NCBI GenBank assembly: GCA_963665665.1
Contig: OY762428.1
Coordinates: forward strand, 3,144,323-3,208,322
Length of the DNA stretch: 64,000 bases
Origin: Candidatus Kapaibacterium sp.
GTDB taxonomy: Bacteria > Bacteroidota > Ignavibacteria > Kapaibacteriales > UBA2268
Direction of reading: 5' to 3'
Shown: piece after piece, positions 1 through 64,000 of the stretch
Layout: the number at the start of each line of letters is the position of its first letter
How positions within the stretch are numbered: position 1 is the first letter of the stretch
Notes under the pieces: model-generated
What the model was told of the DNA's origin: nothing
The model's input: only the letters and a program-made list of their open reading frames with translations
Database searches by the model: none
Program-made: the position numbers and the translations under genes

Positions 1-36
1 CGTGCCGGAACTTCGATAAGTGATACCGTTAAAGTC

Positions 37-903
37 ATGAATACATCGGACAAGAACCTGACGATTAATGGCATTGAAATGCAAAACGGAAGTAAATTCT
101 TTATTAAAAACAGCCAGGATTATGTTGGCCTTGCTTTCAACTCCGGAACTGATGTTGATATTATTATTGATTACATCGCTCCTCTTGAGGACATGAAATC
201 TGATGATATCGATACGCTGATAGTTCACACGGTTTGCTTCGAGTACAAGTATCAGATATCCGCCTCGGCTTTGATTAATAATATCATGGTGGAAGATTTT
301 GATTTTGGCAAACATGAAGTTAATACAAGCGTTTGCATAGAGGATATAAATAACGACGGACTGAAAATCACAAACTCCGGCGAATGGCCCCTTCTTCTGA
401 AATCCCTTGAAGGCGCTGCCGATCCGTTCTTTGTTGAAATTAATTCTCCATCTTTGCCAAAAGTACTTGAACCTGGTGAGGAAATATATTTCAAATCAAT
501 ATGCTTCTTCCCTAAGGACAGCGGCAGTTTCAGCGCCGAACTAACGTTTACATCCGATGCTATGAGCGGCGACAGTGTTATCAGCCTTACCGGGCTTGCA
601 TTCAAAGTAGATACTACAGGTATTATAGATAATCCTGCCGGCAGCTCCGATATCAGTGTTATCTCTATGCCTGTGTATTCAGATATTCTTGAAATTGGTT
701 TGCCTGAAATACCGGCAGGCGAGATCAACTTGTCAATATTCAACATAAACGGAATAAACACCGGCATTAACAGGAAAGTCATGATTCAGGATTCGCGTCA
801 GGCTGTAAATATCAACACCGGGAAACTTCCCGACGGAGTTTATATTATTCAGGTTTCTGCCGGATCGAGAACATATACTGCCAGATTTATAAGATTGAGA
901 TAG
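37..903 (+). CDS. Secreted protein with type-A T9SS C-terminal sorting domain. The N-terminus may continue upstream of the window, because no in-frame stop lies before the first ATG.
   Basis: C-terminal ~80 aa (INLSIFNINGINTG...GKLPDGVYIIQVSAGSRTYTARFIRLR) matches the Por_Secre_tail pattern seen on other cargo in this window. Confidence 0.5.
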   Translation: MNTSDKNLTINGIEMQNGSKFFIKNSQDYVGLAFNSGTDVDIIIDYIAPLEDMKSDDIDTLIVHTVCFEYKYQISASALINNIMVEDFDFGKHEVNTSVCIEDINNDGLKITNSGEWPLLLKSLEGAADPFFVEINSPSLPKVLEPGEEIYFKSICFFPKDSGSFSAELTFTSDAMSGDSVISLTGLAFKVDTTGIIDNPAGSSDISVISMPVYSDILEIGLPEIPAGEINLSIFNINGINTGINRKVMIQDSRQAVNINTGKLPDGVYIIQVSAGSRTYTARFIRLR

Positions 904-1099
904 TTTTTTTTATATGCGGATTTTCATAAACTCATCGGGTAACTAATTGTAAGCCGATGAGTTTTTTTATTTTTAGCAAAATGAAGATTCCGAAAGCACA
1001 GGGGATTGCTGCTAAAGCATGAACCATTGCCATGAATACAAAAACACAAGCTTAAGATTTTGCCTGAGCTTGTGTTTAAAATGGGAATTTATAAAGATA

Positions 1100-1966
1100 T
1101 TATAGTTTCTTCAAAGCCATCGAAATATTTTTTATTCCTTCGAAAGCCGGCAGAGGCAGGGAAATATTACCTGCCGGAACATCGGATTCTCTCGGGTTTA
1201 TCCTGATCAGCTTTGCATTTCGGCGTATGGAAGAAGATTCTGACTGATAGCGAACCGTAGGAACTGCTTTGCCGGCGCCAATTTCAATTATAACAAGTTT
1301 TTTGCCCTTTAATGAATCGAGCCAGTCATACATCCTTTTTTCCTGGAGGTCCGAACGGTATGAAAGCCAGCTCCAATCGCCAAACATGAGAATATTTGGC
1401 CTTGCCAGTGCGCCGCAATGCGGACATTTTGGCAGCGGGTCGGCTGCGAGCATAGTACTTTCGTCTACGTCGATATTTATATCATCGCCCCGCCATATTT
1501 CCTTGGTGCATGGTTCCGAACACTGAAAACTATGAATGGAACCGTGGCATTCCACTATTTTCTCCCTGTCGAAGCCTGCTTTCTGAAATTGTCCGTCAAC
1601 ATTGGATGTAAATGCAAAGTAACCATCAGGTTTTTTATCGCAAATCTCTCTTAATATTCTGAAACCGTCATGCGGGTTGGTATCCCTGTATAAATGCAAC
1701 CTGTGGCCGTAGAAACCCCATGCCAGGTTCGGATTTGTTTTGAACCACCTGGGATTGGCCATTTTCGTGAAAGAAATTCCTGCTTTCTCGAGTGGTGGGT
1801 ATGCTTTCCAGAATCCTTCATCACCCCTGAAATCGGGCAGGCCCGAATCAACACCGATTCCTGCACCGGCAAGAACAAACAAAGCGTCAGCCTGTTTGAT
1901 TTCGCGGGCAGCTTCTTCAATAACACCCTGTATATTCATTTGGCCCTCCGAAAATAGTAGTTTCAA
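1100..1966 (-). CDS. NAD-dependent protein deacylase, sirtuin (SIR2) family
   Basis: GAGIGVDSGLPDFRG Rossmann/NAD motif, catalytic HG, and a CSEPC...CPHC zinc tetrad. Length is typical of a standalone sirtuin. Confidence 0.8.
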   Translation of the reverse strand: MKLLFSEGQMNIQGVIEEAAREIKQADALFVLAGAGIGVDSGLPDFRGDEGFWKAYPPLEKAGISFTKMANPRWFKTNPNLAWGFYGHRLHLYRDTNPHDGFRILREICDKKPDGYFAFTSNVDGQFQKAGFDREKIVECHGSIHSFQCSEPCTKEIWRGDDINIDVDESTMLAADPLPKCPHCGALARPNILMFGDWSWLSYRSDLQEKRMYDWLDSLKGKKLVIIEIGAGKAVPTVRYQSESSSIRRNAKLIRINPRESDVPAGNISLPLPAFEGIKNISMALKKL

Positions 1967-2360
1967 TAAAAGATAAAAATCAAGTAATCAATGTTCGTGT
2001 TCCCGGGGCTGCCATCACAATTTTAACAAATAATCATTTCGCCTGTAAAATAATACTGAAAAAAATAATATTATAAAAGACTTATTTTTTTGAATATTAG
2101 TGAATATGATAGGATTATCTATCAATTTTTTGGTTTCCACCTTTAAAATCATTGATGTATAAAAACTTAATAATATTAGGCAATCCAAAGAAAAAAATTA
2201 CTATGTAACCATAATGTTGTAGAAATTTAAAATCAAAGCCGGGATTAATTTTAATGAATTAAATTTGCTGACATGAGCCCAAAAACAGAATTGTTTTGAT
2301 ACAAACAATTAAAATGCTAAATTCCGTTCGGAACATAATAACAACCTGCGATATTGAAAA

Positions 2361-3287
2361 ATGACTGAAACAAAATTATTTAAAGAAATTGCTGCGCTGG
2401 AAACAGAGCAGAGAAATCCAGTATCATCGAATATTGATAAAGCTTCTACAAGAGAAATTCTTGAAATAATTAATTCCCAGGATATGCTGGTGTCAAGAGC
2501 TGTTAGTGCCGAAATTGAGAATATTGGCAAAGCCGTGGACGGAATTGTTGATGCTTTCAGGGCAGGAGGGCGACTGTTCTATTTTGGCGCGGGTACCAGC
2601 GGAAGGCTCGGGGTGGTTGATGCATCCGAATGCCCGCCAACATTCGGAACTGACCCCGAAATGGTACAGGGAATTATCGCAGGCGGCAGAGAGGCTATGT
2701 TCGTTGCACAGGAGGGGGCAGAGGATTCCGAAGAAAACGGCGGAAATGAACTTGAGGAACGTGGAATTGACAAACCGGACGTTGTTTGCGGAATTGCCGC
2801 TTCCGGCAGGACGCCCTTTGTGAAAGGAGCCGTGAACGGCGCCAAGGAAAAGGGAATTTTCACAATAATGATATCCACGGTGCCAAGGCACAAAGTAATT
2901 TCCCTCGGGATAAATGCCGATGTTTATATATGTCCGGATGTAGGCCCGGAAGTTATCACAGGCTCAACAAGAATGAAATCCGGAACAGCGCAGAAAATGG
3001 TACTCAATATGCTTACAACAGCGGCAATGGTTCGAATGGGGAAAACTCACGGAAATATTATGGTTGACCTTCAGCTGACAAATGCCAAGCTTGTGGAAAG
3101 AGCGAAGAAGACAATAATGACGATTTGCAATGTTGATTACGCTACTGCCGGGGATCTGCTTGAGAAATCCCAAGGGCATGTAAAATCAGCCCTTGTAATG
3201 TCTCTTGGGGGAGTTGACTATAACAAAGCAAAGGAGTTGCTGATAAAAGCCAAAGGATTTGTCCGGGTGGCTATTGATATGGCCTGA
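2361..3287 (+). CDS. murQ: N-acetylmuramic acid 6-phosphate etherase (SIS domain)
   Basis: RLFYFGAGTSGRLGVVDASECPPTFG SIS motif; the N-terminal LETEQRNP...ILEIINSQD stretch is characteristic of MurQ; 308 aa. Confidence 0.85.
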   Translation: MTETKLFKEIAALETEQRNPVSSNIDKASTREILEIINSQDMLVSRAVSAEIENIGKAVDGIVDAFRAGGRLFYFGAGTSGRLGVVDASECPPTFGTDPEMVQGIIAGGREAMFVAQEGAEDSEENGGNELEERGIDKPDVVCGIAASGRTPFVKGAVNGAKEKGIFTIMISTVPRHKVISLGINADVYICPDVGPEVITGSTRMKSGTAQKMVLNMLTTAAMVRMGKTHGNIMVDLQLTNAKLVERAKKTIMTICNVDYATAGDLLEKSQGHVKSALVMSLGGVDYNKAKELLIKAKGFVRVAIDMA

Positions 3288-3343
3288 TAGGCAATCAATA
3301 TTCAGGCCCAGTTATAAAATTTTGCAAAAAGCAATAACAGGTA

Positions 3344-4015
3344 TTACCTGCCTTCAACTACCAAAATTTCCACTCTCCTGTTTTTTCTTCTGCCTTGTTC
3401 CGTATCATTTCTGGCAAGAGGGTTTGTTGCCCCACGGCCTGTAGAAAGGATAAGTCGCCTGCTTAACCCTTTACTTAACAGATAATTTACAACATTTTCA
3501 GCTCTGCTTTGGGATAATCTGAAATTTTTAGAAGTTGATAATGTATTATCAGAATATCCGACGATTCTAATTTCATATCCCTCGTTGGCTTTACAGAATT
3601 CAATAATTTTATCTAAGTATTCGATCAGTGCCGGGTACATATCAGTATCTTCAGTCTTTTGATATGGAAATTTCTCGGTTTTTTCGATAATAAGTGTGTC
3701 GGGTGTTTTGATCTCAGTTTCTACTAATGGATATTCTGTAATTTCTCCGTCAATCATTTCTTTGCTGGGGGATGAACTTAATACCATCGCCACAGGTTCT
3801 GACTTATGAATATGAGGCATTCTACTGTCTTCACCTGTTTCAGGCGGCTCCAACAGTTTTATTGAAGTATCTGCTTCTTTCTTTTCATTATCGGCGGTTT
3901 CAGGCGGCTCCAACAATTTTATTGAAGCATCTGCTTCTTTCTTTTCATTATCGGCAGTTTTGCATGATGAAAGAACTAAGATAGAAAGTATGATTAACGT
4001 CAATATTTGTCTCAT
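3344..4015 (-). CDS. OmpA/Pal-like C-terminal domain lipoprotein with an internal 20-aa tandem repeat
   Basis: Lipobox LSSCKT; C-terminal OmpA_C-like segment (RIVGYSDN...TGRGATNPLARNDTEQGRRKNRRVEILV); repeated ADNEKKEAD.SIKLLEPPET. Confidence 0.65.
   Translation of the reverse strand: MRQILTLIILSILVLSSCKTADNEKKEADASIKLLEPPETADNEKKEADTSIKLLEPPETGEDSRMPHIHKSEPVAMVLSSSPSKEMIDGEITEYPLVETEIKTPDTLIIEKTEKFPYQKTEDTDMYPALIEYLDKIIEFCKANEGYEIRIVGYSDNTLSTSKNFRLSQSRAENVVNYLLSKGLSRRLILSTGRGATNPLARNDTEQGRRKNRRVEILVVEGR
3841..3960. repeat. Two tandem 60-bp copies with 3 mismatches, in frame within the OmpA-like gene
   Basis: 3841-3900 and 3901-3960 are near-identical (caggcggctccaaca.ttttattgaag.atctgcttctttcttttcattatcggc.gttt). 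Confidence 0.9.
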
Positions 4016-4082
4016 TATAATATTCTCTGATTAATTGATAGTAAAAAGCCACTTTATAATTAATGTCATTATCAGAAACACC

Positions 4083-4595
4083 TTAATTTTTCATCACTAA
4101 AATTTCCACTCTTCGGTTTTTTCTTCTGCCTTCTTCGTTGTTATTTTTTGCTATAGGCTGAATTGGCCCCCTTCCTGTAGATAATATGTGCTTTTTGCTT
4201 ATTCCTTTGCTTATTAGATAATCCGTTACTTTTTTTGCTCTTATCTTCGATATTTCATAATTTTTTTCCATTGATAACGAGTTGTCGGAATGTCCGATTA
4301 TCCTGATTGTATATCCGTGGTTTGTTTGCAGGAAGCCGGCTACTTTATCTAAATATTCGATCAGAGAGTCATAAAGGTTACTGTCCTCAGGTTTATCATA
4401 ATAGAAAATTTCAATTTTTCCGATAACAATTGGAAGTGGCATTGTGATTTCAGCAGACTTTTGTGAAACGGGTTTTTCGCTGATATTATCCAGTTTTTTT
4501 ACTTCGCTGCCGGAATGGCTGCTATCTGATTCTGTAGTCTTGCATGATGTAAGTATCAAAACCGTAAGTAATATTAAGGTGGAAATATATTTCAT
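4083..4595 (-). CDS. OmpA/Pal-like C-terminal domain lipoprotein, paralog of the upstream gene
   Basis: Lipobox LTSCKT; C-terminal TIRIIGHSDN...TGRGPIQPIAKNNNEEGRRKNRRVEILV is very similar to 3344..4015. Confidence 0.65.
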   Translation of the reverse strand: MKYISTLILLTVLILTSCKTTESDSSHSGSEVKKLDNISEKPVSQKSAEITMPLPIVIGKIEIFYYDKPEDSNLYDSLIEYLDKVAGFLQTNHGYTIRIIGHSDNSLSMEKNYEISKIRAKKVTDYLISKGISKKHILSTGRGPIQPIAKNNNEEGRRKNRRVEILVMKN

Positions 4596-4683
4596 GTTCT
4601 TATCCCGGTAAATTCAATATCATGATTTTTAGTAATATAAATATCATTAAAATAATATACAAACAAAGATTTGCAATTTTTTA

Positions 4684-5691
4684 TCAACTCCATTTTGATT
4701 CAAACCACAAATAGGCCTTAGGATTGGTCATTTCAGGTGTAAAAGTAAATTTAAAATGGTGAAATCCCATAAATGTTTCTATCAATCTGATTTTTTGGTT
4801 TCCGCTAACAAGGTTTATTTCATTGTCGTGGTAAACAGGTTCCGGAATCATGGGAATAATCCCTGCAATATTATCAATTAGAAGGTTGCTGCTGATCATT
4901 TTATCGATTAGAATCTCGGTTTTTCTTTTCTGGATAAAATCAAAACTGTTATTGATAAAACATTCCACCCCGATTCTGTCCGATAGATTTCCGCCAACAA
5001 TGCTAAGCTGCAATGAAAATACATCGAAAAATTTATTATATAAAGAAACAAATTGTAACAGATTATCTATTCCGGTTTCGGAATATCCTGACAGGGTTAG
5101 AAAACTTTTAATATTCCCGGGATTAACCGAAGATATTAAAAGCCTGACTGCGTTGTTTTTACGGCCAAGCATTATGCCAATGCAATTCAGATTAGATTCC
5201 GGGGGCATAGCTGATACTATCGTTGATATTTGCTGAATGGTATTGGGATTGATTTCAGAACTTTCTTTTCCCATGGCTTTGCTTATGGCAGTGAAATAGT
5301 CCTTTGTTATATTGAAATTTTCCTGGTTTATACCCCAGAAATATGAAGGGTAAGGCACAAAATCATTCTTTCCGGTATCGTATTCATACCAGGTGAAATC
5401 AATATGATCCTTAAGTTCACTTGAAAAAAGTAAATTTGCTTTCAGATCAGTGTGTTTTGCGATATTATCTGAATGAAGAAGATTAACGGAGTTCCTGCCC
5501 AGCTTTGATAAAGATAATAGAAGGTCAGCCCCCGGAGTGCTAATATTGCATGGGAATTCAAAACCCGATAAAAAATATGCTAATTCGGCAGGTAAGCGGG
5601 AAGATAAATCAAATATTGCTTTTCTGCTTTTTGAAGAAATTGTATTGCAAATCCGCCGGAGAGGCGCTTCTATGTAGTCCGAAAGAACCAT
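4684..5691 (-). CDS. Hypothetical cytoplasmic protein (335 aa, no recognisable motifs), divergently transcribed from the Gly-rich peptide genes
   Basis: Long uninterrupted ORF with no signal peptide; a 155-bp AT-rich divergent intergenic region is shared with 5846..6307. Confidence 0.5.
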   Translation of the reverse strand: MVLSDYIEAPLRRICNTISSKSRKAIFDLSSRLPAELAYFLSGFEFPCNISTPGADLLLSLSKLGRNSVNLLHSDNIAKHTDLKANLLFSSELKDHIDFTWYEYDTGKNDFVPYPSYFWGINQENFNITKDYFTAISKAMGKESSEINPNTIQQISTIVSAMPPESNLNCIGIMLGRKNNAVRLLISSVNPGNIKSFLTLSGYSETGIDNLLQFVSLYNKFFDVFSLQLSIVGGNLSDRIGVECFINNSFDFIQKRKTEILIDKMISSNLLIDNIAGIIPMIPEPVYHDNEINLVSGNQKIRLIETFMGFHHFKFTFTPEMTNPKAYLWFESKWS

Positions 5692-5845
5692 AATTATTCA
5701 TTTCCAAAATTTTTTTTAGCTTAAATTAAAAATTTTCGTGATTTTTTTTACATTTTTCTTTATATTATTAAAAGTTAAACTGAATATAAAATCCGAAAGA
5801 CTATACTTTTGAAATTCCATTTACTAACAATCACGAGAGGATACA

Positions 5846-6307
5846 ATGGCAAAAATTGAATTCAAAGACCTCGAACAGAATGCAGAACTTGATGCCGATG
5901 CAATGAAAAAAGTTGTAGGCGCAGGCCTTTACGACAAATCAACCGGTGTATATGGAAATACCGGACATAAGCATGGCGGTGATGCTACAAATCAGGGCGA
6001 TCAGGCCGGCGGAGCCGGTGGAGCCGGTGGAAGTTCGCGGGGTTCAACCTGGGGCTGGAACCAGGGCGGCGGCGGCGGAAGCGCATCGCAATCTGCCGGT
6101 GGCGGCGGCGGTGGCTGGCTTAGTGCCGGCGGCGGCGGTTCCATTACTAATTCCAATGCTACAGGCGGAGCCGGTGGTGGTGTAACTGATATTGGCGCTG
6201 TAGGCGGTGCCGGCGGTGCCGGTGGCGCTGCTGTAGGAGCTATGGGCGGTGCTGTATCAGACCAGATTACTAATTCTGTCAGCATCCCGGTAACTATGAA
6301 TATCTAA
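5846..6307 (+). CDS. Glycine-rich peptide precursor with a double-glycine-type leader (bacteriocin/microcin-like)
   Basis: Leader MAKIEFKDLEQNAELDADAMKKVVGAG, then a ~125-aa core (about one third Gly, plus Ser/Thr/Asn/Ala, no Cys). The C-terminal SIPVTMNI is shared with 6898..7317. RBS-like gagagga lies upstream. Confidence 0.6.
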   Translation: MAKIEFKDLEQNAELDADAMKKVVGAGLYDKSTGVYGNTGHKHGGDATNQGDQAGGAGGAGGSSRGSTWGWNQGGGGGSASQSAGGGGGGWLSAGGGGSITNSNATGGAGGGVTDIGAVGGAGGAGGAAVGAMGGAVSDQITNSVSIPVTMNI

Positions 6308-6378
6308 GTTCATTTAAAGATGATTTTTTATACCCGGGATATTAGTATTCCGGGTTTATTTTTTTAACTGGAAAAAAA

Positions 6379-6867
6379 ATGGTAAGAATTATAGCAATCA
6401 TTGTATTACTGGCAATTACAGTTCTTGCTTGTGATGATGACAGTACATCGGCGAAGCCAACAGGGCAGGATACTTTAATAGCAACAATCAGCGGTTCAAA
6501 AGTTCTTGAATTTTCAGCACAGGGAGTGAACGTGAATATTTACCCTCAGGATGGTTTTGATCTTGCGCTATATTCCGGAACCATGATTGAAAATACAAGC
6601 CATATTTATTCTGTTTATTTTGCTCTTATCGACAGTAGTGATACTTACACTTTCGATTTGGCCGGCAGCGAAGGTTTTACCCGTTTTGAATATGATATAG
6701 GTATGGCCGGGGCAATTGTTTATGGCGACAGCATAAGTGGAAAAGTGGTTGTTTCTGAAGTTACAAAAGATTATATTAAAGGCAGTTTTGATTTCGAGGC
6801 GGTTAATAATAACGGTTCCGGAAAAGTAAGCATAACAAACGGCTATTTTGTTCGTTATAAAAATTAA
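6379..6867 (+). CDS. Small lipoprotein (162 aa) between the two Gly-rich precursor genes; candidate immunity or accessory protein
   Basis: Signal peptide plus lipobox (ITVLAC-DDD); no catalytic motifs. Confidence 0.5.
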   Translation: MVRIIAIIVLLAITVLACDDDSTSAKPTGQDTLIATISGSKVLEFSAQGVNVNIYPQDGFDLALYSGTMIENTSHIYSVYFALIDSSDTYTFDLAGSEGFTRFEYDIGMAGAIVYGDSISGKVVVSEVTKDYIKGSFDFEAVNNNGSGKVSITNGYFVRYKN

Positions 6868-6897
6868 ATACATTGAAAAACCTGAAGCGGAGTATAT

Positions 6898-7317
6898 ATG
6901 GCTAAGATTTCTCTTCACGACCTTGACCACAAGAAAGAAATAAGCAGCGAGGAAGCCGACAGTATTATCGGAGGAAGCAATAACTATGGCATGGCTGCCA
7001 ATACAGGAAGCAAAACCGGCGGGAATGCAACTAATAACGGCGATATTGCCGGAGGCGCAGGAGGGGGCGGAGGAAGCGCCACAGGTAATACTTATGGCAA
7101 CAACACGGCCGGATTTGGCGGATCGGCTAACCAATGGACTCCGTTTGGTTCAATTGCCGGATCGAATGTAACCGGCGGTGCTGGCGGTTCTGTAACAAAC
7201 ATTGGTGCCAAAGCCGGAGACGGTGGTGCGGGCGGAAATGCCGTGGGTGCTGAAGGCGGGGCTGTAACTGACAATATTATCACTGAGATAAATATTCCGG
7301 TAACGATGAATATTTAA
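6898..7317 (+). CDS. Glycine-rich peptide precursor with a canonical double-glycine leader, paralog of 5846..6307
   Basis: Leader MAKISLHDLDHKKEISSEEADSIIGG fits the LSxxELxxIxGG consensus. Gly/Asn/Ser/Thr/Ala-rich core and a C-terminal NIPVTMNI identical in its last 6 residues to the paralog. Confidence 0.65.
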   Translation: MAKISLHDLDHKKEISSEEADSIIGGSNNYGMAANTGSKTGGNATNNGDIAGGAGGGGGSATGNTYGNNTAGFGGSANQWTPFGSIAGSNVTGGAGGSVTNIGAKAGDGGAGGNAVGAEGGAVTDNIITEINIPVTMNI

Positions 7318-7512
7318 AATATTATAACTTAGACGTGATTGTTTTTAAGTATTTCAAATTTCCTGTCGATTAATTCATAAAATGGGCATTTGCAAGGAGT
7401 GTCCTGCTATGGATAATAATTATATTCCAATGAAACATTAGCCTGATAGTATCGTATAATAACCACCCGTCCGTTTTTAGTTATTTGTTTGGTTTAATTT
7501 GTCAGGTTATTT

Positions 7513-9753
7513 ATGAATAAACGCTACTTAATTATCGCGGGTATTTCTATTTCGCTGATAGCAATGGAAATTTCCTGGACTCGTATTTTTTCTGCCGAAT
7601 TCTTCTATACCTTTGCTTTTTTGATATTATCTACGGCTGTTCTCGGCATAGGGCTCGGAGGGCTTGCTCTTCGATATGTTAAAGCATTCAACCGTGACGT
7701 AGTGGCAAATCTGTCTATGTCATTGTCAGGTTTGTTTATTTTGCTGGGGCCTGTTCTTGTATTTCAGATAAATCCGGAATTCACAAAGATATTTGCCGGA
7801 TTAACTGATTTTCTGAAGGTATTCAGTTCCGGAATAATTCTCGGGCTTCCCTATTTCTTTGGGGGTATGGCACTCAGTTATTTATTTAAGAAAAATTACA
7901 GTGATATGCCCAGGATGTACATGTGGGATATGGCCGGTGCGGCATTTGGAGTAATAATTGCTATTGCTGCAATGAATATTTGCGGCACTCCGAGGGCTGT
8001 AACATATACTGCTATGCCCATTTTATTTGCCGGGCTTATTGCATCCGGGAATTGGCAAAAGATTATTCCTGCAATATTAATTATTGCAACTGCAATTGGC
8101 GGATTCTTTTCTGAAGATATGCTTCAAAAACAAAACAGGCAGGAAAGAGCAAAGGTTATTTATACTCATTGGGATGCAATGGCGAAAGTAAAAATGTACG
8201 ATTTCGAAGGCCAATACAGGGGGCTGAATATTGATAATGTTGCCAATTCACCGGTTTTTCCGTTTGACGGGGAAATTGACAGGCCGGATTCTTTGAAGTA
8301 TCATTTCAATATTAATGTCGGAAATTTGATTCGTATGTTCGATTCTTGTAGATTTCTTTCGCTTGGCGCCGGTGGCGGCGGTGATGTCCTAATGGCATTG
8401 CAGGAAGGCGCTGCCGAGATTCACGCCGTAGAGGTGGTTCCGCATATTAATGATATGATGACAGAAGGGATGCTATCAGAATATACCGGCAATATGTATA
8501 ATTTACCACAGGTGAAAGTTGTAACAGAAGATGCCCGGGCTTACAGCCGAATGTTCGAAAATAAATTTGATATAATATATTCTTTAAGTTCCAATTCCTG
8601 GGCTGCACTTGCCTCAGGGGCATTTGCCCTTGCCGAGAATTACCTGTTCACCGAGGAGGCTTTCCGGGATTACTGGAATGCTTTAAGCGATAAAGGGTTT
8701 ATGAGCATGGAACATCAGTTCTATATGCCGAGAATTGCAACAATGGTGGAACAGGCGCTTTGGAAAGAAGGGGTTGACGATCCTGACAAACACTTTGCTA
8801 TATATCATCTTCCGCACATGAGAAGAATGCTTCTTCTGCTTTCAAAAAGAGAATTGACTCCTGAGCTTTTGGCTGCTGCTTACGGTAGTTCTGTACCAAA
8901 CAGGAGGGACTATAAGTATTTACTTTATCCGGCAGCTGATTCACTGAAAGGCAACCTGATAAACAGGATAGTTACCGAAGGCTGGGAAAATGTACAGGAT
9001 TCTGCACATGCAGATATTTCTCCATGTTCCGATGACAGGCCATTCATAGCTCAGCTCGGTTTGTGGAAAAATTTCAAATCTGACAATATGGAACAACTGC
9101 CGCAATACGAATTTATGGGTTATCCGTTGTCCAAGCTGATCATTTTAATGATATTGGCATTAGCGCTGATAATTATACTACCGTTAAATTTAATACCTTT
9201 TGCGTTTAAATCTTCAAGGCTCGGGATTCGGCCATGGATGTATTTTTTTATGATAGGTATGGGATTTATGATAATAGAGGTGATATTAATTCAGCAGTAC
9301 TCCCTGTTTATCGGGCCATCTGTATGGAGCATTATTACCGTGCTTTTCACCATGCTGATTGCTTCCGGTATCGGCAGCCGCTATTCGGAAATGTTTGCTG
9401 ATAAAATTGTGTTCATGGCAATAATTGCCTGGGTAGCGCTCAATATTCTTGTTTTTACAAACCTGTTCGGAGTTTTTGGCGGGCTTCCTTTAGTACCGCG
9501 TATGCTGATTTCAGCAATAATGATAGCCCCGGGTGGTTTTTTCATGGGTATGCCTTTTCCAAAAGCTGCACAGAAAGTCGGTGAAAATGTGGACTGGGGC
9601 TTTGCCGTGAATGGTATGGCCTCGGTTCTTGGTTCTACCGGGATACTTCTGGTAGCATTCGAGTTCGGATTTGATATATCACTTGTTGTGGGCGCCTTGT
9701 GCTATTTAATTGCTATGTTTTTATCGGGTTTTAATAAACCTGTACAGGCATAA
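7513..9753 (+). CDS. Polytopic membrane protein with a fused spermidine-synthase-like (aminopropyltransferase) domain
   Basis: N- and C-terminal multi-TM regions; central LSLGAGGGGDVLMAL...VEVVPHINDMM...DIIYSLSSNSW resembles the SpeE GGGDG and acidic-site motifs. Confidence 0.6.
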   Translation: MNKRYLIIAGISISLIAMEISWTRIFSAEFFYTFAFLILSTAVLGIGLGGLALRYVKAFNRDVVANLSMSLSGLFILLGPVLVFQINPEFTKIFAGLTDFLKVFSSGIILGLPYFFGGMALSYLFKKNYSDMPRMYMWDMAGAAFGVIIAIAAMNICGTPRAVTYTAMPILFAGLIASGNWQKIIPAILIIATAIGGFFSEDMLQKQNRQERAKVIYTHWDAMAKVKMYDFEGQYRGLNIDNVANSPVFPFDGEIDRPDSLKYHFNINVGNLIRMFDSCRFLSLGAGGGGDVLMALQEGAAEIHAVEVVPHINDMMTEGMLSEYTGNMYNLPQVKVVTEDARAYSRMFENKFDIIYSLSSNSWAALASGAFALAENYLFTEEAFRDYWNALSDKGFMSMEHQFYMPRIATMVEQALWKEGVDDPDKHFAIYHLPHMRRMLLLLSKRELTPELLAAAYGSSVPNRRDYKYLLYPAADSLKGNLINRIVTEGWENVQDSAHADISPCSDDRPFIAQLGLWKNFKSDNMEQLPQYEFMGYPLSKLIILMILALALIIILPLNLIPFAFKSSRLGIRPWMYFFMIGMGFMIIEVILIQQYSLFIGPSVWSIITVLFTMLIASGIGSRYSEMFADKIVFMAIIAWVALNILVFTNLFGVFGGLPLVPRMLISAIMIAPGGFFMGMPFPKAAQKVGENVDWGFAVNGMASVLGSTGILLVAFEFGFDISLVVGALCYLIAMFLSGFNKPVQA

Positions 9754-9889
9754 TGAAATATTAGGGTAAATCAAAAAAGCCTTCCGGACATTTTGGACGG
9801 GAGGCTTTTTGTTTGCCAGCTGAAAAAATTATGATGGAATTAATGGCTTATGAATTTATGGATATTGTGAATCTGCCGATAAGCAAGTA

Positions 9890-10522
9890 TTATCGGAAAT
9901 CGATAATTTCAACTCCTTCGGGCGGAGTGAATTTAAAACTGTTGCTACTGATATTACTGTTTACATTTAAATTTTCAATTATCCATTTCAGAAAATCATT
10001 ATCTGATTCGATACCTACCGCGATTATCGAGAGGTCTTTCTTCGAAAGCCATATTTTAACCCTGCGAATATCATTTATTGCTTCATCTTCATTATCAGGT
10101 TCCAGTTCCAGGAAATAGACGCTTCCCCTGCCGGATTCAGTCATCGAGGTAAGGCCAACGGGGTAATACTTTTCAAGAAAAATAAAAAAGAACTGCTCCA
10201 GGCCGGCATCAGCACTTTCTGCATCATAATCGCTGATAACTACATTTTTATCTGTTTTTGAATAGTTCCATATTGTTTCACCGTCGCATACTATCCGGCG
10301 TGTTCCAAGAAGCAGGTTGTATTTATTCCCACGTACCGCCTTCAGCTTTCCTTTCAGCCCGGGTTCACTTTCCAGCGAGAAATCAACAGAAACAGATTCA
10401 ATTTCACCGTATTTGGCAATCAGGTTGTTGTAAACATCGTCTTTGTCCGGTTCAAGGGCAAAAACCGGTAAAATACTATTCAGCAGCAGAAGCAATCCCG
10501 TAATAATTGTTTTTTTTATCAT
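9890..10522 (-). CDS. LolA-like outer-membrane lipoprotein carrier/sorting family protein. The ORF track extends to 10597; the likely start is the internal MIKKTII.
   Basis: Signal peptide MIKKTIITGLLLLLNSILPVFA. Length, secreted context and hydrophobic C-terminal segments are consistent with a LolA-like fold. Confidence 0.45.
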   Translation of the reverse strand: MIKKTIITGLLLLLNSILPVFALEPDKDDVYNNLIAKYGEIESVSVDFSLESEPGLKGKLKAVRGNKYNLLLGTRRIVCDGETIWNYSKTDKNVVISDYDAESADAGLEQFFFIFLEKYYPVGLTSMTESGRGSVYFLELEPDNEDEAINDIRRVKIWLSKKDLSIIAVGIESDNDFLKWIIENLNVNSNISSNSFKFTPPEGVEIIDFR

Positions 10523-10526
10523 AATA

Positions 10527-11357
10527 TTAATTATCCCTGATCTTTGCATCGACTTTACCCCGAACACCTGAATATTTTGTAAGCTCGGCCCCGACATATC
10601 CTATCAGTATTTTTGTGGCTACCTTCACCGGAATTTTCCTGTCATCATCAGTAAGCCACACAAGAATTTTACCTTCGCTTTTAAACAGCCCGCCTTTAAC
10701 AACCATTGGCTCGACAACTACGCATTTAAACTCTCCGGCTTTTACTTCAATTGTCTGCCTGCCCCGAATTTTCACTCCGAGCTGGTAAGTAGAATCCTTG
10801 TAGAAATTCTTCAGCATAATAGTGCTGTCCTTTGGAATATTTTTCAGGTCCATAGTCCGCACGTAAAACAAAGCAGAAACAATATCATGAACATAGGGCG
10901 GGATATCAAAAGTATCGGTTTTCTTTTTATTGCGGGTATATGCCTTATGATTTTGCTGGTCGAAATCGGCATACATATCTCTTTTATATTTTCCTTCGCG
11001 AATATGCTGTTCGAAAAGATAGGGGAATATCCCGCCAATATCAATTACAGTCCTGTAGGCGTCTTTCACCCGGTATAGCATATCAAGAGCTGGAAGAGAC
11101 CTTACCTCGAAGCGGATATCATAGCATTTTCTGCCGTCGATAACCACAGGTTCCGGCAGAATATGGAAATATCCCGTTCCGGCAGTAATAAATTTGTAAC
11201 CAACATCGTATTCAAGTTTCTCTCCAAGTCCGAATGCTTCGTTCGGAACGTAGCGGTACGAAGGAGTTTCAAAGTCGGATTTTTCCTGTGCAGTAGAAAG
11301 GGAATGAATTCCGGCCACAGAAAATATTATCAGTATTATTTTAAAAATTTTATGCAT
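10527..11357 (-). CDS. Secreted DUF3108-like protein
   Basis: Signal peptide; architecture and conserved patches resemble the Bacteroidota DUF3108 family; co-oriented with the LolA-like gene with a 4-nt gap. Confidence 0.4.
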   Translation of the reverse strand: MHKIFKIILIIFSVAGIHSLSTAQEKSDFETPSYRYVPNEAFGLGEKLEYDVGYKFITAGTGYFHILPEPVVIDGRKCYDIRFEVRSLPALDMLYRVKDAYRTVIDIGGIFPYLFEQHIREGKYKRDMYADFDQQNHKAYTRNKKKTDTFDIPPYVHDIVSALFYVRTMDLKNIPKDSTIMLKNFYKDSTYQLGVKIRGRQTIEVKAGEFKCVVVEPMVVKGGLFKSEGKILVWLTDDDRKIPVKVATKILIGYVGAELTKYSGVRGKVDAKIRDN

Positions 11358-11874
11358 GATAATTATCTTTATTAAAAAAATTAATTTACATTATTCTTTG
11401 CAAACCGGCAAGATTAATTTTGAAGTATAGATTTTGACGGTTATCAATTATATTTTCACATTTTTCTTTTTTGCCAGGGTATGCAGTGCTTGTTTTAAAT
11501 TCCTGATGATATATTAATCCTGTTTCAACATTCAGCCTGCTCCCTTTTTTACCTGACGGCTGAAGAAAAAGAAATTGTCGATCCTTATATTATAAACGGT
11601 TGAAATTTCCAAAGGTTCATAATTTTCAAGTGAAATTATGTAATCGGCTCTTTTAATTGAGGCCCTTAATATTATTCTTTTGCCATTAGGAACGAAATTC
11701 CGAGAGTTTTTTTATGCCGGCATCCAAAGCTTCAAAATAAATTATTGAAGGCATATTTTAACACGCGTACATATATATCCGGCGCATCCCGGGTAAATAT
11801 TCTTCCGGTAAATTTGAACACGGGAGTCAAATAATTTTATAATTTCCGGGCTTCTGAAAAGAAAGATTTCAACT

Positions 11875-12174
11875 TCACGAAATATTGATTCCTTTCATTA
11901 TAAGCTGTTCCTGCAGGTGGTTCTTAAGCACCCTGCCCCGATAGGTTAAGCGTGAGAAGCTGCATTCCCGACCGTTCAGAATAGTGCCGCGCAAAAAGCC
12001 CTGCTCAATAAGCCGGCGGGCGCCTCGGTATATATCCTGATCGCTGTATTTATTCAGTAATTTATTTGTTTCCGATACAGATTCGAGAATAAGATAAAGT
12101 AACTCATCGGAAAATTTTGGTTCCGGTTCCATGTCGTCGAAAAATGGCTGTTCAAATTCAATACTTCCTATCAT
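11875..12174 (-). CDS. Small hypothetical protein (99 aa), translationally coupled to the upstream S24 peptidase gene
   Basis: ATGA start/stop overlap with 12171..12782. Confidence 0.35.
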   Translation of the reverse strand: MIGSIEFEQPFFDDMEPEPKFSDELLYLILESVSETNKLLNKYSDQDIYRGARRLIEQGFLRGTILNGRECSFSRLTYRGRVLKNHLQEQLIMKGINIS

Positions 12175-12782
12175 TGATTTCCTCCCGGTTCAATTCCAAT
12201 AACTTTAGCAAAAATTCTGAAATTCCTGCATTTTTCAATCGGGACGGGCGGGTATTTGCGGTTTTCGGATACAAGATACTTTCCGTTTCGTTCCACGATA
12301 TATTTTTTAATAAACAGCCTGCCGTCCACTTCTGCAATTATTATATCTCCGCTTTTGCACTTCTTTCCCGGTGCTATAATTGCCTTCATGCCTTCGAAAA
12401 TTCCTGCTCCCTGCATTGAATCCCCGTATATCATGCATTCCTTCAGCTCTGAAATATTGATATTTTCAGGTATGCCGGGCATTTCAGTTTCTGAATAAGA
12501 CAGGCGAAAGGGACGCAGCGGGGCATTGAGCCCGAGTATCGTGCCTGTCAGTATGTATTCCGCGTCTTCTTTGGCGTTTTCAAATGCATCCGACCCGCGT
12601 TGCAGGCATTCCCTGCTTAGTATTTCAAGCCTTTCAATATCAGGCCTGCCCGATTCGGCACCGCCGAGCAGGTATTTCCTGCTTAAGCGGTATATATCGG
12701 CATCCGGGGCCATTGCTGCCCAATCCCTGAATTCAGCCTTAGTCATCATTTTTCTTTCTCTGGTTAAGAATGTCGCCTGCAA
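12171..12782 (-). CDS. S24 (LexA/CI-like) serine peptidase domain protein with a ~110-aa unknown N-terminal extension and no HTH
   Basis: C-terminal ECMIYGDSMQGAGI...GDIIIAEVDGRLFIKKY supplies a Ser/Lys dyad in S24 spacing. Confidence 0.6.
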   Translation of the reverse strand: MQATFLTRERKMMTKAEFRDWAAMAPDADIYRLSRKYLLGGAESGRPDIERLEILSRECLQRGSDAFENAKEDAEYILTGTILGLNAPLRPFRLSYSETEMPGIPENINISELKECMIYGDSMQGAGIFEGMKAIIAPGKKCKSGDIIIAEVDGRLFIKKYIVERNGKYLVSENRKYPPVPIEKCRNFRIFAKVIGIEPGGNQ

Positions 12783-13161
12783 CGGCGCTTATCAGTTCCA
12801 GCTTTTCGTCCATACTCATTTTTTTTGTATCCAGGCTGGCACTGCCAATCGGGATAACCTTATCGTTATGAAATACTTCACTTTCTTCAAGGCGTTCTTT
12901 CAGTATTTTGCCGGCACGGTTGGCAGCAAAAATACTTTCCTCGCCCGTAAGTATAAAAACCGGGTTTATACCTTTGCGGTAGAGCTTAACAAGAAGTTCC
13001 GGGGGAACTCCGGAACGCCCGTTTTCGTAATTGCGGATCTTGTCCTGGCTGACATTAAGCAATTGGGCAAACTGCGAAGCCGACAGCTTCACGCCCTCGT
13101 TGAATATGTTTACCCTGATTTCCCGCAGCCTTCTGCCAATTTCTATTCCTATCTTATCCAT
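12739..13161 (-). CDS. XRE-family helix-turn-helix transcriptional regulator (Cro/CI-like)
   Basis: N-terminal LSASQFAQLLNVSQDKIRNYENGRS HTH; immediately upstream of, and overlapping, the S24 peptidase gene. Confidence 0.65.
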   Translation of the reverse strand: MDKIGIEIGRRLREIRVNIFNEGVKLSASQFAQLLNVSQDKIRNYENGRSGVPPELLVKLYRKGINPVFILTGEESIFAANRAGKILKERLEESEVFHNDKVIPIGSASLDTKKMSMDEKLELISAVAGDILNQRKKNDD

Positions 13162-13294
13162 ATTTTATAAACTATTTTTAAAATAAACAAAAATAATTTA
13201 CTTGGAATATAAGCAATATATACATATATTACAAGTAAAAATTACCAAAAATAATTGTATATATTACATTTGTAATAAAATAAGGTAAAAAATC

Positions 13295-13534
13295 ATGCAA
13301 CAATCAAAGCAAAATGCAAGTGCTGCCGACAGGCTGGAGAAGGCCGGGGAAATTCTCGGGAGTGCCCTGAAGGAAGCCGAGAGCAAAAAGCTGATAAGCC
13401 CCACTTTAAGGTCGGACCTTGAGTTTATAATTGGCGATTTTCTGTTTTCATCAAGCGGGAACGATGCTGAAATCAACTTTCTTATGTTAAACAATAATGG
13501 CTGGGAGCCTGACGGTTATGAACAGTGTTTTTGA
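13295..13534 (+). CDS. Small hypothetical protein (79 aa)
   Basis: ORF with a plausible RBS (aaggtaaaaaatcATG); overlaps an antisense 76-aa ORF, so coding status is uncertain. Confidence 0.3.
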   Translation: MQQSKQNASAADRLEKAGEILGSALKEAESKKLISPTLRSDLEFIIGDFLFSSSGNDAEINFLMLNNNGWEPDGYEQCF

Positions 13535-13784
13535 TCAGATACGCGAAGATGAGCTGACTGACGATTTGAAGCTGGTATCAAAAGTTGTAGGAATTGATGC
13601 TGTAAGAAAAATATTGAAAGATTTTGGCGGCCTGAGTTTTTACATCCCAAAGCTAACACGGCTGGATGGTTTCGTGGACAGGTACATGAAGCAAAACAGG
13701 AATAAAACAGCCAAGCAGATAGCTTTGGACCTTGGCGTGTCCGAGCATTACCTGCGCAGTGTCAGGAAAAGGTTTGGTAATTGA
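13497..13784 (+). CDS. Mor-family (phage Mu middle operon regulator-like) transcriptional activator
   Basis: FGGLSFYIPK followed by the C-terminal HTH AKQIALDLGVSEHYLRSVRKR matches the Mor/C family pattern (FGGxxxYIPK...ELAxxYGxSxxxIxRI). Confidence 0.55.
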   Translation: MAGSLTVMNSVFDQIREDELTDDLKLVSKVVGIDAVRKILKDFGGLSFYIPKLTRLDGFVDRYMKQNRNKTAKQIALDLGVSEHYLRSVRKRFGN

Positions 13785-13806
13785 CAATAGAATACAGGAT
13801 AGAAAA

Positions 13807-14133
13807 TTATCTCATTGATATTCCGAGGTAAGCATGAACCATGCATGCCCAGTCGCCAATGATTTTTCTGTCATCAGTCAGTTCTTTTCGCCAGTCGGTA
13901 TTTTGCCCGGCCTGGCTCATGTTTCTTGCAAGGGCATCAATATTTGAAATAAGGGCGTTATGTGCAGCCGTTCTGTAACTGTCTTTTTCTTTTTTATCAT
14001 CAACAGAAAGAAAGGCCCAGTCAGTCCTTATTCTGGCATATTTAACTACAGAATCGAGCAGTTCAGTTTTCAGGTAATCATTATCAGATTTCATAAGGGA
14101 ATTGTAAATATCAACAACTGAATCCAAAAGCAT
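13807..14133 (-). CDS. Hypothetical protein (108 aa)
   Basis: ORF downstream of the UmuD-like genes on the same strand. Confidence 0.4.
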   Translation of the reverse strand: MLLDSVVDIYNSLMKSDNDYLKTELLDSVVKYARIRTDWAFLSVDDKKEKDSYRTAAHNALISNIDALARNMSQAGQNTDWRKELTDDRKIIGDWACMVHAYLGISMR

Positions 14134-14368
14134 GTATTTCTCCTTGACATAAATTGTACATCAGGAAAAAGATAATAATTAACCATTACCATGCAAGTTC
14201 TTTTTAGTTAATAATTTATATTTTTAAATACTGTAATTTTAGTGTTGATATACTTATTGTTCCGGCAAATTGATTTTTAATTGCTGAAAATGGATTAGTA
14301 CTGACGAATTACCTGATAGCCCGGATAGATAAAATAATCGAGCCTGCCCGGGGGAAAACCATAATCAG

Positions 14369-14821
14369 CTAAATGAGTGAATGTACCACGTGGCGTACTT
14401 TGCCCTGTATGGTGAAAGACATTTCCGGGCTTATCTCAATTGGCAGGAAACGGCTGTTTTCCGATTGCAGATAATAAACACCTTTTTTTTCAATCAGCCT
14501 TTTTACTGTCAGCTCACCGTTCAGAGACGATATAACGATATCGCCGGGGCTGGCAGTATTACATTCCTCAACGATGAGTATATCCCCGTCGAATATATTT
14601 ATATCTATCATACTTTCGCCGTTAACCCTTACAAGATAGAAATTATCCTGGTTTCCTGGCAGAAGGTATTTATAAAGGTCGAGGTCGCCGACATTATTTA
14701 CCCCGGGAATTTTTCCGGCGGGGAATGCTGCATCGAGCAGGGGAGCTTCGAAGCGAAACCTCCTTCCTATCGAACCAAATTTATCAGCCGATAATTTTTT
14801 GCTTTTATAAGAAACTTTCAT
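14369..14821 (-). CDS. UmuD-like S24 peptidase (predicted active; Ser in GESM, Lys in TVKRL)
   Basis: LVRVNGESMIDINIFDGDILIVEE...NGELTVKRL is closely similar to UmuD/LexA catalytic-domain motifs. Confidence 0.7.
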   Translation of the reverse strand: MKVSYKSKKLSADKFGSIGRRFRFEAPLLDAAFPAGKIPGVNNVGDLDLYKYLLPGNQDNFYLVRVNGESMIDINIFDGDILIVEECNTASPGDIVISSLNGELTVKRLIEKKGVYYLQSENSRFLPIEISPEMSFTIQGKVRHVVHSLI

Positions 14822-14846
14822 TTGAAAATATGTGTATTCTTGTTCT

Positions 14847-15275
14847 CTAAATGCTGTGAATTACTTTAGTTACAACACCAACCGGTTTCAGGCCGATATT
14901 TTCTTCATTGATTTCCAAAGGCATAACACTGCTGTCCGGAGCTTCCAGGTATGGCCAGTGCCTTCCTTCCCTGTATATTTTGATAGTGAACGATCCATTG
15001 ACAGATACAACCACAATTCTTCCGTCGGCTGCTTCTATTGCTGTATCAACAACAAGTATATCTCCGTCGGATATATCTAAGTTATAACCGTCAATACCAC
15101 TTATCCTTGCAAAAAAAGTAGCCTTCGGATGTTCTATCAGAAGGTCGTTCAAATCAATTTCCTTGTCGATTTTATCATCAACAGGTACAGGTATTCCTGC
15201 TGAAACAGACATGTTAAAGAATGGCATTTTAGCGCCGGAATAAGGCTTGAAGCCAAATACCTCAACGATTTCCAT
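14847..15275 (-). CDS. UmuD-like S24-fold protein with the nucleophilic Ser replaced by Asp (predicted pseudo-peptidase)
   Basis: SVSAGIPVPV (A-G cleavage-site-like), IDLNDLLIEHPKATFF (very UmuD-like), then ARISGIDGYNLDISDGDILVVD. Aligned against GESM of its neighbour the Ser position is Asp; the Lys in FTIKIY is retained. Confidence 0.6.
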   Translation of the reverse strand: MEIVEVFGFKPYSGAKMPFFNMSVSAGIPVPVDDKIDKEIDLNDLLIEHPKATFFARISGIDGYNLDISDGDILVVDTAIEAADGRIVVVSVNGSFTIKIYREGRHWPYLEAPDSSVMPLEINEENIGLKPVGVVTKVIHSI

Positions 15276-15426
15276 TTTATTGTCCCCTTTTGCTGCTAAT
15301 AATACATGCCGCTAATGCGACACATTAAGTATTATAATATAATGGAAAAGGCAGCACTTATGCAAATTTTTTTTTCGGGTAGTAATTTTTTTTTAATAAT
15401 TGTTTCAATTTTTTAGAAATAGAATG

Positions 15427-16926
15427 TTAGTGTGCCCAAATCGGCTGCACGGCAGGATCAATTCCCAGAACGGCCGAACCTATGAAATAGAAAAATGTTG
15501 AAATAATTAATGCACCGGCAAGGTTTAATATCAGCCCTGCGCGTGTCATATCGTGAATTTCCAAATATCCCGAACCGAATACGATAGCATTGGGCGGAGT
15601 AGCTATTGGAAGCATGAAAGCACATGAAGCGGATATTGTGGCAGGTATCATCAATAGCAGAGGGTTAATGCCCATACCTATGCCAACAGATGCAAGTATC
15701 GGCAGCAGAGTCTGGGTTGTTGCCGTATTTGAAGTAAGCTCGGTCAGGAATGTCAGTATCAGGCATGTCAGTATTATTATCAGGAAAACCGGAGCATCAC
15801 TTAGGGCACTGAATTGATTTCCGATAATTCCCGAAAGCCCTGAATGCTGAAATCCTTCAGCAAGGGCAAAGCCGCCCCCGAAAAGCAGGATGATTTCCCA
15901 GGGAACTGAGCGAATCTGTTCCACACCTACGATACCGCTACCTTTATTTGTGCTGTCCGGAAGAATAAATAGCAAAACAGACATAGCAACAGCTATAGTT
16001 CCGTCGTCCACAAGGCCGTTTAACCCGATCAGGTTAGTCCATCCGTAAATGGTAATAGCGCCAATATTAATATTTGTCCGGAAAGTCCAAAGCAAAGCAG
16101 ATAGTACAAAAACAAACATTACTTTTTTCTCATTAACGCTCATAGCCGGAAGAGAAGTAAACGATCTGTCGTTGTTTAAATTAATATCACACAGTTCTTT
16201 CCGATGTAAAAACTTTGTAAGTATAAGCCATATCAGCCCCAGCATAGTAAGGCTTAAGGGCAGCGCAAAAATCAGCCAATGGCCAAAACTGATTTCGGGG
16301 GCTTCCGGAAAAGTGGAATGATATATCTGGTTGAATGCAAGATTGGGAGGCGTTCCGATAAGTGTGGCTATACCTCCGGCAGAAGCGGAATAGGCTATGG
16401 CAAGCATTAGCGGCGTACCAAAGGAACGGGCTTTGGAAGCATTCCCCGCTGCATGTGTTACTGCTATGGCTACCGGAAACATCATAACCGCCGTGGCAGT
16501 GTTTGAAATAAACATCGAAAGAAAAGCTGTTGCGATCATGAATCCGAGAATTACAACTGCCGGACTCTTTCCGGTACGGTTCAATATGAAAAAAGCAATA
16601 CGTTTGTGAAGGCCGGTTTTCTGCATGGCCGAGGCAATTATAAAACCACCGAGGAAAAGTAAAATCACAGAATTGAAGTATTCTGCGGCAGTTTCTTTGC
16701 CCTTCATAATTCCAAGCAATGGGAAAAGAACAGCCGGCATCAGAGATGTTGCACTGAGCGGAAGGGCGTTTGTCATCCACCATGTGGCCATTAATACTCC
16801 AACAGCTGTCATATCAGAAGCTGGCTTGCTATCAGAAACAGGAAATATTATCAAAAGAATGAACAATATTATACCGAGGAAGAACCCTGATCGTGAAATT
16901 TTTCTTGCTTTATTTTTGTTTTCCAT
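15427..16926 (-). CDS. Anion permease of the DASS/SLC13 (ArsB/NhaD superfamily) type
   Basis: ~14 TM; repeated SNTATA..M.PI motifs (FISNTATAVMMFPVA; LTSNTATTQTLLPIL) typical of Na+/dicarboxylate-sulfate symporters. Confidence 0.65.
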   Translation of the reverse strand: MENKNKARKISRSGFFLGIILFILLIIFPVSDSKPASDMTAVGVLMATWWMTNALPLSATSLMPAVLFPLLGIMKGKETAAEYFNSVILLFLGGFIIASAMQKTGLHKRIAFFILNRTGKSPAVVILGFMIATAFLSMFISNTATAVMMFPVAIAVTHAAGNASKARSFGTPLMLAIAYSASAGGIATLIGTPPNLAFNQIYHSTFPEAPEISFGHWLIFALPLSLTMLGLIWLILTKFLHRKELCDINLNNDRSFTSLPAMSVNEKKVMFVFVLSALLWTFRTNINIGAITIYGWTNLIGLNGLVDDGTIAVAMSVLLFILPDSTNKGSGIVGVEQIRSVPWEIILLFGGGFALAEGFQHSGLSGIIGNQFSALSDAPVFLIIILTCLILTFLTELTSNTATTQTLLPILASVGIGMGINPLLLMIPATISASCAFMLPIATPPNAIVFGSGYLEIHDMTRAGLILNLAGALIISTFFYFIGSAVLGIDPAVQPIWAH

Positions 16927-17069
16927 TGCAATTCCCGTTTTTTTATCTGAATAAATATATCAAAACGTGCTCAAAATGCAAGGAAACTGTTAATATTATT
17001 TGTTAACAATTGCAGTTTTTTTAAATTGTTCTTTTAATATGCAGCGTAAATAATTTTTAATTTGTAATT

Positions 17070-19358
17070 ATGTCAAGATTCAGATTTCAAATAATAATAT
17101 TACTAATAATACTATTGGGGATTTCCCGGCTGTATTCAGGCGGGAGGATCTGGCATGATGCTTTGAAACGTATCGATACAGTGGACTTTGGAGTTCATTA
17201 TCCGGGCCAGTACAAGGATCATTACTTCTATATAGCAAATGACGGCCCTGAAAAACTAATGCTCGGAGCGGTCGATCCTTCATTTCTTATTGGCAGGACT
17301 CCGTCGCATCCTTATGATTTTCCGGAATTTCAGAAGCAGACAAGCGGCATAATTGAACTTGACCCCGGAGATACTGTTGCTATCATAATCAGGTATTTAG
17401 CCGAGCCTCCGCCAAAATTAGCTACCTACCCGCCGGGGAATAAAGAGGCCCGACTGCTGATGGGACTTTACGACCCGGTTAAATATCCTGACGGCGTGGA
17501 TGACAGGTCGCAGCTTGATACTGTGCGGGAATATATAATGGTTGCCAAAAAGACAATTCAACTATTGGATACTTACCGTGATGCTATTGATTTTGATTCT
17601 GTTTATGTAAATCCGCCAAATTCTTTTGAAAAAAACTGGAAAATAAAAAACAATGCTGATCAATCAATATCAATAAGTAATATTGATTATGGAATTTTTA
17701 CTCCTGTTCCTGACGGGGAGGAGTTTGAGTTTCCGGAAATAAGCGTATCGGCTCCGATACCATCAGGGCAGACAATAGGCGGATTGGTTAGCTATCATCC
17801 GCTGAACAGGGGCTCGGATAGTGCTTTTGGCAGGATAATATATATAGCCCCGGAATCTGATACAAGCGATACGGCAATAACAATATTCAGGGGATTCGGA
17901 GTTCAGCAGGAAATGAGGCTGTTTGAAACGGATACAAAAATTGATACCCTGAATTTCGGAGACCAGGACAGAATTTGCCTTAATGCCGGAAATGTCAGGG
18001 TTGGTACAAATGTCAGAATCAAGGGCAGCCTGGTGAACAAAGGGAATATTCCTTTTCATGCGCTTAGCCAAATAGTAAGAAATTATTACGATAATGAATT
18101 ATCCGGGGCTTTTTCATTTATAAGTGGTTTTGATTTAAGCCGGAACGACATTTTAACAGACGAGAAAACGGATTTTGAAATTCAGTTTCTGCCTGATAGT
18201 GCCGGTGAGTTTTTTGCCCGCTATATTATCGGAAGCGATATCAAAGAACGTAATATCTGGGGGATACCCGCTGAGGCTTCAAATGTTATTGTATATATCA
18301 GAGGGCGTGGCATAAACCCGAAAATTTCAATTCCGGATACTATTGATTTTGGTAATATTGTTGTGAATCCGCCATATTGTTCTGCTGACAGGGACACGGT
18401 AATAAAAATTTTGAATACCGGCAACGAAGAATTGCTGATAAATAACCTGGATATTACTACCGGTGATTTTGGTTTTATTCCGGGTAATCTGTCGATCCCG
18501 CAGTATTCAGCCGGGTCAATGACATTTACTTTCAGCTCAGGGGCTCTTGGCGATTCAGAATCAAAATTCAGGCTGTTCACAAACGAGAACGCCGGTTTTA
18601 ATGTTCATGAAATTATTCTGAAAGCAAGGGGGGTATTGCCACTTGAATCAAGTATATCCATTCCGGATACCAGGTCGGCCCCCGGAAGGAATATCAGTAT
18701 TCCGATTATAACCGAAGGAAGTAAGCTGGGGAATGCCAGGAATTTTGAGGATACTGTCAGCTTTGATCCTACTTCTCTGCAATTTCTCCGGACTGACCCC
18801 ATAGGAACTGCTTCAGAGGGGGCGATAATAAGCGCTGATCCTGATAATTCCAAAGGCCTGCTGTATCTTTCAATGAGAATTCCTTCCGGAGGATTTTTCC
18901 GGAACAAAGATACATTGATAAAGATTCAGTTCAGAACATATCTCGGAGACAGGATTTCATATCCTGTTGCATTTTCCGAGCCCCGAATCGGGGATGATAA
19001 ATGCTCGCACGTGATAAATTTAAACAGTGATAACGGAAGTTTTTCAATAGATTCTGTTTGCGGGTTGTCGCTTAAGGTTTATACCAAAGACGGAGGTGTT
19101 TTTAAATTTGATATGCCATCTCCGAATCCTGCAGATGAATATATTAATCTAAGTTTCGAGACAGCTTTCAAATCAAGAACAAGGATTTCAATTCATAATT
19201 CTTACGGCGAAGAAGTAAGGTCTATCAATAACAGTGTTCTTCCCGGTGGAAGATATGAATGGAGTGTGGATCTTTTGGGCCTGCCTTCAGGAACATATTA
19301 TTGTGAAATGTCCGCGGGGATTTTCAGGCAGCAAAGGATTTTTGTGATAAAAAGGTAA
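17070..19358 (+). CDS. Large secreted protein with repeated choice-of-anchor-D-like domains and a type-A T9SS C-terminal domain
   Basis: Repeats of DFG.V....G...........I.N.G...L.I; C-terminal PSPNPADEYINLSFE...GRYEWSVDLLGLPSGTYYCEMSAGIFRQQRIFVIKR. Confidence 0.55.
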   Translation: MSRFRFQIIILLIILLGISRLYSGGRIWHDALKRIDTVDFGVHYPGQYKDHYFYIANDGPEKLMLGAVDPSFLIGRTPSHPYDFPEFQKQTSGIIELDPGDTVAIIIRYLAEPPPKLATYPPGNKEARLLMGLYDPVKYPDGVDDRSQLDTVREYIMVAKKTIQLLDTYRDAIDFDSVYVNPPNSFEKNWKIKNNADQSISISNIDYGIFTPVPDGEEFEFPEISVSAPIPSGQTIGGLVSYHPLNRGSDSAFGRIIYIAPESDTSDTAITIFRGFGVQQEMRLFETDTKIDTLNFGDQDRICLNAGNVRVGTNVRIKGSLVNKGNIPFHALSQIVRNYYDNELSGAFSFISGFDLSRNDILTDEKTDFEIQFLPDSAGEFFARYIIGSDIKERNIWGIPAEASNVIVYIRGRGINPKISIPDTIDFGNIVVNPPYCSADRDTVIKILNTGNEELLINNLDITTGDFGFIPGNLSIPQYSAGSMTFTFSSGALGDSESKFRLFTNENAGFNVHEIILKARGVLPLESSISIPDTRSAPGRNISIPIITEGSKLGNARNFEDTVSFDPTSLQFLRTDPIGTASEGAIISADPDNSKGLLYLSMRIPSGGFFRNKDTLIKIQFRTYLGDRISYPVAFSEPRIGDDKCSHVINLNSDNGSFSIDSVCGLSLKVYTKDGGVFKFDMPSPNPADEYINLSFETAFKSRTRISIHNSYGEEVRSINNSVLPGGRYEWSVDLLGLPSGTYYCEMSAGIFRQQRIFVIKR

Positions 19359-20107
19359 TGAAAAGATTAATCTGCATATTATTTTTCTTAATTGTTCCGC
19401 CGCTACTGAACGCGCAGGGATTTGACTGGCAATATTCATCAAGGCTTCCTGCCGAACAACCTGATATATTCGTTGGAATAGGAGTATCTTACGGCTTAGA
19501 TGAGCACTATGGAAGCTTTTCGTTTTTCGAGGATTATTTCTGCGGAAAATACGAGAACGGAAACGGTAATGGTATTGCTATTGATTTGAATATTGAAAAA
19601 TGGATTGGTGAAAATACTGCGATATTTATTGAAGCCGGATGGAGGAAACTGACTGCTGATTTCATCAGCCGACAGGTTTATGAAATGATAGATGAACCTC
19701 TGATTACAGAATACGCATATAACAGCAGTATTTCGGTTGTAAGGATCAATCCCGGGATAAGATACCGGCTGTTTGATTCAAAATTGTCTGTAGGTGCAAT
19801 TTTAGGTATTGAATATTTTATTAGTGAATCTTCTGATTTTAGTGAAAAAGTCATATCGCCGGATTGGTATCATTTTGACACCGATCCGCCAAGCCAGGAA
19901 AGGGTTCTTACAGCCGGCAGGCTGAAAGGATTCAGCTCGATTATAGTTAATCCCGCATTGCAGCTTGCATACGGCCTGAACCTGGGGCGTGGAAAATATG
20001 CAACGCCTTACTTCAGGGCCGAATTCCCAATCAACAGTTTTATTTCCGGTGAAGATTGGAGGCGATATTCATTAACTTTTGGAATTTCTGTTAAATTCGG
20101 GCTCTGA
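19358..20107 (+). CDS. Outer-membrane beta-barrel protein, translationally coupled (ATGA overlap) to the upstream T9SS cargo gene
   Basis: Signal peptide ending LLNAQG; alternating amphipathic strands; C-terminal aromatic residue (…SVKFGL). Confidence 0.4.
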   Translation: MKRLICILFFLIVPPLLNAQGFDWQYSSRLPAEQPDIFVGIGVSYGLDEHYGSFSFFEDYFCGKYENGNGNGIAIDLNIEKWIGENTAIFIEAGWRKLTADFISRQVYEMIDEPLITEYAYNSSISVVRINPGIRYRLFDSKLSVGAILGIEYFISESSDFSEKVISPDWYHFDTDPPSQERVLTAGRLKGFSSIIVNPALQLAYGLNLGRGKYATPYFRAEFPINSFISGEDWRRYSLTFGISVKFGL

Positions 20108-20131
20108 GCTTTATTAAAGCAGGCCGGGATT

Positions 20132-22621
20132 TTAATAATTCATTGAAGCAGAAACCGATATGCCGAATTTTCCTGAGGCGAGATTTCCTATGCCCCACCT
20201 TGTATCAACCGACATATAAAACACATTGCTTATAAACATTGGTATCCTGGCCAGGCTGAAACCTGTTTCGATGTAATAATCAGAAAAATCAGGGACATAA
20301 AAAATTCCTTTGTCGTAGGAAAATGAACCGGCGCTTAAAGCAAGTATAAAATCGATACCGCGTCCCTTATATAGCGGAAGCCCGCATATTCTCCAAAGGT
20401 AATCGGCAGTATTGTACCTGATGTGGACAGTTCTGAAATCCGTACCGCCGTAAGTTCCGTCGGGGGCGGATGTAAAATGCCCGAATTTCGAAATGATGGA
20501 TAAGTCTGTTCTCATCCGGAATTGATACTGAACAGGAGTTTCGGGCGAAGCATTTCCTTCGTGAATAAGAATCTCAAGGTTGAGAGGTGCAAAGCCATAA
20601 TTAAAAGTAGGGATCAGCAGGTATAGTTTGCCTTCAATAATTCTGAATCTGCTACTGTGGTCGTTTTCTCCATAGGTGAATTCCAGTGAGAAATCAGAAT
20701 GAAATTTCCCGGGAATGAAGAATATATCATTCTGAATCAATCGCAAGCCTGTAGTTATTGTTTTGTATTCACCCTGGTTGATATCAGGGTTGTCGCGCCA
20801 TGTTTCCGAACTCAGTATAGAATTGTTTGTTTTCTTTTTCAGAGTGAAATGATTCGATTTCTCGAAGCGGCTGAAAACATTCACACGTTTGTATCCTGCA
20901 TTAAAGCCAATATTCCATCCGTCCTTACGGAAATAATCATAATAGTCTTTGTGGCGAAGCAGGGCAACAACAGAATTCAGAAAGCGTGAATAAGATCTTT
21001 CTGTTGTCATAATATCGTCGGTTGAAAATATTCTTGATGACATTTCCAGAAAGAAATTGTCGGAATTATACAGGCCTTTCCTGAATTCTATATCGGCAAA
21101 AAATCTTTTCTGGCCAAAGCTCCAGTATAAATTGGAATTAACGAGCATAATGTCGCCAATATTGAATTTTTGCCTGATGCCCGAGCTAACACTGACTACC
21201 CTGTTGAAATCAAAATATGGATAAACGTGATAGCCAATTTCATCTTTCTGATTTTTCGTGTATTTAATTTTTTTTGCCTGGCTTAAAATAGCAATTTCCT
21301 GCTCATCAAGCCCTGCAAGTGAATTTCTTTCCCAGAAATCATCCGAAAGAGTATCAATACTTACTGTGTCCCGTATGAATTGATCTTCTGCAAATATTTC
21401 CTCCGGGATCTTGCTATTCGAAATTGCATGAACCATGATATTATCAAGTTTGATATCAGTTCTGATTTTAAAATAATCTGTTAGAAACCTTACATCTGCC
21501 CCGGCCCTGAAGGTTGTATATACCGGAACGCTGATTCCCGGTTCAACCTCCGAGAGTTTCATGAATATCCTGAAATCATCGAAAAGTGTAATTTTTGTTG
21601 ATTTTGAAAGTTGTATATCTATTTCCCGAACAATATAATCATCTTCTGTAACTATGAAATTACCTTTGAAGCCCGGATGCATTTTTGATAAGGGAGCAAA
21701 CTCTATTTCAATATAATCGCGCCCACTGCTGGAATATGCCTTGGTAATAATATATTTGTAATATTCAAGTGCATTGTCTGCGAGGGGTGAAGGTATCTCG
21801 AGATTAAGGATTTTAACCTTATCATTATAGAAATTCAGTAATCCGTCTATCTCGCTCAGGTATTTATCCGGCTGAAAGTCGGCAGCCTGCCTTTTATAGA
21901 TAATATCAAGAAAGGTTCTGTCATCAGAGGAACGATAGTAAATGTTCGAAAAAGACTCAATAAGATAATTCTTTTTATAATCCTCCGGTAATATCGATCT
22001 TGGGCGGGTGATTTTGTAGTTGCTGCCGCTGGCATTGACTATCCCCCAGACAGTTCCGTCCAGATTAATTGAGAACTTAGTGTAAACCAGTCCCTGAAGT
22101 GTTTTCATCAATTTAAATTGATTATTCTTTTTTCTGATGATTCCCGTAATAACCGAATCGGGGTGATACTTTGCAGAGCCGTCATATTTTAGCGGGGCTT
22201 TTACATCAGGAAGTAATTTTATATCATAAACAGAATCAGATTCCGCAAATTCAATATATGCATCCCAAAAACCGATTGCCCTTATTTGTAGCCGCCCGGA
22301 CTTATCAGGGAAAGGCAGCCTGTAATATCCATCGCTTGTGGAATAAGTTCTCAGGCCATTTGATAAACATAATACTTCAGCTCCTCGAACTGGTTTGCCG
22401 GTATTAGAATTAAAAATTTTTCCACCTATTACAGAGGCATGAGAATATCCGGCAATATAAAAAAATAGGATTAAGGATTGTATAAGCAGGTATACGGGTT
22501 GGTGAATGCGAATATTCCTTGAATGTTTCCCAACCCGAATTAACTCAGGTACGGGAATTATTAGTTTTTTACTGCTTATTCTTTTCTCCACAACTATCTT
22601 CCGGCCAATTTCATCATTCAA
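20132..22621 (-). CDS. CarboxypepD_reg-like domain plus large beta-rich outer-membrane protein (DUF5686-like architecture). The true start is probably internal or non-ATG.
   Basis: Signal-like LILFFYIAGYSHA, then SVIGGKIFNSNTGKPVRGAEVLCLSNGLRTYSTSDGYYRL (carboxypeptidase regulatory-like fold); ~830 aa. Confidence 0.45.
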   Translation of the reverse strand: MNDEIGRKIVVEKRISSKKLIIPVPELIRVGKHSRNIRIHQPVYLLIQSLILFFYIAGYSHASVIGGKIFNSNTGKPVRGAEVLCLSNGLRTYSTSDGYYRLPFPDKSGRLQIRAIGFWDAYIEFAESDSVYDIKLLPDVKAPLKYDGSAKYHPDSVITGIIRKKNNQFKLMKTLQGLVYTKFSINLDGTVWGIVNASGSNYKITRPRSILPEDYKKNYLIESFSNIYYRSSDDRTFLDIIYKRQAADFQPDKYLSEIDGLLNFYNDKVKILNLEIPSPLADNALEYYKYIITKAYSSSGRDYIEIEFAPLSKMHPGFKGNFIVTEDDYIVREIDIQLSKSTKITLFDDFRIFMKLSEVEPGISVPVYTTFRAGADVRFLTDYFKIRTDIKLDNIMVHAISNSKIPEEIFAEDQFIRDTVSIDTLSDDFWERNSLAGLDEQEIAILSQAKKIKYTKNQKDEIGYHVYPYFDFNRVVSVSSGIRQKFNIGDIMLVNSNLYWSFGQKRFFADIEFRKGLYNSDNFFLEMSSRIFSTDDIMTTERSYSRFLNSVVALLRHKDYYDYFRKDGWNIGFNAGYKRVNVFSRFEKSNHFTLKKKTNNSILSSETWRDNPDINQGEYKTITTGLRLIQNDIFFIPGKFHSDFSLEFTYGENDHSSRFRIIEGKLYLLIPTFNYGFAPLNLEILIHEGNASPETPVQYQFRMRTDLSIISKFGHFTSAPDGTYGGTDFRTVHIRYNTADYLWRICGLPLYKGRGIDFILALSAGSFSYDKGIFYVPDFSDYYIETGFSLARIPMFISNVFYMSVDTRWGIGNLASGKFGISVSASMNY

Positions 22622-22669
22622 AGATTTCGTTCTGATGATTTGTTATACAATATAATAGCAAAGCGAAAG

Positions 22670-23176
22670 TTATTCCTCGGCGGGCCTTACAAATAATTCA
22701 TCCACTTTGAAAGACTTCGCCATTTTTTTCATCTCATTCCGGCTCATATATTTCATAACCATGAACATGAAAGTTGCTTTGGCATAAGGGATTTTCATGT
22801 ATAGCATAGTATACGGGAATTTTGAATCAGAAGTCATGTAAACAGACCTGAAACCATCAATATTGAATGGATCGGATTTATCCATATTCTTAATATGTTT
22901 CAGGTTGTTAAAATCAATTATATCAGCAATTTTTATTTTCAGTTTACCTTCCTTGCCGGCAAGTGAAGCCGAGTACATGAAGAATTTTGTACCTTTTGCG
23001 CCTTCAGTGTCAAAATCAACAGGTTTGAATCCAACAGGATGATTGTCCTTAATCCACTGTTTAAAATCTTGAAATGAAAGTTTTTCTGAAAAATGATTAA
23101 CGGCAAAAGCCGTAGACAAAGCTATAAGAAATAACGGGAACAAAATAATTTTTTTCAACACAATAAACCTGTACAA
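22670..23176 (-). CDS. Hypothetical secreted protein (168 aa)
   Basis: Signal peptide FPLFLIALSTAFA. Confidence 0.4.
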   Translation of the reverse strand: MYRFIVLKKIILFPLFLIALSTAFAVNHFSEKLSFQDFKQWIKDNHPVGFKPVDFDTEGAKGTKFFMYSASLAGKEGKLKIKIADIIDFNNLKHIKNMDKSDPFNIDGFRSVYMTSDSKFPYTMLYMKIPYAKATFMFMVMKYMSRNEMKKMAKSFKVDELFVRPAEE

Positions 23177-23179
23177 TCA

Positions 23180-23806
23180 TCAGTTAGTAAAATTCTTATC
23201 CACAATAGTAAGCCTTCCGGGGTATGAAATCATTCCCAGGCTGGTTTTTACAGTTGGTTTGGCATCAAGTTTCAGCCTGGCAGCACTGCCGTCAATACCG
23301 CCCAGGGCAAGTGCCAGATTAACAATACCATCGTAACCTTTGTTGCCAAAAAACTGAAACAGGTCCAGCCCGACGCTTAGCGGGATAATCTCTTTCTGGC
23401 CCGTCCCGGGAATTACGAATTCACGTCCGATATCACCATGAACTGTTTCAACTTCGTCAATATATAATTTCCAGTCGAAACCTGTAACGGTGGCAGGGGT
23501 TGATTTTGTGTTTTTCCCGCCGGTGTTCGGATTTTTGGCAGCAACATTAAGCATGAAGTCAGCCGGTAATTTTTTGCTTGTAAAAGATTTTGTCAGGCCA
23601 AGTCCGTCTGTTATCGAAAAGTCTGAAATATTTTTCTTTTTGTCTAAATTAATTCCTGCCAGCCTAAAATCCGAGACTCCGTCGAGCTTAAATTCAAGCC
23701 TTTGCAGGTTAGTTACGGCGTCGGCAATTTGTTTTAAGGTTTTGCAGCCGAAAAATACGGCAAAGGAAAGAAAGCTGATGATAACGATTAAACTGATTTT
23801 CTTCAT
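23180..23806 (-). CDS. Hypothetical lipoprotein (208 aa)
   Basis: Signal peptide plus lipobox (FFGCKT); 4 nt from the downstream gene. Confidence 0.4.
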   Translation of the reverse strand: MKKISLIVIISFLSFAVFFGCKTLKQIADAVTNLQRLEFKLDGVSDFRLAGINLDKKKNISDFSITDGLGLTKSFTSKKLPADFMLNVAAKNPNTGGKNTKSTPATVTGFDWKLYIDEVETVHGDIGREFVIPGTGQKEIIPLSVGLDLFQFFGNKGYDGIVNLALALGGIDGSAARLKLDAKPTVKTSLGMISYPGRLTIVDKNFTN

Positions 23807-23941
23807 GATAATAACCGGTAATGTTAAAAAACGAATTAGATTTAAAGAAGAATATCCTAAAAAAATATTATAAACCTTCTAAATACAAAAAAATACAAGA
23901 ACCCGTCTCGGGGTTCTTGTATTAACATTTTTAGTCATTGA

Positions 23942-24424
23942 TTATTCCAGGCCGGCTTCGCTTACCACCTCATCAACTGATTTACCGGCATATTCGCCAT
24001 TAAGAGCCTTTTCGAGTATTTCTCTCAGGGCTTTTGCTTTTTGGTTGCCAATATTTAATGTAGAAAGAAGTTTAACTTTTGCAATCAATAATTTTTCCTC
24101 AATAGGTTTGCTCAGAAAATCATCAGCACCTGCTTCGATCGATTTTAATTGATTGGCCACATCATTAAGAGCTGTAACAATCACAACTGGTATATGCTGA
24201 GTTTCTTCATTACTTTTCAACCTTTTTACCGTTTCATAACCATCCAGACGCGGCATCATAACATCAAGCACAATGGCATCGGGATGCTTTTCGTCAACTT
24301 TTTCCAGGCATTCGATGCCGTCATAGGCTTCAACAGCATCATACCCGTTTGCTTCAAGGTATCTCCTGAGAAGCTTTGTTGTTATCCTGTTGTCATCAAC
24401 TACCAGTATATAGGGCTTTTTCAT
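23942..24424 (-). CDS. Stand-alone response regulator receiver (CheY-like) protein
   Basis: ILVVDDN...LDVMMP.LDGYE...VVIVTA...GADDFLSKP gives the receiver-domain Asp pocket, phospho-acceptor Asp and Lys. Confidence 0.75.
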   Translation of the reverse strand: MKKPYILVVDDNRITTKLLRRYLEANGYDAVEAYDGIECLEKVDEKHPDAIVLDVMMPRLDGYETVKRLKSNEETQHIPVVIVTALNDVANQLKSIEAGADDFLSKPIEEKLLIAKVKLLSTLNIGNQKAKALREILEKALNGEYAGKSVDEVVSEAGLE

Positions 24425-25278
24425 AAAAAAATTCCTTTTGACATATTTTATTTATTTTTCAATTAATAGTTCTTCATTATGTTGAAATCGTAATATTTTC
24501 CAAAAAGAAGATAATAATAAATCACATTATTCACAAATTTATTATCAGAGTAACGGTTAAATAACAGAAATATTCTTGTATTTACAAATTCATTTTAAAT
24601 ATATCGCCTTCAGATTAATGATTTTCTTAAAAAGAATCCAACATCCTGACGGAAGCAACCAGACAGCAAACGAATAAAAAAATTTTCTGCTAATTCCTGT
24701 GAATCCAATTTTCAATTGTCCAATAAATATATTACAATTTTCTGAACAAATAAAAAAACACTTTTTAAAAACTAAATATTTTTATTTAATGGACAAATTC
24801 AGAGGGATGAAATAATAATTAATATTACCTGATCTAAATATTTTGTTTTTGAATATTTGTTTTTAGAAAAGCATAGCAAAATTGCTTTAAATTAAGGCTT
24901 TTGCTTAAAGCTGCTTTACCGGGCGGGGCCGTGATAAAGTTTACACGATTATTATTCTATTGATATAAAAAATTGCTGAAATATTATTTATGCCGGAAGT
25001 TATTTAATTTGGCTTTAAAAAACTCTTCGATAAAGAAATATAAAAACGAACACACTAAATATATGATATAATATGTGATTACAAAATATTTGGTTTTGTG
25101 CGATATTTGACTTATTTTGAAACAATAAGCTGATTATTGACTTTTTGGGGGCTTATCCTATAAATCAAAAACAATTAAATTGAAAATATTCAGATAACAC
25201 GATCACATAACTTTCTCTGTTTAAGTTATTTAACAATAAACTATAACTATAGTTCCACAATTTTTTCAGGTAATCCAT

Positions 25279-26676
25279 ATGAGTACACGCATTGAAAAAG
25301 ATTCGATGGGCGAAATTGAAGTTCCGTCCGATGTTTATTGGGGTGCGCAATCAGCGCGTTCATTAATTCATTTTGAAATTGGTATCGAAAAAATGCCGCG
25401 TCCCGTTATCCGGGGAATGGGAATATTGAAGAAAGCCTGCGCCATGGCAAATAAGGAACTTGGTATGCTTCCCGCAGAAAAGGCCGACCTTATCATCAAA
25501 GCAGCCGATGAAGTTATTGAAGGCAAGCTTGATACTCATTTCCCGCTTTCAATATGGCAAACAGGCTCAGGAACCCAGTCCAATATGAACTCCAACGAGG
25601 TTATTGCCAACCGTGCTATTGAAATGGCCGGCGGAGTAATGGGAAGTAAAGAACCAATCCATCCCAATGACCATGTAAACAAATCCCAGTCATCGAATGA
25701 TACTTTCCCTACCGCTATGCATATTGCTGCTGCCGAGGAACTTGTTAATCACCTGCTGCCGAATGTAAAAGCTCTCAGGGATACTTTTAAAAAGAAATCA
25801 GATGAATTCAAAGATATTATCAAAGTTGGGCGTACACACCTGATGGATGCTGTTCCTCTTTCACTCGGGCAGGAATTCTCAGGCTACGTGCAGCAGCTTG
25901 ATATGGCAATAAACAGGGTAGAACTTGTGCTTCCGGGTATTTATGAAATAGCACTCGGCGGAACTGCTGTGGGCACAGGCCTTAATGCGCACCCGGATTT
26001 TGCTGTAACAGCCGCTGCCAAGATATCCGAAATTACCGGCCTGAACTTTGTAAGCGCTCCGAATAAATTCGAAGCTCTCGCATCGCACGATGCACTGGTG
26101 TTTGCACACGGGGCAATGAAAACACTGGCAGCCTCGCTAATGAAAATTGCAAATGATGTTCGCTGGCTGGCTTCCGGCCCTCGTTGCGGATTCGGAGAGC
26201 TGTCAATTCCTGCAAACGAACCCGGATCGTCAATCATGCCCGGTAAAGTTAATCCCACTCAGTCTGAAGCTATGACAATGGTTGCAGTTCAGGTAATGGG
26301 TAATGATGCTGCAATTAATTTTGGCGGAGCATCGGGGAACTTCGAATTGAATGTTTATAAACCGGTGATTATTTATAATTTCCTTCAGAGTGTAAGGCTG
26401 CTTGGTGATACATGCCGTATGTTCAATATTCATTGTGCAGAAGGAATCGAGCCGCTTAAAGAGAAAATCCAGTACTTCCTGGAAAATACTCTTATGCTTG
26501 TAACCGCGCTAAACCCGCACATTGGTTATGATAATGCTGCAAAAATTGCCAAACATGCACATAAAAACGGTTCTACGCTTAAAGAAGCCGCGATTGAACT
26601 TGGTATCCTGACAGCGGAAGAGTTTGACCAGAAAGTTAAACCCTCGGAAATGTTAGGCCCAAAAGCAAAAAAATAG
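25279..26676 (+). CDS. fumC: Fumarate hydratase class II
   Basis: [20 protein letters not shown] lyase-family signature; 465 aa; overall FumC-like. Confidence 0.9.
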
Positions 26677-26701
26677 ATTATTAATAATTTATTTCCATTA
26701 T

Positions 26702-26730
26702 ATCCCCTCCATTACGGAGGGGATATTTTA
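26702..26730 (+). terminator. Rho-independent terminator of fumC
   Basis: atcccctcc-attac-ggaggggat hairpin (9-bp stem) followed by a tttta tract. Confidence 0.6.
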
Positions 26731-26860
26731 TTATGTTTATGCGCTTAAGATATCCTTACTTGATAACAACAAACCAAAAATTAGAAGAACAACAGCGCTA
26801 AATATTATATCGTAATTATCTCAACTTTTACCACATCAATATATTTGGTCTATAAAATAT

Positions 26861-26957
26861 TATCATGTCTGACCTCCCCAAACCCCTCCGAAGGAGGGGC
26901 TTACTGCTATTATCATGTCTGACCTACCCAAACCCCTCCGAAGGAGGGGCTTACTGC
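26861..26957. repeat. Two tandem ~50-bp units, each carrying a CCCCTCC-GAA-GGAGGGG hairpin
   Basis: tatcatgtctgacct.cccaaacccctccgaaggaggggcttactgc occurs at 26861-26907 and 26911-26957 with 1 mismatch; the stem sequence is related to the fumC terminator. Confidence 0.8.
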
Positions 26958-27297
26958 AAGACCTTAGTATGGGATAGGTCTGAAAGTGAATTGGAATAAA
27001 CAAAAAACCTGACTTTAAAAAAATTACGTTGATACCGGATAATATCTGAACTTTTTATAGACATTGTCTGAAATAAATTATAACAACTTGTATATTAGCA
27101 ATTTGTTACAAATAATTGTTTTTGAATATGTTCAAGGCTATATTAAATTTATTACAATATAAAATAACATTTAAAATCTGATCTAATATCAGTTTAGTTA
27201 AAGGAATAATTACTGAGATTTCAACTTTTCTTCTTATATTATAATTCTTTAAAATATAGAAATTATATTGATTTGTTTGAAATATTGCAGGTATAAG

Positions 27298-28974
27298 ATG
27301 AAAAACGTTAAATTTTTAATTATCACTCTATTAGCATCTTTTGTTCTTTTCTCTTGCGGCAAAGGAGAAGATAAACCGGCGGAGGACACTAAAATGAACG
27401 AACAGACAGAATTACTAAAAGAAAGAGTCGGAATTTATGCCCCGACCAAAATATCAGCTGATATATCATATTTAACTGACAATCAGAAGAAGGTTATTGA
27501 TCTGCTTGTAAAAGCAGCCAAGCTTGCTGATGAAGTATTCTGGAAACAGACAGGTATTGATGCTATTCCGCTAAGGGATTCTCTTGCTGCATTGGACACA
27601 GAGAATGCTAAAGTTGCTCTTGAGTTCGTAAAGATAAACTATGGCCCTTACGATCTTCTTGAAGAAGGGAAGAGAATGCTTGGTAACGGCCCGGAGAAAA
27701 AACCGGCAGTAGCGAACTTCTATCCGCAGGATATGACAAAAACTGAATTCGAAAACTACGTTGTTGAACATCCGGAACAAAAAGATGCTCTGGAAAGCTA
27801 CTATACCATCGTCCGCCGTGACGGAGAAAAATTGAAAGCTATTCCTTATCATCAGGCTTATCCGGAACAAATGCAGATAGCTGAACTTCTGGACGAAGCA
27901 TCAGAGTTCGCAGAAAATCCTACATTGAAAAATTATCTTGTTGAAAAAGCAATTAGCCTGCGCCATGATACTTATTTTGCAAGCGATATGGCCTGGATGG
28001 AAATTGCCGACAATGATATTGATGTGATTATAGGCCCGACCGAAAATTACGAAGATGCACTTTTCAACTATAAAACTGCTTATGAAGCTGTAGTATTTGT
28101 TCGCGACAGGGAAGCATCGAAAGAATTGCAGATGTTCAAAGGCCATATTGATGAATTTGAAAAACGCCTGCCTTCCGAAAAGAAATATATTCGTGAATCA
28201 GTTGGCGGTGGAAATCACATACTGAATATTGTAAATGTATTATATTTTGCCGGTGATTGCCAGGCCGGATCAAAAACAATCGCCTGCAACCTGCCAAACG
28301 ATCCTGAAGTCAGGAAAGTAAAAGGCGGCAAGAACACTATGTACAAGAATATGATGGAAGCAAAATTTGATAAAATCGTTATTCCTATCGGCCAGGAAAT
28401 TCTTGCACCGGAAATTGCAGGTAATGTTGATAAAAAAGCTTTTATGAGCTTTGTTACATTGCATGAGATTTCCCATACGCTTGGTCGCGATTATGTTTAT
28501 GGAAACGATGAATTATCAGTAAGAAAAGCTTTAATGGAAAGATATTCGGCAATTGAAGAATGCAAGGCGGATATCGTTTCGATGTGCAATCACAAAAACC
28601 TGATTGATATGGGTGTATGGACGGAAGAATATGGCAAAAAAGCCATGGCTACGTATATTGCCGGCCTTTACCGCTCGCTTCGTTTCGGAGCTGAAGAAGC
28701 TCATGGCAAAGCAAATATTATTCAGCTTAACTTCCTGCGTGATAAAGGAGCTATCACTGTTGATGAGAACGGTAAATTTAACGTGAACGAAGAAATTTTC
28801 TTCGACAAATGCCGTGAACTGGCTAAACTTGTTCTTGAAATTGAAGCCAGAGGTGATTACGAAGCTGCCGGTAAAGTTCTTGCAGAATACGGGCAGATCA
28901 ATGACGAGATAAAATCAAACATTGATAAGCTGAAAGGTATTCCGAGGGATTTAAACACAACTTATGAATATTGA
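27298..28974 (+). CDS. Zinc metallopeptidase-like lipoprotein (HExxH...EECxAD; possibly DPP III/M49-related). The ORF track starts at 27268; the likely start is MKNVKF.
   Basis: Signal plus lipobox (LFSCGKG); VTLHEISHTLG and IEECKADIVSM resemble the paired zinc-binding motifs of DPP3-like hydrolases. Confidence 0.4.
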   Translation: MKNVKFLIITLLASFVLFSCGKGEDKPAEDTKMNEQTELLKERVGIYAPTKISADISYLTDNQKKVIDLLVKAAKLADEVFWKQTGIDAIPLRDSLAALDTENAKVALEFVKINYGPYDLLEEGKRMLGNGPEKKPAVANFYPQDMTKTEFENYVVEHPEQKDALESYYTIVRRDGEKLKAIPYHQAYPEQMQIAELLDEASEFAENPTLKNYLVEKAISLRHDTYFASDMAWMEIADNDIDVIIGPTENYEDALFNYKTAYEAVVFVRDREASKELQMFKGHIDEFEKRLPSEKKYIRESVGGGNHILNIVNVLYFAGDCQAGSKTIACNLPNDPEVRKVKGGKNTMYKNMMEAKFDKIVIPIGQEILAPEIAGNVDKKAFMSFVTLHEISHTLGRDYVYGNDELSVRKALMERYSAIEECKADIVSMCNHKNLIDMGVWTEEYGKKAMATYIAGLYRSLRFGAEEAHGKANIIQLNFLRDKGAITVDENGKFNVNEEIFFDKCRELAKLVLEIEARGDYEAAGKVLAEYGQINDEIKSNIDKLKGIPRDLNTTYEY

Positions 28975-29067
28975 AATTACAATGACAAAAACATTTAAAT
29001 TATTTATTTTGATTTGTTGCCAACAGGCAACATTGAAGTATGAGGTAAAAAATAATAAGGAGAAACG

Positions 29068-30141
29068 ATGTCTCAGTTTAAAATAACAAAAGCGACCGAT
29101 ACGCGGATAAATGATATTGATTACAATAATCTCGGCTTTGGAAAATATTTTTCCGATCACATGTTCGTTACAAAATTCTCGGATGGTAAATGGGATGAAG
29201 GTGAAATAAAGCCCTACGGTAAGATTGAAATAGAACCGGCAATGTGCACTTTGCATTATGGCCAGGCTTTGTTCGAAGGGCTTAAAGCATTCAGATCTGC
29301 AAAAGGAGGGGTTAATCTTTTCCGGCCCGAGAAAAATGGCGAAAGAATGAACAATTCCGCTGAAAGGATTTGCATTCCAACCTATGATATTGATACAATG
29401 ATCGATGCAATATCCGAACTCGTAAAAATCGATATCAATTTCATCCCAAAGGAACGGGGCCATTCACTGTACATACGTCCTGTTATGTTTGGTGACGGCA
29501 ATTTTCTTGGTGTTCATGCCAGTGACACTTACCAATTGATAATTATGACCGGCCCGGTATCTTCCTATTATCCGGAAGGTATTAAGCCGGTGAAAATCAT
29601 GGTTTGCGATGAATATGTACGCGCAGCAAAAGGCGGAACCGGGTATGCAAAAGTTGCCGGAAATTATGCAGCTTCTCTGCTTGCCGGCAAAAAAGCCCAG
29701 GCTGCGGGATTTTCTCAGGTACTTTGGCTTGATGCTATTCACAGGGAGTATGTGGATGAAGTCGGCGCCATGAACATAATGTTCGTTATTGGAGATGAAC
29801 TTATTACTCCGACACTTGAAAACGGAACAATACTTCCCGGCGTTACAAGGAATTCGGTGCTTACACTTGCAAAAGAGTGGGGTATGAAGGTAAGCGAAAG
29901 GCCTTTGAGCATTAACGAAATTACCTCAGCTTCTTCTGACGGCACTCTGAAGGAATGCTTCGGAACAGGAACTGCTGCCGTGATTTCTCCTGTTGGGCTG
30001 CTGAATTACAAAGGCGAAGAGATAATTGTTAATAATCAGGAAATTGGCCCGGTAGCACAAAAACTTTACGATACGCTTACCGGCGTTCAGTATGGCGAAA
30101 TTGAAGATACCCGAGGCTGGATAACTCATATTGACGTATAA
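29068..30141 (+). CDS. ilvE: Branched-chain amino acid aminotransferase (fold type IV)
   Basis: FSDHMF...EGLKAFR...GGTGYAKVAGNYAASL...PGVTR are BCAT-family motifs; 357 aa. Confidence 0.85.
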   Translation: MSQFKITKATDTRINDIDYNNLGFGKYFSDHMFVTKFSDGKWDEGEIKPYGKIEIEPAMCTLHYGQALFEGLKAFRSAKGGVNLFRPEKNGERMNNSAERICIPTYDIDTMIDAISELVKIDINFIPKERGHSLYIRPVMFGDGNFLGVHASDTYQLIIMTGPVSSYYPEGIKPVKIMVCDEYVRAAKGGTGYAKVAGNYAASLLAGKKAQAAGFSQVLWLDAIHREYVDEVGAMNIMFVIGDELITPTLENGTILPGVTRNSVLTLAKEWGMKVSERPLSINEITSASSDGTLKECFGTGTAAVISPVGLLNYKGEEIIVNNQEIGPVAQKLYDTLTGVQYGEIEDTRGWITHIDV

Positions 30142-30258
30142 TTCCAGTTTATTTTTTATTTTTAATAAGCCGGGTTTTAAAATCCGGCTTTTTTTTATTT
30201 TTTTTAAATATTTTTTTTTATATTCTTTAAAAGTAACCATCAACCTCACGGGTTAATT

Positions 30259-33186
30259 ATGACTCCTGAAGAGAATAAAATAAAAAAATTGGAAACCGAA
30301 ATAGAACAATTGAAACAGGAAATAGAAAGCCTGAGAACTACACGATTTCCGGATAAGATTAATTCCGTTTCCGAATTATTGAAATTTATATATGATTCAG
30401 CTCAGTTTGGTATCGGTATTGCTGATCCTGATATGAACATAATCTATTTGAACAACTACTTTCTTGATTTGCTTGGCTATAAGATGGATGAGCTTATAGG
30501 AAAGAATGTATCAACATTTCACGATTCTGAAACACTTGCCTTTATGAATAAGTCCAGGGAGGAAATGGCCGATTCCGGCAAGAGTTTTGCCCGGCAGGTT
30601 CCACATTTGAAAAAGAATGGTGAAATAGTTCAGATGCTTTTAAAACCGGTTATTTTTAAAAATAACGAGGGAGAAATAATTTATTATGCTACAACTGCTC
30701 TGGACCTGACAGAATTACTGGAACTAAATAACCAGCTTGAGGAAAGAGAAATTCATTTCAGGTCTATTTTTGAGAATTCAAATTTTGCCATTGCTTTTAC
30801 TGATAATAATTTGAAAATCCAATTTGTAAATGATGCATTTATCAGCTTGTTTGGCTATACTATCGAAGAAATGAAAAAAATCGGTATTAAAGGAATTTCT
30901 CACCCGGATGACTTTGAAGAAGACATTAAATTTTTGCGAAAGATCCGAAGTGAGGAATCCAGTAAATATTCTTTGGAAAAAAGGTATATAAGGAAAAACG
31001 GAGAAGTGTTCTGGGGGAAAATTACCGTTTCGTTAGTAAGGGACAAAGAAGGCAGAATGAGTAATATCCTTGGAATTATTGAAGATATCGGGGAAAGGAA
31101 GAGAAAAGAAAAATATATTCATAGCCTTAACGACCGCCTGCTAATGGCTTTGAGCCTTAGTAATATGATTATTTGGGAGATTGATTTGATACGTGGAAAG
31201 GTATCGCAATATCTTTCATCAAATAATCAGATAAATGATAATTTTCATCTTAATTCCAGTGTTAAATCTTTGCTGCGCGGTATCCACGAGGAAGATAAAA
31301 ATAAAGTTTACGACAGTATAAGACTAATAATTGATAAACATCAAATATTAAACGAAGAATACAGGTTTACATTTCCAACCGGCGAAACGCACTGGCTGCA
31401 ATCTTTTGCACGGCCTGTTGAAATACAGGAGGGTGTTGTTTCAAGAATTCTCGGGGCATCCTGGATTATTACCGACAGGAAGGAAACGGAGCTTTTCCTG
31501 CAAATGAGCCAGGAAAAATATAGTAGTATTGTTGAAAATTCAAGGGATTGTATAGTCAGGTTCGATCGGGATAGGAGACATATTTTTGCGAACCATTCAG
31601 CACTTGAAAATCTGGATCTGAAATTAGAAAATATTTTGGGGCAGAGAATTGATTCAGCAGGATTTTCTGAAAAAACAGTTGATCTGATGAATAACAAAAT
31701 TGATGAGTTATTTACAACGAGAGAATCCCAGCAACTTATTTTTGAATGTGACCTGAATGACTGCCGAAAAGTATTCGACTGGAGGATACATCCTGAATAT
31801 GATGAAAACAAGGAAATAAAATCTATTCTTGCTGTTTCAAGAGACATTACAAAGCAAAAGGAATATGAAAATAACCTAAAGGAATCCAGAGAAAACGAAG
31901 CTTTGATGCATTCTATTGTTTCAGAATTTTTGATGCATTCCGACGAAAAGGTTTATGATGCTGTACAAGATATCCTGTTGGAAAAATTTGATTGTAAATA
32001 CGGGTTGTTCGGATTTATTGATGATGACGGGAACCTTGTTCTACCAACACTGTCTACTGAAATATGGGATGTTTGCCGGGTAGAGGATAAAAAGATAACT
32101 TTTGAACCCAAACAGTGGGGAGGGCTTTGGGGCAGATCGCTGAATGAAAAAAAAGTGCTGGTTCAAAATTCCGGCTTGAAAGTACCAATAGGCCATATCA
32201 GGCTTAAAAATGCAATTTCAGTACCGATTATATTCAAAGACGATGTTATTGGTTTGTTGCTATTAGCAGATAAATATTGTGATTTTGATGATACTGATGT
32301 TCTTAGAATGAAAGAAATTGCTGAATATATTGCTCCTGTGCTGTCGGCCAGGCTGGATACTGAAACTCTTAGCCGGCAGCGGGATCTGGCTGAACAGGAA
32401 ATTCAGAAAATGAATGTGGAGCTGGAACAGAAGGTCATTAACCGGACTATCGAGCTTAAAGAAACTAACCAGAGGCTTGAATTTGCCCTGGAAAAAGAGA
32501 AAAACCTGAATTCTATGAAAAGCCAGTTTATAAATATGGTATCGCACGAATACAGAACCCCGCTAACAGTTATCATGTCGTCTGCTCATCTTATTGACAA
32601 ATTTATAGAGAATGATAAAATTGATAAGATTGGCAATCATACATTAAAAATAAAAAGATCTGTTGATAATATGATAAGCCTGATTGAAGATGTGGTTAAC
32701 GTTGGCAAATCCACAGACAAGAAATTAAAAACAAATTTAATCGATATCAATATACTTGCAGAGTTAGAAGATTTAATTAATGAGTTAAAAAGTGCAAATC
32801 ATAAGAATCATAACTTTATCATTGATGCTGAAGATATCAAATTCAGAACCGATCGCAAACTTTTTAAATTAATTTGTTATAATATTATTTCAAATTCAAT
32901 AAAGTATTCTCCTGAAAAAACTACTATAGAATTGAAAGCTATATGCGATTCAGAAGGCCTGGTAATTACTTTTATTGATCAGGGTATTGGATTTACGGAC
33001 GAGGATATGAAAAATCTTTATGAACCTTTTTACAGAAATAAAAACCACATCGGCACAATACCCGGAACCGGGCTTGGTATGACTATCATCCAGCAATCTG
33101 TAGAAGCCCTGAACGGTAATTTTGCCATCAACAGTGCTCCCGGGCAGGGTACTAAAATTTTGCTTATGCTTCCGGCTGTGAAGTAG
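30259..33186 (+). CDS. Multi-PAS/GAF sensor histidine kinase
   Basis: N-terminal coiled coil, several PAS/PAC-like blocks, HisKA (MVSHEYRTPLTVI) and HATPase_c (GTGLGMTII...G.GT). Confidence 0.8.
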   Translation: MTPEENKIKKLETEIEQLKQEIESLRTTRFPDKINSVSELLKFIYDSAQFGIGIADPDMNIIYLNNYFLDLLGYKMDELIGKNVSTFHDSETLAFMNKSREEMADSGKSFARQVPHLKKNGEIVQMLLKPVIFKNNEGEIIYYATTALDLTELLELNNQLEEREIHFRSIFENSNFAIAFTDNNLKIQFVNDAFISLFGYTIEEMKKIGIKGISHPDDFEEDIKFLRKIRSEESSKYSLEKRYIRKNGEVFWGKITVSLVRDKEGRMSNILGIIEDIGERKRKEKYIHSLNDRLLMALSLSNMIIWEIDLIRGKVSQYLSSNNQINDNFHLNSSVKSLLRGIHEEDKNKVYDSIRLIIDKHQILNEEYRFTFPTGETHWLQSFARPVEIQEGVVSRILGASWIITDRKETELFLQMSQEKYSSIVENSRDCIVRFDRDRRHIFANHSALENLDLKLENILGQRIDSAGFSEKTVDLMNNKIDELFTTRESQQLIFECDLNDCRKVFDWRIHPEYDENKEIKSILAVSRDITKQKEYENNLKESRENEALMHSIVSEFLMHSDEKVYDAVQDILLEKFDCKYGLFGFIDDDGNLVLPTLSTEIWDVCRVEDKKITFEPKQWGGLWGRSLNEKKVLVQNSGLKVPIGHIRLKNAISVPIIFKDDVIGLLLLADKYCDFDDTDVLRMKEIAEYIAPVLSARLDTETLSRQRDLAEQEIQKMNVELEQKVINRTIELKETNQRLEFALEKEKNLNSMKSQFINMVSHEYRTPLTVIMSSAHLIDKFIENDKIDKIGNHTLKIKRSVDNMISLIEDVVNVGKSTDKKLKTNLIDINILAELEDLINELKSANHKNHNFIIDAEDIKFRTDRKLFKLICYNIISNSIKYSPEKTTIELKAICDSEGLVITFIDQGIGFTDEDMKNLYEPFYRNKNHIGTIPGTGLGMTIIQQSVEALNGNFAINSAPGQGTKILLMLPAVK

Positions 33187-33275
33187 GTATTATCTAAATG
33201 TAACTTTTCAGGCTATAAAATGTTGGAATAACAAATTGGGAATTGTTTTTTAAATAAATTTTAAGCGGAATAAAT

Positions 33276-36200
33276 ATGAAAACAAATTTAAGAATTTTAT
33301 TTTTTACAGTAATTTTTAGTACTTTTTTATCATCTTATAGCAGTGATAAGGTATATTCACAAGAATTTTGGAGCAAATCAATGGCTCCTGCCCCAAAACA
33401 TGTTACATCCTTGCAGGTTGACAGCGAGGATGTGCTTTATGCTTCTACCTGGGGCGGGGGAATGTTCCGCTCGCTTAATGACGGTGAAAGTTTTACTGAA
33501 TTGAACAACGGGCTGGATAATCTTTTTATAAATGATATTTTTGTTGACAGTGACGATAATGTTTGGGTAGGTAGCGAAGGCGGCGGAGTTTACAAACTTC
33601 CTGAAGGTACGTTGGACTGGGAGCAGATGGATGAAGGGCTTCGGCATAAAAAGGTCAGGGCAGTTACGGTAAATTCCGACGGACTGGTATTTGCAGGTAC
33701 TTATGGCGGCGGAGTTTATGTATGGAACTCAGTTGATTCAAAATGGGAAGAATGGAATATTGGCCTTCATTACATGAATATCAGCGAACTGTTTATTGCA
33801 GATAATGGCGATGTAGTTGCAGGTACTTACGGTGGTGGCTGCTATATTTCGGAAGATGACGGTATAAACTGGGCCAAAGCGAATTCCGGGTTGGGGAATT
33901 TATATATTAACCAGATAATTATGAATTCTTCGGGGGTGTTGTTCGCTGCAACAAATGGCAGGGGAATTGCCACATCTGTAAATAACGGGCTTTTCTGGAC
34001 TGAAACAGATACTGTTATGACAGACCTTAGTATTACATGTTTGGCTCTTAACGAAAGCAACGACCTGGTTGCCGGTTCCCGCACTGACGGGGTTTATTGG
34101 TTTGACGGCAGATCCTATATGGAATGGCTGCAATCGTCAATAATCAGGGGCGGAGTTACGGCCATGACTGTCAATTCCGACGGAGTGCTGTTCTGCACAA
34201 GGTCAAACTATGGCCTGTATATTAGTTCGGATAAGGGCAAAACCTGGGATTGGACAGAGTTGTTTTATGATGATGGCGGCTATGTTGCTTCATCGGACGA
34301 TACAAGGAAGAGTAAAGTTTTTGCACATAGAAAATATGATAAAACGTGGGTGACTTTTGATAACGGGAATAGCTGGCAGGGAACAACTTTACCTGATTCA
34401 AATATAATTGATTATGCAATCGACGAAAATGGATATGTTTATGCTGCCACAGAATTTTCAGGGCTTTACAAAACCGAGGACAACGGACAGACCTGGAATT
34501 ATCTTGAATATAACCAGAAAAGACTCAGCAGTGTGGCTGTAAACAGGGATGACGAGGTTTTTGTTTCAGGCTTATACATGACCGCAGGCTCCCAGCCCGA
34601 ACAAAGAACATTTATTGACAGGTCAACAGATAATGGAAGCACGTGGGAAAAAATCGATCAGCTTAATAACGAAGAAGAGGCAGTTGATATTCATATAAAA
34701 CCGGGGGGAGATATTTACTATGGAAGAAAACGAGGCGGAGTTGACAAATCAACAGATAATGGAACAACATGGACTACTCTTTCCGATATTAATTCAACCG
34801 GCTTGATCAATGCTTTCAAGATGAACAAAAAAGGATATATTTTTACCGGTAATTATGATTACCTGCATTGGAGTACTGATGATGCAGCTAATTGGGAAAT
34901 GAGCAATCTTGGAATGAGTACTCCTGAAATATCAGACATCTGCTTTAATACTTCCGACGAGATGTTCCTGATATGTGATTATGATGGCGGTATTTACCAT
35001 ATTGAAAATTCATCTATGGAATGGGATTCATCAAATGCAAGTATCTATTACGACAAGCTGAACAGCCTGGGAACAAATTCCGAAGGATATACTTTCCTTT
35101 GTTCAGATGTTATCTACCGTTCTATTGATCCGGCAAAACTTGAAGTGCCGCAATTATTATCTCCGGCATCCAACACCACAGGTATCCACATTGAAAACCT
35201 CCGGCTTGACTGGAATGCCGCTGATAATGCTGACCTATACGAATTCCAGGTATCAACAAACGATGATTTTACTTTCCGGATAGAGTATGTTGTTCAGGCG
35301 GATACTTTCAGAATACTGAACAGAACACTGGATAATAACACGGAATATTACTGGCGTGTAAGGTCAAAATTCAACAGCGCATACAGTGATTGGTCGGAAG
35401 TAAGAACTTTCCGGACAGAAATTGCTGCTCCTGAATTAATCTTCCCTGAAAATAATGCTACGGGAATAGCACAGGCTATCGAGCTTCTTTGGCATTGGCC
35501 GGACGGAGCTGAAACCTTTACGTTGAAAGTCAGCCCCAACAGCGACATGAGTGAAGAGATCATATTTGAAGAAGGTATTGAGGACAGCACTAAGATGATC
35601 AGTGGCCTGCAACCATATAAAAATTATTACTGGATGGTTAAAGCTTTCGACGAAGTAAGCGAAAGCCCATGGTCGGCAACATGGACATTCCGCACAGTTG
35701 TAGCTCCTCCCGTGCTCCGTAGCCCGGCTGATGATACATTGAACCTGAACCGGTCTGTTACAATGGAATGGTTTGAATCAACCGGCGCTGACAGATATAT
35801 TATTCAGGTAGCGAGGGACAGCCTGTTTGAAAGTATGGTATATAATGGAAATAGTTCGGAACTACTGTCGCATAATATTGATATTCTTGAGTTTAATGCT
35901 GTTTACTATTGGAAAGTCCAGGCCGGGGATAAAGATGCTTACGGGCTATTTTCAGATACCTGGAAATACACAACAGCTTATGCTCCTGTTGTGCTTACCG
36001 GGCCAGATAATGATATTATTAATACTGATACAAGCCTTGTCCTTACATGGCAGTATGAAATTGATGACTTAAAATATCATTTGCAAATTGCCAAGGATGC
36101 GGGATTCAACGATATGATCCTTGATGATACTCTCGAAACCATGTATTCTTATAATCTGAACGACCTGGAATATTATCAGGAATATTACTGGCGTATAAGA

Positions 36201-36827
36201 GTAATTAACGGCGACAGAATTGGCCTGTGGCCTGATTCAAGAAAGTTCAGAACCAGGCTTGGCCGCCCGGAACTTGATTATCCGGCTTATGATGCAAAGG
36301 AAATTGCTCTGACAATGTATGTTCGCTGGCTGGAACTGAAAGGAGCTGATTATTACAGGTTGCAGCTATCCACCGATCCCCTTTTCAATAATCCCGAGCA
36401 TGACATGGATTCAATTGAAATACAAAGAGGCGATTTCTGGTCTCTTCCAAAGAATACAAAGCATTACTGGCGGGTAAAAGGCTTTAACTCCGATGGTGAA
36501 GGACTGTGGTCGGAAACTTGGAACTTTACAACAGGAGACCCCGGAAGTGTTGTTGAAAAGCCTGCCGGAATTAGTGAAATGAAAATTTATCCCAACCCAT
36601 TCCAGTCATCTGTTTCGATAAACCTGACTGCGGCTATACCAATGAATATTGATATTGATATTGTTGATATGAGCGGGCGCGTGGTCAGATCATTACATTC
36701 GGGATACCTGAACAGCGGTGATACTGAATTAAGATGGGAACCCTCGGGATTATCCGGAGGAGTTTATTATATACGAATGCAAAGCGGATCTGATATGAGT
36801 CTTTATAAGCTTAACTATATGCCGTAA
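33276..36827 (+). CDS. Large secreted BNR/Asp-box beta-propeller plus fibronectin-III-like repeat protein with a type-A T9SS C-terminal domain
   Basis: Many SxDxGxTW-type motifs (SEDDGINW, STDNGSTW, TEDNGQTW...). Repeated ~90-aa W/Y-rich FN3-like modules. C-terminal KIYPNPFQSSVSINL...GVYYIRMQSG. Confidence 0.6.
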   Translation: MKTNLRILFFTVIFSTFLSSYSSDKVYSQEFWSKSMAPAPKHVTSLQVDSEDVLYASTWGGGMFRSLNDGESFTELNNGLDNLFINDIFVDSDDNVWVGSEGGGVYKLPEGTLDWEQMDEGLRHKKVRAVTVNSDGLVFAGTYGGGVYVWNSVDSKWEEWNIGLHYMNISELFIADNGDVVAGTYGGGCYISEDDGINWAKANSGLGNLYINQIIMNSSGVLFAATNGRGIATSVNNGLFWTETDTVMTDLSITCLALNESNDLVAGSRTDGVYWFDGRSYMEWLQSSIIRGGVTAMTVNSDGVLFCTRSNYGLYISSDKGKTWDWTELFYDDGGYVASSDDTRKSKVFAHRKYDKTWVTFDNGNSWQGTTLPDSNIIDYAIDENGYVYAATEFSGLYKTEDNGQTWNYLEYNQKRLSSVAVNRDDEVFVSGLYMTAGSQPEQRTFIDRSTDNGSTWEKIDQLNNEEEAVDIHIKPGGDIYYGRKRGGVDKSTDNGTTWTTLSDINSTGLINAFKMNKKGYIFTGNYDYLHWSTDDAANWEMSNLGMSTPEISDICFNTSDEMFLICDYDGGIYHIENSSMEWDSSNASIYYDKLNSLGTNSEGYTFLCSDVIYRSIDPAKLEVPQLLSPASNTTGIHIENLRLDWNAADNADLYEFQVSTNDDFTFRIEYVVQADTFRILNRTLDNNTEYYWRVRSKFNSAYSDWSEVRTFRTEIAAPELIFPENNATGIAQAIELLWHWPDGAETFTLKVSPNSDMSEEIIFEEGIEDSTKMISGLQPYKNYYWMVKAFDEVSESPWSATWTFRTVVAPPVLRSPADDTLNLNRSVTMEWFESTGADRYIIQVARDSLFESMVYNGNSSELLSHNIDILEFNAVYYWKVQAGDKDAYGLFSDTWKYTTAYAPVVLTGPDNDIINTDTSLVLTWQYEIDDLKYHLQIAKDAGFNDMILDDTLETMYSYNLNDLEYYQEYYWRIRVINGDRIGLWPDSRKFRTRLGRPELDYPAYDAKEIALTMYVRWLELKGADYYRLQLSTDPLFNNPEHDMDSIEIQRGDFWSLPKNTKHYWRVKGFNSDGEGLWSETWNFTTGDPGSVVEKPAGISEMKIYPNPFQSSVSINLTAAIPMNIDIDIVDMSGRVVRSLHSGYLNSGDTELRWEPSGLSGGVYYIRMQSGSDMSLYKLNYMP

Positions 36828-36846
36828 TCGTTTAGTTATTGAGTAC

Positions 36847-36890
36847 AAATCTCCTTTCGGTGATCGTCCGGAAGGAGGTTTGTTCGTTTT
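36847..36890 (+). terminator. Hairpin terminator after the 1183-aa gene
   Basis: aaatctcctttc...ggaaggaggttt 12-bp stem (2 G-U pairs) followed by gttcgttttt. Confidence 0.5.
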
Positions 36891-37406
36891 TAGAGATCCT
36901 GGTATTGACAGGCGGTATACGGCTGATACGATTTGCGTGGCCATAAAAGTCATGCCTTTTACCTGAAAGCCACATCTTCGCAAACCCCTGTGAAAATGCC
37001 CTGAATATTGAATATTCCCTGATAGAATTAAGACAGATTTAATTCTCCCGGTGAATCTGTTTAAAAAATTATTTTCAGCAAACAACGAATCAACCGGGCA
37101 CAACAAGTTCAAAGCAGTTATAATCAATCTTGCCAAAGGCGTTTACTGAGTAATCCTGAAAACATCGAGCCGGCTTTTTTATTGGTAAGCTTACGGTGAT
37201 TATGCAGGGATATGAGAAACTTTTATATTTCAATATTCATAGTAATTAACTGGCTTCAATATTTCTTATAATACTGCTTTAAAATTAAAATTTTTAAAAA
37301 AAACAACAAAAAATGATATAAATTTTCAGGTGCTATTGATTTTATAGTGAAAATTAGATAATTTATAGGAGACAAAAATAATAATAGTTTTTTATAGGAA
37401 AATTTT

Positions 37407-37763
37407 ATGTTTCTTGAATATTTGCCCCTGATACTAATGTTAGTTATCGGATTTGTCATTGGATTCGCCTTTCTTTTTGGTTCCGAATACCTTGGTGCCA
37501 GGCGCGATACTCCCGGCAAACGAACAACTTACGAAAGCGGTATGATACCCTGGAAAAGCGCAAGGGATCGTTTCTCAGTAAAATTTTACCTGGTAGCGAT
37601 GCTGTTTATTTTGTTTGATATAGAAATTGTTTTCATGTATCCCTGGGCTTTGCAGATCAATGAGCTTGGTGTTACCGGGCTTGTAGCCATGATTTTGTTT
37701 ATTGTTCTGCTGCTTGCAGGCTATCTGTATGTAATCAAGAAGGGAGCATTGAAATGGGAATAG
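37407..37763 (+). CDS. nuoA: NADH-quinone oxidoreductase subunit A
   Basis: 118 aa with 3 TM; the LILMLVIGF...[22 protein letters not shown] pattern is typical of NuoA/NdhC. Confidence 0.8.
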
Positions 37764-38290
37764 ATAAAGCACTTGAAAAACAGGGATTTATAACAACTTC
37801 CGTGGACTGGTTAGTGAAATGGGCTCAGAAGAATTCAGTATGGCCGATGCCGCTTGGCATATCCTGCTGCGGTATTGAAATGATGGCTTTTGCCAGCCCG
37901 CGATTCGATGTGGCAAGATTTGGCTCTGAAGTATTCAGGATGACACCGAGGCAGTCCGACCTGCTGCTGGTTGCTGGAACCGTTACATACAAAATGGCAT
38001 GGGTTGTAAGAAAAATTTATGATCAGATGCCTGACCCGAAATGGGTGGTATCAATGGGTGTTTGTGCTTCCACCGGAGGTATGTTCCGTAGCTATCCGGT
38101 TGTTCAGGGAGTTGACCAGTTCCTGCCTGTTGACGCTTATATTGCGGGATGCCCGCCAAGGCCGGAAGCGGTAATTGATGCACTTATGCTGATTCAGGAC
38201 AAGATTAAAAAAGAACATAAGCCTGATATTATCAATTTTGGTAAAAATGTATCAAAAATGCCAACTCAGGAAAATACGAGTATTTTTTAA
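37754..38290 (+). CDS. nuoB: NADH-quinone oxidoreductase subunit B
   Basis: [13 protein letters not shown]...GCPPRPE with the Fe-S (N2) cluster-ligating cysteines; overlaps the nuoA stop. Confidence 0.85.
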
Positions 38291-38318
38291 CCCTATGTAC
38301 ATAGATCGACACGTTCCA

Positions 38319-38346
38319 AAGCGCCCCCCGATAGGGCGCTTTTTCA
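38319..38346 (+). terminator. Rho-independent terminator directly after nuoB
   Basis: agcgccc-cccgata-gggcgct followed by ttttt. Confidence 0.6.
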
Positions 38347-38566
38347 ATTTATAAATATTGATTGTATGGTTAAAGCTATTATAGCCAATTATTTGCATCT
38401 ATAATCATAGTTATAGTAATAATACGTTAAACTTGAACAACTAAAATCATATCTAAAAGTATATATATAGGGTTAACTATCGGGCAACTATTTCGTTATA
38501 TTAATTAAGAGAGTAATTCGTTCTTTGAAAAGCAGCAAAAAAAAAACCGTGAAAAATCACGGTTTG

Positions 38567-38652
38567 TACTCGGAGTGGGACTTGAACCCACACGAACCTT
38601 ACGATTCCCAGGATTTTAAGTCCTGTGCGTCTACCAATTCCGCCATCCGAGC
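38567..38652 (-). tRNA. tRNA-Leu (anticodon UAA), type II with a long variable arm
   Basis: The reverse complement GCTCGGATGGCGGAATTGGTAGACGCACAGGACTTAAAATCCTGGG...GGTTCAAGTCCCACTCCGAGTA folds with a 7-bp acceptor stem, anticodon loop CTTAAAA and T-loop GTTCAAGTCC. Confidence 0.85.
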
Positions 38653-38805
38653 GGAATTCAAAATTAATTATATTTTTTGTATTTGCAAAAGTAATTCTTA
38701 AAATATAAAAAATAAAATTGTGAGTGCAACTATTAGTTATTAGATTTGTCAATTAAAGTATTGAAAAACAATTATAAAATATAAATACCCGAACAGGAGG
38801 GCAAA

Positions 38806-40410
38806 ATGAAATTATTTATCAAATACAGCGGAATAGCATTACTGGCAGTATGGATACTCCAGTCCTGCTCGTCGGTTCAGGGCGAAAAAGACGACTATTT
38901 CGGCTATAATAACAATCCCGACCCTATCGAAAGCCCTGCCAGGGTCTCCGAGTCCGATGCAATCAGGAAAGCTGAGACTAAAGATGCCTGGACTAATCCT
39001 CTTGCCGGCAGTTCCGAAGAAGCTTCCTATACTGGTGGCGAAAACTATGTTCAGGAGGATGGTGCTAACCAGACAGTAGTGCAGTACACTTATTACAACA
39101 CAAGCCCGGTTTATGTTCCTGTAATGGTGCCCTGGTGGAGCCAGCATTACTGGTGGAAAAACCGCAGGAGCCATTTCAGTGTTTATGTTAATTACGGCCC
39201 GTACTGGTATGATCCTTACTACAGGGATCCATGGTATTATGCCTATTACACTCCCTGGTATGATTATCATCCATATTACGGCGGGTACTGGGTGAATTAC
39301 CACCATTGGAATTCCTACCATCCCAGGTATCACCACGTTCCTTATGGCTATTACGCCCGGGAAAGGGATAAAATCGTTAAAAAGGACAGGAATTTCGGGC
39401 CTTCACGCGGATATACCCATAATCCTAATACAGGACTCTCGGCAGATAATATGAACAGAGGCAGTCGTTCGGGTTCCACAAATACATCCGGAATTGCAAG
39501 TTCACGGGGTACAAGCGGCGGATCATTGAAAAGGGGCACAACAACCGGGATTTCTTCCATTGACCGTTCGGGCAGGACAGCTACGCTTGCTGATAACAAA
39601 ACTGCAAGTTCCACTGCCGGCGGTGCTTTCAAGAAAATTACCACACCGGAAAAAAGCAGTTCCAAATCATCTGCTGTTCCGGTTAGGAATACCGGATTAT
39701 ATACCGGGAATTCCGGGAACTTATCTTCATCCTCTTCAAGGAACTCTACAATAAAGGGAATTTCAAATCCTTCTTCAGGGTCGAGAATACAGTCCAGGCC
39801 TTCAGCAAATTATACCGGAACTCAAAGCAGGTCTTCGAGCGCCGGTACTAATACAAAGAGTTCCCTTACCCCGCGAAGCAGTGGTTCCTCTTCCAAAACA
39901 ACATTGAAGCGAGGCTCTACCTATAGTGGAAGCAGCAGGAACAGTTCATCAACTAACAGAAGTTCAACTCCGGTTCTCAAGAGTCCCGTATCAAGAAGTA
40001 CCCCCTCTTCAGGCAGTGTTAAATCAACAAGGCCTTCGTACAGTCCTTCGAGCAGTCCGAGAGTGAAGTCGAACAGGTCAGGAAGTTCAAGTTCAAAATC
40101 AACAATTAAATCTCCGCGATCATCCAGGTCGGGATCATCTTCCGGATCATCATACTCATCCCCGAGAAGCAGTTCTTCTAAAAGTTCTTCACGTTCTACT
40201 TATTCGCCACCGAAAAGATCTTCGACTCCCAAATCTTCCGGGTCTTCATATAAAGCTCCAAGAAGTTCGGGATCGTCAAGTTCTTCACGTTCTTCAGGGT
40301 CGTCATATAAGCCGTCAGGCTCTTCTTCGTCATCTAAATCCTCAGGATCAAGATCATCAGGAAGCAGCAGCAGTTCAAGTTCACCGAAAAGAGGCAGCCG
40401 CGGGCGTTGA
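38806..40410 (+). CDS. Lipoprotein with a Tyr/Trp/His/Pro-rich block and a ~330-aa Ser/Arg/Lys-rich low-complexity tail
   Basis: Lipobox ILQSC; PWWSQHYWWKN...YYRDPWYYAYYTPWYDYHPYYGGYWVNYHHW; then ...SSGSSYKAPRSSGSSSSSRSSGSS.... Ser is encoded by all six codons, so this is not a simple nucleotide repeat. Confidence 0.55.
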   Translation: MKLFIKYSGIALLAVWILQSCSSVQGEKDDYFGYNNNPDPIESPARVSESDAIRKAETKDAWTNPLAGSSEEASYTGGENYVQEDGANQTVVQYTYYNTSPVYVPVMVPWWSQHYWWKNRRSHFSVYVNYGPYWYDPYYRDPWYYAYYTPWYDYHPYYGGYWVNYHHWNSYHPRYHHVPYGYYARERDKIVKKDRNFGPSRGYTHNPNTGLSADNMNRGSRSGSTNTSGIASSRGTSGGSLKRGTTTGISSIDRSGRTATLADNKTASSTAGGAFKKITTPEKSSSKSSAVPVRNTGLYTGNSGNLSSSSSRNSTIKGISNPSSGSRIQSRPSANYTGTQSRSSSAGTNTKSSLTPRSSGSSSKTTLKRGSTYSGSSRNSSSTNRSSTPVLKSPVSRSTPSSGSVKSTRPSYSPSSSPRVKSNRSGSSSSKSTIKSPRSSRSGSSSGSSYSSPRSSSSKSSSRSTYSPPKRSSTPKSSGSSYKAPRSSGSSSSSRSSGSSYKPSGSSSSSKSSGSRSSGSSSSSSSPKRGSRGR

Positions 40411-40438
40411 TAACATAATTATTATGGAGAGGTAAAAA

Positions 40439-41857
40439 ATGAAAAAGTTAATTTTAATATTGATCGGAATTATTTTAATAAGTCCTGTTGCAAAATCGCA
40501 GTTTATCGAAGATGCTCTGAGGTTTTCACAACCCAATAGTATCATCACTGCCAGGGCAGGCGGCCTTGGTACTGCATTCCACGGTGTTAGTGATGATTTC
40601 TCAGCTCTGTATTATAATCCTGCCGGATTGTCGCTTATGCAGAAAAGGGAGCTTACTTTTGGCTTTGGATTCCTGAGAAATACTACTGAAACAGATTATC
40701 ATGACGTTGTAATGGATTTATCTGCAAATGATGCTTACCTTAGCCACTTTGGTATTGTAGCTCCTTTCACAACGAGTAAGGGTAAGGCTGCAATAGCTAT
40801 CGGCTATATGCTGGAATCCAATTTTGACAATACCTACGATTTCAGCGGGTTCAACCAGAACTCTACATATATTGACTTCCGCGCTCGTAATGACGGTGAA
40901 GATAATATGCCTTATTATCTGAATCTGGCAGATCTGAAAGGAGAGTCAATCTTTACACCTGTAACCGACAGCCTGCTTCAGGAAGGTAGCGTTATAGAAA
41001 ATGGCGGACTTCACAATATTACAGGCGGCGCCGGATTCGACCTTAATAAAAACGTATCAATAGGTTTCTCGGTTACCGGAAAATGGGGAACTTATGATTT
41101 CAACAGGGAATACATGGAAAAAGACATTTTCAACAAGTACAATGAATTCGTAAGTGATTATTCGAATGTTGACCTGGATTACATGAAGGTTGAAGAGCAG
41201 ATAACCCAGAATATCTCCGGTATAACCGGTTCTGTTGGAATCCAGGGTCGTGTTGGCGAGAATATCCGCCTTGGTGTGGGAGTAAAGTTCCCGACTTTCT
41301 ATTCTATTGAAGAAAACTATTGGGAAGAAGCAACTGCCGGATTTGATAATGGCGATTATATTACTGAGCCTTATCAAAATGAAGGAGAAACATCGTACAA
41401 ACTGAGATCACCATGGATATTTTCGGCAGGTTTGTCGGTTCATGCTATGGGTATCACTTTCACGAGCGGCGTGGAATACTGCGATGTTACACAGATTGAA
41501 TTCTCAGATGCCACGAAAGCGGTTGAATCTTTGAATAAGTATATCCTTAGGGAACTTGTAGGCCAGACTACATGGGGATTCGGAGTTGAATATGACATTC
41601 CGATGATGCCATTCGTTGTAAGGGGTAGTTTTAGTTCTACCACTTCGCCATATTCAGAAGATGTTCCGGGTGCTACACTATCGAACCTTTCCCTTGGCGG
41701 AGGTGTTTATCTGGCAAAGAATGTCAGGATAGACGGACTCTTCAGGTTTTCCGACCTGACACAGGTTCGTTCTAATTACGGAACTGACGAAAGTGCAAGA
41801 TATACTTATAATGTTAGCCCGCTTAATATCGCGATGCAGCTTACCTACAGATACTGA
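40439..41857 (+). CDS. FadL/TodX-family-like outer-membrane beta-barrel protein (the family that includes T9SS PorV)
   Basis: Signal peptide; the N-terminal ALRFSQPNSIITARAGGLGTAFHGVSDDFSALYYNPAGLS matches the FadL-family NPAG motif region; ends with aromatic YRY. Confidence 0.55.
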   Translation: MKKLILILIGIILISPVAKSQFIEDALRFSQPNSIITARAGGLGTAFHGVSDDFSALYYNPAGLSLMQKRELTFGFGFLRNTTETDYHDVVMDLSANDAYLSHFGIVAPFTTSKGKAAIAIGYMLESNFDNTYDFSGFNQNSTYIDFRARNDGEDNMPYYLNLADLKGESIFTPVTDSLLQEGSVIENGGLHNITGGAGFDLNKNVSIGFSVTGKWGTYDFNREYMEKDIFNKYNEFVSDYSNVDLDYMKVEEQITQNISGITGSVGIQGRVGENIRLGVGVKFPTFYSIEENYWEEATAGFDNGDYITEPYQNEGETSYKLRSPWIFSAGLSVHAMGITFTSGVEYCDVTQIEFSDATKAVESLNKYILRELVGQTTWGFGVEYDIPMMPFVVRGSFSSTTSPYSEDVPGATLSNLSLGGGVYLAKNVRIDGLFRFSDLTQVRSNYGTDESARYTYNVSPLNIAMQLTYRY

Positions 41858-41882
41858 TTTTACAATAATAAATAAAATATTC

Positions 41883-41916
41883 AGCCCTGACCTTTGAAGT
41901 TAGGGCTTTTTTTTTT
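41883..41916 (+). terminator. Rho-independent terminator after the FadL-like gene
   Basis: agccctga-cctttgaag-ttagggct hairpin followed by T10. Confidence 0.55.
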
Positions 41917-42000
41917 AAATTATAGTTCGGAGCGTAATGAACAGGCAGAGTAAGAAAGTAGCAAGTCAGGCGGAAGATATTCAAACAACAATATTGGGTT

Positions 42001-43311
42001 TTGATCATGAAATATTTATGGTATTTTATACTTGTTATAATGTTATTATCCTGCGGGGAGGACAATCCTTCAACACCCGGTGACGGCGGCCCTTATCCTG
42101 ATGATAATGTGGTCTGCGATATTGAATACAGGGACGATGCCATGATTGTTGAATCATCTGCCTTGCTAACTTGCGATACTGTCAACCCTGAATCTGCATT
42201 CGATGAAAAAATTATTAACCTGACTGTTGATAAAGAACTTTTTGGCCCGCCGCCTATGGCCGGGGATGTTTTTTTTATTAAAGGGTATGGCACGAGAAAA
42301 GTTATATCAGTTGATGATCATGGTTCATTCATGATAATTGAAAGTGAATTTGCAGCGCTTACCGAAGCAGTAAAAAATGCTAATATATCATGGGATTTTA
42401 CGCCTGTTATTGAAGAACCGGGGATAATCAACGTTGAAGGTGTTGATCACAGGCCCGTAAGGATAAGCACCGAAGGTTATGAATACAGCTTTGAATGGGG
42501 TAATAATAAATATACCTTATGGTTCAATCCTAAAGGAACAAGTGAAAACGGCCTGCCTGAAATGCAGGTGAATTTTATTGTTGAGAATAAAATTGATGCT
42601 GATGGAAAAGTTACTGCAACTTACGGTGCCAAGGGAACAACAAGGCTTCCGCATATTTCAGCCGATATTGATATTCAGGACAGTGAACTAACCGGATTTA
42701 CAACAAACAACAGCGGTTACCACAGTGAATTTACTCTTGAATATATTGCTACGTTTTCCCCGGGCAGCGAAGGCACTCAGATACTGACAATGCCGAATAT
42801 TACTTTGAAAGTGCCGCTTCAGTCGCTTACTGCTATTCCTATTCCGATTCCTATATATATTAACTTTGGCCTGGGATTCCAGACTTATCTTAATCTTCCG
42901 CAAGTTCAGGCTTTTTGCAATGCAAAGGTGAAAATGATAATGGACTCGAAAACAGGTTTTGAATTTAAAGGGCCAAGCGTGGGATTCAACTATAAGGTGG
43001 GTAAAAAGGATCTTGGTGACTGTACTTTCGAAGTAGGGGACCTTTCGCTTTGCCCCACCGGAATTGAAATGAAATGGGAAGTATTATGCCCGAGAATTGC
43101 CCTGAATGTTATGGGGCAGGAGGTTTGCTGGATTGCTCCTATATTCGGAAGCAGGACTAAACTGATAGTGCCTTCGCTTTGCAAGGCGCAGATGACACAG
43201 GTCAGGCTGGAAGGCGGTTACGGATTTAAAATTTTTGGAAATAGTATAGCAGAAGGAAAAAAAGTTTTTTTCAATGCTGATAAAACTTATAAATCACCGG
43301 AATGTCCTTAA
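42001..43311 (+). CDS. Hypothetical lipoprotein (436 aa)
   Basis: Signal plus lipobox (MLLSCGED); no catalytic motifs recognised. Confidence 0.45.
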   Translation: MIMKYLWYFILVIMLLSCGEDNPSTPGDGGPYPDDNVVCDIEYRDDAMIVESSALLTCDTVNPESAFDEKIINLTVDKELFGPPPMAGDVFFIKGYGTRKVISVDDHGSFMIIESEFAALTEAVKNANISWDFTPVIEEPGIINVEGVDHRPVRISTEGYEYSFEWGNNKYTLWFNPKGTSENGLPEMQVNFIVENKIDADGKVTATYGAKGTTRLPHISADIDIQDSELTGFTTNNSGYHSEFTLEYIATFSPGSEGTQILTMPNITLKVPLQSLTAIPIPIPIYINFGLGFQTYLNLPQVQAFCNAKVKMIMDSKTGFEFKGPSVGFNYKVGKKDLGDCTFEVGDLSLCPTGIEMKWEVLCPRIALNVMGQEVCWIAPIFGSRTKLIVPSLCKAQMTQVRLEGGYGFKIFGNSIAEGKKVFFNADKTYKSPECP

Positions 43312-43864
43312 TTATATTAATTGCGAGGTTAACTTGGATTCGATTTTAAACGAAGATATTATCCCGAAAATACTTGTTGTTGACGACTCAACAACTTTGC
43401 TTTCGTTGATAAAAGGTGTATTAACCGTAAACAAATATGAAGTGATTACTGCTGAAAGCGGAGCAGCTGCTATTGAAACAGCATATAATGATTTTCCTGA
43501 CCTTATATTACTTGATATAATGATGCCGGGAATGGATGGTTTTGAGACCTGTAAAATATTAAAAAGCAACGAAATTACAGCAAATATTCCTGTAATATTC
43601 CTGACTGCAAAAACATCAAAGCAGGATATAGTGGAAGGGCTTGAATGCGGCGGGGTTGACTACATTACAAAACCATTTGATAATAAAGAATTGCTTGCCA
43701 GAATTTATACTCATCTTGAACTTAAATATGCACGGCAAATAATTGAAGAGCAGAAAATTGAATTGGAAAATCTTGTTGAGGAACTTCGTATAAGCAATGA
43801 AATGCTTGAAGAAAGAACTCATGACCTTCTTGTTTTAAGAGAAAAAATGGGTGAATCAGATTAG
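43274..43864 (+). CDS. Response-regulator receiver protein with a C-terminal coiled coil (no DNA-binding domain)
   Basis: ILVVDDS...LLDIMMPGMDGFE...VIFLTAKT...GGVDYITKPF receiver motifs; C-terminal EEQKIELENLVEELRISNEMLEE heptads. The start may be internal. Confidence 0.7.
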   Translation: MLIKLINHRNVLNYINCEVNLDSILNEDIIPKILVVDDSTTLLSLIKGVLTVNKYEVITAESGAAAIETAYNDFPDLILLDIMMPGMDGFETCKILKSNEITANIPVIFLTAKTSKQDIVEGLECGGVDYITKPFDNKELLARIYTHLELKYARQIIEEQKIELENLVEELRISNEMLEERTHDLLVLREKMGESD

Positions 43865-43886
43865 AAGTGTATTCTGATAAATATCT

Positions 43887-44279
43887 TTACTTTGGTTCCC
43901 AGGATGAACCGTCACAAGGTATGTAATCAGAACTTACATGTTCGTCATAAATCCGGCAAAACTGTCCGGATTTTTCAAAATGCCGACATGTTCCGCAAAG
44001 AGTTTCCTCCTCGAATTTATCGATTCTTTTATTAAAAGCCTGAAACTGCCTGTAAGCAGGCCAGGCTACCAGGAACCACATCAGGAAAAGAACGTACCAC
44101 CAGTATTTGTATAGTTCGTAATATTGAAAAATTACAATACTCAAAAATATTATTATTGATGCCCGTATTAGAATTCCCCATACAATCGAGCCTGTTGTTA
44201 CTATTGGCTGTGTTGAAGAGTTGTCGTCATCGCTTGCTTCGCGAAACATCAGAATATTTTTTATTTTCTCGGTATCCAT
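43887..44279 (-). CDS. Hypothetical membrane protein with a C-terminal Cys-rich (zinc-ribbon-like) segment
   Basis: Two TM helices; C-terminal CGTCRHF...CRIYDEHVSSDYIPCDGSSW. Confidence 0.4.
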   Translation of the reverse strand: MDTEKIKNILMFREASDDDNSSTQPIVTTGSIVWGILIRASIIIFLSIVIFQYYELYKYWWYVLFLMWFLVAWPAYRQFQAFNKRIDKFEEETLCGTCRHFEKSGQFCRIYDEHVSSDYIPCDGSSWEPK

Positions 44280-44519
44280 TACTCACCGTTATGATTATTC
44301 TTTCACTTGCAATAACGCAATGATACGGAAATAATTTCATTTAGCAGCAGCTTAGGGATAATTGTATGTTTTGTTTCCCTGTATTACTGCCATGAAGAAT
44401 AGGAAAAGATCAAATCAAAAAAAATCATTAGATATGTGTGTATAATTAAATATAATATATTCAACTATTTAAAAACATACTATCATGTCGATCTCCGGAA
44501 AAATTGAAATAAATAAGAA

Positions 44520-46979
44520 ATGAGTGCATCATTTTTCATCTTTGTGTCTCTTACTACTAAATTCAGAAATGATGTATTTTTTAACTCGAAGGGTATAACG
44601 ATGAAGATATTCGAGGCAATATGCTTTTGCTTAATTATGATTTTTGCAGTAACCAACTATTCGGAAGCAACGGAAAGAACAAACTTTGTAAGGGGCAGAA
44701 TTGTAGATGCTGATGTTAAAACGGCTATTGTGGGTGCGACAGTTCAGGTGCTGACAACTGAACCGGCAAGAGGCGGATATACTGATAAAAACGGTGAATT
44801 TAAAATTGACGGCGTACCGCTGGGAAGGCATACTTTAAGAATAACATCCATAGGATACAAACCAAAAATTATTGATAATGTTATTGTAATATCCGGTAAA
44901 GAAACCTACCTGAATGTATATATGGATGAAAGTGTAATACAAACTGAAGATATTAAAGTGGTTGCTAATAAAAACCACTCTGAATCAATTAATGAGATAA
45001 TTACAAATAGTGTTGTAACTTTTGAACCGGAAACTATTAACAGGTTTGCCGGCGCCAGGGGAGATATTAGTAAAATTGCGGCTACAAGTGCCGGCGCTGT
45101 AAGCAGTGCGAACCTGAGAAATGATATTATTATCCGTGGAAACTCTCCGCTCGGAGTGTTGTGGATGGTAGAAGGGGCCGAAATTCCAAATCCGAACCAT
45201 TTTATGGTATCTGCTTCCGGCGGCGGGATCTTTGGTATTATAAATAATAACATGCTTGCATCAAGCGACTTTATGACCGGGGCTTTCCCGGCTGAATACG
45301 GCAACAAAATGGCGGGTGCATTCGATGTGAAGCTGAGAAACGGGAATAACAAAAACTACGAGCACACTTTTCAGTTGGGGCTTAACGGGCTGGAATTCGG
45401 ATCGGAAGGCCCTTTCAGCAGCGACAGCAGGGCATCTTATGTTGCAAATGGGCGATTCGTAACATTGCAGCCTGTTACTGCCATGGGTGTGGATATTGAA
45501 GTGGATGCTGTCCCGGAATACATGGACGGAACTTTTAAAGTAAACCTGCCGACTGATGACATAGGTTCATTGTCTGTCTGGGGGCTGGGCGGATACAGCA
45601 ATGTAAATATGAAGGACAGCGAGGACGAAGATATAAACTGGACTGATTCAACTGTGATTGAAGATACGAAAATGAGATCGAGTATGTATGCCATTGGAAT
45701 GAACCACAAATGTTTTTTTGGCGATAACACGCTCGGCGAATTCATCCTTTCAAATTCTGCCAGTATTATCCGGACAGAAGATGAAAATGTTTACCTGAAT
45801 AAACCCAAAATAAAAGAAGAAAAATTCGAAGGAACCGAGGGAAGATTTCTTGCTAAATATCTTCTTACCCATAAATTCAACAGGAATATTCTAATCAGGG
45901 CGGGGCTTTCATATACCTTACTTTACTATGACCTGGATATGTTTGCCTGGAATGAGGATGAAAATAAATATCGCACTACTCTTGCAGAGAAGAATAACTC
46001 AGGTTTATTCAGAACTTTCATGCACTGGCAGTGGCGTCCAAATGAAATTATCGAACTAAATGCCGGTATGAATTATCAGCAGTTACAACTAAATAATACA
46101 AAATCAATAGAACCCAGGGCCTCAATAAAAATAAATACAAGTGAAACACAAAGCATTTCTTTTGCTTACGGATTACACAGCCAGGTTCACCCCCTGCTAT
46201 ATTATTTCTATCAGTTTGAAAAAGACGGGGAAATGGTCGCAACAAATAAAAATCTTGAAATGAGTAAAGCTCATCACTTTGTTCTGGGTTTCCAGGAATC
46301 TATAAACAGTGATTTTTTTGTAAAAGCTGAAGCTTACTACCAGGATCTGTATGATATACCGGTTTCCAAAACCGAAGGCGATGAATATTATTCTTTTTCT
46401 AATCTCGGAGGTGTGTTCCATTTCGATCCCGAACCGGATCTTGTAAATGACGGTAAAGGCAAAAACTATGGCCTTGATATAACATTGAGCAAAAGAATGA
46501 GTAACGGGTACTATATGATGCTGACCGGCTCACTGTTTGAATCAAAATATACCGACGGGCTTGGCCGCGAACACAGCACGGCTTTTGATCTGGGACATGT
46601 TGTAAACTTCCTGGGTGGTATTGAATATGAACTTGATGACGATAGTAAATATACTCTCTCGGCAGACTTTAAAATGACTCACTCCGGCGGAAGAAGAGCC
46701 ATGCCTGTTGATATAGCAGCATCTATGGCTGAAAAAGACGTTGTTTACGATAATACAAGGCCTTATGAAAATCAGTACGACGATTATTTCGCCCTGGACC
46801 TGAAGATCGGTTTTAATATTAATATGGAATCAGTTACACATAATTTCTTTATTGCCGCTGACAATGTAACCAATCAAAAGAATGTTTTCGAGGAGGAATG
46901 GGACAGCGCGGAAAACAAACTTGACAAGCAGTATCAACTGGGAATTTTCCCCTATCTCGGCTACAGGCTTAATTTTTAG
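44520..46979 (+). CDS. TonB-dependent outer-membrane receptor with an N-terminal CarboxypepD_reg-like domain. The likely start is MKIFEAICF at ~44601.
   Basis: VRGRIVDADVKTAIVGATVQV...GEFKIDGVPLGRHTLRITSIGYKP (carboxypeptidase regulatory fold), a plug-like region, a long beta-barrel, and a terminal aromatic (…YRLNF). Confidence 0.65.
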   Translation: MSASFFIFVSLTTKFRNDVFFNSKGITMKIFEAICFCLIMIFAVTNYSEATERTNFVRGRIVDADVKTAIVGATVQVLTTEPARGGYTDKNGEFKIDGVPLGRHTLRITSIGYKPKIIDNVIVISGKETYLNVYMDESVIQTEDIKVVANKNHSESINEIITNSVVTFEPETINRFAGARGDISKIAATSAGAVSSANLRNDIIIRGNSPLGVLWMVEGAEIPNPNHFMVSASGGGIFGIINNNMLASSDFMTGAFPAEYGNKMAGAFDVKLRNGNNKNYEHTFQLGLNGLEFGSEGPFSSDSRASYVANGRFVTLQPVTAMGVDIEVDAVPEYMDGTFKVNLPTDDIGSLSVWGLGGYSNVNMKDSEDEDINWTDSTVIEDTKMRSSMYAIGMNHKCFFGDNTLGEFILSNSASIIRTEDENVYLNKPKIKEEKFEGTEGRFLAKYLLTHKFNRNILIRAGLSYTLLYYDLDMFAWNEDENKYRTTLAEKNNSGLFRTFMHWQWRPNEIIELNAGMNYQQLQLNNTKSIEPRASIKINTSETQSISFAYGLHSQVHPLLYYFYQFEKDGEMVATNKNLEMSKAHHFVLGFQESINSDFFVKAEAYYQDLYDIPVSKTEGDEYYSFSNLGGVFHFDPEPDLVNDGKGKNYGLDITLSKRMSNGYYMMLTGSLFESKYTDGLGREHSTAFDLGHVVNFLGGIEYELDDDSKYTLSADFKMTHSGGRRAMPVDIAASMAEKDVVYDNTRPYENQYDDYFALDLKIGFNINMESVTHNFFIAADNVTNQKNVFEEEWDSAENKLDKQYQLGIFPYLGYRLNF

Positions 46980-47017
46980 TCAAAAATCTATAAATATAAA
47001 AAATGCGGATAATTCAT

Positions 47018-47041
47018 GGGGCTTCGGCCCCTGTTTTTTTT
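47018..47041 (+). terminator. Rho-independent terminator of the TonB-dependent receptor gene
   Basis: ggggc-ttcg-gcccc followed by tg and T8. Confidence 0.6.
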
Positions 47042-47235
47042 GCGAAGTAAAGAGTTCTAAATATTTAAAAAATTGCTTATCGGGATCTCTCGTTCCCCGA
47101 AAAATTTTACTCTTATAATAGCTACCTGCTTTGGCTCGTGGATAAGAACGGAGCGACACAGAGGGATAAGATAACATCGCCTGTTCTGCGCCGGCGAAGG
47201 GGGGGGGGCAGGGTAACAGTTATGACTATGAACTC

Positions 47236-47271
47236 GCATCTAAGCCCCTGCTTAGATGTGATGTTTTTTTT
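47236..47271 (+). terminator. Intrinsic-terminator-like hairpin plus T8, possibly the 3' end of a small non-coding transcript
   Basis: gcatctaag-cccctg-cttagatgtg followed by atg and tttttttt; no convincing CDS upstream. Confidence 0.45.
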
Positions 47272-47360
47272 CTGTAGAATTTACCTTCCCAAGCGGGGCT
47301 TGGGAAGTATTCAAACGCTATCCATTTATTTATTCTGTAAATGGAAAAGAGTAGTTCAAT

Positions 47361-47392
47361 AACAAAACCCCGGCTGTGGCAAGCAGTCGGGG
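47361..47392 (-). terminator. Terminator of the minus-strand 772-aa gene
   Basis: On the minus strand: ccccgactg-cttgcca-cagccgggg followed by ttttgtt. Confidence 0.5.
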
Positions 47393-47402
47393 CAAACAAT
47401 TT

Positions 47403-49721
47403 CTATTGGATAACTAATTTGAAATCAAAAATTTTATCAGAGGAAGTTACCTTAATAAAATATGCTCCATTTAATAAATCACCCGGTAATTTGTACTGAA
47501 TATCCTGGCGTATGGCTCCGAAAAGAGATAGTTTTTCTTTCTTTATCGTTCTTCCGCTAAGGTCAATCAATTCAATTATTGTCTCACCGGCAAATTCATC
47601 ATTCAAAGTCAAAGTAATCAAAGAGCCGGGATGAGCGGGATTAGGAAAAATATTTGCCTTAATGCCCTGGGTTTCTTCAACTGATGTGATCGGATTATAT
47701 TCTATAGCGCATAAAAAGCCTGCATCATGTTGATATGGAAAATGAGGATCAAAGGCATTGTATATCGGAAAATCATAGCTTTCTGTCATTCCTGATAGAT
47801 ATATTCTTCCTGTACTGTCAATTGCCGATCCTCTCAATTCATTGAACCACCCTCTTCCTGCAAGATATGAACAATATAAAACACTATCCAACTTACTACT
47901 TATTACCATAACAAAGCCTCTGTTTTCACCCAGAAATTGACTATCCGTCGTTGTTAATGCATCATTTGTAACATCTAATTCTCCCCCTTGTCCTGTTCCT
48001 GATACAATATAACAATTATCAGGAGTCCGGTCAAACTGAATCATATCATAAGGGTAGGTTTGTCCGTATGTTGAAATTATCTCATTTCCGCTCAAAATGT
48101 TCTTTTTAATTAAGAACAATACCATACCAGATTCTGTATCCGTAGTTTTATGTGCTCCTGGAGTAGTGGTAATATCTTCTTCCTCTGTCAAGCCAAATAT
48201 TTGAAAATTGTTGTTACCAGAATATAATACATATTGGATTCTAAGTAACTCCTCATATGTTTGGTATAATGTAGTTTTATAGTCTGATAAATCTAAAAGA
48301 CTATAATATGCAGAATCGATTTCTGTTGAATAAACATCAACACCTGATAAACAAAGCGTATCTTCAAAAAGAGTACAAAACATTAACTCGGTTTGTTTTC
48401 CTCTTCCGTAATACGAAGAGAATTTAATTTCAGAACCATTAGCGCCTAAAATTGTTATAAATCCGTCAAATTTCTGTTTCTTTTCTTTTCGTATAGCATT
48501 TTCGGTTGTAAATATATTTGTATTTTCATTAATCGATCCAACATGATAACAATTACCTTTGTCGTCTATTTCAATAAAATCATGGGAAAAATAACCATCT
48601 GCTATTTCCCAAAAAGAACCATTATATAAAGAATCACCTGTATTCGATAGATTTACTGAATAATACATATCATTTCTAATAGAAAAATCAGGATTTCCCA
48701 AATATGCATGATCACAAACAGGCATAGTATCTCTTGAAAAACCATATAACTTATAGGAACCATCATTAAGAAAGGCTATTTTATGTATCATGAATTCCGG
48801 AAAATGACTTAACCACAAAGGATATTTCCCGTCCCTGTCAAAACAGCATACGACTCCTTCGACTTCTCCCCGTGCAATATTATATCTTTTCAATGAATCA
48901 GGGAAATACATTTTATCAAAAATGTACATTCCGAAAACCGGATTATTATCCTGATTAACACAAATTGACAATCCTGATGCATCGGCCCCCCCAAGAAAAG
49001 TTGAAAAAACTGTCGGATCGATTATCAATTCCTCTGTTTCGTCATATTTACCGAGTTTAAATGTCAGGTGCTTGCCGTCGTAAATAACAGGTGAACAATC
49101 TATTGGCTGCAATTGATATTCAGATTTTTGAAAAGCTTTCAGCGCCCCGTGCGTATATTCTACATTACCTGAAACAACTTTGAAGTTGCCATTATCAGAA
49201 TAATCAAGATGCCCCTCGCCTTGGAATTCAATTTTCAAATTACCTGGATTAGCACCGGGAGGAAGGATAATATCATATCTCGGTTTGTGACTATCAATTG
49301 TCAGTTTCAGGCTAAAATCCTGGTAATCAACCGTTATTTCACGATAAGATTTAACCGAAACGGCTTTATTGCTTTTATGATCATAAAAGTAATTATGAAC
49401 AGTCGGTTTCTCACCATTGGTATTCAAATTAATAACTTTATTGCGTTGATTGTCTGATGAAAATAACAACATATAGGCGCAACCGATTATGGTATCATGA
49501 GCATTTGATTCATATTTACCGGGGCTTTTCAGCCCCGGTTTAATATTATAATGATCAAATACAAGCCCGTCCCCGGTTATCCATACATTGATACCATCAG
49601 CAGAAGCTTTGGCCAATATGTTTTCCGGCCACTGCCCGGCGTTCGGAATAATGGATTCTTCGGAATAAACAAATCCGGCGGAAAGGAATAAAATACAAAA
49701 TAAAACTACTGCATTTCTCAT
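47403..49721 (-). CDS. Hypothetical secreted protein with a type-A T9SS C-terminal domain
   Basis: Signal peptide; C-terminal IKANIFPNPAHPGSLITLTLN...GRTIKKE...LLNGAYFIKVTSSDKIFDFKLVIQ. Confidence 0.55.
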   Translation of the reverse strand: MRNAVVLFCILFLSAGFVYSEESIIPNAGQWPENILAKASADGINVWITGDGLVFDHYNIKPGLKSPGKYESNAHDTIIGCAYMLLFSSDNQRNKVINLNTNGEKPTVHNYFYDHKSNKAVSVKSYREITVDYQDFSLKLTIDSHKPRYDIILPPGANPGNLKIEFQGEGHLDYSDNGNFKVVSGNVEYTHGALKAFQKSEYQLQPIDCSPVIYDGKHLTFKLGKYDETEELIIDPTVFSTFLGGADASGLSICVNQDNNPVFGMYIFDKMYFPDSLKRYNIARGEVEGVVCCFDRDGKYPLWLSHFPEFMIHKIAFLNDGSYKLYGFSRDTMPVCDHAYLGNPDFSIRNDMYYSVNLSNTGDSLYNGSFWEIADGYFSHDFIEIDDKGNCYHVGSINENTNIFTTENAIRKEKKQKFDGFITILGANGSEIKFSSYYGRGKQTELMFCTLFEDTLCLSGVDVYSTEIDSAYYSLLDLSDYKTTLYQTYEELLRIQYVLYSGNNNFQIFGLTEEEDITTTPGAHKTTDTESGMVLFLIKKNILSGNEIISTYGQTYPYDMIQFDRTPDNCYIVSGTGQGGELDVTNDALTTTDSQFLGENRGFVMVISSKLDSVLYCSYLAGRGWFNELRGSAIDSTGRIYLSGMTESYDFPIYNAFDPHFPYQHDAGFLCAIEYNPITSVEETQGIKANIFPNPAHPGSLITLTLNDEFAGETIIELIDLSGRTIKKEKLSLFGAIRQDIQYKLPGDLLNGAYFIKVTSSDKIFDFKLVIQ

Positions 49722-49725
49722 TATA

Positions 49726-52149
49726 TTACCTGTTTATTTGCAAAGATTTATTATCAATAATAATTCGACCGTCTTTTGTTAGTAGAATTATATTAACAAT
49801 ATACTGACCGGACGGCAAAGAAGCAACATCCAAAGAAATATCATTACTGTTTTGCGATAAGTTTTTGACGCTTTCGTCTATATACTTTTTGCCATTGCCA
49901 TCGTAAATTACTACGGATATTTCTTTTGGAGATTTTGCGCCTATATATAGGTTTATGACATCAATTGCAGGATTTGGGAATATCCCGTCCGAATCAAAAG
50001 ATTTGTTATTTTTTATGTTGGGATATAAAGTTTTGCCGCTGATAATTATTGTCGGAGCATCATAAGAATCACGTCCCGGATCATCCGCAATCTTAGCTTT
50101 ACATGCGCTTACTTTCCACGAACCGGCTGGAGGTGGGACAGATTGAACCCCCATCCAGCATTCATAAGCTCTTTGGTCATTAACATATTGCACAACATTA
50201 ATTGAGTCCCATTCGTTGTTACCATTCAGTTTATATATCTTGTAATAATCCTCAGCATTCTTATATAAATCAGGAGATTCTTTATCCCAGGAATAATTGA
50301 TATCGTCATCGTAAGAGCGACTTTGCCAATGGAAAACAAAACCATTAGCATCATTTGTATAATGTAATCCTTTGATCTGTGCAGACCGCATAGTAGCTAT
50401 CGGCTGACTTAATGAATACATGTTGTCAAAAATAAGATCCATTGATTCTTCAAGCTCATCGTTAGGAACAATATAAGCTTTGAAGGAATTATAAAATTCA
50501 TTTTTTGGAATAGTTTGTTCTCTGGGTTCAGATGATTTCAGATCGGGAAATAAACTGACAAACTCAAATAGAATTCGACCCAATGAAACATCTTCATTAT
50601 CTAATCCAAAGAAAGGGCTTGCTCCAAAATCTGAATCATCATAACAATCATATAAATTGTGCATTAAACCTGCCATTCTGGAAATTCTCTGCTTATAATC
50701 CCAACGGGATCCATTGGTTCCCCATGGAGCAACCTTAGGAAAACGCCTCCCTTGTGAATCAAACCTGAACGGATCGGCTTCATACGAGTATGAAGTATTG
50801 TAATACTCATAATCATAATTATTTGAAGCCCATTGCTGGCATTCTTCAGCAAAAAATCTTGCAAATCCTTCACTAAAAGTTTGAGTTCCAGGTATACCAG
50901 TAGTAGGCCTACCAGCCATACTATGATGTACATAATGAGCATATTCATGATACATAACAATTATATAATTGTCACAGGAAATAGTTGTCATAAGATCAGC
51001 ATTACTAGCTGAATACTGACCGGATATGTTTGTTTGAGTGCCCCAAAAAAATCTAATACATGGTATGTCGAAAGACATATTATTGTCAAATACAGCTTTA
51101 ATGAATTCGTTTGCAATTGTGTTATACCTTAATGCTCTCCCTTCAAGTTTTCTCATTTGCAAATCAACATTATTAACTGTGTAAGATGTTGTAGAATTAT
51201 TGATAGGAATTACAGATCTGGCATCTTTACTTTCTGACAATAGAGACTGTGATCTATAATTAGAATTTACATTATGCACTACATCAAATATATCAGTTTC
51301 AGTCATAAAGATAACATCATTTTCAAGGCTGGCTACAATTAGTATTTCCCAATTTTCTTGATCATCAAATTCAAATCCTGAAAATGAGAAATTAAATTGG
51401 TAATTACCATCTTTATCACATTTGGCATAATGTATTCCTTCTATATACTCAGCTGTTGAACCAGACCCTGAAAGTGGAACTGGATGATATAATCGCCAGT
51501 ATTCCTCTCCTATAGGAATCTTTTTCTCTCTGAACCACAGCCTTACATAAGGAAAAGTTGTGTAGTCTTCACAACCATCAAATTTATTCCAATCACCATA
51601 AGTAACATTTCCTGAAATATTGAATGTATAGACGTTTGAAATAGATGGATTTAAAAAGGAAGTAGTAAGTATTTCATAGAATTCATAATTTTCAAATGGT
51701 ATATCCAGTTCTATACCAGATAATGGATCACTGTGTGTCGAAATTGTAGTAGCAACATCAACCGTAAAATCAATTTGTTCACCATTTTCGAAATTTGGGG
51801 ATAGATTTTGAATATCCAATCGAATACTTGCAAGTCCCGTATCCTGAACTATTAGTTCATAATCGACTGTGTATGTCGAACTTTCTTGTACAACATGATA
51901 ATCGAAAATTCTTTTTTCTGTGTTTGAAGCATCCTCATCCTTATAAACTGGATCAAAAGAAATTCCTACCCAAAGAGTATCAGTAACATTAGCTTCGAAA
52001 ACAGCTCGAACAGTAACAGTATCCCCTAAAATCGGATCGTCAATAACAGAAAATGAACTTAGATTAGCAAGCGGAGGATCAGGAAAGGATTCTGATCTCA
52101 AAGTACTAATTAAAAATAAAAAACATAAGAAAACACATAAGTATTTCAT
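49726..52149 (-). CDS. Secreted putative zinc metalloprotease (HExxH) with a type-A T9SS C-terminal domain
   Basis: IVMYHEYAHYVHHSMAG zincin-like motif; C-terminal IFPNPAIDVINLYIG...LPSGQYIVNIILLTKDGRII. Confidence 0.5.
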   Translation of the reverse strand: MKYLCVFLCFLFLISTLRSESFPDPPLANLSSFSVIDDPILGDTVTVRAVFEANVTDTLWVGISFDPVYKDEDASNTEKRIFDYHVVQESSTYTVDYELIVQDTGLASIRLDIQNLSPNFENGEQIDFTVDVATTISTHSDPLSGIELDIPFENYEFYEILTTSFLNPSISNVYTFNISGNVTYGDWNKFDGCEDYTTFPYVRLWFREKKIPIGEEYWRLYHPVPLSGSGSTAEYIEGIHYAKCDKDGNYQFNFSFSGFEFDDQENWEILIVASLENDVIFMTETDIFDVVHNVNSNYRSQSLLSESKDARSVIPINNSTTSYTVNNVDLQMRKLEGRALRYNTIANEFIKAVFDNNMSFDIPCIRFFWGTQTNISGQYSASNADLMTTISCDNYIIVMYHEYAHYVHHSMAGRPTTGIPGTQTFSEGFARFFAEECQQWASNNYDYEYYNTSYSYEADPFRFDSQGRRFPKVAPWGTNGSRWDYKQRISRMAGLMHNLYDCYDDSDFGASPFFGLDNEDVSLGRILFEFVSLFPDLKSSEPREQTIPKNEFYNSFKAYIVPNDELEESMDLIFDNMYSLSQPIATMRSAQIKGLHYTNDANGFVFHWQSRSYDDDINYSWDKESPDLYKNAEDYYKIYKLNGNNEWDSINVVQYVNDQRAYECWMGVQSVPPPAGSWKVSACKAKIADDPGRDSYDAPTIIISGKTLYPNIKNNKSFDSDGIFPNPAIDVINLYIGAKSPKEISVVIYDGNGKKYIDESVKNLSQNSNDISLDVASLPSGQYIVNIILLTKDGRIIIDNKSLQINR

Positions 52150-52598
52150 AAGAAAACCTCAATGAAAAATTAAACATTATGAATTGTGCCCGAAGGCTTT
52201 TTGCAAATGTTACAAATGGCAGTTCTAACTTGGTATTTTTTTTAGCTCAATCTTTTTAATATTTGGTTCAATAATATTTCCCTAACCCTTTATTTTAATA
52301 GTAATATTGATTTCTTTTCACAAGGTAAAGTGAAAAAATGTAGAAAACAATCCTTAATGTATATTTGTATCTATAGTGTTGTTAATGTTATTAATTCTAT
52401 TTTTTTTCAAACAATTAAATATCAGTGAACAACGAACAACCAGGATTCAAATATTATTATTTGATAATAAATGTACCAGAAATGTTTATAATTTTCATTT
52501 GGATGGATCGGATACTGTATCAGAATAATCAAAGCGAATACATCAAAATTTAGAAATTTACTCAGTAAAAAAAAAGAGAGCTACTAAAAATATAGTTG

Positions 52599-52620
52599 TA
52601 CTACTAAAAAATTAGTAGTA
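52599..52620. promoter_or_regulatory. Perfect 9-4-9 palindrome upstream of the BlaI-family repressor gene; candidate autoregulatory operator
   Basis: TACTACTAA-AAAA-TTAGTAGTA, ~45 bp upstream of the likely start (52665). A related half-site tactaaaaa lies at 52582-52590. Confidence 0.5.
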
Positions 52621-52664
52621 TATTGCATTCAGGATCAACTAAGAATTTAGTAGAAGAGAATATA

Positions 52665-53039
52665 ATGAAAGAATTGACAAAAGCGGAAGAACAGGTAATG
52701 CTTATACTCTGGAAAAAAGAGAAAGCATTTGTAAGGGATATAATAAACGAGTTGCCGGATCCGAAACCGGCTTATACAACTGTTTCTACAATTGTCCGGA
52801 TACTGGAAAGCAAGGGATTTGTGAAACATGAAGAGCAGGGCAATATCCATAATTACTATCCTGTTGTAAACCAGGAGGAATATGCCGGCAGGTTTATGGA
52901 GGGCTTTGTTAAAAACTATTTTTCCAATTCCTTCAAGAACCTTGTTTCCTTTTTTTCAAAGCAGGATGATATCAGCATCAGCGAGCTTGAAGAGATCAGG
53001 CAGATAGTAAATTCAGAAATAAACAGGAAAAAGGATTAA
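52665..53039 (+). CDS. BlaI/MecI/CopY-family transcriptional repressor. The ORF track starts at 52623; the likely start is MKELTKAEE.
   Basis: LTKAEEQVMLILWKKEKAFVRDIINELPDPKPAYTTVSTIVRILESKGFV is a winged-helix penicillinase-repressor pattern. Confidence 0.75.
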   Translation: MKELTKAEEQVMLILWKKEKAFVRDIINELPDPKPAYTTVSTIVRILESKGFVKHEEQGNIHNYYPVVNQEEYAGRFMEGFVKNYFSNSFKNLVSFFSKQDDISISELEEIRQIVNSEINRKKD

Positions 53040-53041
53040 AA

Positions 53042-54688
53042 ATGGATATAATCTCTTATCTTGTTGAATCATCGGTTTGTATGGGAATGTTTTATGTCTT
53101 TTATGCCTTAATGCTTCACAGGGGAACGTTTTTTAGCCTGAACAGGTTTGTTATCATTCTCATGATCGGCGTTTCATTTGTTATTCCTTTCCTGGAATTC
53201 AATATCTCTTCTACGCCGATATATCCGGTTAACCAGGAAATAGTAAACAATATTGGCGATTCAATTGTTATTTATTCAGACAATCAGAACATAGCTTCCG
53301 ATACGTTTGATTTTTCTAACCTTATATTTTTAATATTTCCTGCAATTTCGCTAATTCTACTTGCCAGGTTTTTAACAGGACTTATCAGAATACGCCGTAC
53401 AATAAAACAATCAAAACCGGAACTTGTCTCCGGCAGGGTAATATATTTAAGCGCCGATGAAACCAGCCCTTTCACATTTATTAATAAAATTGTTTTGCCG
53501 GGGAGCGTATTTCATTCAGACAATTTGCAAACGCTCATCAAACATGAATCGGCGCATGCCAGGGGCCTGCATAATATCGATATCATAGCAATTGAGTTAA
53601 TTAAAATCTTTTTCTGGTTCAATCCGTTTTTATGGCTGTTTTCAAGAAGAATAAGGGAAGTTCATGAATTTATTGCAGACAGATTTGCAACGGAAAATCA
53701 TACAAAAAACAAATATATAGATACAATGCTTAGCCTGACATTTAGCGCGCAAAATACCGGGCTTGCAAATAACTGGAACGGTATAAAACTAATCAAGAGG
53801 TTAAAAATGCTTACAAAACCTAAGTCTCCGCTAATATCTATTGTTAGATATTTTTTGATAATTCCTGTATTTACTTTGCTGATTTTCCTTTTTGCCTGTG
53901 AAAAAGGTGAAAAGTTCAGGAGTTTTTCCCATTCTTCTTATGGAAAAGTAGATGAAATGCCAAAGATTTATCCCGAATATCAAAAATTCGGTTCAATGAT
54001 AAAGGAAAGGCTGAATTTACCGGAAAGCTGGAAGAATAAAACAGCTAAATACATGCTGAGCTACGAAGTAACGAAAGAAGGGAAATTATGGAATCCCATA
54101 ATAACGGCTGTAAAAATAGCCGACGAACCAGGATGGAAACATTATAGTATTGATTCAGAAGTAGAAGATCAGATTATTCGAATTATGAAAGAGATATATC
54201 CGAAATTCGAACCGGCATTGAAGAACGGCAAACCTGTTAAACATTACAACGGCATGGCACTGATAGTCGGCGACCCTGAAATCTGGTATCGGCACAACCT
54301 TGGCAGTACTGTTCTGCAGGGAAAAGGAAAAGGTTCCTTGGCAGGACTGAAAGTTCCCTACGAAGAAGCGAAAGAATCAGGAAAAACCGGAATATCATTA
54401 CTCAGCAAAAAGCAGGTAAGATATATATTAAACAATATGAATTACCCCGATGAAGCAGAGAAAAACAAGGTCAGTGGCAAGGTAGAATTATCATTTTTGA
54501 TAAATTCCAAAGGCAGGCCGGACGACGTTATAGTTGAAGAAGCCCTCGGATACGGATGCGACGAGGAAGCTGTCAGGATTATAAAATCGTTGAAAGGATT
54601 CAAACCAAATCAAAAATATAAGGGTCGTGAAAGAATTAAATTGACCCTGGAATTTATGTACAGGTATGAAGATACTTTGAATTCCTGA
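53042..54688 (+). CDS. BlaR1-like M56 peptidase signal transducer fused to a C-terminal TonB-like domain
   Basis: 4 TM; IKHESAHARGLH (HExxH of M56). The C-terminal GKVELSFLINSKGRPDDVIVEEALGYGCDEEAVRIIKSLKGFKP resembles the TonB_C fold. Starts 3 nt after the blaI-like stop. Confidence 0.65.
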   Translation: MDIISYLVESSVCMGMFYVFYALMLHRGTFFSLNRFVIILMIGVSFVIPFLEFNISSTPIYPVNQEIVNNIGDSIVIYSDNQNIASDTFDFSNLIFLIFPAISLILLARFLTGLIRIRRTIKQSKPELVSGRVIYLSADETSPFTFINKIVLPGSVFHSDNLQTLIKHESAHARGLHNIDIIAIELIKIFFWFNPFLWLFSRRIREVHEFIADRFATENHTKNKYIDTMLSLTFSAQNTGLANNWNGIKLIKRLKMLTKPKSPLISIVRYFLIIPVFTLLIFLFACEKGEKFRSFSHSSYGKVDEMPKIYPEYQKFGSMIKERLNLPESWKNKTAKYMLSYEVTKEGKLWNPIITAVKIADEPGWKHYSIDSEVEDQIIRIMKEIYPKFEPALKNGKPVKHYNGMALIVGDPEIWYRHNLGSTVLQGKGKGSLAGLKVPYEEAKESGKTGISLLSKKQVRYILNNMNYPDEAEKNKVSGKVELSFLINSKGRPDDVIVEEALGYGCDEEAVRIIKSLKGFKPNQKYKGRERIKLTLEFMYRYEDTLNS

Positions 54689-55102
54689 TGATGTAATATT
54701 GTATTTTTTATCAACGAACAATATTGGAATATTGATTCCATTTATCAGAGTACAGTTAATATTTACAGAAAATCAAATTAACTGTACTCTTTGAGTTAAT
54801 GTTATTATTATACTTTTTTATTTGCTCAGGCGATTGTCATTTCGATGTGTGCTTCCATAATAAGTTTGGCAGGGGGTGGTAACTGTATTGTGAAATAATC
54901 AAAAATTATGACGAGAGTTATTATGTGGATTCCTGAAACCTGTATCATACGGATATTAATATCAGGTTATATGAATAATAGAAAGATGTTGATTGCTTTT
55001 TCTATTTTCGTATTTAATGGAATTAAACTACATTTGTAGAATAAATGATATATTGCAGTGGCTGTATTGGCTCATTTGGGTTTTAAACATTTAGAATAAA
55101 CG

Positions 55103-55876
55103 ATGATTGAAATAAAAGATCTACATAAGTCCTTCGGCCCGAAAAATGTATTGGATGGTATTGACATGACAATTCCAACGGGCGCTACCATGTGTGTTAT
55201 CGGAAAGTCAGGCTGCGGGAAAAGCGTATTGTTGAAGCATATTGTTGGGTTGCTCGTGCCCGACAGGGGAAGCGTGAAAGTTGATGGCAGTGAAATTGCG
55301 GGGCTTAGCAAAAAGGATTTGTTTGGCCTGAGAAGAAAAATGGGATTTGTTTTCCAGGGTGCGGCTCTTTTCGACAGCTATACAGTTTACGAAAATGTGG
55401 TTACAGGCCTGTATGAACATGGCGAAAGAGACGAAGCGATACTTGAGAACGAAGCCATCAGAGTTCTTTCTGCTGTTGCCATGCTTCCTGAAAAAACCGG
55501 GGAAGGTGACGCGGAATTCCGGAAGGAATGGGAAATACTGAAAAATAAAAAACCTTCCGACCTGTCCGGTGGCATGAGAAAAAGAGTTGGTGTGGCAAGG
55601 GCTCTTGTCGGCAATCCGAAATATGTTTTTTATGATGAGCCTACCACCGGGCTCGACCCCGTAACCTCCGAGCAGATTGATAATCTTATTGCCGACCTGA
55701 CAGATAAACTAAATGTTACTTCCCTTGTTATTACGCATGATATGTTCTCGGTTGAAAAAATTGCTGATTCTGTTGTTATGCTGAATAATGGCAAAGTACA
55801 TTTTCAGGGCAGTTATAAAGAACTGCAAAATACAGACAATAAGGTAATCCGTGAATTTATGGAACGCTACGAGTAG
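55103..55876 (+). CDS. ABC transporter ATP-binding protein (MlaF/Ttg2A-like), with no adjacent permease gene
   Basis: Walker A GKSGCGKS, Q-loop FQGAALF, signature LSGGMRKRV, Walker B VFYDEPTTGLD, H-loop ITHD. Confidence 0.75.
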   Translation: MIEIKDLHKSFGPKNVLDGIDMTIPTGATMCVIGKSGCGKSVLLKHIVGLLVPDRGSVKVDGSEIAGLSKKDLFGLRRKMGFVFQGAALFDSYTVYENVVTGLYEHGERDEAILENEAIRVLSAVAMLPEKTGEGDAEFRKEWEILKNKKPSDLSGGMRKRVGVARALVGNPKYVFYDEPTTGLDPVTSEQIDNLIADLTDKLNVTSLVITHDMFSVEKIADSVVMLNNGKVHFQGSYKELQNTDNKVIREFMERYE

Positions 55877-56019
55877 GGATTTGCAAAAGTCCGGCTTAGA
55901 ATTTTTTACAGACATATAATATAAATGTTTTCTGAAAAAGAAATCAGGCATAAAACAGCCCCGTCGGCGCTGTATTTATCCTGGTACAAATATTCCTTCG
56001 GGGCTGTAAATCAATAATA

Positions 56020-56919
56020 TTACTCGAAATTAAATTCTTCCTCCGCATCTTCTTTCAGAATGTACTCATCGAATAGTACATTAGTGTTCGGAAGGCATTT
56101 AATGATATTTGCAATTTTTTCAAATGGAATTTTGTTGTTCCTGATATTCAGAATTTTCAGGTTTTTCATTTCGCATATTCCGGGAGGCAGATCTTTCAGC
56201 CTGTTGTCTGACAGGTCCAGTTCCCAAAGTTTATCCAGCTTTCCAATCCCGTTGGGAATAGTTTTCAGCCTGTTTTCGCTAAGGTCAAGCCAGTGGAGAT
56301 TTTTTAGCAGGTAAATATTATCCGGAACACTTTTTATTCTGTTACCGGATATATCAATATGCTTCAGGCCGGGATAACTTAAAAGTCCCGAGGGGAATTC
56401 GTTGAAGCGGTTGTCCGCAAGGCTAAGATTTTCAATATCAGCGGGGATATCCGGTGGAAGGTTTTTTAGCTTTTGTTTATCGAAGTTTAGAATATTTTTT
56501 GCGTCCGGTGTATTTCTTTTGCTCATTCCGGAAAGTTGGTCTTCGATAGCTTTCAGGCTGTTCATTGCTGATTCAACGGCTACCTGGCTACCGTCAGCCA
56601 TAGATATCAGGTTGGAATACTGCTGCTTAGCTTCTTTCAGATATGCTTCGGCTTCCTCAAGCATTCCAATATCACGGAAAAGATAACCGAAAAATTCATT
56701 TGCAGCAGCTGTCCAGTATTTTCCTTCCCAGCTTTTCACGTTATTCAGAAGTTTACGCCCCTTGTTCAGGTAGTCAGCGGCTTTTTCGTAATGTCCGGCC
56801 TCGCGGTATGTGTTTCCAAGCTTCAGGTAGCGGGTGCCGAGCGATACATTATCCTCCGAAAAGGAAAGCAGCATCAATGTTACGATAAATATAGTCAGTG
56901 TTTTTATAATATTTTTCAT
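56020..56919 (-). CDS. Secreted TPR-repeat plus leucine-rich-repeat (LRR) protein
   Basis: Signal peptide; TPR-like helices (GNTYREAGHYEKAADYLNKG...); 6-7 LRRs (L.NL..LDLS.NRLK.LP..I). Confidence 0.6.
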   Translation of the reverse strand: MKNIIKTLTIFIVTLMLLSFSEDNVSLGTRYLKLGNTYREAGHYEKAADYLNKGRKLLNNVKSWEGKYWTAAANEFFGYLFRDIGMLEEAEAYLKEAKQQYSNLISMADGSQVAVESAMNSLKAIEDQLSGMSKRNTPDAKNILNFDKQKLKNLPPDIPADIENLSLADNRFNEFPSGLLSYPGLKHIDISGNRIKSVPDNIYLLKNLHWLDLSENRLKTIPNGIGKLDKLWELDLSDNRLKDLPPGICEMKNLKILNIRNNKIPFEKIANIIKCLPNTNVLFDEYILKEDAEEEFNFE

Positions 56920-56921
56920 TT

Positions 56922-58034
56922 CTATCCTCTTATCCGATTAATAAGCTGTTTCCAGAAATTATACTTTACGCCGAGATTCAATGCAATATGTGTTCTGCCC
57001 ACATTCAACGGGGGAATTCCAAGATTCTCGTGCCCTGTGCTGAATACCAGGTCGTCCTCGAAAGAGTGGTACAGCGAGAAACCAAGGGTGAATTCGAGTG
57101 GTACACGCCCCGCTGGCTGCCCGGCAAAATATCCGAAATCGAATTTAAGGCCTTTCCAGTCGAAACTGCCAAGATCACGGTTGTAAATATTACCCTTGCC
57201 CCAGAAATAGCCGAGCCCTACCCTGAAACCGTCGTGATAATCACCACTGCCGAATATTGGTTTTATAGTGCTGCTGAGCCCCATGGAATTTATATGGCTT
57301 TCCCATTTTTCGCTTATGTTATCCCTTGTACCGGGAAAATAGGACAATGTTGTAATTTTAGGTGCGGAATATTCATACCAGAAGTCAAGCCCGGGCCAGA
57401 ATCCGAGAAGCTTATATGCATTTACGTTAAGCCTCAGGCTAAGCCAGGGATCGTTTTCAACCACGTTATCACCATTCGATATAAACATGTTTTCACTAAC
57501 AACCACCGACATAACAGTAATTTTTTCTTCTTCGGGCGCATTGTATTCTTCCTCGAGTCTTTTCAAGCGTTTATTGCAAAGCCTTTCACTTTCGTTGATC
57601 AGCCTTGCCTGCTCTTCAATGCAATTGTGCTTGATCTGCCAGCATGTATCAATATAATACTTAACGGTATCAGCCAGAAGTTTCCTGTAATAACTTGCCG
57701 GATGTTCCGGCAGGGATATTATCTGTTCTTCAAGTTTTTTTGAAATGAAGTGGTATCGTTTAATATATTTGATATCAAGATCCTCAAGCTGGTCGAAAGT
57801 AGGGGCTGAAAATTTTATTACAGGTTCATAACCAAGAAATACCAGCTGGTTCTTTAATTCCATGGCAGTGTTATAGTAATCCATAATTAACTTTGTAAAA
57901 AGGCCCTCGCTGTCCTCGTAGAGTTCAAGTTCAGAATCAGGCGGGAGTGGCGGAGTTTCTACAACAGGTTCGGCAGCATTTATCAGCCAGGCTGATAAAA
58001 AGCTTGTGATCAATATAAGGATAAGTTTTCTCAT
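56922..58034 (-). CDS. Hypothetical secreted or outer-membrane protein, co-transcribed with the TPR-LRR gene
   Basis: Signal peptide LITSFLSAWLINAAEP; beta-rich C-terminal third; 3-nt gap to the downstream gene. Confidence 0.4.
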   Translation of the reverse strand: MRKLILILITSFLSAWLINAAEPVVETPPLPPDSELELYEDSEGLFTKLIMDYYNTAMELKNQLVFLGYEPVIKFSAPTFDQLEDLDIKYIKRYHFISKKLEEQIISLPEHPASYYRKLLADTVKYYIDTCWQIKHNCIEEQARLINESERLCNKRLKRLEEEYNAPEEEKITVMSVVVSENMFISNGDNVVENDPWLSLRLNVNAYKLLGFWPGLDFWYEYSAPKITTLSYFPGTRDNISEKWESHINSMGLSSTIKPIFGSGDYHDGFRVGLGYFWGKGNIYNRDLGSFDWKGLKFDFGYFAGQPAGRVPLEFTLGFSLYHSFEDDLVFSTGHENLGIPPLNVGRTHIALNLGVKYNFWKQLINRIRG

Positions 58035-58671
58035 TTTATCACCATTAAATTATGAAATTATTAATTTTCAATATCTTAGGGTGTTTTATTGCAACAATTG
58101 TGCCAATAGAAAGCACAATCAGTTATCTGTATTGATACGACCCGGAATACATGTTGGAATAATGAAGAACTGAGAGGTGCGAACTACATTTTGTGAATTC
58201 TGACAGAAAGTTTTATGGAAGAAAATCGAAGAAAAAAAGACAAATATTTCACCTTCGAAAAGCAAAATAGAAATATATGTAACCATTGTGTGGTTGAAAA
58301 ATAAAAAAAATTTGTGCTTATATTAAAAAAATTGCTTTGAATAAATATCTAATAAAAATTTAAGAATTTGCGAAAAATAGTAATAGCCTTGGCGAAAAAT
58401 AAAGATTGTTGTAACATAATATTGATTTATGCTGCTTATGTCTTTGTTAAATAATAAATATAGATAATATTGCCACATTGAAATAGAATTTGCCGGGATA
58501 GAAACATTTGCAGAATATGTGTTAGGCAAGCCTAAATATACCATGATTTTAGGTTAGCAACACTTTGTTTACATAAATTTCAAAAAAATTGCGTTTTCAG
58601 GGTCTCAGTCATATACTTGTACTCGCAAATTGAATTTTCGTAATCCACTCAGAGTTATTCGGAGATAGACA

Positions 58672-59898
58672 ATGTCAACAAAACTTATCAGCCCACACGG
58701 AAGCCCGGAATTAATCGAATTGTTACTTTCCGGCGACGAACTTAAGGCAGAGCAGGAAAAAGCTGCCGGTTTAATGAAAGTAAACGTCACAAGCCGTGAA
58801 GCGGGTGACCTTATCATGCTTGGAATCGGTGGTTTTACACCTCTAACAGGCTTCATGGGTAAGGAAGACTGGAAGAGCGTATGCTCAGATATGAAAATGC
58901 CGAGCAAAGATGGTTTGTTCTGGCCGATCCCGGTTACTCTTTCAGTAACGAAAGAAGAAGCCGACAAAATGAACATTGGTGATGAAATCGCATTGTATTC
59001 AGAAGAATATGGCGAGATCATGGCAACAATGAAAGTTGAAGAAAAATACTCGATCGACAAAGAATTCGAATGTCAGCATGTTTACAAAACAGCTGAAATG
59101 GAACACCCCGGTGTAAAAATGGTTATGGAACAAAAAGAAGTTAACCTGGCCGGCCCGGTTAAAGTTCTTTCCGAAGGCCCGTTCCCGACAGAATTCAAAG
59201 GTATCTATCAGAGGCCGAGCGAATCAAGAGCAGTTTTCGAGAAAAAAGGATGGAAAACAATCGCAGCTCTTCAGCTCAGAAACCCGATGCACCGCAGCCA
59301 CGAATTCCTGGCAAAGATAGCTTTGGAAGTTTCAGACGGCCTTTATATTCACCAGCTGGTTGGTAAACTGAAACCAGGTGATATACCCGCAGACGTCAGG
59401 GTGAACTGTATAAATACCCTTGTTGATTACTATTTCGTAAAAGATTCAGTGCTTACAGGCGGTTATCCTCTGGATATGCGTTATGCAGGCCCGCGCGAAG
59501 GCCTTCTTCACGCTCTCTTCCGCCAGAACTTTGGCTGTACTCACATGATTATTGGCCGCGACCATGCCGGTGTTGGCAACTATTACGGCCCGTTTGACGC
59601 ACAGGATATTTTTGACGAGCTTTGGGAAGGCGCACTTCTTTGCAAGCCATTGAAAATTGACTGGACATTCTGGTGCTACAAATGCGGCGGTATGGCTTCA
59701 ATGAAAACCTGCCCGCACTCAAAAGAAGACAGGCTTCTGCTTTCCGGTACAATGCTGCGTAAAGGCCTTTCGGAAGGTGCAGATATTCCGGCAGAATTCA
59801 GCCGTCCTGAAGTACTCAAGATATTGAGGGAATACTATGGCGGACTGAAAGAAAAAGTTGAAGTGAAACTTCACCGCGGCGCCACAGGCGAAGGCTGA
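58672..59898 (+). CDS. sat: Sulfate adenylyltransferase (ATP sulfurylase), dissimilatory type
   Basis: [13 protein letters not shown] and GRDHAGVG motifs, C-terminal Cys cluster, 408 aa. Confidence 0.85.
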
Positions 59899-59999
59899 TA
59901 GACTTTAGTAGTAAAGTTATAAACAGGAAATTAATTATATCCTGGCTATATAAATAATATTTCAATTAACCTAGTTAAATCACAAACAGGAGAACAAAC

Positions 60000-60437
60000 A
60001 TGCCAAGTTATGTTATCCAGGAAAAATGCGACGGATGTAAAGCGCTTGACAAAACTGCATGCCAGTACATCTGCCCTAATGACCTCATGGTACTTAACAA
60101 AGAAGCAATGAAGGCTTTCAATCTTGAGCCTGAAATGTGCTGGGAATGCTACAACTGCGTAAAAATTTGCCCTCAGCAGGCTATTGAAGTTCGCGGTTAT
60201 GCAGACTTTATGCCCCTCGGTGGCGTAGTAACACCGATGAGAAGCTCCGATTCTATCATGTGGACAATTAAATTCCGTAATGGAACTCTTAAACGCTTCA
60301 AATTCCCGATCCGTACAACACCGGAAGGTTCTGCCGTTCCTAATGGCGGTTGGGATACTTGTAAAGAAGATGATGTATCCAGCCCGTTCCTTTATACAGA
60401 GCCGGATTCACTTCGTACAGAGTTGTTCACGAAATAA
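60000..60437 (+). CDS. aprB: Adenylylsulfate (APS) reductase beta subunit
   Basis: N-terminal CDGCK...C..ICP and CWECYNCVKICP two-[4Fe-4S] ferredoxin motifs plus the AprB-specific tail. Confidence 0.8.
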   Translation: MPSYVIQEKCDGCKALDKTACQYICPNDLMVLNKEAMKAFNLEPEMCWECYNCVKICPQQAIEVRGYADFMPLGGVVTPMRSSDSIMWTIKFRNGTLKRFKFPIRTTPEGSAVPNGGWDTCKEDDVSSPFLYTEPDSLRTELFTK

Positions 60438-60475
60438 TTGATTGTAATTAATTAAATAGATTAGGAGAAATTCAC

Positions 60476-62347
60476 ATGGCTAATTTCGAAACTGTAGAAG
60501 TCACCACTGATTTTCTAATCATTGGTGGTGGTATGTCAGCTTGCGGTGTTGCCGTTGAAGCAGCATACTGGGCAAAGAAACACAACCTTAAGGTTACAAT
60601 GGTTGACAAAGCTGCTGTTGACCGCTCTGGCGCTGTTGCTATGGGCCTCTCAGCTATCAACCAGTACGTTGATCTGAAAAGTGGAAACAACACAATTAAA
60701 GATTATGTAGATTACGTTCGCAATGACCTCATGGGCATTACCCGTGAAGATCTCGTTGCTAATATCGCTCGTCACGTTGACGGTTCGGTTCACCTTTTTG
60801 AAAAATGGGGACTTCCGATCTGGACAGACGAAAATGGCGATTACGTTCATGAAGGCCGCTGGCAGCTCATGATCAATGGCGAATCATATAAAGTTATCGT
60901 TGCTGAAGCAGCTAAAAATGCTCTTGGTATCGAAAACATTTACGAAAGAGTATTTATCGTAGAACCTCTGATGGATGGCGACAAAGTTTCTGGCGCCGTT
61001 GGTTTCAGTGTTCGCGAAAATAAATTCTATGTATTCAAAGCCAAAGCCGTTTATATCGGTGCTGGTGGCGCTGTTCACGTATTCAAACCAAGGTCAACTG
61101 GTGAAGGTCTCGGCCGTGCATGGTATCCGCCGTGGAACTCAGGTTCTTCAGCATACTTCACAATCAAAGCCGGTGCTGAAATGACATGTCAGGAAGTTCG
61201 TTTTATTCCTGTACGTTTCAAAGATGCTTATGGCCCGGTTGGTGCATGGTTCCTTCTCTTCAAATCAAGAGCTATTTCAGCTGTTGGCGGCGAGTACATG
61301 GCCGAAAGAAGAGACGAACTTGAAAAATGGCTTCCCTACGGTAAAGTTAAACCAATGCCTGCTAACTTGCGTAACTGGCTTGGTATGATGGATACTATGG
61401 AAGGTAAGGGTCCGGTTTATATGAAGACTGAAGAAGCTATCCAGAATATTGCAAATGCATACAAAGATGATCCTAAGGGATACAAGAAGAAAATGAAAGA
61501 ACTTGAAGCCGAAGCATGGGAAGACTTCCTTGATATGACTATCTCCCAGGCTCTCCTTTGGGCTTCCACAGATATCTTCCCCGAAAAAGAACCATCAGAA
61601 ATCGCAGCTGCAGAACCATACTTTATCGGTTCTCACTCCGGTGCTTCCGGCGCTTGGGTATCAGGCCCGAAAGACCTTGCTCCTGCAGAATATTTCTGGG
61701 GCTATCCGAACATGACAACAACTAAAGGCCTTTTTGCTGCCGGTGATGCTTCCGGTGCATCAAGCCATAAGTTCTCATCAGGTTCACACGCTGAAGGCCG
61801 TATTGCCGGTAAAGGCGCTATCGAATACATCGTTAAAGAAAATCCGACTCACAACTATGACGATGCTGCTATCACAGCACTGCAGGAAAAAATCCTGAAA
61901 CCTTTGGATATTTACGAACAGTTTGGTAAAGAAACAACTGATCCTAACATCAACCCGAACTATATACGTCCGAAGATGTTTATGTTCCGTCTTCAGAAAA
62001 TTATGGATGAATACGCAGGTGGTGTATCAGCTCAGTTCATGACTAACCAGTTCTTACTTGAAAAAGGCCTCCATCTTCTCAACTTCCTTAAAGAAGATGC
62101 AGAAAAACTCGCTGCTGAAGATATTCACGAACTCATGAGGGTTTGGGAAAATGTTCACAGGATGTGGCAGGCTGAAGCTCACGTTCGCACAATCCTCTTC
62201 CGCGACGAAACTCGCTGGCCGGGTTACTACTACAGAGCAGACAAACCCGAAATTAAAGAAGATTGGGAAAAATTCGTGAACCTGACTTATGATGAAAAAG
62301 AAGACAAATGGAATATGTTCACAAAAGACATCCATCACATCTTCTAA
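60476..62347 (+). CDS. aprA: Adenylylsulfate (APS) reductase alpha subunit (FAD flavoprotein)
   Basis: DFLIIGGGMSACGVAVEAA FAD-binding N-terminus; 623 aa fumarate-reductase-like flavoprotein immediately after aprB. Confidence 0.85.
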   Translation: MANFETVEVTTDFLIIGGGMSACGVAVEAAYWAKKHNLKVTMVDKAAVDRSGAVAMGLSAINQYVDLKSGNNTIKDYVDYVRNDLMGITREDLVANIARHVDGSVHLFEKWGLPIWTDENGDYVHEGRWQLMINGESYKVIVAEAAKNALGIENIYERVFIVEPLMDGDKVSGAVGFSVRENKFYVFKAKAVYIGAGGAVHVFKPRSTGEGLGRAWYPPWNSGSSAYFTIKAGAEMTCQEVRFIPVRFKDAYGPVGAWFLLFKSRAISAVGGEYMAERRDELEKWLPYGKVKPMPANLRNWLGMMDTMEGKGPVYMKTEEAIQNIANAYKDDPKGYKKKMKELEAEAWEDFLDMTISQALLWASTDIFPEKEPSEIAAAEPYFIGSHSGASGAWVSGPKDLAPAEYFWGYPNMTTTKGLFAAGDASGASSHKFSSGSHAEGRIAGKGAIEYIVKENPTHNYDDAAITALQEKILKPLDIYEQFGKETTDPNINPNYIRPKMFMFRLQKIMDEYAGGVSAQFMTNQFLLEKGLHLLNFLKEDAEKLAAEDIHELMRVWENVHRMWQAEAHVRTILFRDETRWPGYYYRADKPEIKEDWEKFVNLTYDEKEDKWNMFTKDIHHIF

Positions 62348-62369
62348 TTCACACGATTAATTTCGGCAA

Positions 62370-62389
62370 TCCCGGGCATTTGCCCGGGA
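62370..62389 (+). terminator. Hairpin terminator after aprA
   Basis: tcccgggc-attt-gcccggga followed by an AT/T-rich tail (weak T-tract). Confidence 0.45.
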
Positions 62390-62444
62390 TGCCGTAATAT
62401 TTTAGCTCTTTGAATAATTTGATTACTTAATACGCGAGGAAATA

Positions 62445-62516
62445 ATACAAAATTCAGTCGCGATAGCCAGGTTAATTGAAATCATAGTAGTGATTAGCCG
62501 CGTCTGAATTTTGTAT
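62445..62516. repeat. 72-nt imperfect palindrome (18-nt arms, 17/18 complementary, 36-nt spacer) between aprA and the downstream genes
   Basis: atacaaaattcagtcgcg ... cgcgtctgaattttgtat. Confidence 0.7.
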
Positions 62517-62642
62517 TTGAACCCCGCAGAAATCCCTATACGAACCAGAAGCTATTTCTTATAAATGATTATGGCATGTTACTTATTTGTTTTAGTGTAA
62601 TGGTTCTTCAAGGGTATCTGTAAATAAACGATAGGAATTGAA

Positions 62643-62912
62643 ATGGAAAAACTTATATGCAAGCATTGCGGCGCCGAACTTAGCAAAGTTCTTATGCCCA
62701 AGGAATCCGACTGGGGGGTTGAATACTTCTTTATTTGTATGAATGATGAATGCTCCTATTTCGTAAGGGGTTGGGACTGGATGATGGAACGTTTCAGCGT
62801 AAAGTCATCCTACAGGTTCAAAATCGATCCTGAAACTGGTGCCTCAGGGCCCATTCCGGTTACATCCCCCGACGATATGAAAAATTGGGTAGTACACAAA
62901 TTTGAAGAATAG
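62643..62912 (+). CDS. Small hypothetical Cys-containing (zinc-ribbon-like) protein
   Basis: CKHCGAEL...CMNDEC; RBS-like aggaattgaaATG. Confidence 0.4.
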   Translation: MEKLICKHCGAELSKVLMPKESDWGVEYFFICMNDECSYFVRGWDWMMERFSVKSSYRFKIDPETGASGPIPVTSPDDMKNWVVHKFEE

Positions 62913-62917
62913 GAGTA

Positions 62918-63742
62918 ATGATGAAAAAACAATATGATATGAATGCAAAGAAGGCTTTACAGGAAAAAATTCTTGAAGATTTTCCCAGAATGAAAAAAAC
63001 TGACAAGTTTCGGTTTGCCTGCAATCCTTCTGTTGAATGCTTTAATAAATGCTGTAATGATGTTAATATTTTTCTTACCCCTTATGATATTATCAGGCTT
63101 AAAAACAGGCTTGGTATATCATCAACTGAATTTTTAAGAAAATATACTCTTCTTCCGCTTGATGAAAATCTTCAGCATCCGGTGGTTATGTTCAGAATGC
63201 AGGACGACACACTGAATTGCCATTTTGTTTCGGACAAAGGCTGCACAGTGTATGAAGACAGGCCCTGGGCCTGCCGTATGTTCCCCGTTGGTATTGCATC
63301 GCCGAAGGATGGTAATGAAGATCTGGACGAGGAATTCTATTTTCTGCTGAAGGAAGATGTCTGCCAGGGATTCGACCAGGGGAAAGAATGGACTATTGAA
63401 GAATGGATGAATGACCAGCAGGTTGAGGATTATATAGAAATCGGCGACCTTTTTAAAGAAATATCATTACACGAGAGGTTCAGGAGCAAACGCCCCATGG
63501 AACCCGTTAAACTGGAAATGTTCTACACCGTCTGCTACGATATTGATAAGTTCAGGGATTTGGTATTTAACAGCACGTTTTTTAAGAGATTCAAAGTTAG
63601 CGGCGAGATGAAAGATAAGATGATGAACGACGACGTGGAACTGCTCAGGTACGGTTTTAAATTCCTCAGGTTCAGCCTTTTTGGCGAAAAAACGCTTGAC
63701 CTGCAGGATGAGTACCAAAAGAAAGTGATGAACGAGAAATAA
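62918..63742 (+). CDS. YkgJ/UPF0153-like putative Fe-S or Zn-chelating protein (CxnCxxxCC motif)
   Basis: FACNPSVECFNKCCNDVN...LNCHF...GCTVYEDRPWACRMFP. Confidence 0.45.
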   Translation: MMKKQYDMNAKKALQEKILEDFPRMKKTDKFRFACNPSVECFNKCCNDVNIFLTPYDIIRLKNRLGISSTEFLRKYTLLPLDENLQHPVVMFRMQDDTLNCHFVSDKGCTVYEDRPWACRMFPVGIASPKDGNEDLDEEFYFLLKEDVCQGFDQGKEWTIEEWMNDQQVEDYIEIGDLFKEISLHERFRSKRPMEPVKLEMFYTVCYDIDKFRDLVFNSTFFKRFKVSGEMKDKMMNDDVELLRYGFKFLRFSLFGEKTLDLQDEYQKKVMNEK

Positions 63743-63774
63743 AAACCTTTATAAATTTTTAAAGGGACAATAAA

Positions 63775-64000
63775 TTGAGCGAAAGAAAAAACGTCGGAAC
63801 AGACCTTGAATTTATCAGGTATCTGAAGGAACATGGCGGCGAAACAATGAAAAAGTGCTATCAATGCGCTACTTGTTCCGTTGTATGTGAACTTTCACCA
63901 AAAGAATACGCTTTTCCGAGAAAAGAAATGATCCAGGCTGCCTGGGGACAAAAGGAAAAACTAATTTCCGACCCGGACATCTGGCTATGCCATGGCTGTA
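63775..64000 (+). CDS. HdrC/QmoC-like 4Fe-4S cluster-binding protein, 5' part only (TTG start; runs off the window end)
   Basis: MSERKNVGTDLEFIRYLKEHGGETMKKCYQCATCSVVCELSP has a CxxCxxCxxxC(P) ferredoxin-like motif; RBS aaaggga. Confidence 0.4.
   Translation, partial: MSERKNVGTDLEFIRYLKEHGGETMKKCYQCATCSVVCELSPKEYAFPRKEMIQAAWGQKEKLISDPDIWLCHGC

Follow-up and report, generated by a model that had tools for sequence, protein, structure and literature searches.

A zinc-ribbon and YkgJ-like gene pair conserved behind aprBA in a Kapabacteria/Ignavibacteria-type sulfate-reduction cluster

The supply of electrons to APS reductase has long been a gap in what is understood of the bioenergetics of sulfate respiration. 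In purified form QmoABC and AprAB associate, yet they pass no electrons from menaquinol analogues on to APS, and it has been proposed that Qmo-AprAB electron transfer involves a third partner (Ramos et al. 2012, PMC3333476). The 64,000-nucleotide stretch of Candidatus Kapaibacterium DNA analysed here (contig OY762428.1; hereafter the window) ends in genes for ATP sulfurylase and APS reductase, followed by genes for two small cysteine-rich proteins, which a preliminary description of the DNA took for possible electron-transfer or assembly accessories of the Apr system. The locus raises the question of what these two proteins are and whether they belong to the Qmo/AprBA electron path.

The locus comprises the 5′ portion of a cluster for dissimilatory sulfate reduction, of the Kapabacteria/Ignavibacteria type, in the order sat-aprB-aprA, terminator-like hairpin, conserved RNA hairpin, zn89, ykgJ-like and qmoC (Table 1). 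Sat scores 511 bits with NF003166 (cut-off 387) and contains both the PUA-like and the ATP-sulfurylase domain; nearly all related loci of sufficient length have its gene ahead of aprB in the same orientation, and a few metagenome loci have it downstream or divergent. AprB is a two-[4Fe-4S] ferredoxin with Fer4 domains (TIGR02060, 203 bits, cut-off 136; PF12139, 119 bits), and its residues 1-143 align with A. fulgidus AprB (1JNR_B). AprA reaches 881.5 bits with TIGR02061 (cut-off 641.75), as well as 782 bits against the A. fulgidus structure 1JNR_A and 627 bits against 3GYX_A. An equivalog match for aprA, with an aprB bearing the APS-reductase C-terminal tail directly upstream (38 nt from the end of aprB to the start of aprA), identifies the two genes as aprBA.

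The last open reading frame starts with TTG and is truncated at residue 75, and carries CxxCxxCxxxC at residues 28-38 and CxxC at residues 72-75. It is 81% identical over 74 aligned residues to the N-terminus of a 418-residue protein from a related locus (L001), which itself matches the qmoC equivalog NF038018 at 389 bits (cut-off 300). The gene had been described as HdrC/QmoC-like; the cluster motifs are present as described, but the sequence match identifies it as qmoC proper and not as a generic HdrC or an HdrC-like substitute. Otherwise the genes lie where the preliminary description had placed them, and family models agree with its assignments for Sat, AprB, AprA, the 89-residue zinc-ribbon protein, the 274-residue YkgJ-like protein and the truncated frame. 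Its view that qmoABC is not contiguous here also holds, as zn89 and ykgJ-like, and then qmoC, follow aprA in place of the canonical contiguous sat-aprBA-qmoABC, and no match to qmoA, qmoB or dsr genes was found anywhere within the 64-kb window. The organism had further been called T9SS-bearing, and the T9SS C-terminal sorting domain PF18962 occurs in four window proteins.

Table 1. Features of the sulfate-reduction locus at the 3′ end of the window
Feature	Position	Strand	Basis
sat, dissimilatory ATP sulfurylase, 408 aa	58672..59898	+	PF01747, PF14306 (PUA_2), NF003166
aprB, APS reductase beta subunit, 145 aa	60000..60437	+	TIGR02060, PF12139
aprA, APS reductase alpha subunit, 623 aa	60476..62347	+	TIGR02061, 1JNR_A, 3GYX_A
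Terminator-like GC-rich stem-loop and T-run, directly 3′ of aprA	62365..62401	+	-27.1 kcal/mol
Conserved AU-rich long hairpin, ~19-23 bp stem, variable loop	62438..62528	+	Inverted repeat, covariation
zn89, 89-aa zinc-ribbon protein (first 'hyp' gene)	62643..62912	+	C-x2-C-x22-C-x4-C, PF04606
YkgJ-like, 274-aa YkgJ/CxxCxxCC-family protein with C-terminal helical domain (second 'hyp' gene)	62918..63742	+	PF03692
qmoC, N-terminal HdrC-like 2x[4Fe-4S] domain, cut by window end	63775..64000	+	81% identity to L001 N-terminus

The zn89-ykgJ pair lies 3′ of aprA in 80/80 genome loci found via the YkgJ-like protein, a count that tolerates truncation by contig ends and an intervening hppA or NYN gene ahead of zn89, and in 55 of 62 metagenome loci found independently via AprA (36-68% GC). 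For zn89, the counts rest on tblastn within the loci because a word-indexed search yielded only 12 matches for so short a protein; some lineages have the YkgJ-like gene without zn89. Five AprA-seeded loci have qmoA directly after aprA, without the pair, and AprBA-QmoABC works without zn89 or YkgJ-like in classical sulfate reducers and in green sulfur bacteria, so the pair is not a universal requirement. The position of the qmo genes varies among the carriers. The pair precedes a contiguous qmoABC in high-GC lineages, with a 4-nt overlap with qmoA; qmoAB are unlinked in the clade of the window organism and precede sat in loci of the Ignavibacteria type; loci of the Zixibacteria type have the pair after aprA, a divergent qmoC and qmoAB elsewhere or upstream, and there the pair adjoins no same-strand qmo gene. 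Distant YkgJ-like orthologues (P0138, P0139 and P0142, 40-43% identity) are still flanked by aprA, and by qmoABC too wherever the contig continues far enough. The preliminary description had called for a survey of the small genes at apr loci in other genomes, and had allowed that they might be a lineage-specific insertion absent from all of them; given that the pair follows aprA in the genome and metagenome loci counted above, this is not the case, and the synteny indicates that the pair is functionally linked to Apr/Qmo. The identity and conservation of the locus, taken on their own, are very probably as described here.

Both proteins appear from their alignments to be under strong purifying selection. 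In zn89, the four cysteines (residues 6, 9, 32 and 37) are invariant among homologues, with the spacing C-x2-C-x22-C-x4-C over residues 6-47, and the C-terminal half is conserved along with the motif. The YkgJ-like protein matches PF03692 over its N-terminal ~100 residues (38.8 bits, gathering score 23), and an alignment of 13 family members (29-64% identity) has eight invariant cysteines in the pattern C-x5-C-x3-CC ... C-x7-C-x9-C-x29-C; among 85 sequences, 41 columns are invariant. It shares the N-terminal match and the cysteine set with the YkgJ/PF03692 family, but has an additional C-terminal helical domain (residues ~160-274), which is confidently modelled (pLDDT 90-98). Two-domain proteins of this kind, ~250-290 residues long, form a subfamily of 160 clusters at E <= 1e-30, whose members above ~220 bits are apr-linked. 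Neither zn89 nor the YkgJ-like protein has a long hydrophobic segment, consistent with soluble proteins, and no solved structural relatives were found for either. The PF03692 annotation reads only 'putative zinc- or iron-chelating'. In the literature searched, no biochemical function is described for any YkgJ/PF03692 family member, YkgJ is never combined with qmoC, and the listed papers on YkgJ deal with neither apr nor qmo. Kinship of the YkgJ-like protein with HdrB/CCG proteins or ferredoxins was rejected, as a Pfam scan of the 13 members at E <= 5 returned only PF03692; the CC dipeptide is followed by N, G, S, A, H, Y, Q, R or I, with no conserved G as in the CCG motif.

Close paralogues of the YkgJ-like protein (36-41% identity) occur in unrelated contexts, as would suit a pair of unrelated genes that was fixed once beside aprA in an ancestral, laterally transferred island. 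A single island of this kind is plausible because AprA is closely related across the whole set of carrier loci (71-89% identity). Yet zn89-ykgJ stays after aprA despite many reshufflings of the surrounding order, in which qmoAB lie upstream, downstream or elsewhere, qmoC is downstream or divergent, hppA or NYN genes are inserted and dsr genes are present or absent. Together with the purifying selection on both proteins and the maintained start/stop overlap with qmoA, this makes passive carriage of the pair quite improbable.

The spacer between aprA and zn89 is never shorter than 53 nt and harbours a strong hairpin; one of comparable strength, without conservation of its sequence, lies within the first 120 nt after aprA in nearly every related locus. 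The terminator previously described after aprA was found as a GC-rich hairpin (62365-62393) followed by a T-run. The palindrome described behind it is also present, but measures 74 nt (62444-62517) and not 72 nt, with arms of 19 nt (62444-62462 and 62499-62517) that contain one mismatch and enclose a 36-nt spacer. Folded as RNA, it has a minimum free energy of -27.3 kcal/mol (z = -5.3). Across 14 homologous spacers, 87.6% of the cells of this AU-rich hairpin pair, compared with 30-48% when the alignment is slid, and both sides change in 12 of 23 pairs. A covariance model recovered 14 further copies, all within the aprA-to-zn89 spacer, with scores far higher on the + strand than on the - strand, and the spacer of L002 carries the hairpin too. 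Rfam gave no match for the spacer at E <= 1. The covariation thus supports the assignment of the palindrome to a conserved RNA hairpin that is absent from Rfam. A repeated mobile element is ruled out by the single copy in the window, and a protein operator is unlikely, given arms whose separation ranges from 9 to ~90 nt and many G-U pairs that exist only on the + strand. The hairpins after aprA would most likely make the abundant sat-aprBA message differ in level from the zn89-ykgJ-qmo message downstream, and the conserved hairpin offers a small, testable case of operon-internal regulation.

The position of the pair just downstream of these hairpins, at an operon-internal boundary, could also suit a regulatory role, with zn89 as an Ogr/Delta-type transcription factor and the YkgJ-like protein as a redox or metal sensor that together control qmo or dsr. 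zn89 resembles the Ogr/Delta zinc finger in its cysteine spacing and in a marginal match to PF04606 (27.5 bits, gathering score 26.3), which several of its homologues also show. It differs from that family in its conserved C-terminal half, its genomic context and its coupling to enzyme genes, and kinship with PF04606 has no structural support. Control of qmo or dsr by the pair is regarded as very unlikely.

The spacing downstream of zn89 is much tighter. The median distance from zn89 to ykgJ is 13 nt in the genome loci and -8 nt in the metagenome loci, and that from ykgJ to qmoA is -4 nt in 37 loci; zn89 is translationally coupled to ykgJ, and ykgJ to qmoA. These overlaps bear on whether the pair could be a maturation or assembly factor for AprBA or Qmo, acting outside the electron path as a chaperone or in Fe-S or FAD insertion. 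A cysteine-rich protein could hold a transferable cluster, and the adjacency of the pair to aprA, as the Zixibacteria-type loci illustrate, is stricter than that to any single qmo gene. One YkgJ-like paralogue is fused to a radical-SAM enzyme (P0254) and another is encoded beside one (P0144); this is a hint of a redox partner, but would suit cluster delivery as well. However, in most high-GC loci the pair shares 4 nt with qmoA and zn89 runs into ykgJ, which suggests that the products are made in stoichiometric amounts, a pattern less typical of catalytic maturases; the AprBA and Qmo of Desulfovibrio and Chlorobaculum mature without such factors, and the Pfam scan revealed no similarity of the YkgJ-like protein to known Fe-S carriers such as Nfu, IscA and ApbC. 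A maturation role is thus considered unlikely, if less so than regulation or passive carriage.

The most likely reading of the conserved cysteines and gene order is that the pair serves the Qmo/AprBA electron path as a metal-binding accessory in the cytoplasm; combined with the identity of the locus, this explanation is assigned a probability of about 0.6. zn89 and the YkgJ-like protein would form a cytoplasmic metal-binding heterodimer, in which the YkgJ-like subunit probably holds Fe-S clusters and zn89 would be a structural zinc ribbon. Made in step with the Qmo subunits, the heterodimer would act at the Qmo/AprBA interface as an extra electron-transfer or docking subunit, carrying electrons from the menaquinol-oxidising Qmo to AprB, and a second low-potential donor may also feed electrons via the pair to AprB. 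This specific electron-transfer or docking role is put forward tentatively. A bolder version, which we regard as somewhat more doubtful still, holds that the two proteins are true extra subunits of a variant Qmo-AprBA supercomplex that would dominate among uncultured sulfate reducers (Acidobacteria-like high-GC lineages, Kapabacteria, Ignavibacteria and Zixibacteria); the eight-cysteine protein, with Fe-S clusters, would bridge QmoA/B to AprB or take electrons from a second low-potential donor, and would be the proposed 'third partner' for confurcation, whilst the hairpin in the spacer would be a novel cis-acting RNA element that sets the stoichiometry of AprBA to the complex. Because the pair lies between aprA and qmo in most environmental loci sampled and overlaps qmoA, the two genes are concrete, cloneable candidates for the missing partner, or for a solution particular to the lineages that carry them.

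The arrangement of the locus itself was published in 2019, as sat-aprBA-hyp-hyp-qmoC-dsrABD-dsrN-hyp-dsrL-dsrC with qmoAB elsewhere, for 'Candidatus Thermonerobacter thiotrophicus' and related MAGs (Thiel et al. 2019, PMC6338057). The window has the same order as far as it reaches, on one strand and with orthologous genes. Two records bearing the names of those MAGs, L002 (ChocPot_Mid) and L019 (MS-B_bin-24), share this order and are 84-86% identical to the window in AprA, 56-68% in zn89, 63-74% in YkgJ-like and 69-85% in the QmoC N-terminus; the window organism differs from them, and its best YkgJ-like match beyond the source is 76%. Its closest relatives with long contigs (e.g. L001, L005, L006, L008, L009 and L094) have dsrAB-dsrD-dsrN-hyp-dsrL-dsrC after qmoC and qmoAB elsewhere, and a dsr part is predicted for the window's own locus. 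The placement of the pathway outside classical sulfate reducers and green sulfur bacteria, which the preliminary description had considered notable, was likewise already in print (PMC6338057; Hausmann et al. 2018, PMC6018796), and the supplements of the latter leave 'syntenic genes 1-4' unnamed. The pair had been mentioned only as "conserved hypothetical" genes; new here are its spread, its coupling to qmoA in high-GC lineages, the invariant cysteines and the covarying RNA hairpin. The carrier lineages abound in soils, sediments, aquifers and hot springs, and the pair could mark this Apr/Qmo variant, as against the classical one, in metagenomes.

Among the canonical clusters, sat-aprBA-qmoABC of Chlorobaculum tepidum and aprBA-qmoABC-DVU0851 of Desulfovibrio vulgaris contain orthologous AprB, AprA and QmoC (and Sat) and serve the same step, the reduction or oxidation of APS coupled to the quinone pool via Qmo, whereas the window has two additional conserved genes after aprA and its qmoC stands apart from qmoAB. 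Equivalence of the pair to DVU0851, which follows qmoC in D. vulgaris, was rejected on the literature statement, DVU0851 being a different protein because it is reported to lack homologues outside Desulfovibrio. The QmoAB-HdrBC and QmoAB-HdrD systems of Gram-positive sulfate reducers and some sulfur oxidisers (Neukirchen et al. 2023, PMC10504309) likewise place an extra cysteine-rich, cluster-binding protein beside qmo, cluster binding being putative in the present case; the YkgJ-like protein differs from these partners in having neither a CCG domain nor similarity to HdrB, and QmoC is retained alongside it and not replaced.

The sat, aprB and aprA genes and the two small Cys-rich genes of the preliminary description are all present in the ORF list and family scans; compared with the A. 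fulgidus enzyme 1JNR, the window AprA reaches 782 bits and AprB can be aligned over its full length. The two small genes encode a four-Cys zinc-ribbon protein (zn89) and a protein of the CxxCxxCC family (YkgJ-like, gene ykgJ). The truncated gene that follows them had been read as HdrC-like, in place of qmoABC. L001 is the closest related locus; its ykgJ is followed by a gene for a 418-aa protein that passes the NF038018 qmoC equivalog (389 bits versus 300), and because the truncated ORF is 81% identical to the N-terminus of this protein, the last gene is qmoC.

Features of the window, with copies of the spacer hairpin in related loci
Feature	Coordinates	Strand	Evidence or description
sat	58672-59898	+	PF01747 and PUA-like domain; NF003166 511 bits (cut-off 387)
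aprB	60000-60437	+	TIGR02060 203 bits (136); PF12139
aprA	60476-62347	+	TIGR02061 881 bits (642)
AU-rich hairpin (inverted repeat)	arms 62444-62462 / 62499-62517; element 62438-62528	+	aprA-zn89 spacer
zn89, 89 aa	62643-62912	+	four Cys: 6, 9, 32, 37
YkgJ-like, 274 aa	62918-63742	+	PF03692 (CxxCxxCC/YkgJ)
qmoC, truncated ORF	from TTG 63775, past window end	+	75 residues; CxxCxxCxxxC and second CxxC
Large secreted protein	17070-19358		PF18962
Large secreted protein	33276-36827		PF18962
Large secreted protein	47403-49721	-	PF18962
Large secreted protein	49726-52149	-	PF18962
AU-rich hairpin copies	L003 1974-2036; L016 9603-9667; L008 9607-9672; L002 775-877; L094 2247-2316		related loci

No qmoA, qmoB or dsr genes were found within the 64-kb window. 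Among related loci, qmoAB is located elsewhere in the genome (Kapabacteria type), immediately upstream of sat (Ignavibacteria type), immediately downstream of the zn89-ykgJ pair (L053 and most high-GC metagenome loci) or after qmoC (L059). Pfam and NCBIfam scans identified DsrA, DsrB, DsrN, DsrL and DsrC downstream in L001. Kapabacteria-type loci also encode a conserved 145-aa protein between dsrN and dsrL (L001 16308-16745), found at the same position in approximately 20 loci and lacking any Pfam or NCBIfam match; it corresponds to the third 'hyp' in Thiel et al. 2019 (PMC6338057).

The T9SS sorting domain PF18962 was detected by family scan in four window proteins, as expected from the T9SS-bearing host proposed earlier, and places the source organism in the T9SS-bearing FCB group. 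One of the four combines BNR/sortilin-like propeller, Ig and fn3 domains. Two sizeable ORFs, 7513-9753 (+, 746 aa) and 56922-58034 (-, 370 aa), have no Pfam match at E ≤ 1e-4; the latter is the immediate upstream neighbour of sat, in opposite orientation, beside a leucine-rich-repeat-like protein.

A 90%-clustered database contains 2061 homologues of the YkgJ-like protein, the best 120 of which are all at least 56% identical and around 265 aa long, with named sources in Kapabacteria, Ignavibacteria, Bacteroidetes and Zixibacteria. A genome scan seeded with this protein found a relative in 432 GTDB species genomes, and the order aprB-aprA-zn89-ykgJ is kept in all 80 of the best loci as far as the contigs reach, the sole inserts between aprA and zn89 being hppA or a NYN/LOTUS gene. 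The membrane-bound H+/Na+ pyrophosphatase gene hppA occupies this position in a subset of Ignavibacteria loci (L039 7568-9688; likewise L041, L044, L046, L048, L050, L051 and L056), an arrangement consistent with removal of the PPi that Sat produces. In one close relative, L001 (8301-9716), a 471-aa NYN and OST-HTH/LOTUS gene of RNA-binding/nuclease type lies just downstream of the conserved hairpin. In the long-read MAG contigs L044 (5567-7436) and L048 (5511-7384), aprA matches in several pieces, which is due to frameshifts from sequencing error or to pseudogenes.

The reverse search, seeded with AprA, returned 80 metagenome loci (AprA 71-88% identity, GC 36%-68%), of which 62 extend at least 1.3 kb past aprA. 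The pair immediately follows aprA in 55 of these 62; five run from aprA straight into qmoA and two carry the YkgJ-like gene elsewhere. In high-GC lineages the order is aprB-aprA-zn89-ykgJ-qmoA-qmoB-qmoC, with canonical contiguous qmoABC downstream of the pair. The functional linkage to apr proposed earlier is upheld by these genome and metagenome counts, the two small genes being present in many apr loci rather than peculiar to this one, and there is little probability that they are functionally unrelated hitch-hikers.

zn89 and ykgJ almost always abut or overlap, with a median spacing of 13 nt among genome loci and -8 nt among those from metagenomes, and where qmoA is next, ykgJ mostly overlaps it by 4 nt (median -4 nt, n=37 loci). 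The aprA-zn89 gap is at least 53 nt in every locus and 295 nt in the window, where a GC-rich hairpin with a T-run lies at 62365-62401. In almost every locus the first 120 nt after aprA include a strong, GC-rich hairpin of typically -20 to -33 kcal/mol. Its position but not its sequence is kept across phyla in approximately 75 related loci, pointing to a terminator or mRNA stabiliser inside the operon that sets AprBA expression against that of Qmo. The overlaps and spacing therefore put the pair in the qmo translation unit, with the terminator-like structure setting it off from the sat-aprBA unit. Despite this position at an expression boundary, a regulatory function for the two proteins is improbable.

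The spacer also holds the palindrome noted earlier, which measures 74 nt and not 72. The nearest relatives have the same arms, 5'-TGGAATATnAAATTCAGnnGC and GCnnCTGAATTTnGTATTTCAAC-3', forming an AU-rich hairpin with a stem of approximately 23 bp and a variable loop (9 to ~90 nt). In L004 short tandem repeats (GAAGACTGAAGACGGAAGAC...) fill the loop (~6270-6360), which therefore tolerates large insertions. A dimeric protein operator is disfavoured by the variable arm spacing. In an arm alignment of 14 sequences, with loops trimmed by hand, standard pairs fill 87.6% of cells; sliding the partner by 1-3 columns lowers this to 30-48%. Both sides change in 12 of 23 pairs, and no shuffle reached the observed covariation score. 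Since the alignment was made in the knowledge of the hairpin and from related sequences, these numbers are supportive rather than proof. A covariance model from this alignment, run across 1.56 Mb of loci, recovered the seeds and 14 further copies, 26 in total and every one at the aprA-zn89 spacer; the lone off-site plus-strand match had E = 0.5. Scores on the plus strand far exceed those on the minus strand, which is what G-U pairing in the sense RNA would produce. Together with the compensatory changes, the plus-strand G-U pairs indicate an RNA structure. It is restricted to Kapabacteria-type loci (L001-L031, L094), and an Rfam search of the spacer gave no family match. Where the sat-aprBA message gives way to the downstream one, it may serve in processing or stability, for instance as an RNase III target.

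Searched exhaustively with HMMER, 1.84 billion representatives yield a wider two-domain YkgJ-like family of 160 clusters at E ≤ 1e-30. Among members placed on contigs, those above ~220 bits are apr/qmo-linked, including P0138 (aprBA-ykgJ-qmoABC-sat, without zn89), P0139 (aprA-zn89-ykgJ-qmoABC-dsrAB) and P0142 (immediately downstream of aprA), and those slightly below lie in unrelated contexts, adjoining CstA (P0143), a radical-SAM gene and hydrogenase (P0144), transporters (P0146) or NikR and Feo genes (P0156). A radical-SAM domain is fused to the 690-aa paralogue P0254, and a YkgJ-like paralogue is encoded directly after a radical-SAM gene (L084 2861-4849). Radical-SAM enzymes require a low-potential electron donor, and these associations hint at a redox-partner role for the wider family.

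AprBA, QmoAB and the HdrC-like domain of QmoC are assigned to the cytoplasmic side of the membrane. No long hydrophobic segment was found in zn89 or the YkgJ-like protein, which is consistent with both being soluble and on this side. Together with conserved adjacency, translational coupling and invariant Cys sets, this would fit a metal-binding heterodimer, produced in step with the Qmo subunits and serving, where Qmo and AprBA meet, as an additional component for electron transfer or docking; we give such a role in the electron path a probability of roughly one in three. QmoABC and AprAB bind tightly, yet no electron transfer from a menaquinol analogue to APS was obtained, and a third partner and electron confurcation have been proposed (Ramos et al. 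2012, PMC3333476); an interface role for the pair would fit the gap left by this missing partner. An assembly or maturation factor is unlikely, though less so than a regulatory or unrelated pair. A universal electron-path role is disfavoured because Desulfovibrio and green sulfur bacteria have neither zn89 nor ykgJ, some lineages lack zn89, five of the sampled loci lead from aprA directly to qmoA, and Zixibacteria-type loci have no same-strand qmo gene adjoining the pair. In the Zixibacteria chromosome L061, the gene after the pair (10890-11798, opposite strand) belongs to the DVU0298 family (NF045662), named for a Desulfovibrio protein of unknown function.

Several related records (L001, L003-L005, L007, L009, L014-L016 and others), third-party-assembled MAGs with apr loci like those of Kapabacteria/Ignavibacteria, bear the title 'uncultured Hyphomicrobiales bacterium', which looks like wrong or placeholder taxonomy. 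Neither the gene order nor the taxonomic placement, earlier considered notable, is new: Thiel et al. published a sat-aprBA-hyp-hyp-qmoC-dsr locus with qmoAB elsewhere, an order confirmed here in L002 (ChocPot_Mid) and L019 (MS-B_bin-24), named after their MAGs, and dissimilatory sulfur genes outside classical sulfate reducers were already established in Acidobacteria (Hausmann et al. 2018, PMC6018796). No paper was found addressing the identity of the two 'hyp' genes, which are zn89 and ykgJ. The window locus is thus a further example of the published type. Two things give it value, both of them directly testable: the pair, a widespread, uncharacterised and translationally coupled Apr/Qmo companion that most environmental loci of this AprA clade carry, and the conserved hairpin of the spacer.
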